64,000 bases of DNA from Candidatus Eiseniibacteriota bacterium (GCA_963744995.1 CAVUWA010000002.1:358654-422653), one strand, 5' to 3'; numbered from the stretch's first letter, positions 1 through 64,000 are shown. The notes: generated by a model not told the origin, from the sequence alone. Numbers and translations: made by a program.

Positions 1-395
1 AGCCACGCTCCGGCATGCTCGCCCGAGTAGTGCAGCCGCAGCGACATCGCGCCCGAGGACGAGGCGCTCCACGCCCCGGCACCTGCGCCGCGGAGTCCCA
101 ACTCCAGTCGTGCGCCCGGAGGCGCAGCCCGTGGGGCGAGGCCGGCGCGCGCCGCGGCATCCGCAGGGCCCTGCCGCGCGCCGAGCCCGAACGAAGCGGT
201 CCCCGCGACGCCGTAGCCGAGGCGCGTTCCGTCGAACCACAGCGCCGGCGCGAAGCCGGTGGCCGGAGCGCCCGCGGGCCACGCATTCATCCAGCTGCGT
301 TCGAGCGGCGCCGGGAACGGCTGCGCAGCGGCGGAGCGTGCGCCGGGCGCCAGCAGCAGCAGCGACATGAGCAGGGGGGCGGCACGGCTTTTCAT
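1..395 (-). CDS. hypothetical secreted protein (3' end cut by window edge)
   Basis: Absent from the ORF track because it runs off the window. My translation of the reverse strand from ATG 395 gives MKSRAAPLLMSLLLLAPGARSAAAQPFPAPLERSWMNAWPAG..., open to position 1. It has high GC3 and a signal-peptide-like N-terminus. ATGA start/stop overlap with the gene ending at 392. Confidence 0.5.
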   Translation of the reverse strand, partial: MKSRAAPLLMSLLLLAPGARSAAAQPFPAPLERSWMNAWPAGAPATGFAPALWFDGTRLGYGVAGTASFGLGARQGPADAAARAGLAPRAAPPGARLELGLRGAGAGAWSASSSGAMSLRLHYSGEHAGAW

Positions 396-1045
396 GGGCC
401 CGGGCCTCGTTTCGTCCTTCGGGATTCGACCGGTCCGTCGAACGTTCTCACCAGCCGGCGCATGCACGCAACCGTCGCGCCATCCGGTGCGATGCCGGAG
501 CGAATGTCGAGGTCGATGCGTTCGCGCAGCCGCATCAGCTCGTCGTCGCTCACGCCCGCGCGCAACGCGGTCAACACGGCGGCGCTCGCGGTCCCGACCG
601 GAACGCGCCGGCTCAGGAGGTCCGCGAGCACGACCAGAGGAACGACCAGCGGGCGCGCGCCGGCCGCCGGTCGCAGCCCGGCCAGGGAGTCGGCGGAAAC
701 GCCGGCGGAGAGTGCGACCGACGCGGCGACCAGTTCCGACGGTGTGGACCCCCCGCCCAGCAGTTCCCGTGACCGTCTCATGTCGGCGGCGAGCCGGCGG
801 ACCGCCGCGACCACGCGCGGCCCCGGCGCGCCGCGGCTCGCCCCTTCGAGCGCGCGGGCGATCAGGGGTTCCACGGGCAGGTGGTCGAGCCGTGCCGCCT
901 CGACGATTTCGTCGACTGCCGCCGCGGTCGCCGGTTCCAGGCGGACGTCCCACGAGGTGTCGGCGGGCGCCGCGTGTGCGGATCCCGCAGCCAGCAGGAT
1001 GACCAGGCACCCCGCGAGCGCCAGGCGCCGGCGCACGCCGGCCAT
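392..1045 (-). CDS. hypothetical secreted protein
   Basis: Frame of ORF 392..1459, started at internal ATG 1045, which gives MAGVRRRLALAGCLVILLAAGSAHA (signal peptide). The upstream part of the ORF is Arg/Gly junk. The start abuts or overlaps the end of the anti-sigma gene (shared base 1045). No family recognised. Confidence 0.6.
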   Translation of the reverse strand: MAGVRRRLALAGCLVILLAAGSAHAAPADTSWDVRLEPATAAAVDEIVEAARLDHLPVEPLIARALEGASRGAPGPRVVAAVRRLAADMRRSRELLGGGSTPSELVAASVALSAGVSADSLAGLRPAAGARPLVVPLVVLADLLSRRVPVGTASAAVLTALRAGVSDDELMRLRERIDLDIRSGIAPDGATVACMRRLVRTFDGPVESRRTKRGPGP

Positions 1046-1608
1046 CAAGCGCCTCCCTTCACCACCACGACCGAGCGCGACGGGCCGAGATCGTCGGCCG
1101 GTGTCAGGGGCGCGAGCGGATCGTTCATCCAGCGCGTCCCATCGACCACGAATGCGTATGAATGCCAGCCCGCCGGGAGTGTCACGCTGACCGACCAGTA
1201 GCCCGCGACCGGACCCGGCGCGAGCGGCGTCGCGTTTCGATCCCAGCCGTTGAAGTCGCCGACGAGCGAGACGCGCGATGCCGCCGGATCGGCGAACACG
1301 AAGCGGACCGCGCGCGGATCGGACGCCACCACGGGCGTTGCGCCCGACGGGGTGCGGGGCGTCAGCCGCCAGGCGGCCGCGGCGCCGAACGCGACCAGAA
1401 CCAGCGCCGCCGCCGCCACCGCCAGCGGGCGCACGGTCACGGTGCGCGGCCGCAGCCACGAGAACGCGTCAGCACGTGGCTGCCGGCGTCGCTCGATCGC
1501 GGCCAGGATTCGCGCCGCTGCGCCCGGCGCGGGCGGCGGCGTCTCGTGGTAGGCGCGCCGCAGGCGTTCGGCGAACCCCGCGGCCTCGCGATCGTCGCGC
1601 TCACTCAC
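1045..1608 (-). CDS. anti-sigma factor with C-terminal glycogen-binding (CBM48/AMPK-beta-like) domain
   Basis: 187 aa. Short cytoplasmic N-terminus, one TM helix (LAVAAAALVLVAFGAAAAW), then VRFVFADPAASRVSLVGDFNGWD...WHSYAFVVDGTRWMNDP, the typical early-set/CBM48 motif. Overlaps the stop of the ECF sigma gene by 8 nt. Confidence 0.7.
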   Translation of the reverse strand: MSERDDREAAGFAERLRRAYHETPPPAPGAAARILAAIERRRQPRADAFSWLRPRTVTVRPLAVAAAALVLVAFGAAAAWRLTPRTPSGATPVVASDPRAVRFVFADPAASRVSLVGDFNGWDRNATPLAPGPVAGYWSVSVTLPAGWHSYAFVVDGTRWMNDPLAPLTPADDLGPSRSVVVVKGGA

Positions 1609-2146
1609 CGGAACGCTCCTCCAGCAGCGGGCGCACCGTGTCGCGCGCCCTCTTCACGCGCATCTTGAGCGCGGAGACGCTCGCACCGGTCACGCGCCTC
1701 ATGTCCTCGTAGGTCATGTCCTCTCCGTATTTGAGCAGCAGCGCCTCGCGCAGCGTCGGCTCGAGCGCCTCGAGCGCGCCCTGCAGCGCGTCATCCGGCC
1801 CCGTGTCGTCCCGGGGCCCCGGGGCGGCGGCTTCCTCGACCAGCGCGCCGCCGACGAAGCGGCGCGCCTCGCGCGAGCGCCGGCGGGCATGGGAGCGGCA
1901 CTGGTTCACCAGGATCCGGAACAGCCACGACTTGAACCGATCCCGCTCGCGATAACGCCGCAGCGCCGCGAACGCGTGCAGGAACGTCTCCTGGACGACA
2001 TCCTCCGCATCCTCCGCGCGGCCCAGCATGCGGCGCGCGTAGCGGGCGCAGGCCGCATGGTGCCGCTCGACGAGTTCCGTGAACCCGCCGGCATCGCCCG
2101 CGACCGCGCGCATGACCAGCGCGGCATCCGAGATGTCGCTCTGCAA
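1601..2146 (-). CDS. ECF (sigma-70 family) RNA polymerase sigma factor
   Basis: Region 2 is DVVQETFLHAFAALRRYRERDRFKSWLFRILVNQC; region 4 is EALLLKYGEDMTYEDMRRVTGASVSALKMRVKRAR. The 294-aa track ORF is over-extended at its N-terminus. The likely start is TTG 2146 (MQSDISDAALV...) or ATG 2113. Confidence 0.85.
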   Translation of the reverse strand: MQSDISDAALVMRAVAGDAGGFTELVERHHAACARYARRMLGRAEDAEDVVQETFLHAFAALRRYRERDRFKSWLFRILVNQCRSHARRRSREARRFVGGALVEEAAAPGPRDDTGPDDALQGALEALEPTLREALLLKYGEDMTYEDMRRVTGASVSALKMRVKRARDTVRPLLEERSGE

Positions 2147-2332
2147 GGCCGCTGTTCCGTCTCCCTCCGCCGGTCGGCCGCGCCCCGGGTCAGGTTCCGG
2201 CCGCGCCTTCTGTTCGTACAACGCGCGAACGCCGCCCGGGGTCACATCGGCAGGAAAATTTCGCGCGACGTGACCTCCGGCGCCGTCGCGGCGTTCTACA
2301 GGATGACGATCGGGCTCTGGAGGAGGTCCACC

Positions 2333-3250
2333 ATGAACCATCATGCCTCGCGTTTCATCCGGCTGGCACTCGTCGTCCCGTGCCTGTGTGCCGCTCCGCT
2401 GGCGGCCGGCGCCGCGTCGGTCGCGGGAACCGTCCGCGATGCCGTGACGCTCGATCCCGTTCCGGACGTTCAACTCACGCTCCACGTGCTCGACCCCGAC
2501 TCGGTCGCGATCGCCGCGACCAGCGGCCCGGGCGGCGCCTACGCCATCACGGGGGCCCCCGACGGGAACCGGCTCTACGTGCTCACCGGCGGCGGTGGTC
2601 CGGTCTACGCCGGCTTCTACGCGCGGCTGCCGATTCCGGATCCGACGCTGACGTTCGACGTGCTGCTCGACTCCCTGCAGATCGCGCCGCCCGGAGAACC
2701 CTACGACTCATCGGCGGTATTCGGGCAGATTCTTTCGAGTCCCGACGGCATGGCGGTGCCCGGAGCGGCGGTGAGCCTCTCTTCCGGAGACGGCGCCTAC
2801 GTCGTTCACACGGGCGTAGATGGCCGCTATGCGCTGACGGTGCCATTGGGCACCTATACCGCAGGCGTCACCGCCGACGGCTACGAGCCGGTCACCGATG
2901 CCGGGCTCGAGGCCGAAACGGGAGGGCTCTCCTACGACGCCTTCCTCGTGCTCTCCACCGCCGACACACCGCCACCCGGTCCGCAGGGCGTTGCGGGCAT
3001 CCGTTCCATCCGCCCCAATCCGTCGCGCGGCTCGACCGAGATCCGCTACGTGCTGGCCGTGGCCGGACGCGTCGAGCTGGCGATCTACGACCTGTCGGGG
3101 CGTGAAGTGTCGCACCTGGTGTCCGGCTGGAACGACACGGGCCCGCAGGTGGCGACGTTCGACGCCGCGCGCCTGCCTGCCGGGGTCTACTTCTGCCGCC
3201 TGCAGGCGCCCGGAACGTCGGTATCGCGGCGGGTGGCGATCATGCCCTGA
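2333..3250 (+). CDS. secreted protein with carboxypeptidase-regulatory-like domains and FlgD-Ig/T9SS-type C-terminal domain
   Basis: Start ATG 2333 is preceded by AGGAGG (2321-2326). Signal peptide MNHHASRFIRLALVVPCLCAAPLAAGAA. Motifs GTVRDAVTLDPVPDVQL and HTGVDGRYALTVPLGTY (CarboxypepD_reg-like). C-terminus IRPNPSRGSTEIRYVLAVAGRVELAIYDLSGREV...AGVYFCRLQAPG. Confidence 0.8.
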   Translation: MNHHASRFIRLALVVPCLCAAPLAAGAASVAGTVRDAVTLDPVPDVQLTLHVLDPDSVAIAATSGPGGAYAITGAPDGNRLYVLTGGGGPVYAGFYARLPIPDPTLTFDVLLDSLQIAPPGEPYDSSAVFGQILSSPDGMAVPGAAVSLSSGDGAYVVHTGVDGRYALTVPLGTYTAGVTADGYEPVTDAGLEAETGGLSYDAFLVLSTADTPPPGPQGVAGIRSIRPNPSRGSTEIRYVLAVAGRVELAIYDLSGREVSHLVSGWNDTGPQVATFDAARLPAGVYFCRLQAPGTSVSRRVAIMP

Positions 3251-3266
3251 CCCGCTTCGTGCGCAC

Positions 3267-3293
3267 GCGGCGGCGCTCCACGAGCGCCGCCGC
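3267..3293 (+). terminator. GC-rich hairpin 17 nt after the stop of the 2333-3250 gene
   Basis: Perfect 11-bp stem gcggcggcgct / agcgccgccgc with a 5-nt loop ccacg. No U-tract follows, which may be usual in GC-rich genomes. Confidence 0.45.
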
Positions 3294-3326
3294 CCGTGCG
3301 CCACCGCGTCTGCATCGCGCGCGCAT

Positions 3327-3348
3327 CCGGTGCTATTCTGAGCACCGG
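3327..3348 (+). promoter_or_regulatory. extended -10-like promoter element inside an 8-bp inverted repeat
   Basis: ccggtgctattctgagcaccgg: TGc+TATTCT about 35-40 nt upstream of the kinase start. CCGGTGCT / AGCACCGG is a perfect inverted repeat. The 17-mer ccggtgctattctgagc recurs identically at 7644-7660. Confidence 0.35.
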
Positions 3349-3377
3349 GTTTGCAGACGTGACGGGTGGAGCGGGGC

Positions 3378-5507
<2,130 letters not shown>

Positions 5508-5550
5508 CGAAGCGGATTCAAACGGCGGTGGGAGCCAGGGGGGAGCCTCC

Positions 5551-6201
5551 GTGAGAATTGGGATCGTGGCGGACATCCACGACGCGGTGGAGCCCTTGCG
5601 TTGCGCGCTCGAGCACTTCGCAGGGATGGGGGTCGAGCAGGTCGTTTCACTGGGCGACGCGTTCGACTCGTACGAGCGCGGAGATCCAGGCGCGGAGGTT
5701 GCGAAACTCCTGAACGATGCCGGCGCGGTCGGGGTCTGGGGAAATCACGACTTCGGTCTCAGTTTCGACCTGACAGACGCCGTCTCCGCCACGGCTGCCC
5801 CGACGCTTCTGGAGCTTGCCGCGGGCTTCTGCGCCCATCTGGTGCTCGGCGACTGTCGATTCAGTCACATCGAACCGTGGCGGGATTCCTACTCGATCGT
5901 GGACCTGTGGACTCACCTCGACGTCCCGAACACACCTGAAAGGGCGCGACGCAGTTTCACCGCCGCGCCCGAGCGCATCTTCTTCATAGGTCATTACCAC
6001 TCCTGGTTCGCGCTCCGGGAACAGGGTTCCGTCGACTGGGACGGCTCTTCGCCTCTCGAAATCAACAAAGCAAGTCGTTACCTCATCGGTGTGGCGGCCG
6101 TAGTGGGCGGGTGGAGCGCGGTCTTCGACACGGAGGATTCTGTGCTCACCCCCGTTTCGTGTGGTCTGAAGCGCGGCAACGACCGGGCCGACCGCCTGTA
6201 G
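5551..6201 (+). CDS. metallophosphoesterase family protein
   Basis: GTG 5551 follows a G-rich RBS. Motifs VRIGIVADIHD, SLGDAFD and WGNHD are the calcineurin-like phosphoesterase signatures. The upstream part of track ORF 5221..6201 overlaps the kinase gene and is not coding. Confidence 0.75.
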   Translation: MRIGIVADIHDAVEPLRCALEHFAGMGVEQVVSLGDAFDSYERGDPGAEVAKLLNDAGAVGVWGNHDFGLSFDLTDAVSATAAPTLLELAAGFCAHLVLGDCRFSHIEPWRDSYSIVDLWTHLDVPNTPERARRSFTAAPERIFFIGHYHSWFALREQGSVDWDGSSPLEINKASRYLIGVAAVVGGWSAVFDTEDSVLTPVSCGLKRGNDRADRL

Positions 6202-6280
6202 CGTATGCCCGGCCTGCAGGGAGAAGACAGAGCTCTCGCCCGGAGATCGAGTGCCGGAGGTCGAGGACCGCAGGCTGGAA

Positions 6281-7501
6281 CTACTGAGGCGCGGGGGCGA
6301 CGTGGAACGTGAGGACATGGCGCCGCTGCTGTCTGTCGAGTGGCGTGCCGCCGCCGGCGTCGACGAGCGCGACCAGCGCGAACGGATCCAGCACGAGCGA
6401 CTCTATCACCCCGTCGGCGTCCTGGGCGAGCGAGGTCACACAGGACGGCCCGGCGTAGACGGCACGGATGTAACCGGCGACGTTTGGACTGCGCCGGAAT
6501 GAGCCCGGGTCGAAGTTCGGGAATGCGAGCGAGAACGAAGACACCAGCCTGGACCCGCCGGGCTGCAGCGTCTGAATCCCGGTGCGGAACGCGATCGGCG
6601 CGCCGACGTACCCGAGCGACTGCAGTACCGGATCATCGCCGGAGCCGGGCGTAAAGCCGGGCGGCAGGGCGGGATCCGTCGGCACGACGACCGGCTCGTA
6701 ACGGGAGTCCCGGTCGTAGCCGCCGAGCACGACGACGATCCACGAGCCCTGCCGGACCGTGTCGCCTTCGGACCTTGCGTAGATGCGGTCTCCACGGAGC
6801 TCATAGAACGTGCGGCGCTCGAAGTCGCCGCCCGGCGGCAGGCGCCGTGTCGGAATGTAGTCCAGCGAATCGGGTCCGAAGTACGGGCGCCCGTCCGGCG
6901 GCCACGCGGGATTCGTCGCAAACGTGGCCCAGTCGAGCACGTCCACGGCGCGTCCGTCACCGTCGCTGGATGCGGGCCACCGATCCGGGTCGGGACCGGC
7001 GAACCAGGAGCAGGGCGGGAAGCCCGACAGGAAGAAGATCTTGATGTCGCCGCCACCGGCACGGTCCGGCGCGTGGACCGTGACCTCCTGCCGGCCGGGT
7101 CCGAACGTCGGACGGTCGCCTCGACCCTGCGGGTCGGCCAGCGTCGAGCGCAGGACGATCGCTTCGGAGCCGGCGGCGTTCGTGGTGGCCTCGGTGCCGC
7201 CGGGCAGCCACTGGATCTGCTCGAGGGATGCGTAGGCGGCGATCGTATCGAGCGCGAGGTAACCGTGGTCGAACACGTAGAACGACTCGTTCGTCCGGAC
7301 CCGCGGTGAGAGATCGCGTGCGAGCGAAACGCTCACGCCCCGAAACGTGAGCCGTGGGGTGAGCGTCTGCGACTGGGCCTGGGTGACCGCCGCGGATCCG
7401 GATGGTGTTGCGGAGCCCGCGTGCCGCGGGGCCAGTGACCTGCCGCATCCTGCCGCGAACAGCAGCAGAGCGAGCCAGAGGACCTTCCGGGATGCTGACA
7501 T
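6281..7501 (-). CDS. hypothetical lipoprotein
   Basis: MSASRKVLWLALLLFAAGCG carries a lipobox (LFAAGC). 406 aa with high GC3. No family recognised. Confidence 0.75.
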   Translation of the reverse strand: MSASRKVLWLALLLFAAGCGRSLAPRHAGSATPSGSAAVTQAQSQTLTPRLTFRGVSVSLARDLSPRVRTNESFYVFDHGYLALDTIAAYASLEQIQWLPGGTEATTNAAGSEAIVLRSTLADPQGRGDRPTFGPGRQEVTVHAPDRAGGGDIKIFFLSGFPPCSWFAGPDPDRWPASSDGDGRAVDVLDWATFATNPAWPPDGRPYFGPDSLDYIPTRRLPPGGDFERRTFYELRGDRIYARSEGDTVRQGSWIVVVLGGYDRDSRYEPVVVPTDPALPPGFTPGSGDDPVLQSLGYVGAPIAFRTGIQTLQPGGSRLVSSFSLAFPNFDPGSFRRSPNVAGYIRAVYAGPSCVTSLAQDADGVIESLVLDPFALVALVDAGGGTPLDRQQRRHVLTFHVAPAPQ

Positions 7502-7643
7502 CGTGGAGCCTCATGACCGGTTGGAATCGAACCCGGGCCCCGTCAACGGCAGATCGAGGCTAGCACCGGGCGCCGGAATCGCCCAGGTCATTCCGCCTGG
7601 CCCGACGGATTCCACGGTGGCCCGTCCTGCGTGGGAAGGGCTT

Positions 7644-7660
7644 CCGGTGCTATTCTGAGC
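7644..7660 (+). promoter_or_regulatory. extended -10-like promoter element upstream of the beta-ureidopropionase operon
   Basis: ccggtgctattctgagc is identical to 3327-3343. TGcTATTCT lies about 100 nt upstream of ATG 7760, in the divergent intergenic region 7502-7759. Confidence 0.35.
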
Positions 7661-7759
7661 CGCATGCGCGTGGCGGGAGGTGGGACCTCCCCGTCCGTCA
7701 GGGCTCTCGAGGCCACGCGGCCCAGCGTGTCGTCCCTTTCGAATCGAGGAGAGAACTCC

Positions 7760-8626
7760 ATGCCCCGCAAACTCATCGGCGGGTTGATCCAGTGCAGCAA
7801 TCCGATCAACGACGAGTCGATGCCCGTCGAGAAGATCAAGCAGGCGATGTTCGACAAGCACGTGCCGCTCATCGAAGAGGCAGGCAAGAAGGGCGTGCAG
7901 GTGCTCTGCCTGCAGGAGATCTTCAACGGCCCCTACTTCTGCCCGGGCCAGGACGCGCGCTGGTACGACGCGGCCGAGGAAGTGCCCGGTCCGACCACCG
8001 ACGCGGTGGCGAAGATCGCGGCGAAGCACAAGATGGCGGTGGTGGTGCCGGTGTACGAGAAGGAAATGCCCGGCGTGCTCTACAACACCGCCGCCGTGTA
8101 CGACTTCGACGGCACCTACCTCGGCAAGTACCGCAAGAACCACATCCCGCATACCTCGGGCTTCTGGGAGAAGTACTTCTTCAAGCCCGGCAACCTCGGC
8201 TATCCGGTGTTCGAGACGCGCTACGCCAAGGTCGGCGTGTACATCTGCTACGACCGCCACTTCCCGGAGGGCGCGAGGGCGCTGGGCCTCAACGGCGCCG
8301 AAATCGTGTTCAACCCGAGCGCCACGGTCGCGGGGCTGTCGCAGTACCTGTGGAAGCTCGAGCAGCCCGCGCACGCGGTCGCCAACGGCTACTTCATGGG
8401 CTGCATCAACCGCGTCGGCACCGAAGCCCCGTGGAACATCGGCAAGTTCTACGGCTCGTCCTATTTCGTGGATCCGCGCGGCAACTTCCTCGCTCAGGCC
8501 AATGAAGACGACGACGCGCTGGTCGTGGCCGAGATGGACCTCGACATGATCGACGACGTGCGCAAGGTGTGGCAGTTCTATCGCGATCGCCGCCCGGAGA
8601 CGTACGACGAGCTGGTGGACATCTGA
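7760..8626 (+). CDS. beta-ureidopropionase-like carbon-nitrogen hydrolase (nitrilase superfamily)
   Basis: MPRKLIGGLIQCSNPIN... The Glu-Lys-Cys triad contexts are CLQEIFNGPYF, YRKNHIPH and VYICYDRHFPE. The pathway context is the dihydropyrimidinase and PreT/PreA genes in the same window. RBS GGAGAG precedes ATG 7760. Confidence 0.85.
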   Translation: MPRKLIGGLIQCSNPINDESMPVEKIKQAMFDKHVPLIEEAGKKGVQVLCLQEIFNGPYFCPGQDARWYDAAEEVPGPTTDAVAKIAAKHKMAVVVPVYEKEMPGVLYNTAAVYDFDGTYLGKYRKNHIPHTSGFWEKYFFKPGNLGYPVFETRYAKVGVYICYDRHFPEGARALGLNGAEIVFNPSATVAGLSQYLWKLEQPAHAVANGYFMGCINRVGTEAPWNIGKFYGSSYFVDPRGNFLAQANEDDDALVVAEMDLDMIDDVRKVWQFYRDRRPETYDELVDI

Positions 8627-9318
8627 TGACGGAGCGCGGCACGGGCCTGACGGAGGACCATACGCTCGTCCGCGCCGGCCGCTACCTGATCTTCACGAAC
8701 GGCGTCGAGTGCGGCGAGGAACGCTGGACGCTCGAGGCGCGCGCCGACGGGCTCGTGGTGACCGGCGTGCAGGAGACGGTGCGGCCGCATCCGTTTCCGA
8801 GCCGCCTCGAATACCGCGCGACGCTGACCCCGGAGTGGCGCGTGACCGGGGTCGAGTTGCGCTGGGCGGCGGGCGAACGCGAGATCCTCGCCACGCACCG
8901 CGCCGAGGCCGAGCGCTGGCATGCGCGCATCCAGTCCGGCTCCGAGGCGCGCGAGCAGCAGGGCGACTATCCGCTCGTCTGCGAGATCGAGATCCCGACG
9001 CACCTGTCGGTGACGTTCGTGCTGGCGCGTCGCGCGTTCCAGGTCGGCGGCGAGCACGAGTTCCCGCTGCTCCGGATCGGGCCGCCGGTGATGGCCGTCT
9101 CGCCGGAGCGGATGCTGATCCGCTGCGTGGAGAGCGGCACGATCATGTCGCCGCGCGGCCCGCTCCAGGCGAAGCGCTACGTGGCGAGCCTGCCGCCCGC
9201 CGGCGAAGCCGAGGGCTACACCTTCTGGGCCGACGAGGACGGCGTGGTGCTCGAGTCGTACGAGGGCGCGGAGCCCGAGCGGCCGTGGATGCAGCTGGTC
9301 GAGCTGAGCGCGCCGTGA
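8626..9318 (+). CDS. hypothetical protein, translationally coupled to the CN-hydrolase
   Basis: ATG 8626 overlaps TGA 8624-8626. The 230-aa product is MTERGTGLTEDHTLVRAGRYLIFTNGVECGEERW... No family recognised. Confidence 0.65.
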   Translation: MTERGTGLTEDHTLVRAGRYLIFTNGVECGEERWTLEARADGLVVTGVQETVRPHPFPSRLEYRATLTPEWRVTGVELRWAAGEREILATHRAEAERWHARIQSGSEAREQQGDYPLVCEIEIPTHLSVTFVLARRAFQVGGEHEFPLLRIGPPVMAVSPERMLIRCVESGTIMSPRGPLQAKRYVASLPPAGEAEGYTFWADEDGVVLESYEGAEPERPWMQLVELSAP

Positions 9319-9352
9319 GGCGCGCCGCCCGACGCAGCGTGCGGAGCGCCGC

Positions 9353-9769
9353 GTGAGGCCGCCGGTCAGGCGCGTGCTCGAGACCGCGCTCTACGTGGAC
9401 GATCTCGAGCGCGCGGTCGCCTTCTACCGCGACGTGCTCGGCATGCGTCCGATGGGCGAGCCGCCGCGGCTGGTGCCGATGGATGCGGGCGCCGGCACCG
9501 TGCTGCTGCTGTTCGAACGTGGGAAGACCCTGGAGGGCGCCCGGACCCCGGGCGGCTTCATCCCGCCGCACGACGGCGCGGGCCCGGTGCACGTGGCGTT
9601 CGCCGTGGACACCGAAGAGCTCGCCGCGTGGGAGTCGCATCTGGCCTCCCACGGCGTGGCGATCGAGAGCCGCGTGACCTGGCCGCGCGGCGGCACGAGC
9701 CTCTACTTCCGCGATCCCGACGGCCACTCGCTGGAGCTGGCGACGCCGGGGTTGTGGGAGACGTACTGA
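9353..9769 (+). CDS. VOC/glyoxalase-bleomycin resistance family protein
   Basis: LETALYVDDLERAVAFYRDVLGM ... HVAFAV ... SLYFRDPDGHSLEL, a typical paired beta-alpha-beta-beta-beta VOC signature. GTG start. Confidence 0.8.
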   Translation: MRPPVRRVLETALYVDDLERAVAFYRDVLGMRPMGEPPRLVPMDAGAGTVLLLFERGKTLEGARTPGGFIPPHDGAGPVHVAFAVDTEELAAWESHLASHGVAIESRVTWPRGGTSLYFRDPDGHSLELATPGLWETY

Positions 9770-9796
9770 GGACGCCGCGCCGCCAGCGCGGCGTCC
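9770..9796. terminator. bidirectional GC hairpin between convergent genes
   Basis: ggacgccgcg-ccgccag-cgcggcgtcc forms a perfect 10-bp stem. It starts immediately after stop 9769 and ends 10 nt before the convergent stop at 9807. Confidence 0.45.
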
Positions 9797-9806
9797 CGGC
9801 GCGGGG

Positions 9807-10673
9807 CTACCGGTAGATCGTCTTCAGCCGGCCCCAGCTGCTCGATCGCGCCGGGGTGGCCAGCGGAACCGGGGCGAGCCCGTCGAAATTGCCCGGAGGG
9901 AGCGGGACGGTCTGGACGATCTGCCCGGTGTCCGGGTCGATTCGGACCAGCTCGATCTGCGCAGGAATGCCGATGGTCGTGTAGTTCAGCGCCCACAGGT
10001 TTCCCTCGTTCGAGAAGGTCATTCCCATGTAGTAGCCAAGGGCGGAATTGACCTGATGCGTGCCCGTCACTTCGAACGTGGCCGGGCGCACGATCCGCTG
10101 GACCGTGGCCACGCCGCCAACGATGTGTGACGCCGCATAGACTTCTCCGTTGGGCCCTGCAGCGATCGCGGTCATGTCGGCGCCGACACCGGACAGATCG
10201 GCGATGTTCGAGAGCGAACCGTCGGCCGCGAGATCGGCGAGGGTGGAGGCGCGCACCGGGCCGTCGCACGGACCGGCCTCGTAGGAAATGATCAAGGTCG
10301 TGCCGTCGCTCGTCATGTCTCCGTTGCGGCTGGTCTCGAGGGTGGTGCCGCCGATGGTGAGCAGGGCGAAGGGGCTGGCGACCGTCCATGTGCTCGGGTC
10401 GATGGACTGGAGCACGTGGCTGAGCGGACAGGGAACAGGCTGATTGCGGAACTGACCCGTCCACAGCAGCCCATCCTGGAGCGCAAGCCGTGGGTTCGCG
10501 AACGGATAGAACGTCGGTGACAGTTGGGTCACGTTTCCCGTATTCGTGTCGATCAGGACCACCCAGTCCTCGTTGCCTTCGGCGGAATAGAGGAGATCGG
10601 CATCGGCGCGGCCTGCGGGTCCCGCGAGCAGCAGGGCAACAGCGAGCGAAAAAGCGAGGATGCGGTGGATCAT
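9807..10673 (-). CDS. hypothetical secreted protein (beta-propeller-like?)
   Basis: Start ATG 10673 gives MIHRILAFSLAVALLLAGPAGRADA (signal peptide). Repetitive beta-rich sequence. Ends in the basic tail TPARSSSWGRLKTIYR. Confidence 0.7.
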   Translation of the reverse strand: MIHRILAFSLAVALLLAGPAGRADADLLYSAEGNEDWVVLIDTNTGNVTQLSPTFYPFANPRLALQDGLLWTGQFRNQPVPCPLSHVLQSIDPSTWTVASPFALLTIGGTTLETSRNGDMTSDGTTLIISYEAGPCDGPVRASTLADLAADGSLSNIADLSGVGADMTAIAAGPNGEVYAASHIVGGVATVQRIVRPATFEVTGTHQVNSALGYYMGMTFSNEGNLWALNYTTIGIPAQIELVRIDPDTGQIVQTVPLPPGNFDGLAPVPLATPARSSSWGRLKTIYR

Positions 10674-10889
10674 GGTGTCCCTCCCATCAGGCGGCTCGAG
10701 GCAGTGGGCAGGCAAGGGGGAGTCGCCGCCCTGAAGATGTCGATCACAGCAGGCAGATCGCCTGTGTCGGGATGAAAAGCGCGCGCGTCGCAGCCCACCG
10801 GCGCGGTCCGCACCCAGACGTCGGCGCCTGCCCCGCAGGGCGAGCCGGGGGCGTCCGCGCGCGGAGGACCACCGGCCCCGGGCCGCCTG

Positions 10890-13800
10890 CTACCGCACGA
10901 TCGTCACCCGCCGCGTCGCGATCGTGCCCGGCGCGTCGAGCCGCAGCACGTAGAGCCCCGCGGGCACGGCGTGCCCCGCCGCGTCGCGTCCGTCCCATGC
11001 CACACGATGGACGCCCGCCTCACGGGTCTCGTCGAACAGCTCGCGCACGCGGCGTCCGGCGAGGTCGAACACGGCGAGCGAGACGCGCCCCGGCCGGGCG
11101 AGCGTGAACGCCACGCGCAGTCCGCCCGGTGAGGGGTTGGGCGAAACGCTCGCGAACGCCGTGCGTGCGGGGGGCGCCGGAGCCGCGTCCACGGCATCGC
11201 CCGCGTCGAACACGATCTGCCGGTTCTCCGCATCACGCGCTTCTGCCCGGGTGATCGCGAGTCCCGGATCGCCCGCGGCGAGCACGCGGAAAGTCGCGTG
11301 CGCGAGAACGCCTTCTCCACCGATGCCGGCGCCCGCGCCGAGCAGCGCGACGTCGATCGCGGCCGGCCCCGCGGGAAGGGCGACCACCGGCCGCGGCTGG
11401 CGCGCGAGCAGCGCGCCGCCGTCGATCGCCACCGGTTCGACGACGCTCGCGTCCCAGCCGAGCGCGAGGCTCACGCCATGGACGTCGCCACGGCCCGAGA
11501 ACAGCACCGGAACGTCGAAGGTCTGCCCCGGCGCGGGGACCTCGGGCGTCGCGAGCGACAGGGCGTCACGATCGGGGAGCGTCGCCCGCGTTGCCGCGGC
11601 CGGCGCACTCGTCACGCTGTAGTTGAGCGCGAACACGATCAGGTCCTCGAAGTCCACGCGGTTGTCGGTGGTCGGCAGCGCGTTCACCGAGTGATCCGTG
11701 GTCGGTCCGACGTCGAGGTAGGCGAGCGGATCGCCCGGGCCGAGCAGCGCGGGGTAGTGGATGCCGAGCAGGGAAATGTCCTCGGCGAGCACGTGGTTGT
11801 TGCCCTGCCCGGCGGTGATGCCGTTCGAGACGTCGCCGAGGTGGTAGTTGAGCGTGCCGCCGGTGCGGTTGGAAACCGCGGACACGTTGCCGCAGGAGTC
11901 CGTCGTGAAGGCGACGTAGTACCAGAAGTCGCGCTGCGCCGTTTCGTCGGTCTGGCCGCTGGCGGTGACGGCGGTGAGCGTCCATGGCGGTCCCGGCGGA
12001 TATGACGGCGCCGCGGGAGCCGCCCCGGCGCCGGGCGCATCGTCGTACTCGGGGTAGTTGCCGAAGCCGGCGCGGTAGACCTCGGTCGAGACCGCATCGC
12101 CGGGCGTCGTGAAGGTGACCAGCACCTTCGTCGTGCCATCGGCATCGTTGCCGGTCTTGACCTGGGATGCGGCGACGTCGCCGATCGCGACCGGCCCGGT
12201 GGTGTCGATCGTGATCGTGGCCGGCGCGCCGCCGGCGGCCGGCACCGGAACGTTGTCGCAGTCGCGCAGCGTCGGCGTGCCGATCGTCACCGTGCCGGTG
12301 CCGTCGGGGCCGGGGGCCTTCGACACCTGAAGCGTGAACAGCGTTCCGACGATCGCGGTCGCGCCGCACGGCAGGCCGAGGATCACACCGTCTACGGTGT
12401 AGGCGCCGCCGCCGTCGTCCACGACGGTGAAGTACGTGTCGCCGACATCGCTCAGATAGGTGCCCTCGGTGATGCTCGACACTCCCGCACAGAGCTGCAG
12501 GTTCGGCGAGAGCTGCACGGGAATGCTGAACGCGCGCACGTTGGCGGCCGTGGTGCGCGAGATCGTGACGTCGAACGTGGCACATGGCGCGGCGGTCGAG
12601 ATGCACCCGGCCCCGGTGGAGACGGCGATCTGCTCGGGCAGTCCGGACATGCCGCACTCGGGCAGGCCCGACGAATCGATCGTGATCATGGCTGGCGCGC
12701 CGGCCGCGGCGGGGACCGGCGCGTTGTCGCAGTCGCGCAGGGTCGGTGCGCCGATCGTGACCGTGCCGAGTCCGTCGGGGCCGGCGGCCTTGGACACCTG
12801 CAGGGTGAACAGGGTACCGGCCTGCGCCGTGGCGCCGCAGGGCAGGCCCAGAATCGTGCCGTCCACGGTGTACGACCCGCCGCCGTGATCGATGACCGAG
12901 AGGAACGTCGTGCCGGCGCCGCTCAGGTAGTCACCTTCGACGATCGACGTGGTCCCCGCGCACAGCTGCAGATTGGACGAGAGCTGGACCGGGATGCTGA
13001 ATGCGCGCACGTCGGTCATCGTGCTGCGCGCGATCGAAACGTCGAACGTGACGCAGGGGGTAGCGGTCGAAATGCACGCGGCGCCGGTCGCGACGGTGAT
13101 CTGCTCGGGCGCCGCGGCGAAGCCGCAACCGGCGGCGGCGTTCGTGCCGCTGTAGAGCCACGGCGAATAGTCGACGTTGGGGCCGAGGATCGCATCGCCC
13201 GTGCCGGGCCCGACCCCGGACGGTCCGCTCGGGTCGCCCCACCAGATCGACTCCGCGCTCAGCGGGTGTCCGCTGCCCTGATTGTCGATCGCGGCGGTCA
13301 GGTTGGAGGAGATCGAGCTGTCGTCGAGATGGGCGTTCGCGTTCATGCCCACCACCCGAAGTCCGAAGTCCCAGTCGTGGAGCAACGCGCCGGTCACGTT
13401 CACCATCAGCGCGCCGCCGGTCGAGTAGACGTAGAGTCCGCTCGTCCCCGGCGTATCGCCGCCCGACATGCACAGATGGCTGATGTCCACCGTGAAGCCG
13501 GCCATGGTGCGCTGCGCGGCGAAGCCGCCCGTGCCGGCAACCGGCTCCAGGACCGGCGCGGCCGGCGGGCCGCCGCCCGGGAGCGCGGCCAGCGGCTCGC
13601 TCGCGCCGCTGAAGTTGCTGATCGTGATGCCGCCGAAATCCTCGGATTCGATCACCGGCCCGGTCGTTTCGACGCCGTCGATCGTGCCGCTGCCGTCGTA
13701 CCAGCGGATCGGCGCCTGCACGTTGGAGAACGCGTGCGGCCCGGTGAATCCCGACAGGTGGACGGGCGATCCCGGCTGGAACACCAGGATCGCGCCGGAC

Positions 13801-14708
13801 ACTGCGATCGCCGGCGAGTAGCGCAGGTTCGCCATGGCGCAGTCGCGGATCGAGCCGCCCGCGCCGTACCCGAGCTGAATGCCGTTCTGCGCGATGACGT
13901 TGATGTCGCCGGCGCCGGTGACGTCCGAATCGTGCACGTCCACGACCATGCCCGCACCGTTCAGGAGCATGCCGTTCTTCTGGAAGTCGCTGACCATCAC
14001 GGCGTCGCACTCGAGCGTGTAGGGGCCGCCGCCGGTGTTCGTGCAGTAGAGGCCGAAGCCGTGCTGAACGTTGTCGAGCGGGGTGTTGCGCACCCGGACG
14101 ATGTCCACGTTGGCAACCCGCCCGCCGGCATTGAAGTAGGCGATGCCGACGAAACGGACGTTGGCATTGCCGCGGCCGTCGCCGTCCACGGTGAGGCCGG
14201 TGACTTCGATTTGTGCGGCGTTCTCACACAACAGCACCGGGTGGTTGGTGAAACTGCCCTGCACGAACGAGACCGGCAGTGTGGCGGGGCTCACGATCGT
14301 CGTGGTCCCGGCGCCCGCGCCGGCGAGCGTGAGGTCCTTGCCGTCGATCACGACCTGCTCCACGTAGGTGCCGGGGGCGACGTTCACGGTGCCGCCCGGC
14401 GGGGCCGCGTCCACCGCGGCCTGAATCGTCGCAAACGCGTTGAGCCCGGCGAAGCGGCCGGCGCCGACCCGCGCACCGGCCGCGGCCTGCGCCCACGCCT
14501 GGTCCACGTAGACGAGATCGGCCGCACGCGCGCGCGCCGTTGGCACGGCTCCGCAGACGAGGAGCGCAAACGCAAGAAGCGCGCGGGCGCGGCCGCGCCC
14601 CGATCCCCCGAGGGCGCTCCGGCCCGCGCGCTCACGACGTGCCTCACGACGCGGCGGACGGCCTTCATCCGCCGCGCGCATGCCTCCGTATGTCATCCCT
14701 GCATCCAT
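10890..14708 (-). CDS. surface protein: right-handed beta-helix, 2 cohesin-like repeats, FN3-like, dockerin-like, cohesin-like and FlgD-Ig C-terminal domain
   Basis: 1272 aa. Signal-like segment RARALLAFALLVCGAVPTARA. Beta-helix region GTYVEQVVIDGKDLTLAG ... NGIQLGYGAGGSIRDC. Duplicated roughly 147-aa module at residues about 534-680 and 691-837. C-terminal cassette EVYRAGFGNYPEYDD ... GDVSNG..AEDISLLGIHY..TDNRVDFEDLIVFALNY ... SLALGWDASVVEP ... VSPNPSPGGLRVAFTLARPGRVSLAVFDLAGRRV..GLYVLRL. The start could also be an internal M (14696 or 14681). Confidence 0.85.
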   Translation of the reverse strand: MDAGMTYGGMRAADEGRPPRREARRERAGRSALGGSGRGRARALLAFALLVCGAVPTARARAADLVYVDQAWAQAAAGARVGAGRFAGLNAFATIQAAVDAAPPGGTVNVAPGTYVEQVVIDGKDLTLAGAGAGTTTIVSPATLPVSFVQGSFTNHPVLLCENAAQIEVTGLTVDGDGRGNANVRFVGIAYFNAGGRVANVDIVRVRNTPLDNVQHGFGLYCTNTGGGPYTLECDAVMVSDFQKNGMLLNGAGMVVDVHDSDVTGAGDINVIAQNGIQLGYGAGGSIRDCAMANLRYSPAIAVSGAILVFQPGSPVHLSGFTGPHAFSNVQAPIRWYDGSGTIDGVETTGPVIESEDFGGITISNFSGASEPLAALPGGGPPAAPVLEPVAGTGGFAAQRTMAGFTVDISHLCMSGGDTPGTSGLYVYSTGGALMVNVTGALLHDWDFGLRVVGMNANAHLDDSSISSNLTAAIDNQGSGHPLSAESIWWGDPSGPSGVGPGTGDAILGPNVDYSPWLYSGTNAAAGCGFAAAPEQITVATGAACISTATPCVTFDVSIARSTMTDVRAFSIPVQLSSNLQLCAGTTSIVEGDYLSGAGTTFLSVIDHGGGSYTVDGTILGLPCGATAQAGTLFTLQVSKAAGPDGLGTVTIGAPTLRDCDNAPVPAAAGAPAMITIDSSGLPECGMSGLPEQIAVSTGAGCISTAAPCATFDVTISRTTAANVRAFSIPVQLSPNLQLCAGVSSITEGTYLSDVGDTYFTVVDDGGGAYTVDGVILGLPCGATAIVGTLFTLQVSKAPGPDGTGTVTIGTPTLRDCDNVPVPAAGGAPATITIDTTGPVAIGDVAASQVKTGNDADGTTKVLVTFTTPGDAVSTEVYRAGFGNYPEYDDAPGAGAAPAAPSYPPGPPWTLTAVTASGQTDETAQRDFWYYVAFTTDSCGNVSAVSNRTGGTLNYHLGDVSNGITAGQGNNHVLAEDISLLGIHYPALLGPGDPLAYLDVGPTTDHSVNALPTTDNRVDFEDLIVFALNYSVTSAPAAATRATLPDRDALSLATPEVPAPGQTFDVPVLFSGRGDVHGVSLALGWDASVVEPVAIDGGALLARQPRPVVALPAGPAAIDVALLGAGAGIGGEGVLAHATFRVLAAGDPGLAITRAEARDAENRQIVFDAGDAVDAAPAPPARTAFASVSPNPSPGGLRVAFTLARPGRVSLAVFDLAGRRVRELFDETREAGVHRVAWDGRDAAGHAVPAGLYVLRLDAPGTIATRRVTIVR
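12198..13109 (-). repeat. in-frame tandem duplication of a cohesin-like module (2 x about 471 bp, diverged)
   Basis: PEQITVATGAACISTATPCVTFDVSIARS...LRDCDNAPVPAAAGAPAMITID aligns with PEQIAVSTGAGCISTAAPCATFDVTISRT...LRDCDNVPVPAAGGAPATITID. Roughly three quarters of residues are identical by eye. Confidence 0.8.
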
Positions 14709-14721
14709 CGTATTCGTTCCC

Positions 14722-16827
14722 TCAGCGCGTCAGGACCACCGCGCGCTTCAACGTCAATCCCCCGGCCTGCAGCCTTACGAAGTAGATCCCCGAGCGCGCC
14801 GGGCCGTCGAGGGTCGCGCCGTTCCAGATCGCCTCGTGACGCCCCGCGCGCATGAAACCGTCGGCGAGGGTGGCCACCACCCGGCCCTGGATGTCGAACA
14901 CCGCGAGTTTCGCGCGGGTGTCGCGCGGCAGGGAGAAGCCCAGGCGCACGGGACCGCGGGCGGGATTCGGCGACACGCCGAGCGCGAGCGCCTGCGGCGG
15001 CGCTTCATCGCCCACCGCGACCCAGTAGTCGCATATGTGAACGGGCGATGCGGAATTGCGCGGCGCCGGGCTCAGCGTCTCGAAGTCGAGGAGATTGTCG
15101 TCGGTGTCGACGCAGCCGGCTTCCTTGCGGTACGCGGCGCTTAGATTGTTGAGGTCGGCGGTCGGTGTGGTCTCGGCGCAGTCGGCCGGGCCGTAGCCGA
15201 CGAAGTCCTCGATCGCGCCGCCGGTCGGACATGCGCCGCTGAGGACCCCGGTGTTCGAGACGAGCGCGACCTTGCCGCTGATCGCACTCATCGCAATGCC
15301 GCCGATCGCGTCGGGCGTCGGCAGGTCGACCGTGCCGCCCGCGCCGGGGGCCTGCTGAATCAGGTAGTAGTGCGCCGGCTGGATCGTTCCGATCAGCGTC
15401 GTCGTGAACCACGTCGTGCCCACCGTCGAGGCGTACTGCACCGACCAGCCGGTGACGTCCACCGGAGCGGCGCCGCGATTGAAGAGCTCGATGTAATCGT
15501 TCTTGAGCGTGGCGCCGGAGTTGCCGCCGCCGCCGTAGATCTGGCTGATGACGATCGGATGCTGCGGCGCGAGGTCGGTCGTGAAGTGGGCGACGATGTC
15601 CTTGTTCGCGTTCACGGTCACGTGAAGCGGATTGGCGGACCCGCTGGCGTCGCCGCTCCAGTTCTGGAAGAAGTAGCCGGGCGCCGGGGTCGCGGTCAAC
15701 TCCACGTCGGTGCCGAAGGCATAGGTGGCCTGGTCGGGCGACTTCGCGACCGAGCCGCCCGCGGCCGGGTCGGCGCTCACGGTGAGCGTGAACGCGGACA
15801 CACAGGGGTTGGGTGCCGAGGCGCTGTTGCGCGGCGCCGGTGCGGCCGCCGAGAAGTCCGCCGAGTTGTCGTCGGTGTCCTGGCACCCGTCGAGCAGACG
15901 CAGGTCAGCCGTCGTGTTGTTGAGTCCGGGCGCCGGCGAGGTCTCGGAACAGTCCGCCGAGCCGTAGCCGACGAGATCGGCGAGCGTAGCCGGGGCGGGG
16001 CAAGATCCGGAAAGCGCGGCAGCGTCCATCACCAGCGCCACCTTGCCCGACGACGAACTCATGGTGATCGACCCGGTGGCATCCGGCGTGGGCAGGTCCA
16101 CCGTGCCGCCGGCGCCCTGCGCTTCCTGGACCAGGTAGTAGCCGCCGGGCGGGATCGTGCCGGCGAGCGCCGTCGTGGCCCAGGTGACCCCGCTCGCCGA
16201 GGCGTACTGCACCGTCCAGCCTGTGAGGTCCACGCTCGACCCGCCGGCGTTGAACAGCTCGATGAAGTCGTTCTTGAGCGTCGCGCCGGAATTGCCGCCG
16301 CCGCCGTACACCTGGCTGATCCTGACGAGCGGCGCGGCCGGGGCGCCGATGTGAACGACGGCGCCCGCGCATGCGGGAATCGTCTGCGCATTGTTCGAAT
16401 CGCGGAAGTCCACGCTTCCGCACGACACCGCAGCGTCGCCCGCCGCCAGGGCCTTGAAGCGCGCGTAGACCAGTACGCCCGGGCCCTGCGCGGTGCCCTC
16501 GAGCATCGCCGCGTCGTACCGGAGCGTGTCGGCCGGCGGAGTCACGTCGGGAACCAGGAACGCCGCGTAGGCGCCACCCGGGGAGGTCAGCACTTCGCCC
16601 TCGTAGGCCGACACCAGCAGCAGCCGCGTCGCGTCGTACGGGAACACGAGCTCGAAGCCCTTGAGGTCGGGAAACGCGTCGGTGACGAAGCGCACGACGA
16701 ATTCGTCGCCCACGTTCACCGTCGTGTCCGGCGGGTCGACGGACACCGTGACGGCGCCGCCCGCCCGCGGGGCGAAGGCCAGCCCGATCAGGGCCAGGCA
16801 CAGGACGTTGCGCAGCGTTCTCAACAT
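14722..16827 (-). CDS. surface protein: cohesin-like domain, 2 lamin-tail domains (LTD), InlB-B-repeat-like domain and FlgD-Ig C-terminal domain
   Basis: ATG 16827 is preceded by GGAGGAG. MLRTLRNVLCLALIGLAFAPRAGGA is the signal peptide. VTVSVDPPDTTVNVGDEFVVRFV..FELVFPYDATRL is cohesin-like. ISQVYGGGGNSGATLKNDFIELFN..TGWTVQYASASG and ISQIYGGGGNSGATLKNDYIELFN..TGWSVQYAS are the two LTDs. ATPAPGYFFQNWSGDASG is InlB-B-like. C-terminus SPNPARGPVRLGFSL..LAVFDIQGRVV..GIYFVRLQ. Confidence 0.85.
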   Translation of the reverse strand: MLRTLRNVLCLALIGLAFAPRAGGAVTVSVDPPDTTVNVGDEFVVRFVTDAFPDLKGFELVFPYDATRLLLVSAYEGEVLTSPGGAYAAFLVPDVTPPADTLRYDAAMLEGTAQGPGVLVYARFKALAAGDAAVSCGSVDFRDSNNAQTIPACAGAVVHIGAPAAPLVRISQVYGGGGNSGATLKNDFIELFNAGGSSVDLTGWTVQYASASGVTWATTALAGTIPPGGYYLVQEAQGAGGTVDLPTPDATGSITMSSSSGKVALVMDAAALSGSCPAPATLADLVGYGSADCSETSPAPGLNNTTADLRLLDGCQDTDDNSADFSAAAPAPRNSASAPNPCVSAFTLTVSADPAAGGSVAKSPDQATYAFGTDVELTATPAPGYFFQNWSGDASGSANPLHVTVNANKDIVAHFTTDLAPQHPIVISQIYGGGGNSGATLKNDYIELFNRGAAPVDVTGWSVQYASTVGTTWFTTTLIGTIQPAHYYLIQQAPGAGGTVDLPTPDAIGGIAMSAISGKVALVSNTGVLSGACPTGGAIEDFVGYGPADCAETTPTADLNNLSAAYRKEAGCVDTDDNLLDFETLSPAPRNSASPVHICDYWVAVGDEAPPQALALGVSPNPARGPVRLGFSLPRDTRAKLAVFDIQGRVVATLADGFMRAGRHEAIWNGATLDGPARSGIYFVRLQAGGLTLKRAVVLTR

Positions 16828-16851
16828 GGCTCTCCTCCGAACCATCCCGCG

Positions 16852-17676
16852 TCAGCGCAACAGCGCGGCGAGCGTGCGGACCGTCGCGTGTTCCGACTGC
16901 AGCGTGATCTGGTAGACCCCGGCCGGGAGCGGTCGCCCCGCGTCGTCGCGCCCGTCCCACTGGACGCGGCGCGTGCCCGGGGCGAATCGACCCTGTTCGA
17001 GGTCACGGACACGCCGTCCCTGGATGTCCCGAATGACGATCCGCTGTGCTCCATCGAGCGGATTGGTGATCTGAATCGTGGTGCTGCCATGAAACGGGTT
17101 GGGCGCGGCACGCATCGCCAGTGCCGCCGGTGACGTCCCGGGGTCGACGTCGGTCTGAGTGCCGATCGAGATCGTCGCGTCCTCGGGATATGCGGGGTTC
17201 ACGTAGATTCCACCGTTGTAGAACTGCACGCTGCGAAAGCGCACGTGGGTGATCTGCGGCGTGTCGGACGCAGTGAAATGGAGCGTGTAGATCTGACCCG
17301 GCCCGGGCAGCGACACACCGGAGCAGAGCAGCACGTCGGTGATCGCCAGGCTGTCCGCTGCCGCGCTGAAGCGGTGAAAGGTATTTCCGCAGGCGCCGGT
17401 CATGTACGCGCCCTGCTGCAGCGAGGTGGGGGAGGTCGGCACGAACGTGAGCGCGCCGGGGTCGAACTCGACGACGGCGTCGAAGCCGTTGAACAGCGAG
17501 CCGGACTCCGTGACCTCCAGGGCGAGGGTGAAGGAGCTGCCCGGCACCACGCTCTGGCCGGTCGGCAGGATCGCGACGTGCACACCCTGTGCGGCGGCAG
17601 GACGCCCCGCGAGCAGGGCGAGCATCGCCGCGCAGAGCGCCGCAAGGCGTGCCGATGGCCACGGGAATCGCCTCAT
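16852..17676 (-). CDS. small secreted cohesin-like protein with FlgD-Ig C-terminal domain
   Basis: ATG 17676 overlaps the giant gene's TGA (ATGA). MRRFPWPSARLAALCAAMLALLAGRPAAAQG is the signal peptide. The cohesin-like core is SSFTLALEVTESGSLFNGFDAVVEFDPGALTFV...YMTGACGNTFHRF. C-terminus APNPFHGSTTIQITNP..IVIRDIQGRRV..GVYQITL. Paralogue of 27134-27835. Confidence 0.8.
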   Translation of the reverse strand: MRRFPWPSARLAALCAAMLALLAGRPAAAQGVHVAILPTGQSVVPGSSFTLALEVTESGSLFNGFDAVVEFDPGALTFVPTSPTSLQQGAYMTGACGNTFHRFSAAADSLAITDVLLCSGVSLPGPGQIYTLHFTASDTPQITHVRFRSVQFYNGGIYVNPAYPEDATISIGTQTDVDPGTSPAALAMRAAPNPFHGSTTIQITNPLDGAQRIVIRDIQGRRVRDLEQGRFAPGTRRVQWDGRDDAGRPLPAGVYQITLQSEHATVRTLAALLR

Positions 17677-20600
17677 CGCATCAGCGCGATGCTGCGGGTG
17701 AAAGTGCCGGCCGCGGTTTCCAGCCGTGCGAAGTAGAGCCCCGGCCGCACGCGCTCGCCGCTGTCGGCGGTGCCGTTCCAGACGACCTGATGGGTGCCCG
17801 CGGGGTAGACACCGCGCGCGAGGGTCCGCACGCGCCGGCCGTCGACCGCGTAGATCGTCAGGTTCACCCGGCTCCGGGAAGCGAGGCTGAACGCCATCGA
17901 GGTCGTCGCCGTGAACGGGTTCGGCGACACGCGATCGAACGCCGTGACCGCCGGCAGGTCCGGCTGCGGCCGCGGTGCACCGAAGGTCACCGGGCGGTTC
18001 GCAGCATCGCGCGCATCCACCCGGCCGAGCGCGATGGCCGGATCGCCGTCCGCCGTGGCCCGGAACGTCCACACCGCCAGGTCGCCTTCGCCGGCGAGAC
18101 CCTGCCGGCCTGCGCCGAGCAGCGCGGCGTCCATGCGCCCGGGACCCGGCGAGAACAGCACGCCGCCCTGGATGTCGAGCATCGCGCCCGCGCGAACGTC
18201 GGCGGGCGTCACGATGCCCGCGTTCCAGGACAGCGATGCCGACAGCGCCTGAACGTCGCCGGCGCCGCTCATGCGCAGCGTGACCTCGAACGTCTGGCCC
18301 GCCGTGACATGTGCCGGCGCATCGAGGGTCAGGGCATCGCTCGCCGCCGTCTCCCGGACCTCGTGAGCGGCCGCAACGGGCATCCCCGGCACCCCGAAGT
18401 TGAGCGCGAACATGACCAGATCTTCGAACTGCAGGGCCCCGTCGGTGAGCGGTCTGCCGTTCACCGAGCCGTCCAGCGTCGGGCCGACGTCAAGGCAGGC
18501 CCACGCCTCCGGGCCCGTGATCGTCTCGCCGTAGTGGCTGCCGAGCAGCGATACGTCGGGCGTGCCGACCGCGCCGTCACCGGCGCACGCGGTGGTGCCG
18601 TCGGTGACGTCACCGAGCAGGTAGTTGGGGATCCCCGCCGTGACGTTCGAGACCGGCGAGACCACGTCGCACGCACTCTTCGAGAACACCACGTAGAACC
18701 ACGTGTCGCGGACGGGAGGATCGTCGGTCTGTCCGCTCGCACTGACCGGGGTCAGGGTCCACGGGGCGCCGGGCGGGTACGACGGCGTGGCCGGGGTCGC
18801 GCCGCCGTCATCGTCGTAGCGCGGATAACCGCCGAACGGGGCGCGGTACACCTCCACCGTCGCCGCGGTCGGGGGCGGGGTGAAGGACACCTGCAGGATG
18901 ATGCGCCCGCCGGCGCCGCTGCCGCCTCGATCGGCGGTCGCATCTGCGATGGCGGCCGGCGGCGTCGGGTCGCAGGTGACGCACGCGATGCTCAACGCTT
19001 CGAGCACCGGCGTCGTCGCCGGATCCGAGGTGGAGAGGTCGGCGCGGTACTGGATGTAGCGGGACATGCCGCCGACGGTCGTGCCGGAACCCGCCACCGG
19101 CGCGAACGCCGTCCAGGAGCCGTCCGGGACGGCAGTGTCGCCGGTGCGAGCCGACAGGGAGATCGCGGTGCCCACGGGCAGCGCGGCGGTCCACGTCATG
19201 GCGTCCCAGGTGACGGACGCGCCGGCGTCGTACACACGGGACGTGAACGTGCCGGAGGTCGCATAGGGAGTCTCGTGCACCCAGTCGACCGCGAGCACGC
19301 TGCCGTCGTTGTCGTAGTCGCTGAATCCCGGTCGCATCGACAGCGCGATGGTCGTGGCGCGCCGCGCGACGCTGGCGCCGTCGACGAGGAAGATCAGGCT
19401 GTCGGGGGCGGGCTTCCATTCGATCCGGAACAGGTGCGGGGCGCCGGTGAAGGCGCCGATGGCGATGTTTTCGTTCTCGGCCCCGTTCGCCGGATTGTTG
19501 ATGCGGGCATAGAGCGTCGTCCCGCCGCCGAACGTGCTGAACATCGCCCACGACTGGACGATGTCGCCGAACATGCCGGCGCCGGTAGCGGTGTTGTCGC
19601 CACTGCCGAGACCGGCATGCTGGTTGGCGGCCGTGAGGAAGGTCGCGTTGAACTCGAGCACCACGCCGCTCGCGCTGCCGGTCGTGGAAAGCGGGGTGAG
19701 CCGCGCGCCGTCGACGGCCACCGCACCCCCGGCCACGGCGGACGTGCCGCCGGTCCACGGCGTGCTGGTCCAGTCGGCGGGCAGCGACGTTCCGGAGAAC
19801 TCGGCCCCCTGGGCGGGCGCCAGCGTGACCTCGCCGTTGGCGGTCACCGACACCCACGTGTCCGACAGGGCCCCTGCGGCGAAGTCGGCCTCGACGTCGT
19901 CGGTGAAGCACGCCTGCGCCGGCGTGCTGAAGCCGAGCACGCCGGGCGGCACCGGTTCGCTCGCGGCATTGAGCGAGCCGTCCGTGGACGTGACGCGGTA
20001 GTCGTAGCCGAGGCCGGGCGTGAGCCCGGAAAGAACGATCGAGTGCGAGGTCACGAGCGCGGCATCCGACTCGTTCGAACTCAGTGCGCCGCCGCTCACT
20101 CCGTAGTCCACCCGCGAGTCCGCAGGCTCGTCGGTGGTCCAGGTGACCGTCGCGCCCGTTCCGCCCGGATCCGGGGCGGCGACCACGTCGCTGATCACCG
20201 GCGGGGTGAGATCCGGTCCCGCGGTGCATGCCAGCGCCACGTCGCGCAGCACGGGTGTCAGGGCCGGGTCGCCGGTCGTGAGGTCGGCGCGGTACTGGAC
20301 GTAGCGCGAGTTGCCGCCCACCGTGCCGCCGTTCGAGACCGCGTTGAACGCGCTCCAGCTGCCGTCCGGGACGGCCGTGTCGCCGGTGCGGAACAGCAGC
20401 GCGACGCCGGTGCCCGACGGCGTGTCCGCGGTCCAGGTCGCGGCGCCCCAGCTGGTCGGGCCGCCCAGGTCGAAGACGCGGGAGGTGAAGCTGCCGGCGG
20501 CCGGATAGGGGGAGACGCGGAACCAGTCCACGCTGAGCGTGGCGCCGCCAACCGGATAGTCGCTGATGATCGGCACCATGTTGACTCCGACCGACTGGAC

Positions 20601-23600
20601 GAGCGTCGTGGCGTATGCGCCGTCCACGTAGAAATCGAATCCGGTCGAGGTCCAGACGATGCCGTAGCGATGCGGCGCCCCCAGCAGGCCCGCGCCGAGC
20701 AGAACCTCCTGGCCCAGATCGTTGCGGGCGTAGACGCCCGTGCCGTTGTTGCCCTCACCGATCACGACCCAGGGGTTGCCGCCGAACGTACTGTCCGCGG
20801 CGAAGCCGGCGTTCTGGAACGTCCCGGTCGTGAAGGTCGCGAGGAATTCGACCGACGTGAGCGGCGCCACCGGTGCGGCGACGTGCACGTGCGCGCCGTC
20901 GACCGTGACCTGCCCGCCGGAAAGCTGGTAGTAGCCGCCGGATGCATACGCGCCGGCGCTCCAGCCCGCGGGCAGTGCGGCGCCGTCGAAGTCGGCGGCG
21001 TTCGCCGGCGCGAGGATCACCTCGCCGTCGTCGTCGAGTACGAGCGCGGTGTTCGGATCCGTGCTCCCGAGCTCGAAGTCCGCGAGCGTGACGTCGGCGG
21101 GGCACGGCGCCGCGGCCGTCGTGAAGCTCAGCGGCGATGCCGGCGGCTCGGGTGCGGTGGCCGAATTGGTCGATGGATCCACCGACGTCACGCGATAGTA
21201 GTAGGTCGTCGCCGCGGCCAGGCCGCTGAGATCGGTCGAGTGCGACGCGGTCGGGGCCGGGTCGCTCGCCGACAGGGCGAGGTCGCCCGGATCCGTGCCG
21301 TAGTCGACGCGCGAGTCGGCCGCTTCATCGGTGTCCCAGGTGATGGTCGCGCCGCCGGGTCCGTTCGGGGTGGCGACGACGTTCGTGATGACCGGCGCGG
21401 TCACGTCCGCGCCCGCCGTGCAGGCGACGTGTGCGTCCTGCAGCACCGGCGTCACGCCGGGATCGGTGGTGGCGAGATCGGCGCGGTACTGGATGTAGCG
21501 GCTGTTGCCGCCGATCGTGGTGCCGCTCGAAGCCACCGGCGCGTAGGCCGTCCAGGTGCCGTCGGGAATCAGCGTGTTGCCGGTCCGCACGTTCATCTGC
21601 AGGCTCGTGCCGGCAGGCAGGTCCGCCGTCCAGGTCATCTGGTCCCAGTTGGCCGGGCCGCCGGCATCGTAGACGCGCGAGGTGAACGAGCCGCCCGCCG
21701 CATAGGGCGAGACGTGGATCCAGTCCAGGAGGACCGCCTGGCCACCGACATCGATGTCGCTGGCGGCGGGTCGCATGGGATCGGTGATCACGATCGGCTC
21801 GGTGTGCACCAGGGCGCCGTCGATGGAGTAGTCGAAGCCGGTCGCCGTCCAGTCGATACGATAGAGATGCGATGATCCCAGGTAGCTGGTGGGGAGCGTG
21901 AAGTCGACGACGCTGCCCACGGCGGTGCGGGTGACGAACACGCCGCCGTCGCCGGTGCTGAACAGTGCGAACGGTGCGTTCTGGAAGATCGCGGTGACGC
22001 CGTTTCCGTCCGTACCGCCGCCGAAGCCCACGTGCTGCAACCGGTCGGTGGTGAAAGTGGCGACGAACTCCACCGAGGTGCCCGGCCCGTAGGTCGTCCC
22101 TTCGGGCTCGGAATTGAAACGGGCGCCGTCCACGACGAGCTGCCCGCCGGAGACCGTCGCGGAACCGCCCGCCGACCACGGATAGCCGTCCCACTCGCCG
22201 GTCGGGGGCAGCACGTCGAACTCGGCCGTGGCGGCCGGCTTCAGAATCACGTCGCCGTCGCCGAGCGTCGTCACGGCGGTGTTCGCGTCCGGCGTGCCGG
22301 CGGCGAAATCGGCCACGGTCGCGTCGAGGAAACACTCGGGTGCCGGCATCGTGAACTCGAGCGGTGCGGCCGGCGGATCCGGCTCGGTGGCCGCGTTGCT
22401 GGCGGCGTCGGTCGAGCCGACGCGGAAGTAGTAGAGCGTGCTGGCCGCGAGGCCGCTGAGCGTGATGCTGTGGCTGGTGAGCAGCGCCGCATCGGTCTCC
22501 TGCGACGACAGCGTGCCGGCGTCGGTGCCGTAGTCCACGCGCGAGTCCGCGGCCTCGTTGGTGGTCCAGGCGATCGTAGCCGTCCCGTCGCCGTGCGGCG
22601 TCGCGGTCACGGCGCTGATCAGCGGCGGGGTCGTATCGACGGCATAGCTCGCCGCGTAGGTCGCCGTATTCGCCGGGAAGATCGCGTACTCGATACCCTT
22701 GATGGTCTCGGTGGTGTAGGCAATCGGAATGCCGTCTTCGGTGATCCCGGTGAGCTGTCCGACCGCGGCCAGCGTGGGCAGCATGCCGCGCAGGTTGTGC
22801 GCGCCCGCCGCGACGGCGACGTCGAAGCTCAGCACGTTGCCGTTCCAGACGAGGTTCTGGAACGATGAGCCGTTGCGGCCGTCGAGCCAGTCGAGCATCT
22901 GCTTCGCCGACACCACCGGAACGCCGCGGGACTGCGCCGAGGCCACGACGGCGTTCGAGCCGGCGTGGTTCGTGTTGTCGAAGTGCATGTTGGTGGTGAA
23001 GACGCCGTAGTAGCCCTCCGGACCGATCGCGCGGTCCAGGAGCTGATCGCAGAACTGCGGGAACGTCTCGCCCGACTCGTCGGGCATTTCCGTCGATGCC
23101 TGGAAGCAGTCGATGATCGTGCCGTCGAGCTTCGCGAAGCGCATCGGCATGCCGGAGCCGGTGAACATGCCCGGGCGGTCCTGAATCCACACGTCCGGCC
23201 AGTAGTAGTAGTTGGTGTCGAAGCGGATCCCGTTGGCGGCTTCGACCTCGGGGGTCACGCTCCAGTCGCTCCATGCGATGCAATGGTTGCGGTTGGTCGT
23301 CGGCACCGGGAGCGAGGGGTAGGTGGACGTGAACTGCGCCATCTGACTCGTGATGAAGTCGTCGTACTGCGTTTCGGTGAAGTTCTGACAGTTGGTGTTG
23401 ACGTGCAGCGCCACCTCGAAGCCGAGATCGTTGTAGAACTGCGCCTGCGCCGGAGTGAACGTCGAGCCCACGTAGAGGTAACCGGTGGCCCTCACGCACT
23501 CCCAGTCGTCCACCGAACAGCCGGCCGGGCTCTCGTTGATGTAGATGTCGAAGCGCGGCTGCATCCCGGCGTCGCCGTGGTCGTCGCCGGTCATGACGAT

Positions 23601-26600
23601 CGCCGCCTTGAAGTCCTTCGGCAGGTACCAGAAGCGCGGCAGCGGCGCGCGGTCCAGGTTGCCCTGGATGATTGCATTGGCCAGCAGGCGCTGCTGTTCA
23701 TCCGCCTGTGGAATCGCGATTTTGTCGAAGTCGACCCAGTCCGGCTGCGGGTCGAACGAGGCGGCGCCGAAGAACTGGTCGTCCGAGCGGATCGGGTCGA
23801 TCTGACCGTCCCGTTTCTGCCCGGCCCACGCCGGGTTGCCCTGGCGCGTATAGACCACCGAGCGCGCGAGATCGTACGTGAACGCGATCGCCTGGCCGCC
23901 GTTGCCGCCCACGTCGCGGGACGTCACGGCCGGGTTCGCCGTGGCGGTAGTCGCATCGGAATAGAGCGTGGCGACGGCGGTCGCACCGTTCAGCGTATAG
24001 AGGTCGGCGTCGCCGTGGAACTGGATCGTCTGCCCGACGATACCGACACCCGGCCCCGACGTGGTGTTCACGAGCAGGTACGCGTTCGACAGCGTGCCGG
24101 CCACCGGCGTCAGCCCGAGCAGCGGCGCGAGCTGCGCGTCGGGCCGCATCGCCACCAGCGTGCCGCCCGCACTGGTCCAGTCGCCGAGCATGGTGACCTG
24201 CGGCGCGCTGAGCGCCATCTCGCCGAGGATCACCACCTCGTAGCTGTCGATCACGGTCGGCGTCACGAGCGAGATGTCCTTCGCCGAGAACTCGTTGAAG
24301 CCCTCGGTGCGCAGGATTTCAGCCATGTAGCGGCCGAACGGATTCGTCGCCGCGCTGATCACCAGGATCGGGCCGCCCGGCCCTTCGGTGGGCGGCGGGG
24401 GCGGGGGTGCGGTGGTGGTGAACGACCACGACACGTCCGCGGCGAGCGCGTTGCCGGCCAGATCCTTGATCCGCGGGTCGGTACCGCCGCCCTTGAGCGT
24501 CGCCGTGTAGGTCGCCGAGTAGTCGAGCGCGGCCGACGGCGTCAGCGTGGCCGTGCGGGTCGCGGAGGAGTAGCTCACGGCCGCCGCGACCGGTGCGCTC
24601 AGGTCGTCCACGAGCTCGAACGTCGTCCCGTCGACCGTCGTCGCGTCGATGGCCTCGTTGAAGATCGCGGTCACGCTCGCCGTGACCGCCACGCCGCTCG
24701 CCCCCGCGGCGGGCAGCTTCGACAGCACCACAGGCGGGGTCGTGTCCGGGCCGGGGTTGTCGTCGAACACCACGTCCACCCAGTAGTTGCTGGCCTGGTA
24801 GTCGGATGTCGGGAATGTGCTCGTCGCCGCGTACGCATAGACGCCGTTTGGACCCTCCTCGCCGTCGGCGAGGATCCGGATCGGCGGCGCGTCAATCCCC
24901 GAAGCGAACGCATTCACGTCCTGCGAGTAGTGTCCGGTGTCGGTGTGATACGAGGCGATGTAGGTGGTGTTGGCGGTGACCTGCACCGGCGCCGCGAACG
25001 GCGCCTCCTGCCAGCCGCTCGCCGACTCGCCGGAGAACGTCGTCGTGGCGATGAGCGCCCCGGCCGAGCTCCACAGGTTACCGACGTGCGTCCCGGTGTT
25101 GGCGGTGCTCTTGTAGAAGCGGATGCCGTTGATCACGCCGTCCGCGCTGGTGCGGAACTTGACGCCCAGCTCGATCGCGGCGTTGTCGGGCTCGTCCACG
25201 TTCTGCGGGACCGTGGCCGGGTCGAACACCGTGCACGGGCAGACGCGTGGATCCACCGTCACGTTCACCGGCGTGCCGGGGGTCTCCATGTTGCCGCTGT
25301 CGTCGTAGCTGCGGCTCCGGATCGTCGCGGCACCGGTCGCGCCGGGCGACCAGGCGAACGTCCAGTTCGTCGAGCCGCTTGCGAGCTGCCAGGTCGTTCC
25401 GCCGTCCACCGAGACCTCGACCCCGGCCACCACGCCGTCCACGTCGGAGGCGGTGCCGGAGATCGTCGTCAGCGCGCCGGTCTGCACATGCGCGCCGTCC
25501 GCGGGCGAGGTGATCGCCGACACCGGCGCGGTGACGTCGGTGGACTGGGTGGCGGCGACGAGGCCGGTCTGCAACGTGGCGGGCTGGACGCCCATGTCGG
25601 CGAGCAGATTCACCGTCGCCTGCTGCATGTCGGGCACTTCGGGATCGCTGCCACGATCGTGGTTGGAGTCGAGGCCCCAGGCCCACTGCACGGTGCCCGC
25701 GCCGAACACCAGCGCGCCGCTCGGCGCGCGGTACAGCGACAGGTGGTGGCGCTTGCCGTCGAAGTCGGTCTGCGAGAGCAGGATCCGCCCCGCGGGATAG
25801 AAGTCGTCGTACTGCTGCCAGTCCCACTCGTAGCCGAGCGTCGCGCTGCCGAGCGTCGCCTCCTGCCCGGAACCGAGCGCGGCGATGCCCGTGTTGCGCC
25901 AGAAGCGCAGCGCGCCGTAGGCGGCAGGCACGTGGATCGCGGAGGTGTTGCCGTCCCAGCTGATCTGGCCCGACAGCGCGTTCTCGGGCGAGCAGCCGTC
26001 GTTGGGCGCGTAGGTCGGCTCGCAGCCGTCGCGCCAGAGCCCCGTCCACACCCCGGTCAGCGGATCGCACTTGCCACCGCAGATGTTCTCGCCGAGCGTG
26101 CCTTCCTTGTAGCAGACCAGCGTTCGGTCGGGCGTGGCCGAGCCGTCCGTGCTCGGCTCGAAGCGGGTCTTCCAGTAGATCTCGTTGCCGCTGAAGAACG
26201 CCAGGTGAACCCCTGCGTCGCGCGCCGCGGTGACGTTGGCGCGCTGTTCCGCCGACCAGTACTCATCGTGGCCGACCGACAGGAACACCTGATGGTTGAG
26301 GAGCAGGCCGCCGGAGCGGTGCGTGTCGACGTCAGTGAAGTACGACACGTCGTAGCCGTTGCGCTCGAGCCAGCGCACCATCGGGTACTCGGCGTTGAAC
26401 ACCCAGTCCTCGCTCGAGCCGCTGCCGCCGCCCCCGCCGCGGGTGGTGAAGGGACGGTTGTAGCTCACCTTGGAGGCGTGGTTCAGGGTCGGGGGCCCGC
26501 TCGCGCTGCCGACGTAGAGACTGTTGCCGCCGTAGCCGTTGTAGGCCTGCCAGGTGGCGTCCGAGGTCTGGAACAGGAGCTTCGAGGTGCTCGCGTCGTC

Positions 26601-27137
26601 GCGCACGATGAACACGATGTGGCTCGAGCCCTGGTTGTCGTCGCGAATGACCTTGGCGAAATAGATGCCCGACACCGCGGAGGCGGGAACGTCCCACGAG
26701 GCCGATTCCGCCCAGTTGCCGCAGTCGGTGAGCCCGGTGGTCGCGTCGAAGAGCGGCGCCGGCTGCGACTGCGGCAGCGTCGCCGATGGCAGCACCGTGG
26801 CCACCTTGCGGGCGCCGTCGCCGTCGTAATACCCCATCCGGTAGATGTCGAGGTGGTACGCCGCCGCGTCGGTGTCGATCTTGAAATGCACCGTCTCGCC
26901 GCGGTTCACACTGATGTCCGTAGCGAAGCCCTGGATGGTGAGATCGCCCGCATCGGGATTGTCGAGGTCCCACTCGCTCGGCGGATTCCCCGGCAGCTGG
27001 TTCTCGGTCACGATCGCGTTCTGCGCGCGGGCGGTTCCGGGAAGGGCGGCCGCGAACAGCGCGCAAAAGCCGGCGCAGAGTCCGAGCAGGACGGATGTCC
27101 GGCGGCGCACACTCTGGATCGTCTGCGAATTGCTCAT
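17673..27137 (-). CDS. giant (3154 aa) multidomain surface protein
   Basis: ATG 27137 overlaps the upstream TGA (ATGA). MSNSQTIQSVRRRTSVLLGLCAGFCALFAAALPGTARA is the signal peptide. The N-terminal region resembles the N,N-dimethylformamidase-beta-subunit-like family (IVTENQLPGN...YRMGYYDGDG...SVGHDEYWS). Next come Ig-like domains, a DUF4082-like domain (ELGVKFRTSADGVINGIRFYKS..YWVDVVF) and an SbsA/Big_5-like Ig domain. A polysaccharide-deacetylase-like region follows (MTGDDHGDAG...ALHVNTNC). Then three repeats of [FN3-like + LamG/jelly-roll-like + beta-sandwich], and finally the shared C-terminal cassette ending in a FlgD-Ig domain. The first 116 codons of the track ORF overlap the upstream gene and are not coding. 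Confidence 0.9.
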   Translation of the reverse strand: MSNSQTIQSVRRRTSVLLGLCAGFCALFAAALPGTARAQNAIVTENQLPGNPPSEWDLDNPDAGDLTIQGFATDISVNRGETVHFKIDTDAAAYHLDIYRMGYYDGDGARKVATVLPSATLPQSQPAPLFDATTGLTDCGNWAESASWDVPASAVSGIYFAKVIRDDNQGSSHIVFIVRDDASTSKLLFQTSDATWQAYNGYGGNSLYVGSASGPPTLNHASKVSYNRPFTTRGGGGGSGSSEDWVFNAEYPMVRWLERNGYDVSYFTDVDTHRSGGLLLNHQVFLSVGHDEYWSAEQRANVTAARDAGVHLAFFSGNEIYWKTRFEPSTDGSATPDRTLVCYKEGTLGENICGGKCDPLTGVWTGLWRDGCEPTYAPNDGCSPENALSGQISWDGNTSAIHVPAAYGALRFWRNTGIAALGSGQEATLGSATLGYEWDWQQYDDFYPAGRILLSQTDFDGKRHHLSLYRAPSGALVFGAGTVQWAWGLDSNHDRGSDPEVPDMQQATVNLLADMGVQPATLQTGLVAATQSTDVTAPVSAITSPADGAHVQTGALTTISGTASDVDGVVAGVEVSVDGGTTWQLASGSTNWTFAWSPGATGAATIRSRSYDDSGNMETPGTPVNVTVDPRVCPCTVFDPATVPQNVDEPDNAAIELGVKFRTSADGVINGIRFYKSTANTGTHVGNLWSSAGALIATTTFSGESASGWQEAPFAAPVQVTANTTYIASYHTDTGHYSQDVNAFASGIDAPPIRILADGEEGPNGVYAYAATSTFPTSDYQASNYWVDVVFDDNPGPDTTPPVVLSKLPAAGASGVAVTASVTAIFNEAIDATTVDGTTFELVDDLSAPVAAAVSYSSATRTATLTPSAALDYSATYTATLKGGGTDPRIKDLAGNALAADVSWSFTTTAPPPPPPTEGPGGPILVISAATNPFGRYMAEILRTEGFNEFSAKDISLVTPTVIDSYEVVILGEMALSAPQVTMLGDWTSAGGTLVAMRPDAQLAPLLGLTPVAGTLSNAYLLVNTTSGPGVGIVGQTIQFHGDADLYTLNGATAVATLYSDATTATANPAVTSRDVGGNGGQAIAFTYDLARSVVYTRQGNPAWAGQKRDGQIDPIRSDDQFFGAASFDPQPDWVDFDKIAIPQADEQQRLLANAIIQGNLDRAPLPRFWYLPKDFKAAIVMTGDDHGDAGMQPRFDIYINESPAGCSVDDWECVRATGYLYVGSTFTPAQAQFYNDLGFEVALHVNTNCQNFTETQYDDFITSQMAQFTSTYPSLPVPTTNRNHCIAWSDWSVTPEVEAANGIRFDTNYYYWPDVWIQDRPGMFTGSGMPMRFAKLDGTIIDCFQASTEMPDESGETFPQFCDQLLDRAIGPEGYYGVFTTNMHFDNTNHAGSNAVVASAQSRGVPVVSAKQMLDWLDGRNGSSFQNLVWNGNVLSFDVAVAAGAHNLRGMLPTLAAVGQLTGITEDGIPIAYTTETIKGIEYAIFPANTATYAASYAVDTTPPLISAVTATPHGDGTATIAWTTNEAADSRVDYGTDAGTLSSQETDAALLTSHSITLSGLAASTLYYFRVGSTDAASNAATEPDPPAAPLEFTMPAPECFLDATVADFAAGTPDANTAVTTLGDGDVILKPAATAEFDVLPPTGEWDGYPWSAGGSATVSGGQLVVDGARFNSEPEGTTYGPGTSVEFVATFTTDRLQHVGFGGGTDGNGVTAIFQNAPFALFSTGDGGVFVTRTAVGSVVDFTLPTSYLGSSHLYRIDWTATGFDYSIDGALVHTEPIVITDPMRPAASDIDVGGQAVLLDWIHVSPYAAGGSFTSRVYDAGGPANWDQMTWTADLPAGTSLQMNVRTGNTLIPDGTWTAYAPVASSGTTIGGNSRYIQYRADLATTDPGVTPVLQDAHVACTAGADVTAPVITNVVATPNGPGGATITWDTDEAADSRVDYGTDPGDLALSASDPAPTASHSTDLSGLAAATTYYYRVTSVDPSTNSATAPEPPASPLSFTTAAAPCPADVTLADFELGSTDPNTALVLDDDGEVILAPANAADFDGAALPAGWSAGAYASGGYYQLSGGQVTVDGAHVHVAAPVAPLTSVEFLATFTTGTFQNAGFAADSTFGGNPWVVIGEGNNGTGVYARNDLGQEVLLGAGLLGAPHRYGIVWTSTGFDFYVDGAYATTLVQSVGVNMVPIISDYPVGGATLSVDWFRVSPYPAAGSFTSRVFDLGGPTSWGAATWTADTPSGTGVALLFRTGDTAVPDGSWSAFNAVSNGGTVGGNSRYVQYRADLTTGDPALTPVLRDVALACTAGPDLTPPVISDVVAAPDPGGTGATVTWTTDEPADSRVDYGVSGGALSSNESDAALVTSHSIVLSGLTPGLGYDYRVTSTDGSLNAASEPVPPGVLGFSTPAQACFTDDVEADFAAGALSDTWVSVTANGEVTLAPAQGAEFSGTSLPADWTSTPWTGGTSAVAGGAVAVDGARLTPLSTTGSASGVVLEFNATFLTAANQHAGLGSGDNTATGAGMFGDIVQSWAMFSTFGGGTTLYARINNPANGAENENIAIGAFTGAPHLFRIEWKPAPDSLIFLVDGASVARRATTIALSMRPGFSDYDNDGSVLAVDWVHETPYATSGTFTSRVYDAGASVTWDAMTWTAALPVGTAISLSARTGDTAVPDGSWTAFAPVAGSGTTVGGMSRYIQYRADLSTSDPATTPVLEALSIACVTCDPTPPAAIADATADRGGSGAGGRIILQVSFTPPPTAATVEVYRAPFGGYPRYDDDGGATPATPSYPPGAPWTLTPVSASGQTDDPPVRDTWFYVVFSKSACDVVSPVSNVTAGIPNYLLGDVTDGTTACAGDGAVGTPDVSLLGSHYGETITGPEAWACLDVGPTLDGSVNGRPLTDGALQFEDLVMFALNFGVPGMPVAAAHEVRETAASDALTLDAPAHVTAGQTFEVTLRMSGAGDVQALSASLSWNAGIVTPADVRAGAMLDIQGGVLFSPGPGRMDAALLGAGRQGLAGEGDLAVWTFRATADGDPAIALGRVDARDAANRPVTFGAPRPQPDLPAVTAFDRVSPNPFTATTSMAFSLASRSRVNLTIYAVDGRRVRTLARGVYPAGTHQVVWNGTADSGERVRPGLYFARLETAAGTFTRSIALMR
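18975..22640 (-). repeat. three tandem roughly 1.2-kb coding modules (diverged) within the giant gene
   Basis: Three motif groups recur three times: ATI(A/T)W(T/D)T(N/D)E(A/P)ADSRVDYG...TSHS..LSGL, then CF.D....ADFAAG, then GSFTSRV(Y/F)D.G....W....WTA..P.GT.....RTGDT.VPDGSW.AF..V...GT.GG.SRY(I/V)QYRADL(T/S)T.DP..TPVL. Their antisense echoes appear as similar + strand ORFs at 19066-19266 and 20311-20508. Confidence 0.75.
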
Positions 27138-27835
27138 CCCTGGTATCTCCAGCACGCGGACGGCATCTCCGCGTCGCCGTTGAGCGGAGCGGCAACCGGC
27201 AGCAGGGGCCGCACGCGCAGCCCGGTCCACCGGTCGTGTTCCGGCTTCGCCTTCGTCACGATGACCACGGCGCCCCGCGAGGTGGCGGGACGCACATACA
27301 GGCCGGCGTCGTAGAACTGCACGCGGCGCAGGTGGACGACGGTCGTCCCGCCCTCCGGTCCCGCGCGGAAGTGCAGGTGATGCAATGTTCCGGGCCCTTC
27401 GAGGGACACACCGCCGCAGAGGATCACGTGCGAGATGGTCATGCTGTCGGCGCGTGCGGCGAAGCGATGAAAGGTGTTTCCGCATGCGCCCGTCATGAGG
27501 TCGCCCTCGTCATCGCGCGGATCGGTCGCGGGCACGAACTCGACCACGGTCGTGTCGAATGCGACGACCGCGTCGTATGCGTTGAAATGCTTGCCGGGTG
27601 ACTCGATGCGCAGCTCGAGCGTGAACGAGCCCCCGGGCGCGACGCGCACGGTGTCGGGGGAGAGCGCAGCGTGCACGGCGTCCGGGGCATCGGCCGCCGG
27701 CGCGGCGCCGAACGACCACGAGGCAAACGCGAGAGACGCCGCAGCGCCCACCGCGGCACCGCCGGCAGGATGGAGCCACCGGTGGCGCCGGGGGGCCGGG
27801 ACGAGCCGGCTTCTATGCGAGTTCGAGAGATTCAT
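27134..27835 (-). CDS. small cohesin-like protein without C-terminal sorting domain
   Basis: 233 aa. N-terminus SRLVPAPRRHRWLHPAGGAAVGAAASLAFA is signal-like. The core is GGSFTLELRIESPGKHFNAYDAVVAFDTTVVEFV...LMTGACGNTFHRFAARADSMTISHVILCGGVSLEGPG. It aligns with the 16852-17676 product at roughly half identical residues by eye. Its stop overlaps the giant gene's ATG. Confidence 0.75.
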   Translation of the reverse strand: MNLSNSHRSRLVPAPRRHRWLHPAGGAAVGAAASLAFASWSFGAAPAADAPDAVHAALSPDTVRVAPGGSFTLELRIESPGKHFNAYDAVVAFDTTVVEFVPATDPRDDEGDLMTGACGNTFHRFAARADSMTISHVILCGGVSLEGPGTLHHLHFRAGPEGGTTVVHLRRVQFYDAGLYVRPATSRGAVVIVTKAKPEHDRWTGLRVRPLLPVAAPLNGDAEMPSACWRYQG

Positions 27836-27883
27836 GGTCCGATGCCGGGCGCCGCACGGTTGCGGCGCCCGGCGTTCGGTTCC

Positions 27884-30800
27884 CTACTTCAGGAACGTCA
27901 GCTTGCGGGTGAACTGCGCGCCCGGCGTCACCATCCGGATGAAATACGCACCCGGCGCAAGTGCACGACCGGTGTCATCGCATCCGTCCCACGCCATCCG
28001 GTATTCGCCCGCTTCACGGAACCCGCGAGCGAGCGTGCGCACACGGCGCCCGTCTACCGAGTAGAGCGAGATCTCCACCGGGCCCGCCTGGGCGAGCCCG
28101 AACACCACGGTCGCCGATCCACGCGACGGATTCGGCACCGCGCCCGACAGGGTCGTGGTGAGCGGCACCGGTCGCGGCAGCGGGCCGGTCGAGGCGGCCA
28201 TCGTGACCTTGTGATTCGCGCCGTCGCGGGCGTCCACCGACGCGATCCCGAACTGCGGATCGCCCTCGGCGATCACCCGGAAACGCAGCTTCGCAATCGT
28301 GCCTTCGCCCACGAGGCCGGTGCGGTTGCGGCCGAGCAGCGCTGCGTCCACGGTGCCGGGCCGCGCCGACAGCACGACGCCGTTCTGAGCGTCGATCAGC
28401 GCTCCGCTCGAGACGCCTGCAGGGGCCACCACGGCCGGATTCCAGGTGAGCGCGACCGACATGGCCTGCACGAGGCCGTTGCCGCTGGCGTCGAGTCCGA
28501 CTTCGATGTCGGCACCGGTTGCGACGCGACCCGGCGCGTGCAGGACGAGAGCGTTCGAGCCGCCCGCCGCCGCGACCGGGTGCGCCGCCGCCTGCGGCGC
28601 GGTCACCTGCCCGTAGTTGATCGCGAACATCACCAGATCTTCGAAATTGATGACATTGTCGGTCGACGGCAGGGCGTCCACCGAGAGGTCGGCGGTGGGG
28701 CCGACATCGAGGTAGCCGACCGGATCGGAGGCGCCGAGCACGAGACCGTAGTTGGAGCCGAGCAGCGAGATGTCCTCGGTGGCGACCGCGTTGTTGCCCT
28801 GTCCGGGCGTGCTGCCGTCGCTCACGTCGCCGAGGTGGTAGTTGAGCGTGCCGGTGGTCACGTTCGACGGAGGCGACCATCCGCCGCCGCCGTTCTGCGT
28901 ATAGAGCACGTAGTAGTAGAAGTCGCGCGTCGCGGGCTCGTCCGTCTGGCCGGAGGCGGTGACGCCGGTGAGCGTCCACGGCCCGGACGGCGGATAGGCG
29001 CCCGGCGCCGGCGGCGCGGCGCCGCCGTTGTCGTCGTACTCGGGATACCCGCCGAAGCCGGCGCGGTAGACCTCGACCGCGGCGACGCCGGAAGGCGCCG
29101 TGAAGGTCAGCGTGATCTTCGTCGTGCCGTCGGTGTCGTTGCCGGACTTGAGCTGCGCGGCCGCCAGATCACCGAGCGCGTCGTCGTTGAGGATCGTGCC
29201 CGTGCCGGTCGCCGTCGTAAGAGTGGCGTTGACCGGGTTGCTCAGGTTCACCGTGAACGTCTCGTCCGGTTCGCTGCCGGTGTCGCCGTTCACGACCACG
29301 ACGACCGGCTTCGTGGTCTCGCCCGGGTTGAATGTCAGCGTCGTCGTGCCGATCGCGGTGAAGTCGCCGGGCGCGATGGCGCCGCCGTTGGCGGTCGCGT
29401 AGTCGACCGTCACGACCTGCCCGCTCGCGGCCGACAGCGTCACGGTGAAGTCGAAGTTCGTGGTGCCGGCGTCACCTTCGGCCAGCGCCACGTCGTCGAT
29501 CGAGAGCGTCGGTTCGGCGTCGTCGTCCAGGATCGTGACGGTGACCTGCTGCGTGCCGTTCTCGGTCGCACCGGCGCTCACCGCGTCGACGTCCACCACG
29601 ACGTCCTCGTCGGGCTCGTCGATCGCGTCCTGCACCGCGGCGATCGTGACGCTGCCGGTGGTGCCGAGCGCCGGGATGACGATCTGGGTGCCGGAGCGGG
29701 TGTAGTCGTCGTTGAGGGTCGCGGCGCCGGAGAACGCGAGGTCGACCGTGATCGCCGCGCTGCTCTGGCCGGACAGGGTCGCGGTGACCGTGGCCGGGCT
29801 GTCGGAGCCGTCTTCGGCCAGCGTCGCCGTATCGACGCTCAGCGACACGGTCGGCTCGGCGTCGTCGTCCAGGATCGTGACGGTGACCTGCTGCGTGCCG
29901 TTCTCGGTCGCGCCGGCGCTCACCGCGTCGACGTCCACCACGACGTCCTCGTCGGGCTCGTCGATCGCGTCCTGCACCGCGGCGATCGTGACGCTGCCGG
30001 TGGTGCCGAGCGCCGGGATGACGATCTGGGTGCCGGAGCGGGTGTAGTCGTCGTTGAGGGTCGCGGCGCCGGAGAACGCGAGGTCGACCGTGATCGCCGC
30101 GCTGCTCTGGCCGGACAGGGTCGCGGTGACCGTGGCCGGGCTGTCGGAGCCGTCTTCGGCCAGCGTCGCCGTATCGACGCTCAGCGACACGGTCGGCTCG
30201 GCGTCGTCGTCCAGGATCGTGACGGTGACCTGCTGCGTGCCGTTCTCGGTCGCACCGGCGCTCACCGCGTCGACGTCCACCACGACGTCCTCGTCGGGCT
30301 CGTCGATCGCGTCCTGCACCGCGGCGATCGTGACGCTGCCGGTGGTGCCGAGCGCCGGGATGACGATCTGGGTGCCGGAGCGGGTGTAGTCGTCGTTGAG
30401 GGTCGCGGCGCCGGAGAACGCGAGGTCGACCGTGATCGCCGCGCTGCTCTGGCCGGACAGGGTCGCGGTGACCGTGGCCGGGCTGTCGGAGCCGTCTTCG
30501 GCCAGCGTCGCCGTATCGACGCTCAGCGACACGGTCGGTTCGGCGTCATTGTCCTGGATCGTCCCCGTACCGGTGGCGGTGGTGATCGAGGCGCCCGAAG
30601 GGTTCGACAGGCCGACCGTGAAATCCTCGTCGGGCTCGTCGACGGCATCGTCGTTGATCGTCACGCTGACCGGCTTGCTCGACTCGCCGACGTTGAAGGT
30701 GAGCGTCGTCGTGCCGATCGCGACATAGTCGTCCGGCGCGACGGCGGAGCCGTCGGCCGTCGCGTAGTCGACCGTCACGGTCTGACCGGCCGGTACCGGC

Positions 30801-31930
30801 GCGTTCAGCGATACCGTGAACGTCGCGGTGCCGTCACCTTCATCGACCGTCACGTCGTCGATCGACAGCTGGTTCTCGGCGAACGTGGCGGTAATGGTGT
30901 GGTCGGCGGTCACGTTGTTGAACGTGTAATCGGTCTGCACGCCCTGCGAGTTGCCGTCCACGACCACGTCGGTCGTGTGGTAGCCGGCATCCGGGGTGAT
31001 GGTGAAGGCCTGGGTGCCGTCGTAAACGACGTTCACGGGGCCGGCGGGCGCGATCGAGCCGTTGGCGCCCTGGGTCACCGTGATCACGTAGTAGCCGATC
31101 GTGAACACCGCGTCACTCACGTCCTGAACCGAATTGCCGTTGACGTCGCGGGCGGTCACGCGCACCAGCGCGGTGGTCGAGGCGTCGTTCGGGACGGCCC
31201 AGGCGTAGCTGCCGCTGTTCGCCAGATTCGTGGCGATCGAGACCCACGACGAGCCGTTGTCGTTGGAGTAATCGAGGTCGATGCCCGCGGCGTCGATCGC
31301 CTCGTCGTCCGAGGCCGTCCAGGTGATGTTCTGCGTGGAGCCGACGACCCAGAACTCGCCGCCGTTGGGAGCGGTCACGGCCGCGCTCGGCAGTGTGTTG
31401 TCGATGCCCGCCGACGCGGCCGTGCCGATCGACGAGGACAGCGTGGCGTTGCTGCAGTCACGCAGAATCACGTTGGTGATCGTCACCGTGCCCGTGCCGG
31501 AAGGATCGGTGCTGGCGACGTCGATGCTGAAGAGCGTGCCGGTCAGCGCGGAGCTGCCGCACGGCGTGCCCAGCGTCACGCCGTCGGCGGTGTACTGACC
31601 GCCGCCATGGTCGATGACCTGAAAATTCGTAGCCGCTCCGTCGGCGGCGAGAAACCCACCGAGCGTGATGCTCGACGTTCCCGAAGGCAGTGACAGTTCG
31701 GAAGACACGGTGAAATCGACGCTGAACCCGAGCACCGGCGTGTTGTCGGTGCGCGTGATCGTCACGGGGACCGACACCGGCGTGTTCGTCGTCGAGATCT
31801 TGCCCGAAGGCGAAACGGCGTCGATCGTGGTCTGGGCCATGGCCGTGGAGACGGTCGCCGCGCTCAGAAACAGCAGCGCGGCAAGCCCGGAGGCAATGCG
31901 CGTGACAGGTCGGAGAAGGAGCTGGGTCAT
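27884..31930 (-). CDS. surface protein: cohesin-like N-domain, Ig-like domains, 5 Calx-beta domains and the shared dockerin-like, cohesin-like, FlgD-Ig cassette
   Basis: ATG 31930 gives MTQLLLRPVTRIASGLAALLFLSAATVSTAMA (signal peptide). Calx-beta signatures are LSIDDVTVDEGDGTATFTVSL..VTVDYATADGSAVAPDDYVA..LTF..GESSKPVSVTINDDAVDEPDEDF. C-terminus EVYRAGFGGYPEYDD..GDVSDG..TEDISLLGSNYG..TDNVINFEDLVMFAINYG..VALTWNPAVVAP..VPNPSRGSATVVFGL..ISLYSVDGRRV..GAYFIRM. Confidence 0.9.
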   Translation of the reverse strand: MTQLLLRPVTRIASGLAALLFLSAATVSTAMAQTTIDAVSPSGKISTTNTPVSVPVTITRTDNTPVLGFSVDFTVSSELSLPSGTSSITLGGFLAADGAATNFQVIDHGGGQYTADGVTLGTPCGSSALTGTLFSIDVASTDPSGTGTVTITNVILRDCSNATLSSSIGTAASAGIDNTLPSAAVTAPNGGEFWVVGSTQNITWTASDDEAIDAAGIDLDYSNDNGSSWVSIATNLANSGSYAWAVPNDASTTALVRVTARDVNGNSVQDVSDAVFTIGYYVITVTQGANGSIAPAGPVNVVYDGTQAFTITPDAGYHTTDVVVDGNSQGVQTDYTFNNVTADHTITATFAENQLSIDDVTVDEGDGTATFTVSLNAPVPAGQTVTVDYATADGSAVAPDDYVAIGTTTLTFNVGESSKPVSVTINDDAVDEPDEDFTVGLSNPSGASITTATGTGTIQDNDAEPTVSLSVDTATLAEDGSDSPATVTATLSGQSSAAITVDLAFSGAATLNDDYTRSGTQIVIPALGTTGSVTIAAVQDAIDEPDEDVVVDVDAVSAGATENGTQQVTVTILDDDAEPTVSLSVDTATLAEDGSDSPATVTATLSGQSSAAITVDLAFSGAATLNDDYTRSGTQIVIPALGTTGSVTIAAVQDAIDEPDEDVVVDVDAVSAGATENGTQQVTVTILDDDAEPTVSLSVDTATLAEDGSDSPATVTATLSGQSSAAITVDLAFSGAATLNDDYTRSGTQIVIPALGTTGSVTIAAVQDAIDEPDEDVVVDVDAVSAGATENGTQQVTVTILDDDAEPTLSIDDVALAEGDAGTTNFDFTVTLSAASGQVVTVDYATANGGAIAPGDFTAIGTTTLTFNPGETTKPVVVVVNGDTGSEPDETFTVNLSNPVNATLTTATGTGTILNDDALGDLAAAQLKSGNDTDGTTKITLTFTAPSGVAAVEVYRAGFGGYPEYDDNGGAAPPAPGAYPPSGPWTLTGVTASGQTDEPATRDFYYYVLYTQNGGGGWSPPSNVTTGTLNYHLGDVSDGSTPGQGNNAVATEDISLLGSNYGLVLGASDPVGYLDVGPTADLSVDALPSTDNVINFEDLVMFAINYGQVTAPQAAAHPVAAAGGSNALVLHAPGRVATGADIEVGLDASGNGLVQAMSVALTWNPAVVAPAGVSSGALIDAQNGVVLSARPGTVDAALLGRNRTGLVGEGTIAKLRFRVIAEGDPQFGIASVDARDGANHKVTMAASTGPLPRPVPLTTTLSGAVPNPSRGSATVVFGLAQAGPVEISLYSVDGRRVRTLARGFREAGEYRMAWDGCDDTGRALAPGAYFIRMVTPGAQFTRKLTFLK
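29508..30547 (-). repeat. three near-identical 342-bp tandem repeats (one Calx-beta domain each)
   Basis: The motif cggcgtcgtcgtccaggatcgtgacggtgacctgctg recurs at 29515, 29857 and 30199, and a truncated start recurs at 30541, giving a period of exactly 342 bp (114 codons). I saw only two substitutions between copies: gca/gcg at 29570 vs 29912, and tt/ct at 29513-14. The + strand shadow ORFs 29712.., 30054.. and 30396.. are identical for about 100 aa. Confidence 0.95.
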
Positions 31931-31950
31931 GGTGATCTCCGGTGGGGAGT

Positions 31951-31974
31951 ACACGCATCGAACGGCATGCGTGT
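31951..31974 (-). promoter_or_regulatory. hairpin in the putative 5' leader of the surface-protein operon
   Basis: acacgcat-cgaacggc-atgcgtgt forms a perfect 8-bp stem. It lies 21 nt upstream of ATG 31930, next to the GGAG RBS. Its function is unknown. Confidence 0.3.
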
Positions 31975-32782
31975 GGCTGAGGGACGGAGTTTCGCTGGAA
32001 AGTCGACGGGGAAACGTGCCGCAAGCGGCCACATGGGCGGCCGCTGGGCCGTCGCCGGCGCGGGCGTGCAGCACGGCGGGCGCGTGAAGTCACGCCTGCC
32101 GGAACGTGCCGGCGGCGAGCCGGGAGGTAATTCGAGAAGTGCGCCGGGGCGATCGGGCCAATGCATCGAACGCCGGGCGCGCTGGATGGCGGCCCACGAA
32201 GTCATGCGATCTCGAGCGTTGAAAACTTCAGCGTCACGCCGGGATGCGTGCCGGCAGCGCACAAGGTGGCGCACTGCATCTCCGAGGGGGGTGGGAGCTG
32301 CACTGCACGGTCGCTGCGGCCTGCAGCTCGGCGAAAGGGTCCCGGTGAGTGGGAACGTTTGCCAAACAATATGGTCCACCCCCTGCACGCCGCGGGCAAG
32401 CGATACTTCGCAAAGAACGCATGAAAGTTCTCCGGGATGGGGCAAACTGACGCCGCGTGTATCAAATGTCTTTATGAACGTAGACCAAAGTAGAAGGTCC
32501 AGGCGGCATTGCGCGGAGGATGCGGCGCGATGGGCAGGCCCGGGCTGCCGCCGTCGCCGGAGGGACGGCGACAGTCCGCAACCCGGGAGGCGGCCCGCGC
32601 TGCTCGAGCCCGGTGCAGGCATGCGGGAGCCGCGGGCGTCTCCCGCGCGGCGCCACGCGGATCCGCCGCCTTGAGCCGCGCTGCCGCAGGGCCTAGGATT
32701 GCCGATTCACACGGAATCCAGCGGGGGGACGCGTTCAACTGCTTGTCCGCCCTGCGGATGCACCTTCGCCTGAGAGGCCAGC

Positions 32783-34195
32783 ATGGGACTTCTGATCCGT
32801 CACGGTGAGATCGTCACCGCCAGCGACCGTTACGTCGCCGACGTCTACTGCGATGGCGGCCGCATCGCCGCCATCGGCAGCGCGCTCGAGAAGCGCGGCA
32901 GCGACGACCAGGTCATCGACGCGTCCGGCAAACTGCTGCTGCCGGGTTTCATCGATCCCCACGTTCACATGGAGCTGCCGTTCATGGGCACGGTGTCGTG
33001 CGACGACTTCTTTTCCGGGCCCGCCTCGGGAGTCGCCGGCGGCACCACCTGCTTCATCGACTTCTGCATTCCGTCACCGGGCACCTCGCTGCTCGAAGGC
33101 CTCGCGGACTGGCGCAGGAAGAGTTCGAAGTCGCCGGTCGACTACACGGCCCACATGGCCATCACATCATGGAGCGACCGCACGGCGGCCGAGATGACGG
33201 AGGTGGTCGAGAAACACGGCATCACGTCGTTCAAGGTGTTCATGGCATACAAGGGTGCGATCATGGTCGACGACCACGCGCTCTATCAGGTGATGAAGAA
33301 CGCGGCCCGGCTGGGCGCAGTCGTCACCGTGCACGCCGAGAACGGCGATGCCGTCTTCAACCTGCAGAAAGAGCTCGTTGCGGCCGGCGATCTCGGCCCC
33401 GAGTACCATCCCGTATCGCGGCCCAGCGCGGTCGAGGGCGAAGCCACCGGGCGTGCGCTGATGATGGCGCGGTTGCACGGCGCGGTGCCGTACATCGTCC
33501 ACATGACCTGCAAGGAATCGGTGGCGGCGCTCGAGCGTGCGAAACTCGACGGGCAGAAGTGCTACGGCGAGACCTGCCCGCAGTACCTGCTGCTCGACGA
33601 TACCGTGTTCACGAAGCCCGACTTCGAAGGCGCCACGTACGTCATGAGCCCGCCGATCAGGCCGGGCCACGTCGGGCACCAGGAATCGCTGTGGAACGGG
33701 ATCTCCACCGGCATGCTCGACTCGGTCGGCACCGACCACTGCCCGTTCATGTTCGAGCAGAAGAAGATGGGCAAGGACGATTTCACGAAGATCCCGAACG
33801 GTGCGGCGGGGATCGAGGATCGGCTGATGATGCTGCACACCCACGGCGTGCTGAAGGGCCGCTTCGACCTGCAGCGCATGGTCGCCCTCGGCAGCACGAA
33901 TCCGGCGCGGATCTTCGGACTGTACCCGCGCAAGGGAACGATCGCCGTCGGCAGCGACGCGGACCTCGTGGTGTTCGATCCGAACGCCAGGGGTAAGCGC
34001 GGCGCGAAAGCGCATCACTCGAAGGCGGACCGCAGCATCTTCGAGGGCTTCGAGGTCACCGGCATGCCGTCGCAGGTGATCGTCAACGGCCGCGTCCAGT
34101 TCGAGAAAGGCAAGCTGTCGGTCGAGAAGGGCGCCGGTCGGTTCATCGAGCGTGCGGTTCAGCAGACGCACATGCCGCACATGGCCGGTGTATGA
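32783..34195 (+). CDS. dihydropyrimidinase / D-hydantoinase
   Basis: MGLLIRHGEIVTASDRYVADVYCDGGRIAAIG... Metal-binding motif GFIDPHVHMELPF. Carbamylated-Lys context FKVFMAYKG. Further contexts VHAENGD and GTDHCPF. 470 aa, the typical length. Confidence 0.9.
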   Translation: MGLLIRHGEIVTASDRYVADVYCDGGRIAAIGSALEKRGSDDQVIDASGKLLLPGFIDPHVHMELPFMGTVSCDDFFSGPASGVAGGTTCFIDFCIPSPGTSLLEGLADWRRKSSKSPVDYTAHMAITSWSDRTAAEMTEVVEKHGITSFKVFMAYKGAIMVDDHALYQVMKNAARLGAVVTVHAENGDAVFNLQKELVAAGDLGPEYHPVSRPSAVEGEATGRALMMARLHGAVPYIVHMTCKESVAALERAKLDGQKCYGETCPQYLLLDDTVFTKPDFEGATYVMSPPIRPGHVGHQESLWNGISTGMLDSVGTDHCPFMFEQKKMGKDDFTKIPNGAAGIEDRLMMLHTHGVLKGRFDLQRMVALGSTNPARIFGLYPRKGTIAVGSDADLVVFDPNARGKRGAKAHHSKADRSIFEGFEVTGMPSQVIVNGRVQFEKGKLSVEKGAGRFIERAVQQTHMPHMAGV

Positions 34196-34214
34196 CCGGG
34201 GAGAGGAGACGCTG

Positions 34215-35546
34215 TTGAATCCGAAGACATCCGACCCGACGGGTGCCGCGACATCGGCCGAAGTCCGGTCGAAGCACGAGAAGTACCTGTTCCCCGCGGT
34301 CACCCACTACTACGCCGAGTCCACCGTGCTCGCCGAGGGCAAGGGCCTGAGGCTCCGGGACCTCGACGGCCGCGAGTACCTCGATTTCTTCGGCGGCATC
34401 CTCACGGTCTCCGTGGGCCACTGCAACGACGAGGTCAACGCCGCCGTGAAGGCGCAGATCGACCGCCTCGGGCACGTCTCGACGCTGTACCCGACACTGC
34501 CGATCGTCGAGCTGGCCGAGAAGCTGGCGTCGATCTCGCCGGGCGATCTGCAGAAGTGCTATTTCACCGCGAGCGGCACCGAGGCCGACGAGACGGCGGT
34601 GATGATGGCGCAGCTCGCCACCGGCAGGCAGGAGATCATCGCACTCCGGCACGGTTATTCGGGCCGCTCGATGCTGGCGCAATCCCTGACGGCGCAGGCC
34701 CCGTGGCGGGCCGTCACCACCCAGGTGGCGGCGGTGAAGCACGCGATGGCGCCCTACTGCTACCGCTGTCCGCTCGGGCTCACGTATCCATCGTGCGAGG
34801 TGCGCTGCGCGCGCGACATCGAGGAGCTGATTCAGACCACGACCACCGGGCAGCCGGCCGCTTTCCTCGCCGAGCCGATCCAGGGCGTGGGCGGTTTCGT
34901 GACGCCGCCGAAGGAGTACTTCCAGATCGCCGTGGAGATCGTGCGGCGCCACGGCGGCGTGTTCATCTGCGATGAGGTGCAGACCGGCTTTGGCCGCACG
35001 GGCGACAAATGGTGGGGCTGCGAGCACTACGGCGTCGAGCCCGACATCATGACGATGGCCAAGGGCATCGCCAACGGCATGCCGCTGTCCGCGACCATCT
35101 GCACGCCGGCGATCGCCGACTCGCTCACCAAGATGACGATCTCGACGTTCGGCGGGAATCCGGTGAGCTGCGCCGCCGCCAACGCGACGATCGGCTACAT
35201 GGAGCGTCACGATCTGCGGACGAACGCGGCCGGGCAGGGCCGGCGCCTGCACGACGGCCTGCGCAGGATCCAGGCGAAGTACCCGCGGACGATCGGCGAC
35301 GTGCGCGGCATGGGACTGATGGCCGGCGTCGAGCTGGTCGAAGACGAGACCCGGGGCGATCGCACGCCGAACGGGAAGAAGACCGCGCAGCTCTTCGAGG
35401 AGACGAAGAAGCGCGGGCTGCTGATCGGCAAGGGCGGTCTCTACGGCAACGTGCTGCGCATCTCGCCGCCGCTCACGGTGACGGCGGCCGAAGTGGACGA
35501 GGCGCTCGGCAAGCTCGACGAGTCGTTCGGGGCGATCGGCGCGTGA
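34215..35546 (+). CDS. class-III PLP aminotransferase (beta-alanine/beta-aminoisobutyrate or AGXT2-like)
   Basis: TTG 34215 follows GGAGAGGAG. The track start 34152 overlaps the dihydropyrimidinase gene. Motifs are LDFFGGILTVSVGHC, CDEVQTGFGRTG and the PLP-lysine context IMTMAKGIANG. The position between dihydropyrimidinase and PreT supports a role in pyrimidine catabolism. Confidence 0.85.
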   Translation: MNPKTSDPTGAATSAEVRSKHEKYLFPAVTHYYAESTVLAEGKGLRLRDLDGREYLDFFGGILTVSVGHCNDEVNAAVKAQIDRLGHVSTLYPTLPIVELAEKLASISPGDLQKCYFTASGTEADETAVMMAQLATGRQEIIALRHGYSGRSMLAQSLTAQAPWRAVTTQVAAVKHAMAPYCYRCPLGLTYPSCEVRCARDIEELIQTTTTGQPAAFLAEPIQGVGGFVTPPKEYFQIAVEIVRRHGGVFICDEVQTGFGRTGDKWWGCEHYGVEPDIMTMAKGIANGMPLSATICTPAIADSLTKMTISTFGGNPVSCAAANATIGYMERHDLRTNAAGQGRRLHDGLRRIQAKYPRTIGDVRGMGLMAGVELVEDETRGDRTPNGKKTAQLFEETKKRGLLIGKGGLYGNVLRISPPLTVTAAEVDEALGKLDESFGAIGA

Positions 35547-36208
35547 GCTCGGAACGGGGAGGGCCTGCGGGGGTGAGGATCCTGGTCGGCAGCGGCCTCA
35601 TCGTGATCATCGCGCTCGGTGCGATGCTGTTCATCGAACCGTGGGTGATCGGCAAGGCGAAGGGGCTCGAGCGCGAGGGCAGGCTGGATCAGGAGATCGC
35701 ATTTCTCGCCGAGGCCGAGACCATGGTGCCGTGGGGCCACGACATCGGCGAGCGCCTCGACGACGCGATGTTGCGCCGTGCCGAGCAGGGTCTCCAGGCC
35801 GATCGCCTGGACGAGGCCACGCGCGCGTTCCGCGAGGCGTGGCCGCGCATGAAGGCGCGCGGCAAGGCGGAGGACGACCGCGTGCTGACGCTCGCCGTCA
35901 CGACCTTCGCCCGCGACTCCGAGCGGCTGCGGCGCCAGGGGCGGCTGAGCCTCGCCGCCGACTTCAACGACAGTCTGTTCGTCTATGCCGTACGGGCGCC
36001 GGATCCGGTGCACCGCCAGGCCGCGTTGCAGGCGTTCACGGAGGGGCTCAACCTGCGCGTGCTGGACGGCCATCCATGCGCGGCGCTCGCGCGGGTGAAG
36101 TGGGCGAAGCAGGGCCTCGGCGGGGTGGTACCGGGCCTCGATCCGAGCGTCGAGCAGGAACTCTCGCGCCAGTGTGCGCGCTCACGTCAGAGGAGGAGTA
36201 GCGGATGA
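35543..36208 (+). CDS. hypothetical single-pass membrane protein embedded in the pyrimidine-catabolism operon
   Basis: GTG 35543 overlaps TGA 35544-46; an alternative GTG lies at 35573. TM helix ILVGSGLIVIIALGAMLFIEPWVIG is followed by an alpha-helical soluble part. The stop overlaps preT's ATG (ATGA at 36205-08). No family recognised. Confidence 0.55.
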   Translation: MSSERGGPAGVRILVGSGLIVIIALGAMLFIEPWVIGKAKGLEREGRLDQEIAFLAEAETMVPWGHDIGERLDDAMLRRAEQGLQADRLDEATRAFREAWPRMKARGKAEDDRVLTLAVTTFARDSERLRRQGRLSLAADFNDSLFVYAVRAPDPVHRQAALQAFTEGLNLRVLDGHPCAALARVKWAKQGLGGVVPGLDPSVEQELSRQCARSRQRRSSG

Positions 36209-37545
36209 GCCGAAGCAGCGGTGCCGCGCCGATCGCGGCCGAACGTCTCGAACGACGGATCGCCGACGCGAAGCCGACGTATCTCGACGGCGAGGCGGTC
36301 GCGGAAGCGAACCGCTGCCTGTACTGCCACGACGCGCCGTGCGTCACGGCGTGCCCGACCGGCATCGACATTCCGGGCTTCATCCGCAAGATCGCGACCG
36401 GGAACGTACGCGGCGCGGCGAAGCGCATCCTGTCGGCGAACCTGCTCGGCTATTCGTGCGCACGCGTGTGTCCGGTCGAGGTCCTGTGCGTGGGCGCCTG
36501 CGTCTACAACGACTGGCACCGCACGCCACCGATCCAGATCGGCAAGCTGCAGCGCTACGCGACCGAAGGGCTGCTCGACGCGGGCCGGGTCGCCGGCGTG
36601 TTCGAGCGAGCGCGCCCGGTCGGGAAGAAGGTCGTCTGCATCGGTGGCGGACCGGCATCGCTCGCCACCGCGGGCTACCTGGCGCTCGAGGGCGTGGACG
36701 TGACGGTGCTCGAGGCGCGCCCGCTCGCCGGCGGACTCAACGTCACCGGCGTGGCGCCCTACAAGATGCACGCGGAAGGAGCGCTCGCGGAGGTCGATTT
36801 CGTCCGCTCGCTCGGCGTGACGATCCGCGAAGGCGTCGAGGTCGGCCGCGACGTCACGGTCGAGAGCCTGCTGGACGACTTCGACGCCGTTTTCGTGGGA
36901 GTCGGACTCGGCGCCGACGCGCGGCTCGGAATCCCGGGTGAAGAGGGCGACGGCGTGAGCGGCGCGACGGGCTGGATCGAGCGCATGAAGCTGGACCCGC
37001 GCTTCGGCCCGGTGGACGCCCGCGAGGCCGTGGTGATCGGCGGGGGCAACACCGCCATCGATGCCGCCCGCGAGCTCGCGCGGCTCGGCGTTCCGAGTGT
37101 GACCCTGGCCTACCGCCGGACGCAGGCCGAGATGAGCGGTTACGCGCACGAGCTCGAGGCGGCCCGTACCGACGGCGTCCACTTCGTGAGCCGGGCGGTG
37201 CCGAAGGCGTTCGAGCGCGACGCCGAAGGGCGGCTCCGGGCGCTCGAGCTCGAGGACGGGCGCCGGCTGCCGGCCGACCTGTGCATCGTCGCCATCGGCC
37301 AGGCGAAGCTGGTGACGACCCTGAAGAAGCTGCCGGGCATCGAACTCGATGCGCGCGGTCTGATCGTGGTCGAGGAAGCCACCGGCGCGACCGGGCACCC
37401 GAAGGTGTTCGCCGGCGGCGACGCCCTGGGGGGCGAGCTGGTGGTCACCGCGGTGCAGGACGGCAAGCGCGCGGCGCGCGGGATTTGCGCGCAGATCGGC
37501 GTCAGGATCCGCCCCGATTCGCCGATGTCGGCGGGTCACGCCTGA
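36205..37545 (+). CDS. preT: NAD-dependent dihydropyrimidine dehydrogenase subunit PreT (GltD-like)
   Basis: N-terminal Fe-S motif CLYCHDAPCVTACPTGIDIP and CARVCPVEVLCVGAC. Dinucleotide folds VVCIGGGPASLATAGYL and VVIGGGNTAIDAAREL. Context is dihydropyrimidinase upstream. Confidence 0.85.
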   Translation: MSRSSGAAPIAAERLERRIADAKPTYLDGEAVAEANRCLYCHDAPCVTACPTGIDIPGFIRKIATGNVRGAAKRILSANLLGYSCARVCPVEVLCVGACVYNDWHRTPPIQIGKLQRYATEGLLDAGRVAGVFERARPVGKKVVCIGGGPASLATAGYLALEGVDVTVLEARPLAGGLNVTGVAPYKMHAEGALAEVDFVRSLGVTIREGVEVGRDVTVESLLDDFDAVFVGVGLGADARLGIPGEEGDGVSGATGWIERMKLDPRFGPVDAREAVVIGGGNTAIDAARELARLGVPSVTLAYRRTQAEMSGYAHELEAARTDGVHFVSRAVPKAFERDAEGRLRALELEDGRRLPADLCIVAIGQAKLVTTLKKLPGIELDARGLIVVEEATGATGHPKVFAGGDALGGELVVTAVQDGKRAARGICAQIGVRIRPDSPMSAGHA

Positions 37546-37866
37546 GCCCCGCGGACCCGCAAGTGACCTGATCGCAGGCGGGGTCTCTTCAGGTTCGCCG
37601 ATTTCTACGAAACCGCCTCGCGACCGGGGCCCTCGCCGGCACCGTTACTCACGCTGCATCGTCAAGGGCCGCCTGCGGTTACGCTGCCGACCCCGCTGCT
37701 TTTTCGTTGCTTTCGGCGTGGCCCGGATGCATGCTCTTCGCCATTGGGAGTGCGACGCGGGTTCAACCGTGCACATCGAAGCGGCCCCTATCGAATCGGA
37801 ACCCAGACACGCGCCGCGCGCATTCCTTGTCGGACGCCTGTTCACGCCAGGCGCCCGAGCGTGATG

Positions 37867-37894
37867 AGCGGGCGGGGAGCAATCCCCGCCCGCT
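37867..37894. terminator. strong orphan hairpin with GNRA loop
   Basis: agcgggcgggga-gcaa-tccccgcccgct forms a perfect 12-bp stem, followed on + by tctgcttt. It lies 320 nt after the preT stop and 107 nt after the convergent pntB stop. Confidence 0.5.
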
Positions 37895-38000
37895 TCTGCT
37901 TTGCCGGGGGCTCGCGTGTTCGATGGGTCGCGCGTGCCGGATGAACACGGCGTGCGCAGGGGGTGCCGACGGGAGACCGGCGCGCAAGGCCGGGCGAGTT

Positions 38001-39410
38001 CTAGCCTTCGGCCTTCAGCGCCTCGATCACCTGATTGACCGCGCCCTTCGCGTCGCCGAACAGCATCAGCGTGCGGTCCATGTAGTAGAGCGGGTTGTCC
38101 ACGCCCGCGAAGCCCGGCTTCATGCTGCGCTTGATGATGATCACGTGGTGCGCCTTGTCGGCGTCCAGGATCGGCATGCCGTAGATCGGGCTGGACTTGT
38201 CGGTGCGCGCGGACGGATTCACGACGTCGTTGGCGCCGATGATCAGCGCGACGTCGGTCTGCTCGAACTGCGAGTTGATCTGCTCGAGGTCGAAGAGCTG
38301 CGTATAGGGCACGTTGGCCTCGGCGAGCAGCACGTTCATGTGGCCGGGCATGCGGCCGGCGACCGGGTGGATCGCGTAGCGCACCTCGACGCCCTTCTTG
38401 GTGAGCATGTCGGCCATCTCGCGCACGGCGTGCTGCGCCTGAGCGACCGCCATGCCGTATCCGGGCACGATGATCAGCGAGCGGATGTTGGCGAGCAGCA
38501 CGGCGGTATCCTCGGCGGTGATTTCGTTCACGCGCTGCGGCGCGCCGCCCGGCCCCGCCGCTTCGCCTGCGGCGGCGCCGCCGCCGACGCCGGCAAACAG
38601 CACGTTGGCGAGCGAGCGGTTCATGGCCTTGCACATGAGCAGGGTGAGCAGGCCACCCGAGGCGCCGACCAGCGTTCCGGCGATGATCAGCGCGTTGTTG
38701 TGCAGCACGAAGCCGGTGGACGCGGCGGCGAGACCGGTGAACGAGTTGAGCAGCGAGATCACCACCGGCATGTCCGCGCCGCCGATGGGAATGACCATGG
38801 TCATGCCGAACACGAGGGCCAGGATGGTGAGCACGAGGAACATCACCGGTGCGCCGCCGGTCACGAGCATGCCGATCAGCACCAGGATCGCCACGAACAG
38901 CGCGATGTTCACGACACGGAGAACGCCGGCGGTCACGGCCTTCTCGGAGATGATGCCCTGCAGCTTGCCGAACGCGATGACGCTGCCGCTGAACGAGATC
39001 GAGCCGATGATCGCACCGAACAGCTGTTCGGGCCGGGCCGCGTGCTCGGGCATGAAGGCCTTGTGGGAGAGGTTCCAGTACTCGGCGAACGCGACCAGCG
39101 CCGCCGCGCCGCCGCCGAGCCCGTTCAGCATCGCCACCATCTGCGGCATGTCGGTCATCGGCACGCGCCGCGCGCCGATCACGCCGCCGATCGCCCCGAT
39201 CGCGAGCGCCGCGGTGAGCAGGCCCGCGTTCTGGAGGCCGGGGGTGAACAGCGTGGCGATCACGGCGACCGCCATGCCGGCCGCGGCGATCATGTTGCCC
39301 GAGCGCGCGGTGGCGGGGGAGCTCAGCCGCTTGAGGCCGAGGATGAAGCAGATCGCGGCAATGAGGTAGGCGAAGTGGACCAGGTTCGGAAGAGCGGCCT
39401 CGGGATTCAT
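38001..39410 (-). CDS. pntB: NAD(P) transhydrogenase subunit beta
   Basis: 469 aa. Polytopic N-terminal half (LVHFAYLIAAICFILGLKRLSSPATARSGN) and NADP(H)-binding dIII (IIVPGYGMAVAQAQH...VAGRMPGHMNVLLAEA...GANDVVNP). Confidence 0.92.
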   Translation of the reverse strand: MNPEAALPNLVHFAYLIAAICFILGLKRLSSPATARSGNMIAAAGMAVAVIATLFTPGLQNAGLLTAALAIGAIGGVIGARRVPMTDMPQMVAMLNGLGGGAAALVAFAEYWNLSHKAFMPEHAARPEQLFGAIIGSISFSGSVIAFGKLQGIISEKAVTAGVLRVVNIALFVAILVLIGMLVTGGAPVMFLVLTILALVFGMTMVIPIGGADMPVVISLLNSFTGLAAASTGFVLHNNALIIAGTLVGASGGLLTLLMCKAMNRSLANVLFAGVGGGAAAGEAAGPGGAPQRVNEITAEDTAVLLANIRSLIIVPGYGMAVAQAQHAVREMADMLTKKGVEVRYAIHPVAGRMPGHMNVLLAEANVPYTQLFDLEQINSQFEQTDVALIIGANDVVNPSARTDKSSPIYGMPILDADKAHHVIIIKRSMKPGFAGVDNPLYYMDRTLMLFGDAKGAVNQVIEALKAEG

Positions 39411-39417
39411 GCGGGTC

Positions 39418-39699
39418 TCACGATTTGGCCTTCGGGCGGCCCTTGAACATCTCGAGCATGCGGTCGGTCACCACGAAGCCGCCGGCGAGGTTGAGCGCAC
39501 CGAACACGACCGCGATGAAGCCGAGGGTCAGCTCGAGCGGGGTATGGGCGTTGCCCAGCACGATGATGCCGCCGACCACGACGATGCCGTGAATCGCGTT
39601 GGCCCCCGACATGAGCGGGGTGTGCAGCACCACCGGCACCTTGGAAATGACTTCGAAACCCGTGAACACCGCGAGCACGAAGACGTAGATCTCGTTCAT
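39418..39699 (-). CDS. pntAB: NAD(P) transhydrogenase subunit alpha part 2
   Basis: 93-aa membrane protein MNEIYVFVLAVFTGFEVISKVPVVLHTPLMSGANAIHGIV. It sits between pntAA and pntB, and its start overlaps the pntAA stop. Confidence 0.9.
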   Translation of the reverse strand: MNEIYVFVLAVFTGFEVISKVPVVLHTPLMSGANAIHGIVVVGGIIVLGNAHTPLELTLGFIAVVFGALNLAGGFVVTDRMLEMFKGRPKAKS

Positions 39700-40829
39700 G
39701 AACCGCTCACCGCGGCGCTGGGCTTCTGGATGAAAGCGCCGTCCTGGCCGGAGATGCAGGTGTCGTGCACGATGTCGTCCGCGAAGTCGAGCGCCAGTTG
39801 CCCGTCCTTGACGATGTGCTGCAGCAGCGCCGACACGTTGCGCGAATACATCTGGCTGGCATGCGCCGGCAGCGACGACGCCAGGTTGAGCGGGCCGTGG
39901 ATGATGACGTCATGATGCCGCGTCTCGCCGCCCGCCTGCGTCAGCTCGCAGTTGCCGCCGCTCTCGGCGGCGAGGTCCACGATCACCGAGCCCGGGCGCA
40001 TCCTTTCGACCGTGTCCTTCGTGATCAGGATCGGTGCGCGGCGGCCGGGCACGTTGGCGGTGGTGATCACCACGTCCGACGCGGCGACGTGCTCGGCGAT
40101 CAGCTCGCGCTCGCGCTTCTGCTCGTCTTCGGACATCTGCTTCGCATAGCCGCCCTTGTCCTGCTGCGCCTCGTTGGTGAGGTCGAGGGAGACGAAGGTG
40201 GCGCCGAGGCTCTGCACTTCCTCGCGCACGGCGGGGCGGACGTCGAACGCTTCGACCACGGCGCCCAGGCGGCGCGAGGTGGCGATCGCCTGCAGACCGG
40301 CGACCCCGGCGCCGAGCACGAAGACCCGCGCCGGGGTCAGGGTGCCCGCGGCGGTCATGAAGAGCGGGAAGAAGCGGCCCAGCGAGTTCGCGGCGATGAG
40401 CGCGGCCTTGTACCCGGCGACGGTGCTCATCGAGGAGAGCGCATCCATCTTCTGCGCGCGTGAAGTGCGCGGAATCAGTTCCATCGCGAAGGCGGTGACG
40501 CGGCGTTCGACGAGGCGCTGGACCATGTCTTTCTCGCGCCCGCCGTTCAGGAACGCGATCAGCACGCTGCCGCCCGACAGGAGACCGATCTCATCGGCGC
40601 TCGGTGGCTGCACCTTGAGCACGACGTCCGCGGCGAACGCCTCGGCCGCGCCCGGGACGATCCGCGCACCGACTTTCAGGTAGGCGTCGTCGGCGTGCGA
40701 GGCCTTGAGGCCCGCACCGCTCTGAACGACGTATTCGAATCCCAGCTTCTTCAGGCGGCCGATCGTCTCGGGGACGATCGCGACGCGATTCTCGCCGGGG
40801 ACGGTTTCAAGTGGAATACCGATGCGCAT
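39696..40829 (-). CDS. pntAA: NAD(P) transhydrogenase subunit alpha part 1 (dI)
   Basis: MRIGIPLETVPGENRVAIVPE... and VFVLGAGVAGLQAIATSRRLGA (Rossmann fold). Start ATG 40829; an alternative ATG lies at 40841. The upstream part of the track ORF is not coding. Confidence 0.9.
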   Translation of the reverse strand: MRIGIPLETVPGENRVAIVPETIGRLKKLGFEYVVQSGAGLKASHADDAYLKVGARIVPGAAEAFAADVVLKVQPPSADEIGLLSGGSVLIAFLNGGREKDMVQRLVERRVTAFAMELIPRTSRAQKMDALSSMSTVAGYKAALIAANSLGRFFPLFMTAAGTLTPARVFVLGAGVAGLQAIATSRRLGAVVEAFDVRPAVREEVQSLGATFVSLDLTNEAQQDKGGYAKQMSEDEQKRERELIAEHVAASDVVITTANVPGRRAPILITKDTVERMRPGSVIVDLAAESGGNCELTQAGGETRHHDVIIHGPLNLASSLPAHASQMYSRNVSALLQHIVKDGQLALDFADDIVHDTCISGQDGAFIQKPSAAVSGS

Positions 40830-40966
40830 GAGCAGACGCATCCTAGTGCGCGACGGCGCACGGCGCAACCCCGAACCGACTCTCGCGCAGTGGATTGTGG
40901 CGTTTCCGGGTCGACTTAAGTCGCATTCGTATGCGCGCGACATGGTTCGCGCGGGGGCGGGGATCG

Positions 40967-41276
40967 CTATGGAGCCGCCAGGATCTCGATGTCGTCCCAG
41001 TAGGTCTGGTTGTTGCCGCCGCCCTCGTCATCGTTGACCTCGAGCCACAGGGTGATCGTCTGCCCGGCCCACGCCGAGACGTCCACATCGGTCACGACCC
41101 AGTCGAAGCCATCGTCGCCGGTGTCCATCTCCTACCAGTCCTGGAGCGTTCGGCCGTCCAGCCCTGCATGAACCCGCCGCGGCGGCGGCGAGCGCGAGCA
41201 GGGCGGCTCCGCATGCCAGGAATCGAATCGATTTCAGCGCACGTCCCTCCTTATCCAAAAGGACCATCCCGTCCAT
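40967..41276 (-). pseudogene. possible degraded small secreted-protein gene
   Basis: One frame gives M..KSIRFLACGAALLALAAAAAG (signal peptide) and then runs into Arg-rich junk. Shifted by +1, the text reads ..LDGRTLQDW-TAG-EMDTGDDGFDWVVTDVDVSAWAGQTITLWLEVNDDEGGGNNQTYWDDIEILAAP-stop. Restoring one ORF needs one frameshift and one nonsense reversal. Confidence 0.3.
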
Positions 41277-41404
41277 GGAGGACCAGTGACGCCTGCCCCC
41301 GGAAGCCCTCATGCCGCATGGATCCAGCGGGTTCGAGCGGCGACGGTGCGGGGCCCGTGCGACTGCGCCACCCGCGTCGAGCGCTCGCGCGCACCCGCGC
41401 AAAC

Positions 41405-41413
41405 TGCTATTTT
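41405..41413 (+). promoter_or_regulatory. extended -10-like element upstream of icd
   Basis: TGcTATTTT about 100 nt upstream of ATG 41513, in an otherwise GC-rich spacer. Confidence 0.3.
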
Positions 41414-41512
41414 TTGCGCCCTATCAAGCGACTATCGACGGCCCCGGCGCGAGGCGTTTCCGCCGCCGCGAACCGACCCGGCCGCCGCCCTTATTAGAGG
41501 AGAGGACCCACC

Positions 41513-42760
41513 ATGGGCAGCAGCGGCGACAGCCACCGAATCCGCATGAAGAACACGCTCGTCGAAATCGACGGCGACGAGATGACCCGTGTGATCTGGG
41601 CGATGGTGAAGGAGCGCCTGCTGGAGCCGTTCGTCGAGATGAAGCTCGAACGCTACGACCTCTACCTGCCCGAGCGCGACCGCACCGACGACCAGGTGAC
41701 GGTGGATGCCGCCGAGGCGATCAAGCGTCACGGCGTCGGTGTCAAGTGCGCCACGATCACGCCCGACGCGGCGCGGGTGAAGGAATACAAGCTCAAGCAG
41801 GCGTGGAAGAGCCCCAACGGCACGCTGCGCGCGATTCTCGACGGCACCGTGTTCCGCAAGCCGATCGTCGTGAAGAACGTGCCGCCGATGGTGCGCTCGT
41901 GGAAGAAACCGATCACGATCGCGCGCCACGCCTACGGCGACATCTACAAGAACGCCGAGATGTCGATTCCCGGCCCGGGGCGCGTCGAGCTGTTCTTCAC
42001 GCCCGAAGGCGGCGGCCCTGCGCAGTCGGTCGTCGTGCACGACTTCAAGGGCGCCGGCGTGGTGATGGGTATGCACAACACGGAGAAGTCGATCCGCTCG
42101 TTCGCCCGTGCCACCCTGCAGTTCGCGATCGACGAGCGCATGAACGTGTGGCTCGGCGTCAAGGACACGATCAGCAAGATCTATCACGGGCTGTTCAAGG
42201 AGGTCTTCCGTCAGGAGGTGGAGGCGCGGAAGAAGGAGATCGAGGATGCCGGCATCGAGTACCGCGCGCTGCTGATCGACGACGCCGTCGCGCGCATCAT
42301 CCGTCACGAGGGCGGGTTGCTGTGGGCGTGCATGAACTACGACGGCGACGTGATGAGCGACATGGTCGCGACCGGCTTCGGCAGCCTCGGCCTGATGACG
42401 TCGGTGCTGGTGTCGCCCGACGGCACGTACGAATACGAGGCGGCGCACGGCACCGTGCAGCTCCACTACTACCGGCACCTGAAGGGCGAGAAGACCTCGA
42501 CCAACCCGACGGCCACGATTTTCGCCTGGACCGGCGGCCTCGCGAAGCGCGGCGAGCTCGACGGCACGCCGGAGCTGGTGGACTTCGCCCACAAGCTCGA
42601 GACCTCGGTGATCGAGACCATCGAGTCGGGGATCATGACCGGCGACCTCGCGCAGCTCAGCGAACCCAGAGCCGAGAAGTCGGTGACGCTCGAGGGCTTC
42701 GTCGACGCGATCGCGGAGCGGCTGCGCCGCAAGGTGGACTCGGGAGTCACTGCGGGCTGA
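41513..42760 (+). CDS. icd: NADP-dependent isocitrate dehydrogenase (eukaryotic-like homodimeric type)
   Basis: [25 protein letters not shown]...[12 protein letters not shown]...[20 protein letters not shown]...[13 protein letters not shown]...[12 protein letters not shown]... Confidence 0.92.
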
Positions 42761-42768
42761 GACAGCGG

Positions 42769-42798
42769 GCGGCGCGGCATCCGCCGCGCCGCTTTCTT
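42769..42798 (+). terminator. rho-independent terminator after icd
   Basis: Stem gcggcgcgg / ccgcgccgc (9 bp), 6-nt loop, followed by tttctt. It starts 9 nt after the icd stop. Confidence 0.65.
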
Positions 42799-42812
42799 CC
42801 CACGGGGGGCGG

Positions 42813-43817
42813 ATGAGCGACGCGATCTACCAGCGCGATCCCGCCCCGCGTCCCGACGCAGACTTCGAGCCCGGTGCGCTCGTGCATCTCGTGCCCGGCA
42901 ACGCCGGCCGCATGCTCGATCCGCGCCGCACGCCGGTCCGTGTCGCCGCACTGCAGCCGGAGACCGGCTGCTGGACCTGCGAGGTGACCGCGTTCGAGGA
43001 TCGTGGCGCGTGCTGGACGCTGCCGTTCGAGTCGATCCGTCACTTCCAGTTCGAGCGTGACGCCGTGCGGGCAGGCGCGGCGGCGGTCGCCGCATTCGAA
43101 GAGCAGATCCGGCGCTTCGCGGTGTCGCTCGTGCTCGAACCCGACCCCGAGCGCGCGCAGGCCACGCGCGCCGTGCTCGATCGCCGCCGTACCGACGCCG
43201 CGGCATGGCTCGCCGAACGCGCGCCCACGCTGCGCCGCGTCGCGACGCTCGATCACGCCGTGCGGCGCGCGCCGATCGCGACCATCGCCGCGTTCGAGAC
43301 GTTCATGCACGAGCACGGTCTGCTCGAGATGGACCGCGCGCTCGCGGGCGCGTACGTCACGAACCCGGCATCGGGCGAGATGGTGAAAGGGCATCTGATC
43401 ACGATGGCCGAGATGGGCATCGCGCCGTTCCGTGGCACCATCGTGCGCGACCCGGCGACGTTCGAAGGCGAGTGGCGCAAGTCGCGCCGCGCGGACCACG
43501 TGCTCTGGCGCACGGCGTTCCTGCACGCGATGCTCGCGGCGCTGCAGCTCGAAACGCTGGAGCTTTACCGCGGCGTGCCGAGCGAGGCCGGCATCGATCC
43601 CGCGCGAAGCAACGTGCTCGAATCGTGGTCGTTCTCGCGCGAGGTCGCAGAAGGCGTGGCCGGACCCGCCGGGGCGAGCGCTCACCGCGAGGTCCACACG
43701 CGGCGCGTATCCGCACCGGCGTGCCTTCATGACCTACCTCGAGACCCGCGCGATGAACCTGCAGTTCCTGGAGGCCGAGGCGGTGCTGTTCGCGAGGGGA
43801 GCGTGGCAGAGAATTGA
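42813..43817 (+). CDS. hypothetical protein; C-terminus probably continues in the +1 frame to 43878
   Basis: 334-aa ORF MSDAIYQRDPAPRPDADFEPGALVHLVPGN... The protein-like text FMTYLETRAMNLQFLEAEAVLF lies in the overlapping frame (track ORF 43432..43878). Confidence 0.6.
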   Translation: MSDAIYQRDPAPRPDADFEPGALVHLVPGNAGRMLDPRRTPVRVAALQPETGCWTCEVTAFEDRGACWTLPFESIRHFQFERDAVRAGAAAVAAFEEQIRRFAVSLVLEPDPERAQATRAVLDRRRTDAAAWLAERAPTLRRVATLDHAVRRAPIATIAAFETFMHEHGLLEMDRALAGAYVTNPASGEMVKGHLITMAEMGIAPFRGTIVRDPATFEGEWRKSRRADHVLWRTAFLHAMLAALQLETLELYRGVPSEAGIDPARSNVLESWSFSREVAEGVAGPAGASAHREVHTRRVSAPACLHDLPRDPRDEPAVPGGRGGAVREGSVAEN

Positions 43818-43864
43818 GCGGCACCCCGCGCCGTTCGCCCGGGGGGGGGCGCGTCGCGCGCCGC

Positions 43865-46780
43865 CTACTCCACCCTGACCTGGAACGTCACCGTGCCCGA
43901 CTCGCCCGGGTCGAGCACGCCGGCGAGGCTCCAGGTGACCGTGCCGCTCGCGCCGGCCGCGGGCTGTGACGACACGCCGCAGGCCGAGAGTCCGCCGCCG
44001 AGATTCCCGCACGAGGCCGACTCGAACACGGTCCACGCCGGCGTCGAATCCTGGATCACGATCGCCGAGAGCGGCGCGGCGCCGCTGTTGCGGTAGGTGA
44101 TGGTGTAGGTCAGCAGGTCGCCGGGGAGCGCGGTCGCCCGGTCCACCGCCTTGGTGATCTCGAGCGAGCCCGCGCCGTTGGTGGTGGTCACGTCGTCGAG
44201 CGCCACCGCACTCGAGAGCGGCGGTGCGGCGCCGGCGTAGTCCATCGTCGCTTCGACGTGCACGGTCTCGCTCGCTCCGGCGGGCGCGGTGAGCGGAATC
44301 ACGTGCCGCAGGATCACGCATACGGTCTGGCCGGCGCTCACGCTGAGCGCGCCGACGATCAACGGCTCGCCCGCATCGAGTTGTCCGTCGCAGTTCAGGT
44401 CACGGTAGACGCCGGCGGTCCAGCCGGAGATCGCCGGGCTCGGTGCCTGCGTGGTCGCGAACGTCACGCCCCCCGCGCTGGCGGCGGTGAAGGTGTGCGG
44501 GTGCAGCACGATCGTGCCGGGCACGCCGGTGCGGTTGCCGGCCGGGACGAGCTGGTTCTGCGGTACGTCGCCGAACGTCGCGCCGTTCACGATCGCGCCG
44601 TTGACCGGGGTGAACGTCAGCGCGTCCGCCGCGCGGTCGTAGGCGCCGCCGGTCGCGCCCGGGGCGCCGCCGGTCGAGATCCAGCCCGCCGGATCGGTCT
44701 CGGCGATCGTCGCCGGCGCGCCGCCGGCGGCGCCGGGCGCCCACAGCGCCCAGCCGCCGCCGCCGTCGGTGAGCGCGCTGTCGCAGACGCCGCCCGCACA
44801 CGCCGCGGCCACGAGCCGCACGCGCACGCCGGCGACACCGCTTTCGCCGCCGTTCGCCGCGCCGTCGTTCGCCGTGCCGCCGCCCGCGCCGTCGTCGCGG
44901 ATCACGCGGCCCTCGGCGCGGCTGCCGAACCACAGGCCGAAGTTCTCGTTCGGGAGCGGATTCGAGCCGACGGTCACGCCGGTACGCACTCCGCCGGCCG
45001 CTTCGGTGCCGAGGTAGCCCGGCGGATACGCCGGCGTGACGTCGGCGAGCGTGGGATCGGTGTCGAGGATCAACGCGTAGCTCCCGAACGCGACGAGCCC
45101 GAAGGCGTAGACGCCCGAGGCCGGGTCGACGGCGGCTGCGGCCAGGGCGCTGCCGGGACTCGCGACGGGAACGAGCTTCGCCCACAGGGGAACGCCGGTT
45201 CCGGTCTCGGCGCCGTCCCACTGCAGGTTGTGGTTGGCGTCGAGGTAGGCGCGTCCCGAAAGGCTGGTGCCCACGACGCTGACGTCGGTGCGCTGCGCGC
45301 CCGCGGTGAACGTGTCGGCGTCGCTGGCCTCCGACATCGCCAGCATGAGCCGCGCGGCCACGAACGCGACGCGCGCCTGATTGGAGACCACGCTGCCCGC
45401 CGGCACCGGCGAATCGACCCGTACCCGGAAGCGCAACGTCGCCGCCTCGCCGGGGCCGAGCGTGCCGCCGCCCGCGGCGCCGGCGCCCGTGCCGACGCGA
45501 AATACGACCTCGTTCGATGCCGCGACGAATTCGGCCTGATCGTCGCCGCCGGCGTCGCTCTTCGCGCCGGCGTTGGCGCCGGCCAGGATCGCCATGGAGC
45601 CCGCGTCGTAGGTGGTGTTCGCAGGGATCGTGTCGCGCACCACCGCCGCCTCGGCGGCGTCGCTGCCGGCGTTGTGCACGCGGATCGTGTACTCGAGCAC
45701 GTCGCCGGGATGGACGTCACCGCCGTTCAGGTCGGTGACGAACTTGGTGAAGTTGCTGCCGCCGAGGATCGGCACGGCCAGGTCGGTCGAGAACGTCACC
45801 ACGGTCGGGAAATAGTGGTCGTCGCTCGAGACGAGCTGAATCGTCGCCGAGGTCGCACCGTTCGGAAGGATCCCCGGCGCCGCGACCCGGTCGATGTCTA
45901 TGCCGAAGTTGTTGACGTAGTTCGGCGTCTTGGCGGCGACCTGCGCCCCGAGGTCGCTGATCGAGCTGTTGAAGAAGTTGTCGGGCGGGTTCACGCCGTT
46001 GCCGAGCGCCACGCCGTTCAGCAGGAACTGGTCGCCGGGCGTCCACTGTTCGCCTTCCCACGCGAGCACGCCGAGGTGCGTGTTCACGATGCCGGCCGGC
46101 GGTGTCTCCAGTCCGGTCACTGGAATCGTCACCGACGCGCCCGGCAGCACTTCGGCGAGCCCGTCGAACACGACCAGGTTGCGCCGCGGCTCGGCGAGGT
46201 TCCGGTACACGACGACCAGCGACCAGCCGGCGAAGCGCTTCGCACCGGGCTGCGCCTGTACGTTGGCCACGGTATATGAACCGCTGCCGCCCGCCTGCAC
46301 CCGTGCCGTGACGTCGGCGAAGCCTTGATAGGTGCCGCCGCTGACGTCGAGCTGGGTCGCGGAGACCGTCGCGTAACCGGACGCGGGCGTCGCGAGCAGC
46401 GCGAGGCTGCGCGCGCCGTTGTTCGAGTCGCCGGACCAGTAGAGCCCTGCCCACAGGACGGTCGCCCCCGGCGGCAGCGACAGGGTGGCACGGCTCGAAT
46501 TGAACGTGGCGGGATCCGCGTCGATGTCCACCTGCTGCATCACCCAGTTGTTGTTGTTGGGATTGCCCGCGCCGTTCTGCGTGGCGGCGCAGTCGGCGTC
46601 GCCGCTGCGGCAGGTGGTGAGCGTGTTGCCGATCAGCAGAATGTCACCCTGACCGCTCGCGCTGTAGCGTGGCGTGAAGGCGCGGATCACCTGCGCGGCG
46701 GCCGGCGGGGCGGCAGCGGTGAGGGACAGTCCCGCGAGCACGACGAGCGCGGTGCGGAAACGAAGCCGGAGCCGCTTCAT
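43865..46780 (-). CDS. secreted DUF11-repeat adhesin-like protein
   Basis: ATG 46780 overlaps the upstream TGA (ATGA). MKRLRLRFRTALVVLAGLSLTAAAPPAAAQ is the signal peptide. The N-terminal roughly 300-aa domain reads IRAFTPRYSASGQGDILLIGNT..VDIDADPATFNSSRATLSLP..LWAGLYWSG. DUF11 repeats include HPGDVLEYTIRVHNAGSDAA..IPANTTY and LPGDLLTYTITYRNSGAAPLSAIVIQDSTPAWTVF. SdrD-B/CnaB-like segments are also present. The first 327 codons of the track ORF are not coding. Confidence 0.85.
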   Translation of the reverse strand: MKRLRLRFRTALVVLAGLSLTAAAPPAAAQVIRAFTPRYSASGQGDILLIGNTLTTCRSGDADCAATQNGAGNPNNNNWVMQQVDIDADPATFNSSRATLSLPPGATVLWAGLYWSGDSNNGARSLALLATPASGYATVSATQLDVSGGTYQGFADVTARVQAGGSGSYTVANVQAQPGAKRFAGWSLVVVYRNLAEPRRNLVVFDGLAEVLPGASVTIPVTGLETPPAGIVNTHLGVLAWEGEQWTPGDQFLLNGVALGNGVNPPDNFFNSSISDLGAQVAAKTPNYVNNFGIDIDRVAAPGILPNGATSATIQLVSSDDHYFPTVVTFSTDLAVPILGGSNFTKFVTDLNGGDVHPGDVLEYTIRVHNAGSDAAEAAVVRDTIPANTTYDAGSMAILAGANAGAKSDAGGDDQAEFVAASNEVVFRVGTGAGAAGGGTLGPGEAATLRFRVRVDSPVPAGSVVSNQARVAFVAARLMLAMSEASDADTFTAGAQRTDVSVVGTSLSGRAYLDANHNLQWDGAETGTGVPLWAKLVPVASPGSALAAAAVDPASGVYAFGLVAFGSYALILDTDPTLADVTPAYPPGYLGTEAAGGVRTGVTVGSNPLPNENFGLWFGSRAEGRVIRDDGAGGGTANDGAANGGESGVAGVRVRLVAAACAGGVCDSALTDGGGGWALWAPGAAGGAPATIAETDPAGWISTGGAPGATGGAYDRAADALTFTPVNGAIVNGATFGDVPQNQLVPAGNRTGVPGTIVLHPHTFTAASAGGVTFATTQAPSPAISGWTAGVYRDLNCDGQLDAGEPLIVGALSVSAGQTVCVILRHVIPLTAPAGASETVHVEATMDYAGAAPPLSSAVALDDVTTTNGAGSLEITKAVDRATALPGDLLTYTITYRNSGAAPLSAIVIQDSTPAWTVFESASCGNLGGGLSACGVSSQPAAGASGTVTWSLAGVLDPGESGTVTFQVRVE

Positions 46781-49700
46781 CGTCCCGTTCCCACGCGGCC
46801 GAACAGCGACTCGTCGAACTTCGCGCGCAGGCGCAGGTAGAACCCGGCGCGCAGGTAGTCCTCGGTCGGCAGATCCGGGTCCTCGTAGCCGAACCGGTTC
46901 CAGCCGGCCGACAGCCACACGCCGCCGCCGAGCATGCGGCCGACCTCGAGCCCGAGGCCGTCCTGACGGTCCGCGAAATCGTTCACGAACAGCACGCTGC
47001 CGCTGACGCCGGCGTCCCAGTCGCGATCGAAGTCCCACGTCCAGCGGCCGTGCAGCCACTGTGCGGTCGAGCGCACGGTGAGGCCGTTCTCGCGTTCGGA
47101 GACGACCTTGCCGGCCCAGGCGAATGCGCCGTGCGCCGCGGGCTCGATCGGGCCGCCCGCGTGCAGCGACAGTACGTTCGCCGTGCGCCGTCCACGGCCT
47201 TCCAGCGGTGAAGAGGTGCCGTCGAGGCGCAGCTCGTAGCGGCCGAGCAGATCCCACGCGGTCGCGTTCGGCTGGCGGAACGCGACGCCGAACTGCAGCC
47301 AGTCGCGCGAGGTGCGGTGCGCGCCGCTCTCGTCGGCGAAGTGGACCATGTTGCGGGCGAGCGCCGTCCAGTCCTCGTCGAGCCGCGCGGCCACCGCGAG
47401 CGTGCCGAGCACGCTGCGTGAGTCGCTGGCGCGGCGCATCTCCAGACGCGCCGACGACTTCACGTCGGCGTCGTCGGTGCTTTCGATCGCGCCGGTCACG
47501 GCCATGGACGGCCGGCCCGTGCCGGAGGAGAGCGGCGCGACGCGTTCGAACGTGGTGCTGACGCGCACGCCGTCGGCCGCACGCCACAGATGGCGCAGAC
47601 CCACGGCGACTTCGGCTTCGCGCTCGAGCAGCGCGTCCTCGGCACGCAGCTCGCCGAATACGTGCGCGTCGCGCGCGACGTCGGAGTCCACCCCGATCAC
47701 CGACGCCAGGCGGCGTTGCGTGTCGTTGAGCGTGTAGGCGCCGCCGAAGCTGGCGCTCCACTCCTGCCGGGCGTAGAGCCGCCCGATCCGGTCGAAGCGG
47801 TATTCGCCGCCGAGCGCCACCAGCCGCCGTCCCGCGCTCATCATGTCCTGCTCGTACTCGGTGTAGGCGCTCATCGCCGGGAAGCGACGCGGCTGCCCGG
47901 TGAGCTTCATGCGCAGGGCGACCAGGCCGAGCGTGTCGGAGCCGCCGGCCCCCGCGCCGGCCGCGAAGCGCGTGCCGATCTCGGCGCGCAACGACGGCGT
48001 CACCGCCTGATCGAAGCCGAGCAGCAGGCCGCCGAGCCTCCCGCCGCCCGCGGCGGCCGAATAGCGCGCGTCGGCCGTCAGCCGCGCGCCCGAGCCGAGC
48101 CGCCAGCGCATGCGGCCCAGCGCTTCGCGGCGCCCGCTCGCAAAACCGGAATAGGGATTGTCGAAGGTCGAGTCGGTGATCGCGCCGATCAGCTCGCCGG
48201 TGAGATTCGGCGCCTCGTGGTGCAGCTCGAAGCGGCTGCCGCCGCCGAACGTGCCGCCGAGGGCGCGCGTGGAAGCGTACTCGCCCTCGACGCGCGTGAA
48301 CGGGCCGAGCTTCGCGCCGAGGAACGCGCCGCGCAGTTCGGACACCGCCGCCGGATCGTGGTCGTCCACGTAGGTGCCGCCGACCTCGAGCGCGTCGGTC
48401 ACGTGGACCCGCGCTTCGCCGCCCGACACCCAGAAGGCGTCACCGCCGTCTTCGCGCGCATACGCCACGCGGATCGAGACCGGGTTGAGATCGGCATCGA
48501 AGCCCGGCACCGGCGACTTGAACGTGAGCCGTCCGGTGAGCGGTTCCAGCTGGTAGTCCGTGAAGCGCGAGCGCGGCGTCACGCTGAGCACGATGCCCGG
48601 CTGGTCGCGGTCGCGTACCACGATCTCGACCTGTTCGCTGTTCTCGATCAGGGGCGCGCCGGAGAGCGTGTAGGGGCCCGAGACACCGAGCCCGCGCAGC
48701 TCCTCGACGCTGCGGCGCGAGCGCTCGCGCGAGCTGAACGCCTCGACCCGCAGGTGCGCGTTCTCGAAGTGCTGCTGGACGCCGGTGAGGCTGCGGCGGT
48801 AGCCGGCGAGCGCGCGCGGCCCGCCGCCGGTGCGCGTGACGAAGTCGCCGTACAGCGTGGAGGCGCCGCCGTGATCCACGCGCGCGTAGAGTGCGCCGGT
48901 GGTGCGCGCCTCGAAGCCACGCAGCGACGCGTCGCCGTAGACGGGGTAGTAGGCATCCGGCTGGATGTCGCGCGAACGTGCGAGTCCATCGGGCCGGTCG
49001 GAGTCGTAGCCGAGCGTGACGTGGATGTCGTCGCGGATGCGTCCCTTCATGAACAGCGCGCCGCGCGCCGCGGCGGACGCGCGGCCGTCGCGGCGTTCGC
49101 TGCGGAACGCCTCCATCGGCGCTTCGAAGCTGCTTCGCCTCCGCTCGGCCGTCGAGAAGCCCCGCGAGAGATGGTCGAGCGACACCACGCCTTCGAACGT
49201 GCCGACCGCGAGGAACGGGCGGAACGCGGACACGAACGAGATGACGCTGGCCGTGCGCACCGGGCCCGCGCTCGCCTCGAGGGTGACGCGCCCGGGCTCG
49301 GCAGGCGGTGTGAACGGCAGCCGCGCCGCGCCGCCGCGCACCGCGACCTGCACGCCCGGGGTTTGCGGGTCGAGGTCGGCCGCGAGCCATTCGCCCGCGC
49401 TCGCCGTCAGCGTCACGCGCGTGAGGTCCGGCACCGGCAGCCCGTGCCGATCGAGGGCCCGCACCCGCACGGCGACGGCCGCGGCCTGCTCGAGCGTCGG
49501 CGGCGCATCGAACTCGAGTCGCGCGAGCGGCCCCGGGGCGACGATCGTGACCTCGGCATGACCGAACGGCCGGCCCTCGGGATCCTGCTGCGCGAGCTCG
49601 ATGCGGTTCTCGCCCGGGGCGAGCGCGACGCCGATGTATTCGCGCAGCTCGATGCCGAGGTCGTTGCGCGTCGCGGCGCGGCCGACCCGCGATTCGGGCA

Positions 49701-51447
49701 CGATCTCGCCATTACGCATGAGCACGAAGCCGAATCCGGCGCGCCCCTTCACGGTCAAACGGATCTGCCCGGCGAGCACGGTGTCGCGCGGCGCGAGGCC
49801 CACGAAGCCGGGCGCGGGATCGGTGAGGTCCATCACGTCCACCGGCCGCGGCGGAGCGGTGTCGAGTGCAGGTGAGGCCGCCGAGTCCCGGACGGCGGCG
49901 CCGATGCCCTGGATCTCTTTCGGGGCGAGCTCCGGCGGCGCGCTGTTCGAGCCGGCGCCTTCCGTGCCGTACCAGCCCGCGGCCGGGCGAGCGCGCAGGT
50001 CGGTGCCGGTGACCGGCGTGGTCTCGCGCGGCAGTTCGCTGCGCACCGCGCGTGTGAGTTCGGCGCCGCGGCCGGCGATCATGCGCGGATCGCGCGGCTT
50101 TGCGGCGGGCGGTTGCGTGGTGTCGGGCTGCACGGCGAAGTCGGCGCGTGCCATCTCGCCGCGCTGCAGGTCCACGAAACGCAGGGAGGGCATGTCGCCC
50201 TGGCGATGATCGGTCGCGAGCGGCTGCGCGCCCGCGGGCAGGGTCGAGGTGTCGAGCTTGAGCGCGTGCGTGCGCGGCGCCAGCCCGTAGAAGCTGTACT
50301 GGCCGTCGCGGTCGGTGAGCGCGAAGGTTCCGTCGTCCAGGTAGAGGCGCACGCCGGCGAGGCCGTGATCGCCCGCGCCGCGGCGCCCGTCGCCATCGGC
50401 ATCGGCGTACACGGCACCGAGGATGCTGCCTTCTTCGGCGAACACCCCGCCGAGCACGGTGACGCGCGCCGAGGCCCGGTTCGACGTCGCGCCGCCGCCC
50501 GCGCCCCACGCCGTGTTGAGCGCGTCGCCGCGCGGTGCGCCGCTGCCGATGCGTACGCGATAGCGCACCTCGGCGACGGCCTGCGGATCGAGCGGCCCGG
50601 CGTCGAATACCAGGTGCGGCCCGGCGCCCCCTGCGGGATCGGCGATGCGTCCCCCGCCCGCGAACGCGGTGCCGGCGACGTAGGCGAAGCCCGGCGGCAG
50701 ATCGTCGGTGACCGCGAGCGTGGTGAGCGCGCTGTCCGAGCGGTTGGCGATCCGGACACTGTACTCGAGCACGTCACCCGGCTCGGCGTACCGGCGCGAG
50801 GCGGTCTTTTCGGCGAACAGCGTGACGTCCGTCGCGGGCGGCGCGGCGGCGACGTACACCGTGTCGGTGTTCATGGCGAGCGCGCCCTGGGTGAGACCGG
50901 TCGCGGTGAGCCGCACCAGCGCCGGGCCGGGCGGCGTGAGGCCGGCCGGCACCGAGACGTTGAGCAGCAGGTCGAGCGCTTCGCCCGCAGCGACCTGCAA
51001 CGTGTCGCCGGGGCCGATCGTGATTTCGCCGCTGCTCTCGAGGCCGTCACGATTGCCGTCGAGCGTGAGGGTCAGCAGCCCCGCATCGAAGCCGTCGCCG
51101 GCGAGGTTGGCGACGTCGAAGCGCACGGAGGTCGCGACGTTGCCGGTGTTGACGAGCCGGTGCGCGAGGCTCGCGGCCGTGCCCGGGGCGATGGTGACCG
51201 ACTGCGAACGTTCGAGACGCAGCGTCTCGACCGGCTGCACCAGCGCGCGCACGGTGTCGGAGAAGGTGCTGAACGAACCGCCGGAGGGGTGTACCGCGGT
51301 GGCTTCCGCGGAATTGTCGACGGGCGTGCCGGCCGGCGGCGCCGCGCCCGCGGGTGCCGCGAGACACACGAAGGCCCCGATCAGCCAGGCCGTGATGTTT
51401 CGGCCTGCCCGTCGAGGGCCGCAGCGCGTCCGCGGGGTCGAATGCAT
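46777..51447 (-). CDS. 1556-aa outer-membrane protein: N-terminal DUF11/CnaB-like/Ig-like domains fused to a very large C-terminal beta-barrel-like region
   Basis: The signal is NITAWLIGAFVCLAAPAGAA. DUF11: EPGDVLEYSVRIANRSDSALTTLAVTDDLPPGFAYV. CnaB/SdrD-like: GAVYADADGDGRRGAGDHGLAGVRLYLDDGTFALTDRDGQYSF. The last 800-900 aa show alternating hydrophobic beta-strand patterning with aromatic strand ends (..ALYARVDHGGASTLYGDFV.., ..WLSAGWNRFGYEDP.., ..AGFYLRLRAKF). Confidence 0.85.
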   Translation of the reverse strand: MHSTPRTRCGPRRAGRNITAWLIGAFVCLAAPAGAAPPAGTPVDNSAEATAVHPSGGSFSTFSDTVRALVQPVETLRLERSQSVTIAPGTAASLAHRLVNTGNVATSVRFDVANLAGDGFDAGLLTLTLDGNRDGLESSGEITIGPGDTLQVAAGEALDLLLNVSVPAGLTPPGPALVRLTATGLTQGALAMNTDTVYVAAAPPATDVTLFAEKTASRRYAEPGDVLEYSVRIANRSDSALTTLAVTDDLPPGFAYVAGTAFAGGGRIADPAGGAGPHLVFDAGPLDPQAVAEVRYRVRIGSGAPRGDALNTAWGAGGGATSNRASARVTVLGGVFAEEGSILGAVYADADGDGRRGAGDHGLAGVRLYLDDGTFALTDRDGQYSFYGLAPRTHALKLDTSTLPAGAQPLATDHRQGDMPSLRFVDLQRGEMARADFAVQPDTTQPPAAKPRDPRMIAGRGAELTRAVRSELPRETTPVTGTDLRARPAAGWYGTEGAGSNSAPPELAPKEIQGIGAAVRDSAASPALDTAPPRPVDVMDLTDPAPGFVGLAPRDTVLAGQIRLTVKGRAGFGFVLMRNGEIVPESRVGRAATRNDLGIELREYIGVALAPGENRIELAQQDPEGRPFGHAEVTIVAPGPLARLEFDAPPTLEQAAAVAVRVRALDRHGLPVPDLTRVTLTASAGEWLAADLDPQTPGVQVAVRGGAARLPFTPPAEPGRVTLEASAGPVRTASVISFVSAFRPFLAVGTFEGVVSLDHLSRGFSTAERRRSSFEAPMEAFRSERRDGRASAAARGALFMKGRIRDDIHVTLGYDSDRPDGLARSRDIQPDAYYPVYGDASLRGFEARTTGALYARVDHGGASTLYGDFVTRTGGGPRALAGYRRSLTGVQQHFENAHLRVEAFSSRERSRRSVEELRGLGVSGPYTLSGAPLIENSEQVEIVVRDRDQPGIVLSVTPRSRFTDYQLEPLTGRLTFKSPVPGFDADLNPVSIRVAYAREDGGDAFWVSGGEARVHVTDALEVGGTYVDDHDPAAVSELRGAFLGAKLGPFTRVEGEYASTRALGGTFGGGSRFELHHEAPNLTGELIGAITDSTFDNPYSGFASGRREALGRMRWRLGSGARLTADARYSAAAGGGRLGGLLLGFDQAVTPSLRAEIGTRFAAGAGAGGSDTLGLVALRMKLTGQPRRFPAMSAYTEYEQDMMSAGRRLVALGGEYRFDRIGRLYARQEWSASFGGAYTLNDTQRRLASVIGVDSDVARDAHVFGELRAEDALLEREAEVAVGLRHLWRAADGVRVSTTFERVAPLSSGTGRPSMAVTGAIESTDDADVKSSARLEMRRASDSRSVLGTLAVAARLDEDWTALARNMVHFADESGAHRTSRDWLQFGVAFRQPNATAWDLLGRYELRLDGTSSPLEGRGRRTANVLSLHAGGPIEPAAHGAFAWAGKVVSERENGLTVRSTAQWLHGRWTWDFDRDWDAGVSGSVLFVNDFADRQDGLGLEVGRMLGGGVWLSAGWNRFGYEDPDLPTEDYLRAGFYLRLRAKFDESLFGRVGTGR

Positions 51448-51523
51448 GGCGGATTCGCCACCCTGCCGGAGGCCGTCCGAAGACGGCCCCCGGCGCAGGC
51501 GACGTGGATGACAGCTCCGATCG

Positions 51524-54145
51524 TTACGGGTCGATGCGCACGCCGAACGTGATCACCACCGACGCGCCCGGCGCCAGTGTTCCCACGGCGGCCGAGATCG
51601 ATCCGGTGGCGCCGTTGGCCGGCGTGGTGATCGTGCCGGCCGTCGTCGATGCCGGCACCGCGTTCGAGTACGTGGTGTTCGCCGGCGTCGCGTCGTCCAC
51701 GACGACGTTCGTCACCGAAGCCGTGCCCACGTTGGTCACGGTGATCTCGTACCTGAGACACGCCCCCGGTACGGCGCCCGCGGTGATGTTCGCGGTGCCG
51801 TAAGCCCCATCCGGGATGCCGTCACAGTTGCCGTCGAGCACCTGCCGCTTCACGACCTGCAGCTGGCCGTTCAGCACCGTCGAGTTGTCCGTGGCCGAGA
51901 CGGGCGCAGGGACCACGGACGCGTACCCGATGTTGGTGGTCGTCGCCGTGACCGTCGTGAGGTTCACCTGGCCGACCGGTGCGCCCGCCGGGGCGAACAC
52001 GCGCGCGAAGATCCGTATGGTGGCCCCCGGCGCCAGGCCGCCGATCGAGGACAGGTCCACGATCGCCGCGTCCGCGCCGTCGAAGATGCCGTTGTTGTTG
52101 CTGTCGACGTACAGGACGGACGACCAGCCGGCCTGGTTGTCGGCGGTGGTCAGCGCGACCACGCTGCCCGTGCCGTCGCCTTCCAGCACGTTGCCGGTGT
52201 TGGCGAGCAGATGCGTGTAGGTGACCGCGCCGCCCGGCGCCACCGACGCCGAGTTGTTCGGCACCAGCGTGAGCGAACGGACCGGGTTCACCGACACCGC
52301 GTCGTGGATCCGGTCGAGCGCCCCGGACACCGGCGAGCGGCCGCGGAAGTACAGGTCGAAGGTTCCGGGCGCGAAGCCGGCGGGCACGGACACGTCGGCA
52401 TAGACGAGCACGTTGCCACCGGCGGGCACGTTGCCCGTGTTGGTGATCACCACATTGCCGGCGTCACGGAACGTCACGTTCCAGCCGGCCGGCAGGACGA
52501 GCGTCGCGAACGACGCGTCGGTGCTGGCGGCGAGGTCGTAGTTGTCCGCGACCGCGCTCGTATTGTTGACGTACAGCGTGAAACGGGTGGTCGTCCCCGG
52601 TGCCGTGGCGTTGGTCACCACCGCGCCCGCCTCCGGACCGGCGCCGGCGCCCGGCGCGCCCGGCAGGGCCGCGTTGTTGGTGACGTCCACCGAACTCGCG
52701 GTGATGGCCGTGAGGATGTCGGTCGCGACCGCCGTCTGGCCCGGGTCGGTGAAGGAGGTCGCCGTCTTCGCGATCTGGTACGGCCCGCCCGTGGCTCCCG
52801 GCGGCAGCGCCACGCGCAGCACGATCGTCATGGAGGCGCCCGCGGCCAGCGGGCCGCTGTCCGGCGTGCCGTTGCCGTTGGTGTCGGTGAGCGGCGTGAC
52901 GCCGTCGCTCTGGTAGAGCGTGTAGCTCGCGCCGGCGGGGAACGTGCTGCCGCCGAGCGTGACGTCGAACACGTCCGAACCGTTGCCGGTGTTGGTGAGC
53001 GTGTTCGTGAACGCCACCGTCGCGCCCTGCAGCGCCGACGCCACCGTCTGACCGGTGAACGTGAGCGAGGCGGCCTGGAGCACCGTGAACGGCGTGCCGT
53101 TGGTGATGAACGGGCCGACAGGGCCGGAGCCGTCGTCGTACTGGTACGAGGCGATGTTGGTGATCGTCTGCGGCGTGAGACCCGGATCCACGTTCACCTG
53201 GAACGTGATCGTTCCGGAGGCGCCCGCCGGAATCTGATTGATCTGAGCCGCGACGTTGTTGGGCAGCGACACACCGAAGTCGTAGATGACGGTGTTCGGC
53301 GCGGTGCCCTGCGCGTCGGCGTTGTTGGCATCGGTGAGCGCCGTCGCGCCCGTGACGCTCCAGCGCCCCGAGCTCGGCACATAGGTCATGCCGAGCGGGA
53401 TCGCGTCGGTGAAGATCACGTTCGTCGCGGTGGCGTTGCCGGTGTTGTTGTAGGTGATCGTGTACGTATACGGGCCGCTCGGCGACGGGCCGGCCGGCTG
53501 ATCGATGGACTTGGTGACGTTCAGCACCGCGTTGCCCGACACCGTCACCGCGTCGGTGTTGAACGCGGTCTGGGCGTTGTCGAACACGCTCGTCGCGGTG
53601 ATCGTCGCCTGCGCGACGTCGCCGGCGACCTGGACCCCGGGCACGTTGCCGACGACCACGAACCGGAACTGCGCGCCCGCGGCGAGCGACCCGGTCGAGT
53701 TGATCGGCGTGAAGTTGTCGGGCACGCCGTCGCCGTTGGCGTCCGCATAGATCACGAGCCCGGCGAGGTCGAAGTCATCGCCGCCGAGGTTGGCCGGCGC
53801 GAGCGTGAAGTCGTCCGCGCCGTTGCCGGTGTTGGTGAGGGTGTGCGGGAACGTGGCCTGGCCGCCCGGGGCGGAGATCACGCTGCCGTCGGCCGTGAGC
53901 GTGAAGCTGGCGACCTGCTGGACGATCGTCGTGACCAGATTCGACGTCGCGGTGCGCGTCGTGCTGGTCGCGTCGAGGTACGTGGCCGTGGCCTGGTTGC
54001 CGATCGTGGTGCCGGCAGGAGGCGCGGCGGCCGCGTGGCCGACGAACGCCACGGCGGCGAGCATCGTGAGGCCGACCAGGGCCGCGCGACGCGCAGAGAC
54101 GAACCGACGCGGGGCGTCGGCCCAGACGAGGGGAATCATGGGCAT
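51524..54145 (-). CDS. secreted DUF11-repeat protein (873 aa)
   Basis: The signal is AALVGLTMLAAVAFVGHAAAAPPAGT. Repeated TIGR01451/DUF11-type units are present (YTYTITYNNTGNATATNVIFTDAIPLGMTYV; CLRYEITVTNVGTASVTNVVVDDATPANTTY). ATG 54145; ATG 54139 has better RBS spacing. Confidence 0.85.
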   Translation of the reverse strand: MPMIPLVWADAPRRFVSARRAALVGLTMLAAVAFVGHAAAAPPAGTTIGNQATATYLDATSTTRTATSNLVTTIVQQVASFTLTADGSVISAPGGQATFPHTLTNTGNGADDFTLAPANLGGDDFDLAGLVIYADANGDGVPDNFTPINSTGSLAAGAQFRFVVVGNVPGVQVAGDVAQATITATSVFDNAQTAFNTDAVTVSGNAVLNVTKSIDQPAGPSPSGPYTYTITYNNTGNATATNVIFTDAIPLGMTYVPSSGRWSVTGATALTDANNADAQGTAPNTVIYDFGVSLPNNVAAQINQIPAGASGTITFQVNVDPGLTPQTITNIASYQYDDGSGPVGPFITNGTPFTVLQAASLTFTGQTVASALQGATVAFTNTLTNTGNGSDVFDVTLGGSTFPAGASYTLYQSDGVTPLTDTNGNGTPDSGPLAAGASMTIVLRVALPPGATGGPYQIAKTATSFTDPGQTAVATDILTAITASSVDVTNNAALPGAPGAGAGPEAGAVVTNATAPGTTTRFTLYVNNTSAVADNYDLAASTDASFATLVLPAGWNVTFRDAGNVVITNTGNVPAGGNVLVYADVSVPAGFAPGTFDLYFRGRSPVSGALDRIHDAVSVNPVRSLTLVPNNSASVAPGGAVTYTHLLANTGNVLEGDGTGSVVALTTADNQAGWSSVLYVDSNNNGIFDGADAAIVDLSSIGGLAPGATIRIFARVFAPAGAPVGQVNLTTVTATTTNIGYASVVPAPVSATDNSTVLNGQLQVVKRQVLDGNCDGIPDGAYGTANITAGAVPGACLRYEITVTNVGTASVTNVVVDDATPANTTYSNAVPASTTAGTITTPANGATGSISAAVGTLAPGASVVITFGVRIDP

Positions 54146-54226
54146 CTCCCTGTAGCTCAGAGAAGGGTTCTCATGGACGGCCGCCCGCTCGTGCGGCGCG
54201 GCCGGATGTTCGAATCGAAGGACCTG

Positions 54227-54730
54227 CTACTGGACGTTCGAGGCCACGCCCGCCGGCGCCACGCGCATACGGGCGCGCACGACCTGTTCGCCATTGGCGT
54301 CGAGGTCGCCGAGCGCCCAGCGCAGCGCGCGGTACTCCCGATAGGGCACGAGCTGCTCGATTTCGTCGCCGTTCGGAAGGCGCACGAGGCGCTTGAGCGG
54401 AACGGGGGCGAAGGTCTTTCCGTCGAGGCTCGCCGTCACCCGCGCGGGCGCCGCGCTCCCCGGCACGTACTCCATGCCGGCGGGAACGGGCAGCGAGGCG
54501 AGCAGCTGGTGCGCGGTGGCGTCACCCTCGTTGAGGTAACGCGCGCGGTACTCGATGGTCTCGCCCGGCCGTACCTGCTCGGCCGCGGCGAGATGTTCGG
54601 CGCCGTGTGCGTCGGTGGTGACGCGCTGGGCCGTCATCGAAACCCTGACGTCGCCGTCGGCGTGCGCAGGAGCGGCGAACGCGAAAGCGACGAGGGCGAG
54701 GACAGCGGGGGCAAAGCGATGCGGATGCAT
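54227..54730 (-). CDS. small secreted single-DUF11-like-domain protein
   Basis: ATG 54730 is preceded by GGGAGGA. MHPHRFAPAVLALVAFAFAAPAHA is the signal peptide. RPGETIEYRARYLNEGDATAHQLLASLPVPAGMEYV is DUF11-like. It is the first gene of the cluster. Confidence 0.75.
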   Translation of the reverse strand: MHPHRFAPAVLALVAFAFAAPAHADGDVRVSMTAQRVTTDAHGAEHLAAAEQVRPGETIEYRARYLNEGDATAHQLLASLPVPAGMEYVPGSAAPARVTASLDGKTFAPVPLKRLVRLPNGDEIEQLVPYREYRALRWALGDLDANGEQVVRARMRVAPAGVASNVQ

Positions 54731-54979
54731 GTCCGGATCCTCCCTGACCTGGTCCATACGAACGTGACCGGATCCAGGCGCGGAAGCCGCAGCTCTCGCG
54801 CAAGGACCGCGAGGCGGGCACCGGATCGAACACCCGACGTCTCGGCGAGGGGCCTGAGCCGGGTCGGGTGCCTGCCAGGTCGAGGTATCGGAAGCAGTCG
54901 CTGGAGGATTTAGGGGATTCCGGTGCGCTCGCGGCGCGGGAGCGGTGTCGGGCCGGGTGGAGCCCGCCCGGATCGGCCG

Positions 54980-54992
54980 CCGGTGCTACAAT
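54980..54992 (+). promoter_or_regulatory. extended -10-like promoter element upstream of preA
   Basis: ccggTGcTACAAT shares the CCGGTGCTA prefix with the 3327 and 7644 sites. It lies about 130 nt upstream of ATG 55124, in the divergent 54731-55123 spacer. Confidence 0.35.
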
Positions 54993-55123
54993 CCCCGCTT
55001 CGCGGAACGCGCGGCCCGAGAGCCGCCCGATCGTCCGCGCCGGTTGAGAGGCCGGCCGCTCGCGCCGATGGCCGAGCGGCCCGGCGGTATTCCGGTCGCG
55101 GCGCACGTCATACCGGATCGATC

Positions 55124-56467
55124 ATGGCTGACCTTTCCATCGACTTCGCGGGCATCAAGAGTCCCAACCCCTTCTGGCTGGCGAGCGCGCCGCCCACCAA
55201 TTCCGGCGACCAGGTCATGCGAGCGTTCGACATGGGCTGGGGCGGCGCGGTGTGGAAGACGCTCGGCGATCCGATCATCGACACCTCGAGCCGCTTCGGC
55301 TCGCTCGACGTCGGCAACCAGCGCATGGTGGGGTTCAACAATATCGAGCTCATCACCGACCGGCCGCTCGAGGTGAACCTGCGCGAGATCCGCGAGGTGA
55401 AGAAGCGCTACCCCGACCGCGCCGTGATCGTCTCGCTGATGGTCGAGTCGAAGGCGGACTGGAAGGAGATCATCAAGCGCACGATCGACACCGGTTGCGA
55501 CGGGCTCGAACTCAACTTCGGCTGCCCGCACGGCATGTGCGAGCGGGGCATGGGCTCGGCCGTGGGCCAGGAGCCGAAAGTGCTCACCACCGTCGCCGGC
55601 TGGGTGGTCGAGTACTCGACGGTTCCGGTGCTGGTCAAGCTGACGCCCAACGTCGGCGACATCCTCGAGCCCGGCCTCGCCGCGGTCGAGGCGAGGGTGC
55701 ACGGCCTCTCGCTGATCAACACGATCAAGAGCCTGATCGGCGTGGACCTCGAGCGCTTCGTACCCTACCCGGTCGTCGGGCAGCGCTCGACCAACGGCGG
55801 CTACTGCGGGCCGGCGGTGAAGCCGATCGCGCTGCACATGGTGGCGGCGCTGGCGCGCGACCCGCGGATCGGCGTGCCGATCTCGGGTATCGGCGGCATC
55901 GGCACCTGGCGCGACGCGGCGGAGTTCATCGCGCTGGGTTCGACCAGCGTGCAGGTCTGCACCGCCGTGATGCACTATGGCTTCCGGATCGTGGAGGACA
56001 TGATCGAGGGGCTCTCCAACTACCTCGACGATCACGGCATGAAGTCGGTCACCGACCTGCGCGGTCGCGCGTTGCCCGCGTTCACCGAATGGGGTGACCT
56101 CGACCTCCATTACAAGGTCGTCGCGGAGGTCGACGCCGACAAGTGCATCGGCTGCGATCTGTGCTACGTCGCGTGCCGTGACACCGCGGTGAACTGCATT
56201 CACACGGCTGCAGAGCCGTTGAAGGAGGGCCACCTGGCGCCCACGCGCGAAGCCGCGATGGCGGCGGCGAAGGCGAAGGACGCCCACGTGGTCTGGGTGG
56301 ACGAGACGGAGTGCATCGGCTGCAACCTGTGTTCGGCGGTGTGCCCCGTGCACGACTGCATCACGATGAAGGACGTCACGAACGGGCGGCCGTTCGAATC
56401 GTGGAACGACCGGATCGCGAAGGGCACCGCCCACGTGCCGGGCGGGCTCCACGATCCGGTGAGCTGA
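55124..56467 (+). CDS. preA: NAD-dependent dihydropyrimidine dehydrogenase subunit PreA
   Basis: MADLSIDFAGIKSPNPFWLASAPP... (DHOD-like TIM barrel). LNFGCPHGM, GGYCGPAVKPIAL and SGIGGI are present. Two C-terminal 4Fe-4S ferredoxin motifs are CIGCDLCYVACRD and CIGCNLCSAVCPV. The first 67 codons of the track ORF are non-coding. Confidence 0.92.
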   Translation: MADLSIDFAGIKSPNPFWLASAPPTNSGDQVMRAFDMGWGGAVWKTLGDPIIDTSSRFGSLDVGNQRMVGFNNIELITDRPLEVNLREIREVKKRYPDRAVIVSLMVESKADWKEIIKRTIDTGCDGLELNFGCPHGMCERGMGSAVGQEPKVLTTVAGWVVEYSTVPVLVKLTPNVGDILEPGLAAVEARVHGLSLINTIKSLIGVDLERFVPYPVVGQRSTNGGYCGPAVKPIALHMVAALARDPRIGVPISGIGGIGTWRDAAEFIALGSTSVQVCTAVMHYGFRIVEDMIEGLSNYLDDHGMKSVTDLRGRALPAFTEWGDLDLHYKVVAEVDADKCIGCDLCYVACRDTAVNCIHTAAEPLKEGHLAPTREAAMAAAKAKDAHVVWVDETECIGCNLCSAVCPVHDCITMKDVTNGRPFESWNDRIAKGTAHVPGGLHDPVS

Positions 56468-56520
56468 ACTCGAACGCGACGCCGGCCGCGATACGGCGCC
56501 GGCGGAGCGGAATACAACAG

Positions 56521-57729
56521 ATGAGCGAACCCCTCGGACTGCAGGCGATTCAGGTCCGGCCCGGGCATCCGGACTTTCTCGATCTGCCCTGGACCGATGC
56601 CCTGGAGACGTGGCGCGGCGTCACCGGGCGCTTCGTCGAGCTCGAGCGCGGGCTGTCACGACACGAAGTCGCATTCGTCGGCTACGACCACGGCACCTAC
56701 GCGCTCAAGGCGATGTCCGAGCGGATCGTGCTCAAGGAGTACGCGACGCTGCGCGCCCTCGAGGACGACCGGCTGCCTTCGGTGGAAGCCGTCGGCCACG
56801 CGCGCGTGCTGCCGAAGGGCGCCGAAGAGCCGGCCGGCATCCTGATCACCCGCTACCTCGACCACTCGCTGCCCTACCGCACGCTGTTCCGCACCTCGGG
56901 TCTTGCGCGCTACCGCAGCCGGCTGCTCGACGCGATGGCGAGCCTGCTCGTACGCCTGCACCTGGCCGGCGTCTACTGGGGCGACTGTTCGCTGTCGAAC
57001 ACGCTGTTCCGGCGCGACGCGGGGGAACTGCAGGCGTTCCTCGTGGATGCAGAGACCTCGGCCGTGCACGACGAGCTGAGCGAGGGTCAGCGGCGCCAGG
57101 ACCTCATGATCATGGAGGAGAACGTCTACGGCGAGTTGTCCGATCTGTCGGCGGCCGCCGGCTCGCTGCCGCACGGGATCGTGATCCAGGACATGGGCCG
57201 GGTGATCCGCGACCGTTACGAGCGGCTGTGGGAGGAGATCACCCGCGAGGATTCGATCGCGCCGACCGAGGGCTGGCGGATCCACGAGCGCATCCGCGCG
57301 CTGAACGGGCTCGGCTTCTCGGTGGGCGAGGTGAGCCTCGTCGCGACCGACGACGGCCACCGGCTGCGCATGCGCACCATCGTCACCGACCGCGACTACC
57401 ACCGGCACCATCTCCACAGCCTCACCGGGATCGTCGCCGGCGATCGTCAGGCCGCGCTGATGCTGAACGAGATCCACGAGATGCAGGCCACGTTGGGTGA
57501 GAAGCTCGGCCGCCGCCTGCCGATCGCGATGGCCGCGCATCGCTGGCTCGAGGAACGCTACCGGCCGACGGTCGAACGGCTCGCCGCCCTGCGCGACCGC
57601 GTCGGCGACCTGCCGGAGCTCTACTGCCAGGTGCTCGAGCACAAGTGGTACCTGTCCGAGCGGGCGCGCGCGGACGTCGGGCTCGAGAAGGCGATCGAGG
57701 ATTATGTGATGAGGTTTCAGAGCGTTTGA
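56521..57729 (+). CDS. DUF4032 / lipopolysaccharide-kinase-like family protein
   Basis: MSEPLGLQAIQVRPGHPDFLDLPW...YALKAMSERIVLKEYATLRALED...YWGDCSLSNTLFRRDAGELQAFLVDAETS... (protein-kinase-like fold). The C-terminal EHKWYLSERA motif is typical of DUF4032 as I recall it. Confidence 0.75.
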   Translation: MSEPLGLQAIQVRPGHPDFLDLPWTDALETWRGVTGRFVELERGLSRHEVAFVGYDHGTYALKAMSERIVLKEYATLRALEDDRLPSVEAVGHARVLPKGAEEPAGILITRYLDHSLPYRTLFRTSGLARYRSRLLDAMASLLVRLHLAGVYWGDCSLSNTLFRRDAGELQAFLVDAETSAVHDELSEGQRRQDLMIMEENVYGELSDLSAAAGSLPHGIVIQDMGRVIRDRYERLWEEITREDSIAPTEGWRIHERIRALNGLGFSVGEVSLVATDDGHRLRMRTIVTDRDYHRHHLHSLTGIVAGDRQAALMLNEIHEMQATLGEKLGRRLPIAMAAHRWLEERYRPTVERLAALRDRVGDLPELYCQVLEHKWYLSERARADVGLEKAIEDYVMRFQSV

Positions 57730-57743
57730 AGGGGGGCTGAACG

Positions 57744-58385
57744 ATGGACGAGACGCCGCATCCGCTGCAGCCGTCCGATCCACCGGCGCCGCAGAAGGAA
57801 CTCGAATCCACCGCGATCCTGATCAAGCTCGCACAGAATGGCGATCGGGCTGCGGAGAACCGGCTGATTGCCCGGTTCTACCCGCGATTGCGAGCCATCG
57901 CGCATGGCCAGTTGCCTCCCTATCAGCGTGATCTCAGGGACACCGATGATCTCGTACAGGAGACGTTCTGCAAGGCATTGAGGAACATGGGGAGATTCGA
58001 GAACCGGCGCGTGGGCGCCTTCCTCGCCTACCTCAGACAGATCCTGCTCAACGAGATCAGGCAGGAAGTCCGCCGCAAGAACAGGCGCCCCGCCAAAGAA
58101 GCCCTTCACGACGGGCATGTCGACATGGCGAAGGGCCCCGATCTCGTAACCGCGGAGCGGGAGATGATTCAGCGGTTCGAACGGGCGCTCGACTCACTCG
58201 ACGACGAAGATCAGCGCCAGGCGGTGATCCTGAGGATCGGGTTCGGCTTCAGCTACGAGGAAATCGCGCAGGATCTTGGCCGGGTGTCCGCCGGGGCGGC
58301 TCGGCAGCTCATCTCCAGGGGGATCGCGAAGATCGCACTCAGCATGAGCCGCGGCGGCGGCGGAGGAAGGAATCTCGATGCGTGA
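57744..58385 (+). CDS. ECF sigma factor (kinase-associated type)
   Basis: Region 2 is TDDLVQETFCKALRNMGRFENRRVGAFLAYLRQILLNEI. Region 4 is RQAVILRIGFGFSYEEIAQDLGRVSAGAARQLISRGIAKI. Its stop overlaps the downstream kinase gene by 8 nt. Confidence 0.85.
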   Translation: MDETPHPLQPSDPPAPQKELESTAILIKLAQNGDRAAENRLIARFYPRLRAIAHGQLPPYQRDLRDTDDLVQETFCKALRNMGRFENRRVGAFLAYLRQILLNEIRQEVRRKNRRPAKEALHDGHVDMAKGPDLVTAEREMIQRFERALDSLDDEDQRQAVILRIGFGFSYEEIAQDLGRVSAGAARQLISRGIAKIALSMSRGGGGGRNLDA

Positions 58386-59460
58386 TGATTCCGAGGATCC
58401 CGAGAAGGATCCACTGGTGCGAGTCGCGGCCATGGTGGCGGACGGCGAATTTGTCGACTGGGCGGCCGAGGCAGAACGAACTCCGGATCTCGAGCCCGAA
58501 ATGCGGGGGCTGCGCTGGGTGGAGGCCATCACCATCGCGCGAGAGGTTGCCGTCCGCAAACAGGCGGGACCCTCGCGGTCCGTCCGGCGAACGGCGAGCG
58601 CGCGGGATGCTCCCCGCGAGGCGGCGAGTAACAGCGCGGACGCTGCGCCGCAGCTCGCTCCAGGGGCCCGGTGGGGCAGGCTGGAAGTCATCGAGCGGAT
58701 CGGACATGGACAGGCCGGGGACGTCTATCGCGCCTTCGATTCTGAATTGGGGCGCACAGTGGCACTGAAGATCTGGCGCGAGCGAGCCGGCTATCGCACG
58801 ACGGGGACCGAAGCGAGAAGGCTGGGAAGGGTCCGGCATCCGGTGGTTCTCACTGTGCTTGGTCACGAACGCCACGATGGTCTTGCCGGCATGTGGACGG
58901 ACTTCCTCGATGGCAGCAGCCTGGAGCAGCGACTCCAGGCGCACGGCCCGGTGGGGGTCGAAGAGGCATGCCGAATAGGCATCGCGCTATGCGAGGCACT
59001 CGAAGCGATTCACGCCGCCGGGATGGTGCATCGCGACATCAAGGCGTCGAACGTGATGCAGCTGGCCGATGGTTCCGTCGTCCTCATCGACTTCAGCTCC
59101 GTGAAGGAACTTCCTCGAGGGGTGCCTGAGAACACGGCCCACCTCAGGGGAACCCCTCTCGCCACTGCTCCAGAACTCCTGCGCGGCGAGCCGGTTGGGC
59201 CGTCGGCCGACATCTATTCGATGGGAACGCTGCTCTACCGGCTGATCACCGGTGCGTACCCTTTCGATGCAAGCACATTTGCAGAGCTGGTGGAGAAGGT
59301 GGAGCGTCGCTCGAGGGTGCCTCTGTCGACTCGGTGCCCGGATTGCGATCCGGGATTCGTCGAACTCGTCGAGCGCGCGTTGGCCGACAATCCGGCCGAT
59401 CGACCTGCGGGCGCTGCGGCCATGCGCGAAGCGCTCGACGCGGTGCTGGCCACGATGTAA
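58378..59460 (+). CDS. Ser/Thr protein kinase coupled to the ECF sigma factor
   Basis: IGHGQAGDVY, VALKIW and VHRDIKASNVM are present. DFS replaces DFG (LIDFSSV). TAPELL is the APE motif. The roughly 110-aa N-terminal extension is DPLVRVAAMVADGEFVDWAAEA. No TM helix seen. Confidence 0.85.
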   Translation: MRDDSEDPEKDPLVRVAAMVADGEFVDWAAEAERTPDLEPEMRGLRWVEAITIAREVAVRKQAGPSRSVRRTASARDAPREAASNSADAAPQLAPGARWGRLEVIERIGHGQAGDVYRAFDSELGRTVALKIWRERAGYRTTGTEARRLGRVRHPVVLTVLGHERHDGLAGMWTDFLDGSSLEQRLQAHGPVGVEEACRIGIALCEALEAIHAAGMVHRDIKASNVMQLADGSVVLIDFSSVKELPRGVPENTAHLRGTPLATAPELLRGEPVGPSADIYSMGTLLYRLITGAYPFDASTFAELVEKVERRSRVPLSTRCPDCDPGFVELVERALADNPADRPAGAAAMREALDAVLATM

Positions 59461-59499
59461 GGAAGGGATCGCTCGTCACCGTCAGCTCTCGCCGTCCGA

Positions 59500-62064
59500 T
59501 CATGGGGCCGGAGCGTATTCCGCCGGCAGTTTGCGATCGTAGGATTCAGAGGCCAGCAGGATCGGCCTCAGCGCGGGATCCGCTTTCATCGCCTCGAATT
59601 CGCTCGCAAGAGTGCGTCGCATGACGATCGGGAGTCCAACGGCGTGGGCAGTGAGCAATAGTCCATTCTCGGGGCCGAGCGCTTGGAACAGACGGACCAC
59701 CGCCCGGTGGCTCTTCGGCCCCGCGTAGAGCGCGGCGGCGAGAATCGCCGACGGGTCGATGCCGGGCCTTCCGGCTCCGAGTGAACCGAGAATGTAGCGG
59801 GCTTCGGATTCGACCCTGTCCTCGTCGTGCAGCGCCGAGTACAGACCGAGCAGGATCGACCGGAGCCGCAGATTGTCCTCCGCCGCAAGCTTTCTGCGCT
59901 CTCCAATCTCGACGGCGTCTTCAAACACCTTGCGCGCGGTCAATTCGTCGCCGTGCGCCCTGAAGTGGTAGCCGGCGTAAAGGGAAACGTATAGCTGGGA
60001 GTCGTCGCCGAACAACTCGATGGCGCGCCTGAACAGCGCCGATGCCCGCCGCCAGTCGCCGAGATCTTCCCAGGCGGCGGCATCCCATACATAGATTTCC
60101 GGATCCTCGCCAAAGCGGCTCAGGAAGGCTTCTGCCGCTTGCGTGGTTTCAGTGGATCGGCCGGCCCAGGCATTTGCCACGACACGGATCCAGGCGATCT
60201 CGTCACTCTCGGAGTCAATGCGACCCGCCTGCTCGACGAGTGGAACGGCCAGGTCGGGCATGCCACTGAGAAGATAGGCCCAGGCAGGAACCGTGAGGGC
60301 GTCGATCGGATTGCTCAACCGCTGCGACGCCTGCCGCCCGAGCACCAGAGCCGAATCACGCTCTCCTCGCTCGTAGAAGACCAGAATGCGGCCGCGCAGG
60401 GCGCCACCTTCGTCGGGATTGATCGCCAGAGCCTGCCTGAATTGCGCATCGGCGATACTGAGGTTGATGGCGGGGGCTTTCCCGCGGAAGTACCTGTCGT
60501 AGTAGATGGCGCCGATTCCCACATAGGCCTGAGCCAATCCTGGATCGAGGCTCAAGGCCTGCTCGTACCAATTCAGGGCTGTATCGCGATCGCCGCGCTG
60601 ATGCGCTTCCTGAGCTCGCATGAGCGCCTCGAGCGCGCCATTGTTCTTGGACGGCGCCGTGGCGACACGAGCGGCCTCCGTGGGGGTGAGGCGGGACTTC
60701 AAGTGGCGGGATACCACCGAGACCAGATCGACCACGGCATGGTTGTAGCTGTCGGAGTGGATCGGCGGGATGTGTTCACGTTTCCCGTCTCGCGTCACGA
60801 GGTCGACGTGCACATCGACCTGTCCGCCGTTCACATTGAAGCCGCCTTCGATCACCGCTTCGACACCCAGCTGGTTTGCGATGTCTTCGGCGTCATCCCC
60901 TGCGTAGAGCTTCTGGCGGTAGGGAAGGACGAGCAGTCCATCGAGCGCCGCCAGACCTTCTGCCAGCTTTGCTCCCAGGCCATGTCCGAAGAAGTCGAAG
61001 CCCGGAAGCAGGCTTTCGTTGTACAGCGGAATGACGGCGATGGACTTCACCTTGGGCGGGGCGGGCGCCTGTGGGCGAAAGGCGTAGACGCCGGCCGCAA
61101 GACCGCTGATGGACGCGACCGAAATCAACGTCATGGTAGCGAGCCTGCGAATGCGGCTCGGTGGCAGAGTCGCGGCCCTTCGCCAGAATCGTTCCATACC
61201 GCGCACGACGGTTCCTTCCGGCGCTGTCTCAGCCCTCTTCTCCGAGATCGGCAACTTTTCACTGGAGCGCAGAGTGTGGAGCTCCTGAGCGAACTGCTGC
61301 GAGGAAAGCCGCAACCGCGGATTCTTCTCCATCCCACGGGTGACAATGCGGTCGAGCTCGAGCGGCAGGCCAGGGCGCTGGAAGCTCGGTGGCGCGGGAT
61401 CTTCGTTGAGAATCAGATAGAAGAGGCCTTCCAACGTCTCCGACTGAAACGGTCGGCCTCCCGTCAGCAGTTCGTACAGGACGACGGCGAGGCCGTACGT
61501 ATCCAGTGACGGGGTGGCGCGTGCCCGCCGGATCTTTTCGGGGGCGACGTACGGCCATGTCGCCTTCTCCGAACCCATCGTCGTCCAGCGTGGCGACTCG
61601 TGCTCGATGGCCATCCCAAAATCGACCAGCTTCGCGCGGCCGTCACGGGCCACCATGACGTTGTTGCTGCTGATGTCACGGTGGATCACCCCTTCGCCGT
61701 GGGCGTATTCGAGTGCCCGAGCGGCCTGGATCACGATGTCGAGAGCGACCTCGACGTCTACGGGGCCACGGGCGACCATCTCGGCGATGGTCTCCCCGTC
61801 GACGAACTCGGAAACCAGAAATGGTGGATCGCAATCGAAATCCGCATCGAAGACGGTGGCAATTCCGGGATGCGACAGGCGCGCAGCAAGGCGGGCACCG
61901 CGCTCGAATCGATCGCGCTCCGTCGTCTGCACCAGCTCGGGAGGAAGGGTCTTGATGGCGACGACGGTTTCCAGCGCGGGATGTTCTCCGAGCCAGACCT
62001 TGCCGTTGGGCCCTTCGCCGAGAAGGCGGATGATCCGATATCCACCAATCAGTTGACCGAGCAT
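59500..62064 (-). CDS. Ser/Thr protein kinase with TM segment, TolB-N-like module and TPR-rich C-terminal half
   Basis: ATG 62064; the track start 62076 is GTG. Motifs are GEGPNGKVW, VAIKTL, IHRDISSNNVMV (Lys replaced by Ser in the catalytic loop), DFGMA and YVAPE. TM helix LATMTLISVASISGLAAGVYAF. The middle module is IAVIPLYNESLLPGFDFFGHGL. TPR-like repeats follow. Confidence 0.9.
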   Translation of the reverse strand: MLGQLIGGYRIIRLLGEGPNGKVWLGEHPALETVVAIKTLPPELVQTTERDRFERGARLAARLSHPGIATVFDADFDCDPPFLVSEFVDGETIAEMVARGPVDVEVALDIVIQAARALEYAHGEGVIHRDISSNNVMVARDGRAKLVDFGMAIEHESPRWTTMGSEKATWPYVAPEKIRRARATPSLDTYGLAVVLYELLTGGRPFQSETLEGLFYLILNEDPAPPSFQRPGLPLELDRIVTRGMEKNPRLRLSSQQFAQELHTLRSSEKLPISEKRAETAPEGTVVRGMERFWRRAATLPPSRIRRLATMTLISVASISGLAAGVYAFRPQAPAPPKVKSIAVIPLYNESLLPGFDFFGHGLGAKLAEGLAALDGLLVLPYRQKLYAGDDAEDIANQLGVEAVIEGGFNVNGGQVDVHVDLVTRDGKREHIPPIHSDSYNHAVVDLVSVVSRHLKSRLTPTEAARVATAPSKNNGALEALMRAQEAHQRGDRDTALNWYEQALSLDPGLAQAYVGIGAIYYDRYFRGKAPAINLSIADAQFRQALAINPDEGGALRGRILVFYERGERDSALVLGRQASQRLSNPIDALTVPAWAYLLSGMPDLAVPLVEQAGRIDSESDEIAWIRVVANAWAGRSTETTQAAEAFLSRFGEDPEIYVWDAAAWEDLGDWRRASALFRRAIELFGDDSQLYVSLYAGYHFRAHGDELTARKVFEDAVEIGERRKLAAEDNLRLRSILLGLYSALHDEDRVESEARYILGSLGAGRPGIDPSAILAAALYAGPKSHRAVVRLFQALGPENGLLLTAHAVGLPIVMRRTLASEFEAMKADPALRPILLASESYDRKLPAEYAPAP

Positions 62065-62258
62065 GTGCGGCCTCACCGTGGCTGAGCCGGAATTCGATCT
62101 TCAGGAGAGACCCTATAGGCAAATCGGGCCACCCGCAGCACAAATGCACCCCCGGGCGTGCAGTTTTACATCGCCGGGCATTCCCTCTTTGTTGGATAAT
62201 GCTGATCCAGCACGAAGCGCTCGCGAAGGCCGTCCGTCCGTTCTCCCACGGGGGCAAC

Positions 62259-62537
62259 ATGTTCGCACGCTCGATGTTCCTCGGCTTGCTGCTGACCATT
62301 CTCGCGTGGGCGGGGCCCGCTTCGGCATGCGGCGACAAGTTCCTCGTCCGCCTCGACCGCGATCCGCGCGGCAGCACCCTGCCGATCGCGATGGCTCGAC
62401 GATCGGCGCGCATTCTCGTGTATCGGCCTGCAAACATGCCGAGGGATCCCCTGAAGAACGCGACATGGCGACTCTGGCCCGCGTCGGCCACCAGGTCCAG
62501 CTGTGCGATTCGGCGATGCGCTGCGCGGAGGCCTTGA
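62259..62537 (+). CDS. signal peptide + CGDKF-motif segment; probable 5' part of a frameshifted gene
   Basis: MFARSMFLGLLLTILAWAGPASACGDKFLVRLDRDP...SARILVYRPANMPRDP, then non-protein-like text. It overlaps the next ORF by 73 nt in another frame. Confidence 0.4.
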   Translation: MFARSMFLGLLLTILAWAGPASACGDKFLVRLDRDPRGSTLPIAMARRSARILVYRPANMPRDPLKNATWRLWPASATRSSCAIRRCAARRP

Positions 62538-62767
62538 AATCGGGAAGTTTTCAGATCGTCCTTGCGGACTACCGTGACCTGGAGGCGATGCACATCGACG
62601 AGCAGGCGACGCACACACGTCTGATTCCCGTGGTGACCGCGGTCTCCCGGACCGAATACCGGCGCATCAAGGACCAGTTCGGCGTGGTGTTCGATTCGGA
62701 GGCGCCCGTCGGCAAGCTGCTGGCCATCGTGGATCACCTCACGGCCGGCGCCGGGGACCGGCGATGA
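62465..62767 (+). CDS. receiver(REC)-like segment; probable 3' part of the same frameshifted gene
   Basis: MATLARVGHQVQLCDSAMRCAEALKSGSFQIVLADYRDLEAM...IPVVTAVS... resembles REC strands beta2-beta5. Beta1 (RILVY) lies in the upstream ORF's frame. The stop overlaps the next ATG (ATGA at 62764-67). Confidence 0.45.
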   Translation: MATLARVGHQVQLCDSAMRCAEALKSGSFQIVLADYRDLEAMHIDEQATHTRLIPVVTAVSRTEYRRIKDQFGVVFDSEAPVGKLLAIVDHLTAGAGDRR

Positions 62768-63246
62768 ACCGCGCGACGGTCGCGAGGTGGGGAATCATAC
62801 TCTGCGCGATATCCGCATTGGGATCGGGGCCGTGCACGTGCGGCAAGGAACACAATGACAAGGTGCTCGATCCGGGCACCGGCGTCGAACTCGTGACGAT
62901 TTCGGGTGTCGTCATCAATATCGACATCGGTGCCGTTGCGCCGGGAGTGCGGGTGAAACTTAGGGGAACTTCATATGCGTCGATGATCGAGACGGGTGGT
63001 GACGGGGCTTACAGCATTGACGTTCCCAAGGGCGCGAACTGCTGCTCGAGACGGACGACTTCGATCCCGGCACGGATGCATGGTTTCCGCTCATCAACGT
63101 CGACATGCCGCGGATCAACGTCGATGACCTGTCCGACGCGGACAGGGCGTTCTGGCCGATTCACGCCTGTCCTCAGTCGCATGCGCCCGCGCATGGCAGC
63201 ATCGCGGTCTGGGATCAGTATCTGGAAAGCGCCGACGACCAGCTGA
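62764..63246 (+). CDS. lipoprotein, 5' part (carboxypeptidase-regulatory-like domain); frame lost near 63030
   Basis: MNRATVARWGIILCAISALGSGPCTCG is lipoprotein-like. ISGVVINIDIGAVAPGVRVKLRGTSYASMIETGGDGAYSIDVPKG follows. After that the frame reads Cys/Arg/Ser-rich junk. Confidence 0.45.
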   Translation: MNRATVARWGIILCAISALGSGPCTCGKEHNDKVLDPGTGVELVTISGVVINIDIGAVAPGVRVKLRGTSYASMIETGGDGAYSIDVPKGANCCSRRTTSIPARMHGFRSSTSTCRGSTSMTCPTRTGRSGRFTPVLSRMRPRMAASRSGISIWKAPTTS

Positions 63247-63722
63247 ACGGGGATCTGTTCGCTTCCCAATCCTCCGCGAGCTCGGGGGGCATCATCGCTG
63301 TCATCGTCGCGGGCTGCGAAGCGGGCGACACGACGTTTTACGACAGCGTTCGCGTGACGTCCGACAGCCCCGACTGCCCCATGGCTGCCATGGATGCCAA
63401 CTGTTTCGCCAAGCTGGATCCGTCGGGCGCGCCGTCATGCATGCATCCGGGAGGTCTCACCGACCCCTCGGGCGTCGTGATTGGCGTGTGTGACTCCGCT
63501 TCCACCGACACCACGGTCCTGCTCACCTTCCAGGACTTGAAGGCTGGCCGGAGTCTGATGTGGCCGCCCTTCGAAGTGCCCGTGGCCCACGGCACGATTT
63601 CCGTGGTATGGGCGGCCGCAATCGGAGGTGTCGCCGGGGCGCATTTCAAGGAAACCGCGGCGTGCGCAGGGCTCTTCGGCCCCGAGCCCCACGGTGCGCT
63701 GCGGGCCCGTGCTGCGCGCTAA
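63105..63722 (+). CDS. 3' part of the same lipoprotein gene (other frame)
   Basis: This frame is open from 63021 and reads ..RELLLETDDFDPGTDAWFPLINVDMPRINVDDLSDADRAFWPIHACPQS... It is protein-like well upstream of the first ATG (63105), with no start codon in between. Confidence 0.45.
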   Translation: MPRINVDDLSDADRAFWPIHACPQSHAPAHGSIAVWDQYLESADDQLNGDLFASQSSASSGGIIAVIVAGCEAGDTTFYDSVRVTSDSPDCPMAAMDANCFAKLDPSGAPSCMHPGGLTDPSGVVIGVCDSASTDTTVLLTFQDLKAGRSLMWPPFEVPVAHGTISVVWAAAIGGVAGAHFKETAACAGLFGPEPHGALRARAAR

Positions 63723-63740
63723 TCGCAGCCCGCGGCCGTG

Positions 63741-64000
63741 ATGAACCGCGTCGCGAGGACGATCGGGGTCGCCACCGCGATCCTCCTGTGCCAGGGCGCC
63801 GGTGCGCCGGGGGCGATCGCGTCCCCGCCGGGAACCGACGGCGAAGTCGGGATCGCTTTGACCTACGAGTGGTATCAGGGAGGAGATCATCTCTTCTCGA
63901 CAGATGCCATCGACGGCTACGCCACTCACGGCTACGTGGCCGAAGGGCGCCGCTGGGATCTGGGTGTGGCGAGGGCACAGACGATCCTGGGGAACGTGGA
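63741..64000 (+). CDS. hypothetical secreted protein (3' end cut by window edge)
   Basis: My translation from ATG 63741 gives MNRVARTIGVATAILLCQGAGAPGAIASPPGTDGEVGIALTYEWYQGGDHLFSTDAIDGY..., open to the window end. It is not in the ORF track because it is truncated. Confidence 0.55.
   Translation, partial: MNRVARTIGVATAILLCQGAGAPGAIASPPGTDGEVGIALTYEWYQGGDHLFSTDAIDGYATHGYVAEGRRWDLGVARAQTILGNV

Follow-up and report, generated by a model that had tools for sequence, protein, structure and literature searches.

For the abundant DUF11/CLIPPER surface proteins of Gram-negative bacteria, we are aware of no described route of export and assembly. The question of such a route is raised by a locus in a 64,000-nt stretch of DNA from Candidatus Eiseniibacteriota bacterium (GCA_963744995.1 CAVUWA010000002.1:358654-422653), hereafter the window, whose positions serve as coordinates throughout. 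An earlier note on this DNA had described a minus-strand cluster of four genes with DUF11 domains, and ORF listing and translation confirmed four co-directional ORFs, all on the minus strand, at the coordinates that it had given:

54227..54730, minus strand: g1, 167 aa, small single-domain beta-sandwich protein, predicted to be Sec-exported and distantly DUF11-like
51524..54145, minus strand: g2, 873 aa, putative multi-Ig shaft subunit with an N-terminal donor and a C-terminal acceptor
46777..51447, minus strand: g3, 1556 aa, with a donor hairpin, a g2-like first domain, a DUF11/SdrD_B/Big_1-like stalk and a giant C-terminal predicted outer-membrane barrel
43865..46780, minus strand: g4, 971 aa, putative tip-type adhesin with a DUF3344-like head, Ig-like stalk domains and a C-terminal acceptor but no donor

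The start of g1 was placed at the second ATG (167 aa), which has the Shine-Dalgarno sequence GGGAGGA 7 nt upstream; the ORF listing begins at an upstream ATG (176 aa). The GC3 values of g1-g4 (0.82-0.94, in DNA of 70% GC) indicate that these are real genes, and the ATGA overlap that the earlier note had placed between g3 and g4 can be read directly in the sequence. All four translations begin with Sec-type signal peptides without a lipobox.

DUF11 domains above the Pfam threshold, by which CLIPPER (DUF11) isopeptide domains were recognized, were found in g2, g3 and g4. In g2 they are accompanied by DUF7619, NPCBM_assoc and DUF7927, and the protein is a mixture of Ig-like domain types and not the all-DUF11-repeat protein that had been proposed. 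In g3, DUF11 (213-314) is followed by SdrD_B (345-408), and no Pfam match was obtained from about residue 450 to residue 1556. The domains of g4 are DUF3344 (sub-threshold, 95-289), which forms the head and is encoded by 45914-46498, DUF7619, two copies of DUF11 and DUF7927. CLIPPER domains are known as the stalks of long Gram-negative surface adhesins, some of which have OmpA-like anchors, and in adhesins such as Acinetobacter B9T28_05395 (9IFR) their Lys-Asp-Asn bonds are intramolecular, within single polypeptides (PMC12617251). The present proteins share this domain family and would share its Lys-Asp-Asn chemistry, but here the terminal domain appears to be split between two polypeptides.

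A split isopeptide domain and its conservation

The terminal domains of g2 and g4 are cut off early:

51527..51874, minus strand: g2 acceptor, residues 758-873, truncated DUF11/CLIPPER domain with Lys766 and Asp818
43868..44176, minus strand: g4 acceptor, residues 869-971, truncated DUF11/CLIPPER domain with Lys877 and Asp911

The g2 acceptor ends in ...ITFGVRIDP*, without the final strands and without the Asn, and that of g4 ends in ...GTVTFQVRVE*. The protein end lies 0-2 residues past the same strand in 59 g2 sequences (TFGVRIDP*) and 35 g4 sequences (TFQVRVE*). Of the 114 positions of the Pfam DUF11 profile, the match of the g2 acceptor reaches only position 84. With an HMM of the complete paralogous domain (length 143; hereafter the complete-domain HMM), the match stopped at about position 113 in 56/56 g2 acceptors, and none of 86 acceptors reached position 125. 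An internal domain of g2 has the complete triad (K212, D247 and N330), whereas the terminal domains carry only Lys and Asp. Asp was found in 55/57 g2 and 29/29 g4 acceptors, and Lys in about 46/48 g2 acceptors; in g4, Lys aligned in only 21/29, which counts against the covalent fibre proposed below. The spacing from Lys to Asp in the g4 acceptor is 34, similar to that of the isopeptide residues K715/D748 in 9IFR (PMC12617251).

The mature N-termini of g2 and g3 consist of exactly those strands that are absent from the g2 and g4 acceptors:

53918..54025, minus strand: g2 donor hairpin, residues 41-76 (APPAGTTIGNQATATYLDATSTTRTATSNLVTTIVQ), immediately following the signal peptide
53996-53998, minus strand: g2 Asn50, putative isopeptide Asn in the donor hairpin
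51235..51342, minus strand: g3 donor hairpin, residues 36-71 (APPAGTPVDNSAEATA...SDTVRALVQ)
51313-51315, minus strand: g3 Asn45, Asn of the donor hairpin

We aligned 63 g2 and 42 g3 N-termini, in which the donor motif comes immediately behind the signal peptide; the donor HMM gave scores of 62.5 for g2 and 45.3 for g3, and no match at the N-terminus of g4. The g2 donor corresponds to the final ~30 positions in the complete-domain HMM; its Asn is invariant (57/57). In the alignment to the complete domain, the donor Asn occupies the column of the domain's own Asn (57/57 and 29/29; g3 donor, 28/28). Across 84 loci and the six-frame translation of the window, the donor motif was found only in g2 and g3. 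The first 200 aa of these two proteins are homologous (34% identity).

We computed complete-domain HMM scores for truncated domains with and without an appended donor peptide, and found that the score rose by 7-10 bits in 127/127 cases. The cognate g2 N-peptide raised the scores of g2 acceptors by 9.0 bits (56/56) and those of g4 acceptors by 10.3 bits (30/30 homologues), and the g3 N-peptide raised them by 7.0 bits (27/27) and 8.0 bits (14/14), respectively. Shuffled peptides gave no gain (–0.5 and –1.1 bits). Appended peptides also extended the Pfam matches and increased their scores in four families (DUF11, DUF7507, DUF7927 and DUF7619); for example, DUF11 coverage of the g4 acceptor changed from positions 2-84 of 114 for the acceptor alone to 2-103 with the g2 peptide. 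The chaperone-usher-like logic that the earlier note had suggested thus gains a concrete basis, namely a split isopeptide domain with an N-terminal donor and a C-terminal acceptor.

Both halves are present in g2, and its hairpin could be considered to fold onto its own C-terminal domain in a closed loop, with g3 and g4 as separate surface proteins. Structure predictors often self-complement pilins, which also speaks for this explanation. However, it leaves unexplained why g3 has only a donor and g4 only an acceptor in every locus, and why the three genes are constantly adjacent; we therefore consider it very unlikely. Self-complementation of g2 is possible in principle.

We compared the gene neighbourhoods of 58 related loci with enough flanking sequence. 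The three genes g1, g2 and g3 were adjacent in 55 of them; g1 lay upstream of g2 in 57/58, and g2 adjoined g3 in 55/58. The carriers belong to at least six phyla and comprise Eisenbacteria, Beta- and Gammaproteobacteria, Verrucomicrobiota, Nitrospirota, Desulfuromonadales and Entotheonella, and the gene set thus co-occurs elsewhere; the earlier note would have counted its absence elsewhere as a refutation. The g2 protein is 41% identical over its full length to its Usitatibacter counterpart. Downstream of g1-g2-g3, the related loci contain a variable DUF11 adhesin, and the heads of these g4 counterparts differ (GEVED/SpaA, NosD beta-helix and one 7656-aa giant). Apart from g1-g2-g3 and the adhesin, no conserved gene was found at these loci, and their genomic contexts are unrelated. 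At the level of sequence, these results demonstrate a split domain, its conservation, the distribution of donors and acceptors among the genes, and their synteny, in addition to the barrel fold described below.

The donor and acceptor evidence applies equally to a defined three-part adhesin, covalent or not, in which g3, g2 and g4 associate 1:1:1, or g3 associates with g4, and g2 does not form homopolymers. One locus (L078) lacks g2, and its g3 includes domains of g2 type in cis; a separate polymerizing shaft is therefore not obligatory. The downstream adhesins can also be very long on their own, as the 7656-aa protein illustrates. However, the g2 donor suits the acceptors of g2 and g4 equally well (+9.0 versus +10.3 bits), and no sequence feature of g2 blocks chain growth. 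We accordingly regard a defined three-part adhesin as unlikely and prefer a shaft of repeated g2 subunits.

The g3 barrel and the small protein g1

The C-terminal part of g3 has the following location:

46780..49350, minus strand: g3 residues 700-1556, last Ig-like domain, small beta domain and predicted barrel of at least 32 strands

The AlphaFold2 model of this region was all-beta, with ~40 strands, a mean pLDDT of 77 and a pTM of 0.71, and its final 570 residues comprised 32 long strands in succession; barrel closure and strand number were deduced from the DSSP string and the Foldseek matches. The conserved small beta domain (motif ENSEQVEIVVRDRDQP) is a candidate plug, and the barrel region ends in a conserved YLRLRAKFDE motif. 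In a Foldseek search against the PDB, every significant match was a large outer-membrane barrel. The C-terminal ~850 aa of g3 are thus predicted to form a very large outer-membrane barrel of all-beta structure, consistent with the beta-barrel-like C-terminus that the earlier note had read from the sequence.

The barrel appears to belong to no known family. Searches of Pfam and NCBIfam were negative, and Foldseek found nothing specific among PDB folds; the best TM-scores (≤0.25, query-relative) were spread evenly among SlpA, MtrB, LptD, FimD/PapC and TonB-dependent receptors. A profile search of PDB sequences with g3 matched only CLIPPER and SdrD stalk domains and no usher, and 9IFR was the sole PDB sequence match for g3; neither search matched the barrel region. 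These results agree with the earlier note, which had seen no motifs of known ushers, TpsB/Omp85 or autotransporters in the four genes, and they do not point to LptD either. At E ≤ 1e-3, 2576 relatives were found among 1.84 billion cluster representatives; the barrel therefore represents a large uncharacterized outer-membrane family (~2600 clusters at 50% identity) without a Pfam model. A Variovorax homologue has an OmpA domain C-terminal to the barrel, and Big_1/Invasin_D3-like domains adjoin the barrel only in some homologues.

We compared these features with those of known barrel systems. The PF00577-type usher (24 strands, plug, NTD and CTDs) was rejected, with no Pfam, NCBIfam or PDB profile match and TM-scores of 0.15-0.25 to FimD/PapC. 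Type Va autotransporters (PF03797, 12 strands, helical linker) gave no Pfam match, and the g3 model shows at least 32 strands, with no helix preceding its barrel. For inverse autotransporters, in which Big_1 repeats follow an N-terminal IAT_beta barrel, no IAT_beta match was found, and the barrel of g3 is C-terminal. Both type Va and inverse autotransporters (intimin/invasin) resemble g3 in combining an Ig-like stalk and an outer-membrane barrel in one polypeptide, but their 12-strand barrels belong to known Pfam families, and they lack both partner subunits and a split domain. Pfam searches of g1-g4 gave no POTRA, Bac_surface_Ag, ShlB or TPS match, which argues against two-partner secretion or Omp85 (POTRA domains and a 16-strand barrel in TpsB, with a TPS domain in the cargo).

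The small protein g1 has a weak Pfam match to DUF11 (E=0.006), and its AlphaFold2 model (pLDDT 87, 10 strands) is a confident, self-contained beta-sandwich. Foldseek gave only generic Ig/CBM matches for it, with a target-normalized TM-score of 0.45 to 9IFR and no chaperone among the matches. It lacks the isopeptide Lys and Asp, and the catalytic Asp position is occupied by Ser, Thr or Asn (A[STN]LP) in five aligned sequences. With one domain of ~140 aa and no PapD match in Pfam, g1 was rejected as a two-domain PapD-like chaperone. We consider it a candidate periplasmic chaperone or cap, which would most likely hold donors or acceptors unreacted in the periplasm or cap a chain end. The self-contained fold of the model counts against the role of a strand-binding chaperone.

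If the system were a highly diverged branch of the chaperone-usher pathway, classical or archaic, this would explain the presence of FimD and PapC among the Foldseek matches (E ~1e-5), and the logic of an incomplete fold and an N-terminal strand is the same. However, there was no Usher, PapD or fimbrial Pfam match and no usher in the PDB profile search, and the query-relative TM-scores (0.15-0.25) were no better than those of LptD, MtrB or TonB-dependent receptors. In addition, g1 has a single domain, and the subunits are multi-domain and of CLIPPER type. Such a relationship is extremely improbable.

A possible covalent fibre and its relation to known systems

We favour, as somewhat more probable than not, the explanation that the four genes together suffice as a module with which diderm bacteria build a surface fibre of covalently joined subunits. 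All four products would reach the periplasm via Sec. The acceptor, with which g2 and g4 each end, is a CLIPPER (DUF11) domain that would present Lys and the catalytic Asp without the last two strands, and the donor, the ~36 residues with which mature g2 and g3 begin, would supply the absent hairpin with the Asn. Insertion of a donor into the acceptor of another subunit would amount to strand complementation, after which Lys and Asn would probably react spontaneously, in the manner of SpyTag/SpyCatcher, and lock the joint. To judge from the conserved residues, an intermolecular Lys-Asn isopeptide bond is probably formed. Because g4 has only an acceptor, g2 has both elements and g3 has only a donor, the only consistent order is g4-(g2)n-g3, and the chain would run from a g4 adhesin tip through a (g2)n shaft to the g3 stalk and the barrel in the outer membrane. 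The barrel, fused to a stalk that carries a donor, would therefore unite anchor, terminator and barrel in one protein. We infer polymerization of g2, export through the barrel and the direction of growth from these features; less certainly, the barrel would most likely be an usher-like conduit for the fibre as well as its anchor.

If the barrel is an anchor only, g2 and g4 would exit by a general pathway (T2SS or, in this organism, T9SS) and attach outside to the g3 stalk, with distal growth. The polarity appears equally compatible with distal growth, and proteins of T9SS cargo type occur elsewhere in the organism of the window. However, the T9SS C-terminal domains Por_Secre_tail and FlgD_ig, present in other proteins of the window, are absent from g1-g4, and T9SS cargo was accordingly rejected. 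The module is also found in Proteobacteria and in phyla without T9SS, no conserved secretion genes adjoin it, and a mere anchor would not require a barrel of anything like this size (at least 32 strands). An anchor-only role is quite unlikely, and we retain the conduit as the preferred reading.

Chaperone-usher pili share with this module Sec-exported subunits, an incomplete Ig-like fold to which the following subunit contributes its N-terminal strand, an acceptor-only tip adhesin, a dedicated outer-membrane barrel, a small periplasmic Ig-fold protein, an autonomous operon and the absence of an ATPase. The incomplete Ig fold, the N-terminal donor strand and the donorless tip adhesin are found here in an analogous, non-homologous form: barrel, chaperone and subunits have no sequence or specific fold relationship to those of chaperone-usher pili. 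The subunits here comprise many domains and are 870 to >7000 aa long, their joint, as judged from the residues, is probably covalent, and the barrel, of at least 32 strands, is fused to a donor-bearing stalk.

In SpyTag/SpyCatcher and isopeptag/pilin-C, an isopeptide domain has been divided so that a strand with one reactive residue rejoins the remainder through a covalent bond. Those pairs were engineered from Gram-positive CnaB domains, whereas the present split would be natural, concerns a CnaA-like CLIPPER domain and would serve assembly. Type V pili (Bacteroidota FimA/Mfa) are formed from lipoprotein precursors matured by proteolysis and use a C-terminal donor strand; this type was rejected, with no lipobox Cys in the signal peptides and an N-terminal donor here. 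Sortase-assembled pili, which need an LPXTG-type sorting signal and a pilus sortase gene, were likewise rejected, as g2 and g4 end in VRIDP* and VRVE* without a hydrophobic tail and the module contains no sortase.

Natural precedents for a covalent joint come from other envelopes. BsaA of Clostridium perfringens undergoes donor-strand 'exchange and lock' with an intermolecular isopeptide bond (10.1101/2024.11.04.621531), and in archaeal threads of Sulfolobus an N-terminal strand enters the neighbouring subunit and an intermolecular isopeptide bond is formed (PMC9715654, 10.1101/2022.04.26.489512). BsaA/TasA fibres and archaeal threads appear to share with the present module an Asn-bearing N-terminal donor and an acceptor with Lys and an acidic residue. 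However, they have single-domain subunits of TasA/camelysin-like fold, not CLIPPER, in monoderm or archaeal envelopes without an outer-membrane barrel, and their triad is N-E-K, compared with N-D-K here, as in CLIPPER. Pfam gave no TasA/camelysin or thread-subunit matches, and the likeness is one of principle only.

We found no publication on the four-gene system in the literature. It is quite possible, if somewhat short of probable, that the module defines a hitherto unrecognized and widespread class of pili in Gram-negative bacteria (at least 524 species-level genomes, at least six phyla), with split-CLIPPER polymerization, a dedicated barrel of at least 32 strands acting as usher, terminator and anchor, and a new single-domain periplasmic chaperone. 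If true, pilus biogenesis would gain a further pathway in addition to those of chaperone-usher, type IV, type V, curli and sortase pili. It would unite usher-type donor-strand assembly at a barrel with spontaneous intermolecular isopeptide locking, so far seen apart, and diderms could then build covalent fibres without sortase or ATP. For DUF11/CLIPPER proteins, the module offers a concrete and testable assembly route, which would require no more than Sec, presumably BAM, and four genes. The fibres may matter in particle attachment and biofilms, and the natural donor/acceptor pairs of many lineages (a 36-aa tag and a ~115-aa catcher) are candidate orthogonal protein-ligation reagents. The carriers are mostly bacteria of soil, groundwater and sediment, including uncultured Eisenbacteria.

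The four-gene module and its relatives

Four consecutive genes, with a third-position GC of 0.82–0.94 in a window of 70% GC, occupied positions 43865–54757 of the minus strand. In transcription order they are as follows.

54227–54730, minus: g1, small protein of 167 aa, counted from an ATG with GGGAGGA ahead of it
51524–54145, minus: g2, putative shaft protein of 873 aa
46777–51447, minus: g3, putative stalk and barrel protein of 1556 aa
43865–46780, minus: g4, putative adhesin of 971 aa, whose start overlaps the stop of g3 as ATGA

Read from the translations, each of the four products has an N-terminal Sec-type signal peptide that lacks a lipobox. Pfam matched DUF11 in each of them, weakly in g1, together with DUF7619, NPCBM_assoc and DUF7927 in g2, SdrD_B in g3, and DUF7619, DUF7927 and a sub-threshold DUF3344 head in g4; residues ~450–1556 of g3 had no Pfam match. 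An NCBIfam scan added only the TIGR01451 repeat, and g1, g2 as a family and the barrel had no NCBIfam (June 2026) model. Searches of g2 and g4 against PDB sequences gave no match.

The earlier note had viewed these genes as a candidate surface-fibre assembly system, and the gene set indeed recurred elsewhere. Look-ups of homologues at four loci in unrelated genomic contexts (Usitatibacter rugosus, Variovorax and two Eisenbacteria-type contigs) displayed a common order of small protein (168–211 aa), mid-size protein (866–985 aa), barrel protein and DUF11 adhesin. The adhesin gene differed in size and head: the head comprised GEVED and SpaA domains in a product of 1350 aa and a NosD beta-helix in one of ~1640 aa, and the largest product had 7656 aa. 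When one genome was scanned for each species, at least 524 genomes contained the barrel, and from these we fetched 80 loci spanning Eisenbacteria, Beta- and Gammaproteobacteria, Verrucomicrobiota, Nitrospirota, Thermodesulfovibrionales, Desulfuromonadales/Geobacteraceae and Entotheonella. The trio g1–g2–g3 was present in 55 of the 58 loci having enough upstream DNA, and 31 loci contained a complete downstream gene with a C-terminal domain of the g4 kind; in the others this gene was off the contig or obscured by frame noise. Across phyla, identity was 38–52% for g1 and 41% for g2.

All-against-all clustering of every ORF from 84 loci added nothing to the conserved gene set apart from antisense shadows of g2–g4. 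In the window, plus-strand ORFs of 673, 761 and 900 aa (44258–46279, 47590–49875 and 52211–54913) overlap g4, g3 and g2, respectively; they were rejected as genes and regarded as an artefact of GC-rich coding DNA, equivalent shadow ORFs forming clusters across the 84 related loci. A 334-aa ORF convergent with g4 (42813–43817, plus) exhibited good coding statistics and no Pfam match.

Complementary termini of g2, g3 and g4

DUF11 is an isopeptide-bonded CnaA-like domain now renamed CLIPPER, in which the bond of PDB 9IFR involves K715, D748 and N806 (PMC12617251). The domains of the module are members of this family. On reading the ends of g2–g4, we observed a pattern that was absent from the earlier note, in which the strands missing from a C-terminal domain (the acceptor) appear as an N-terminal hairpin (the donor) on another chain. 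The products of g2 and g4 end in ITFGVRIDP and TVTFQVRVE, respectively, and their last DUF11 domains cover the Pfam profile to position 84 of 114 only. This abrupt end falls 0–2 residues past the same strand in 59 g2-type and 35 g4-type sequences. Directly behind the signal peptide, the mature N-termini read APPAGTTIGNQATATYLDATSTTRTATSNLVTTIVQQ in g2 and APPAGTPVDNSAEATA...SDTVRALVQP in g3; both are strongly conserved (63 g2 and 42 g3 sequences aligned) and are similar to the final part of a complete internal g2 domain, TITNIASYQYDDGSGPVGPFITNGTPFTVLQ. Over the first 200 residues g3 is homologous to g2, with 34% identity. An HMM of the donor matched the N-termini of g2 and g3 only, both among the 84 loci and in a six-frame translation of the whole window.

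When the peptide was joined to the acceptor, the Pfam match lengthened to 103/114 positions of DUF11, ~100/105 of DUF7507 and 117/132 of DUF7927, and most scores increased. We also built an HMM of 143 positions from 58 g2 homologues, using their complete internal domain; it aligned the C-terminal domains to about position 113 only, and none of 86 reached position 125. Cognate and g3 donors raised the score in every case, whereas shuffled donors lowered it.

Change in score of acceptors upon appending a donor
Cognate g2 donor: g2 acceptor, +9.0 bits (56/56 positive); g4 acceptor, +10.3 bits (30/30)
g3 donor: g2 acceptor, +7.0 bits (27/27); g4 acceptor, +8.0 bits (14/14)
Shuffled donor: g2 acceptor, –0.5 bits; g4 acceptor, –1.1 bits

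The Lys–Asp–Asn triad of the isopeptide bond is divided in the same manner. Acceptors carry Asp at the triad column (55/57 for g2, 29/29 for g4), and the first-strand Lys is kept in ~46 of 48 g2 acceptors and aligned in 21 of 29 g4 acceptors; the Asn column of the complete domain is filled by the Asn of the donor (57/57, 29/29 and 28/28). In the window these residues are N50, K766 and D818 of g2, N45 of g3, and K877 and D911 of g4. A phmmer search of PDB with the g4 acceptor–donor chimera did not retrieve 9IFR and returned weak matches only, including the GBS pilin Spb1.

The g2 acceptor (51527–51874, minus) also has an insertion past its first strand (residues ~775–797) that contains two conserved Cys residues (DxxCDG ... 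PGxC), which probably form a disulfide in the periplasm. The g4 acceptors contain a conserved Cys pair as well, differing from that of g2. In some loci, extra small ORFs lie downstream (for example, L046:19023–20345 and a 191-aa ORF in the same locus); these have either a weak donor-like motif or a C-terminus of the acceptor type, hinting at additional minor subunits.

The g3 barrel and the proposed assembly

We modelled residues 700–1556 of g3 from a 36-sequence alignment. The model was all-beta (mean pLDDT 77, pTM 0.71), its last 570 residues forming 32 consecutive long strands. Ahead of these strands lies a small, well-predicted beta domain containing ENSEQVEIVVRDRDQP, the motif most conserved in the family. 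A Foldseek search against PDB matched large outer-membrane barrels only (Deinococcus SlpA, MtrB, LptD, FimD/PapC, TonB-dependent receptors and SprA), with query-normalised TM-scores of at most 0.25 and no family favoured. Neither the single sequence nor the family profile matched a barrel among PDB sequences; the sole matches, a CLIPPER domain (9IFR) and SdrD, lay in the stalk. Known barrel families were accordingly rejected, as Pfam, NCBIfam, PDB sequence and profile searches and Foldseek gave nothing specific. Thus the earlier description of this region as beta-barrel-like, and as distinct from ushers, autotransporters and Omp85 proteins, agrees with both the model and the searches. A phmmer search of 1.84 billion cluster representatives found 2576 relatives of the barrel with E ≤ 1e-3, of which 1086 had E ≤ 1e-30. 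The shortest matches (~900 aa), which resembled barrel-only homologues, proved to be gene fragments lacking signal peptides.

In Variovorax, an OmpA peptidoglycan-binding domain lies directly C-terminal to the barrel, and the C-terminus of the barrel is therefore periplasmic. An even strand number would then force the g3 stalk through the barrel lumen to reach the surface. Such C-terminal OmpA domains were seen in some betaproteobacterial homologues, namely P0111, P0114 and P0118–P0120 (Xenophilus, Variovorax and Acidovorax); at loci L032, L037 and L049 an OmpA-like ORF is a separate gene downstream of g3.

We propose that a terminal CLIPPER domain would be shared out between two polypeptides, each joint being made by strand complementation. 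An acceptor without a donor is found in g4, both elements in g2, and a donor without an acceptor in g3. This distribution would be consistent only with a polar chain, running from g4 at its far end through repeated copies of g2 to the stalk and barrel of g3 on the cell. As the split triad is near-invariant, a Lys–Asn bond probably forms spontaneously and seals every joint. Bond formation, g2 polymerisation and the export route are inferred from the sequences and from two models of single chains.

Two modes of growth would fit this polarity. In one, the chain would grow at its distal end from an exposed g3 stalk, with g4 as terminator; in the other, basal growth through the barrel, g4 would lead and the stalk of g3 itself would be pulled out last. 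We favour export through the barrel, because the module is self-contained and unaccompanied by secretion genes, and because the size of the barrel is far beyond the need of an anchor. The product of g1, modelled as a 10-strand beta-sandwich (pLDDT 87) with only generic beta-sandwiches as Foldseek neighbours, is conserved and exported and lacks the triad Lys and Asp. It is plausible that it serves as a non-reactive chaperone or cap against irreversible periplasmic polymerisation.

A Burkholderiales MAG (L078:3626–13090) has no separate g2. In its g3 (3155 aa), complete g2-like domains separate the donor hairpin from the barrel, fusing shaft to anchor, which indicates that the shaft can be built in cis. 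We rejected this locus as a 'Rosetta stone' fusion of g2 and g3 with a cis-completed junction, as it is a g3 with extra complete domains in a locus devoid of g2.

Known systems and genomic surroundings

The proposed fibre would share with chaperone-usher pili an incomplete fold completed by an N-terminal strand and a tip adhesin without that strand, and with clostridial BsaA (10.1101/2024.11.04.621531) and archaeal threads (PMC9715654) an 'exchange and lock' chemistry. The module lacked the tested defining features of chaperone-usher, autotransporter, two-partner, inverse autotransporter, sortase-pilus, T9SS-cargo and type V pilus systems, and the full-text literature searched, which comprised papers other than subscription-only ones, yielded no description of the module or of a split CLIPPER domain. 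For these reasons, and since NCBIfam models are lacking, we rate this system as outside known kinds in its components; in its operation it would correspond to a chaperone-usher pilus with covalent joints. The sfz stalk-formation cluster of iron oxidisers (a Gallionellaceae locus has the barrel) was judged unrelated; it consists of BcsB-like and glycosyltransferase genes (PMC8250860).

The cluster is flanked by housekeeping genes: pntAB, isocitrate dehydrogenase, PreA- and PreT-like dihydropyrimidine dehydrogenase subunits and a DUF4032 kinase. Genes resembling reductive pyrimidine catabolism (hydantoinase-like amidohydrolase, aminotransferase, PreT-like and PreA-like dehydrogenase subunits, and CN-hydrolase) are scattered at 7631–8626, 32783–37545 and 54923–56467, all on the plus strand. 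PreT-like and PreA-like genes are normally adjacent; here they are 17 kb apart, with pntAB, icd and the DUF11 module in between, and the module may for this reason lie within an insertion.

Elsewhere in the window, four large neighbouring secreted proteins of 1272, 707, 3270 and 1396 aa (10890–32074, minus) end in FlgD_ig / Por_Secre_tail, a T9SS-type C-terminal sorting signal, as does a 453-aa secreted protein (1889–3250, plus). These signals suggest a member of the FCB group, probably Eisenbacteria, and taken with the closest homologues of the module they indicate a Candidatus Eisenbacteria genome. The 3270-aa protein combines DMFA2_C, DUF4082, Big_5, PhoD-like and fn3 domains.
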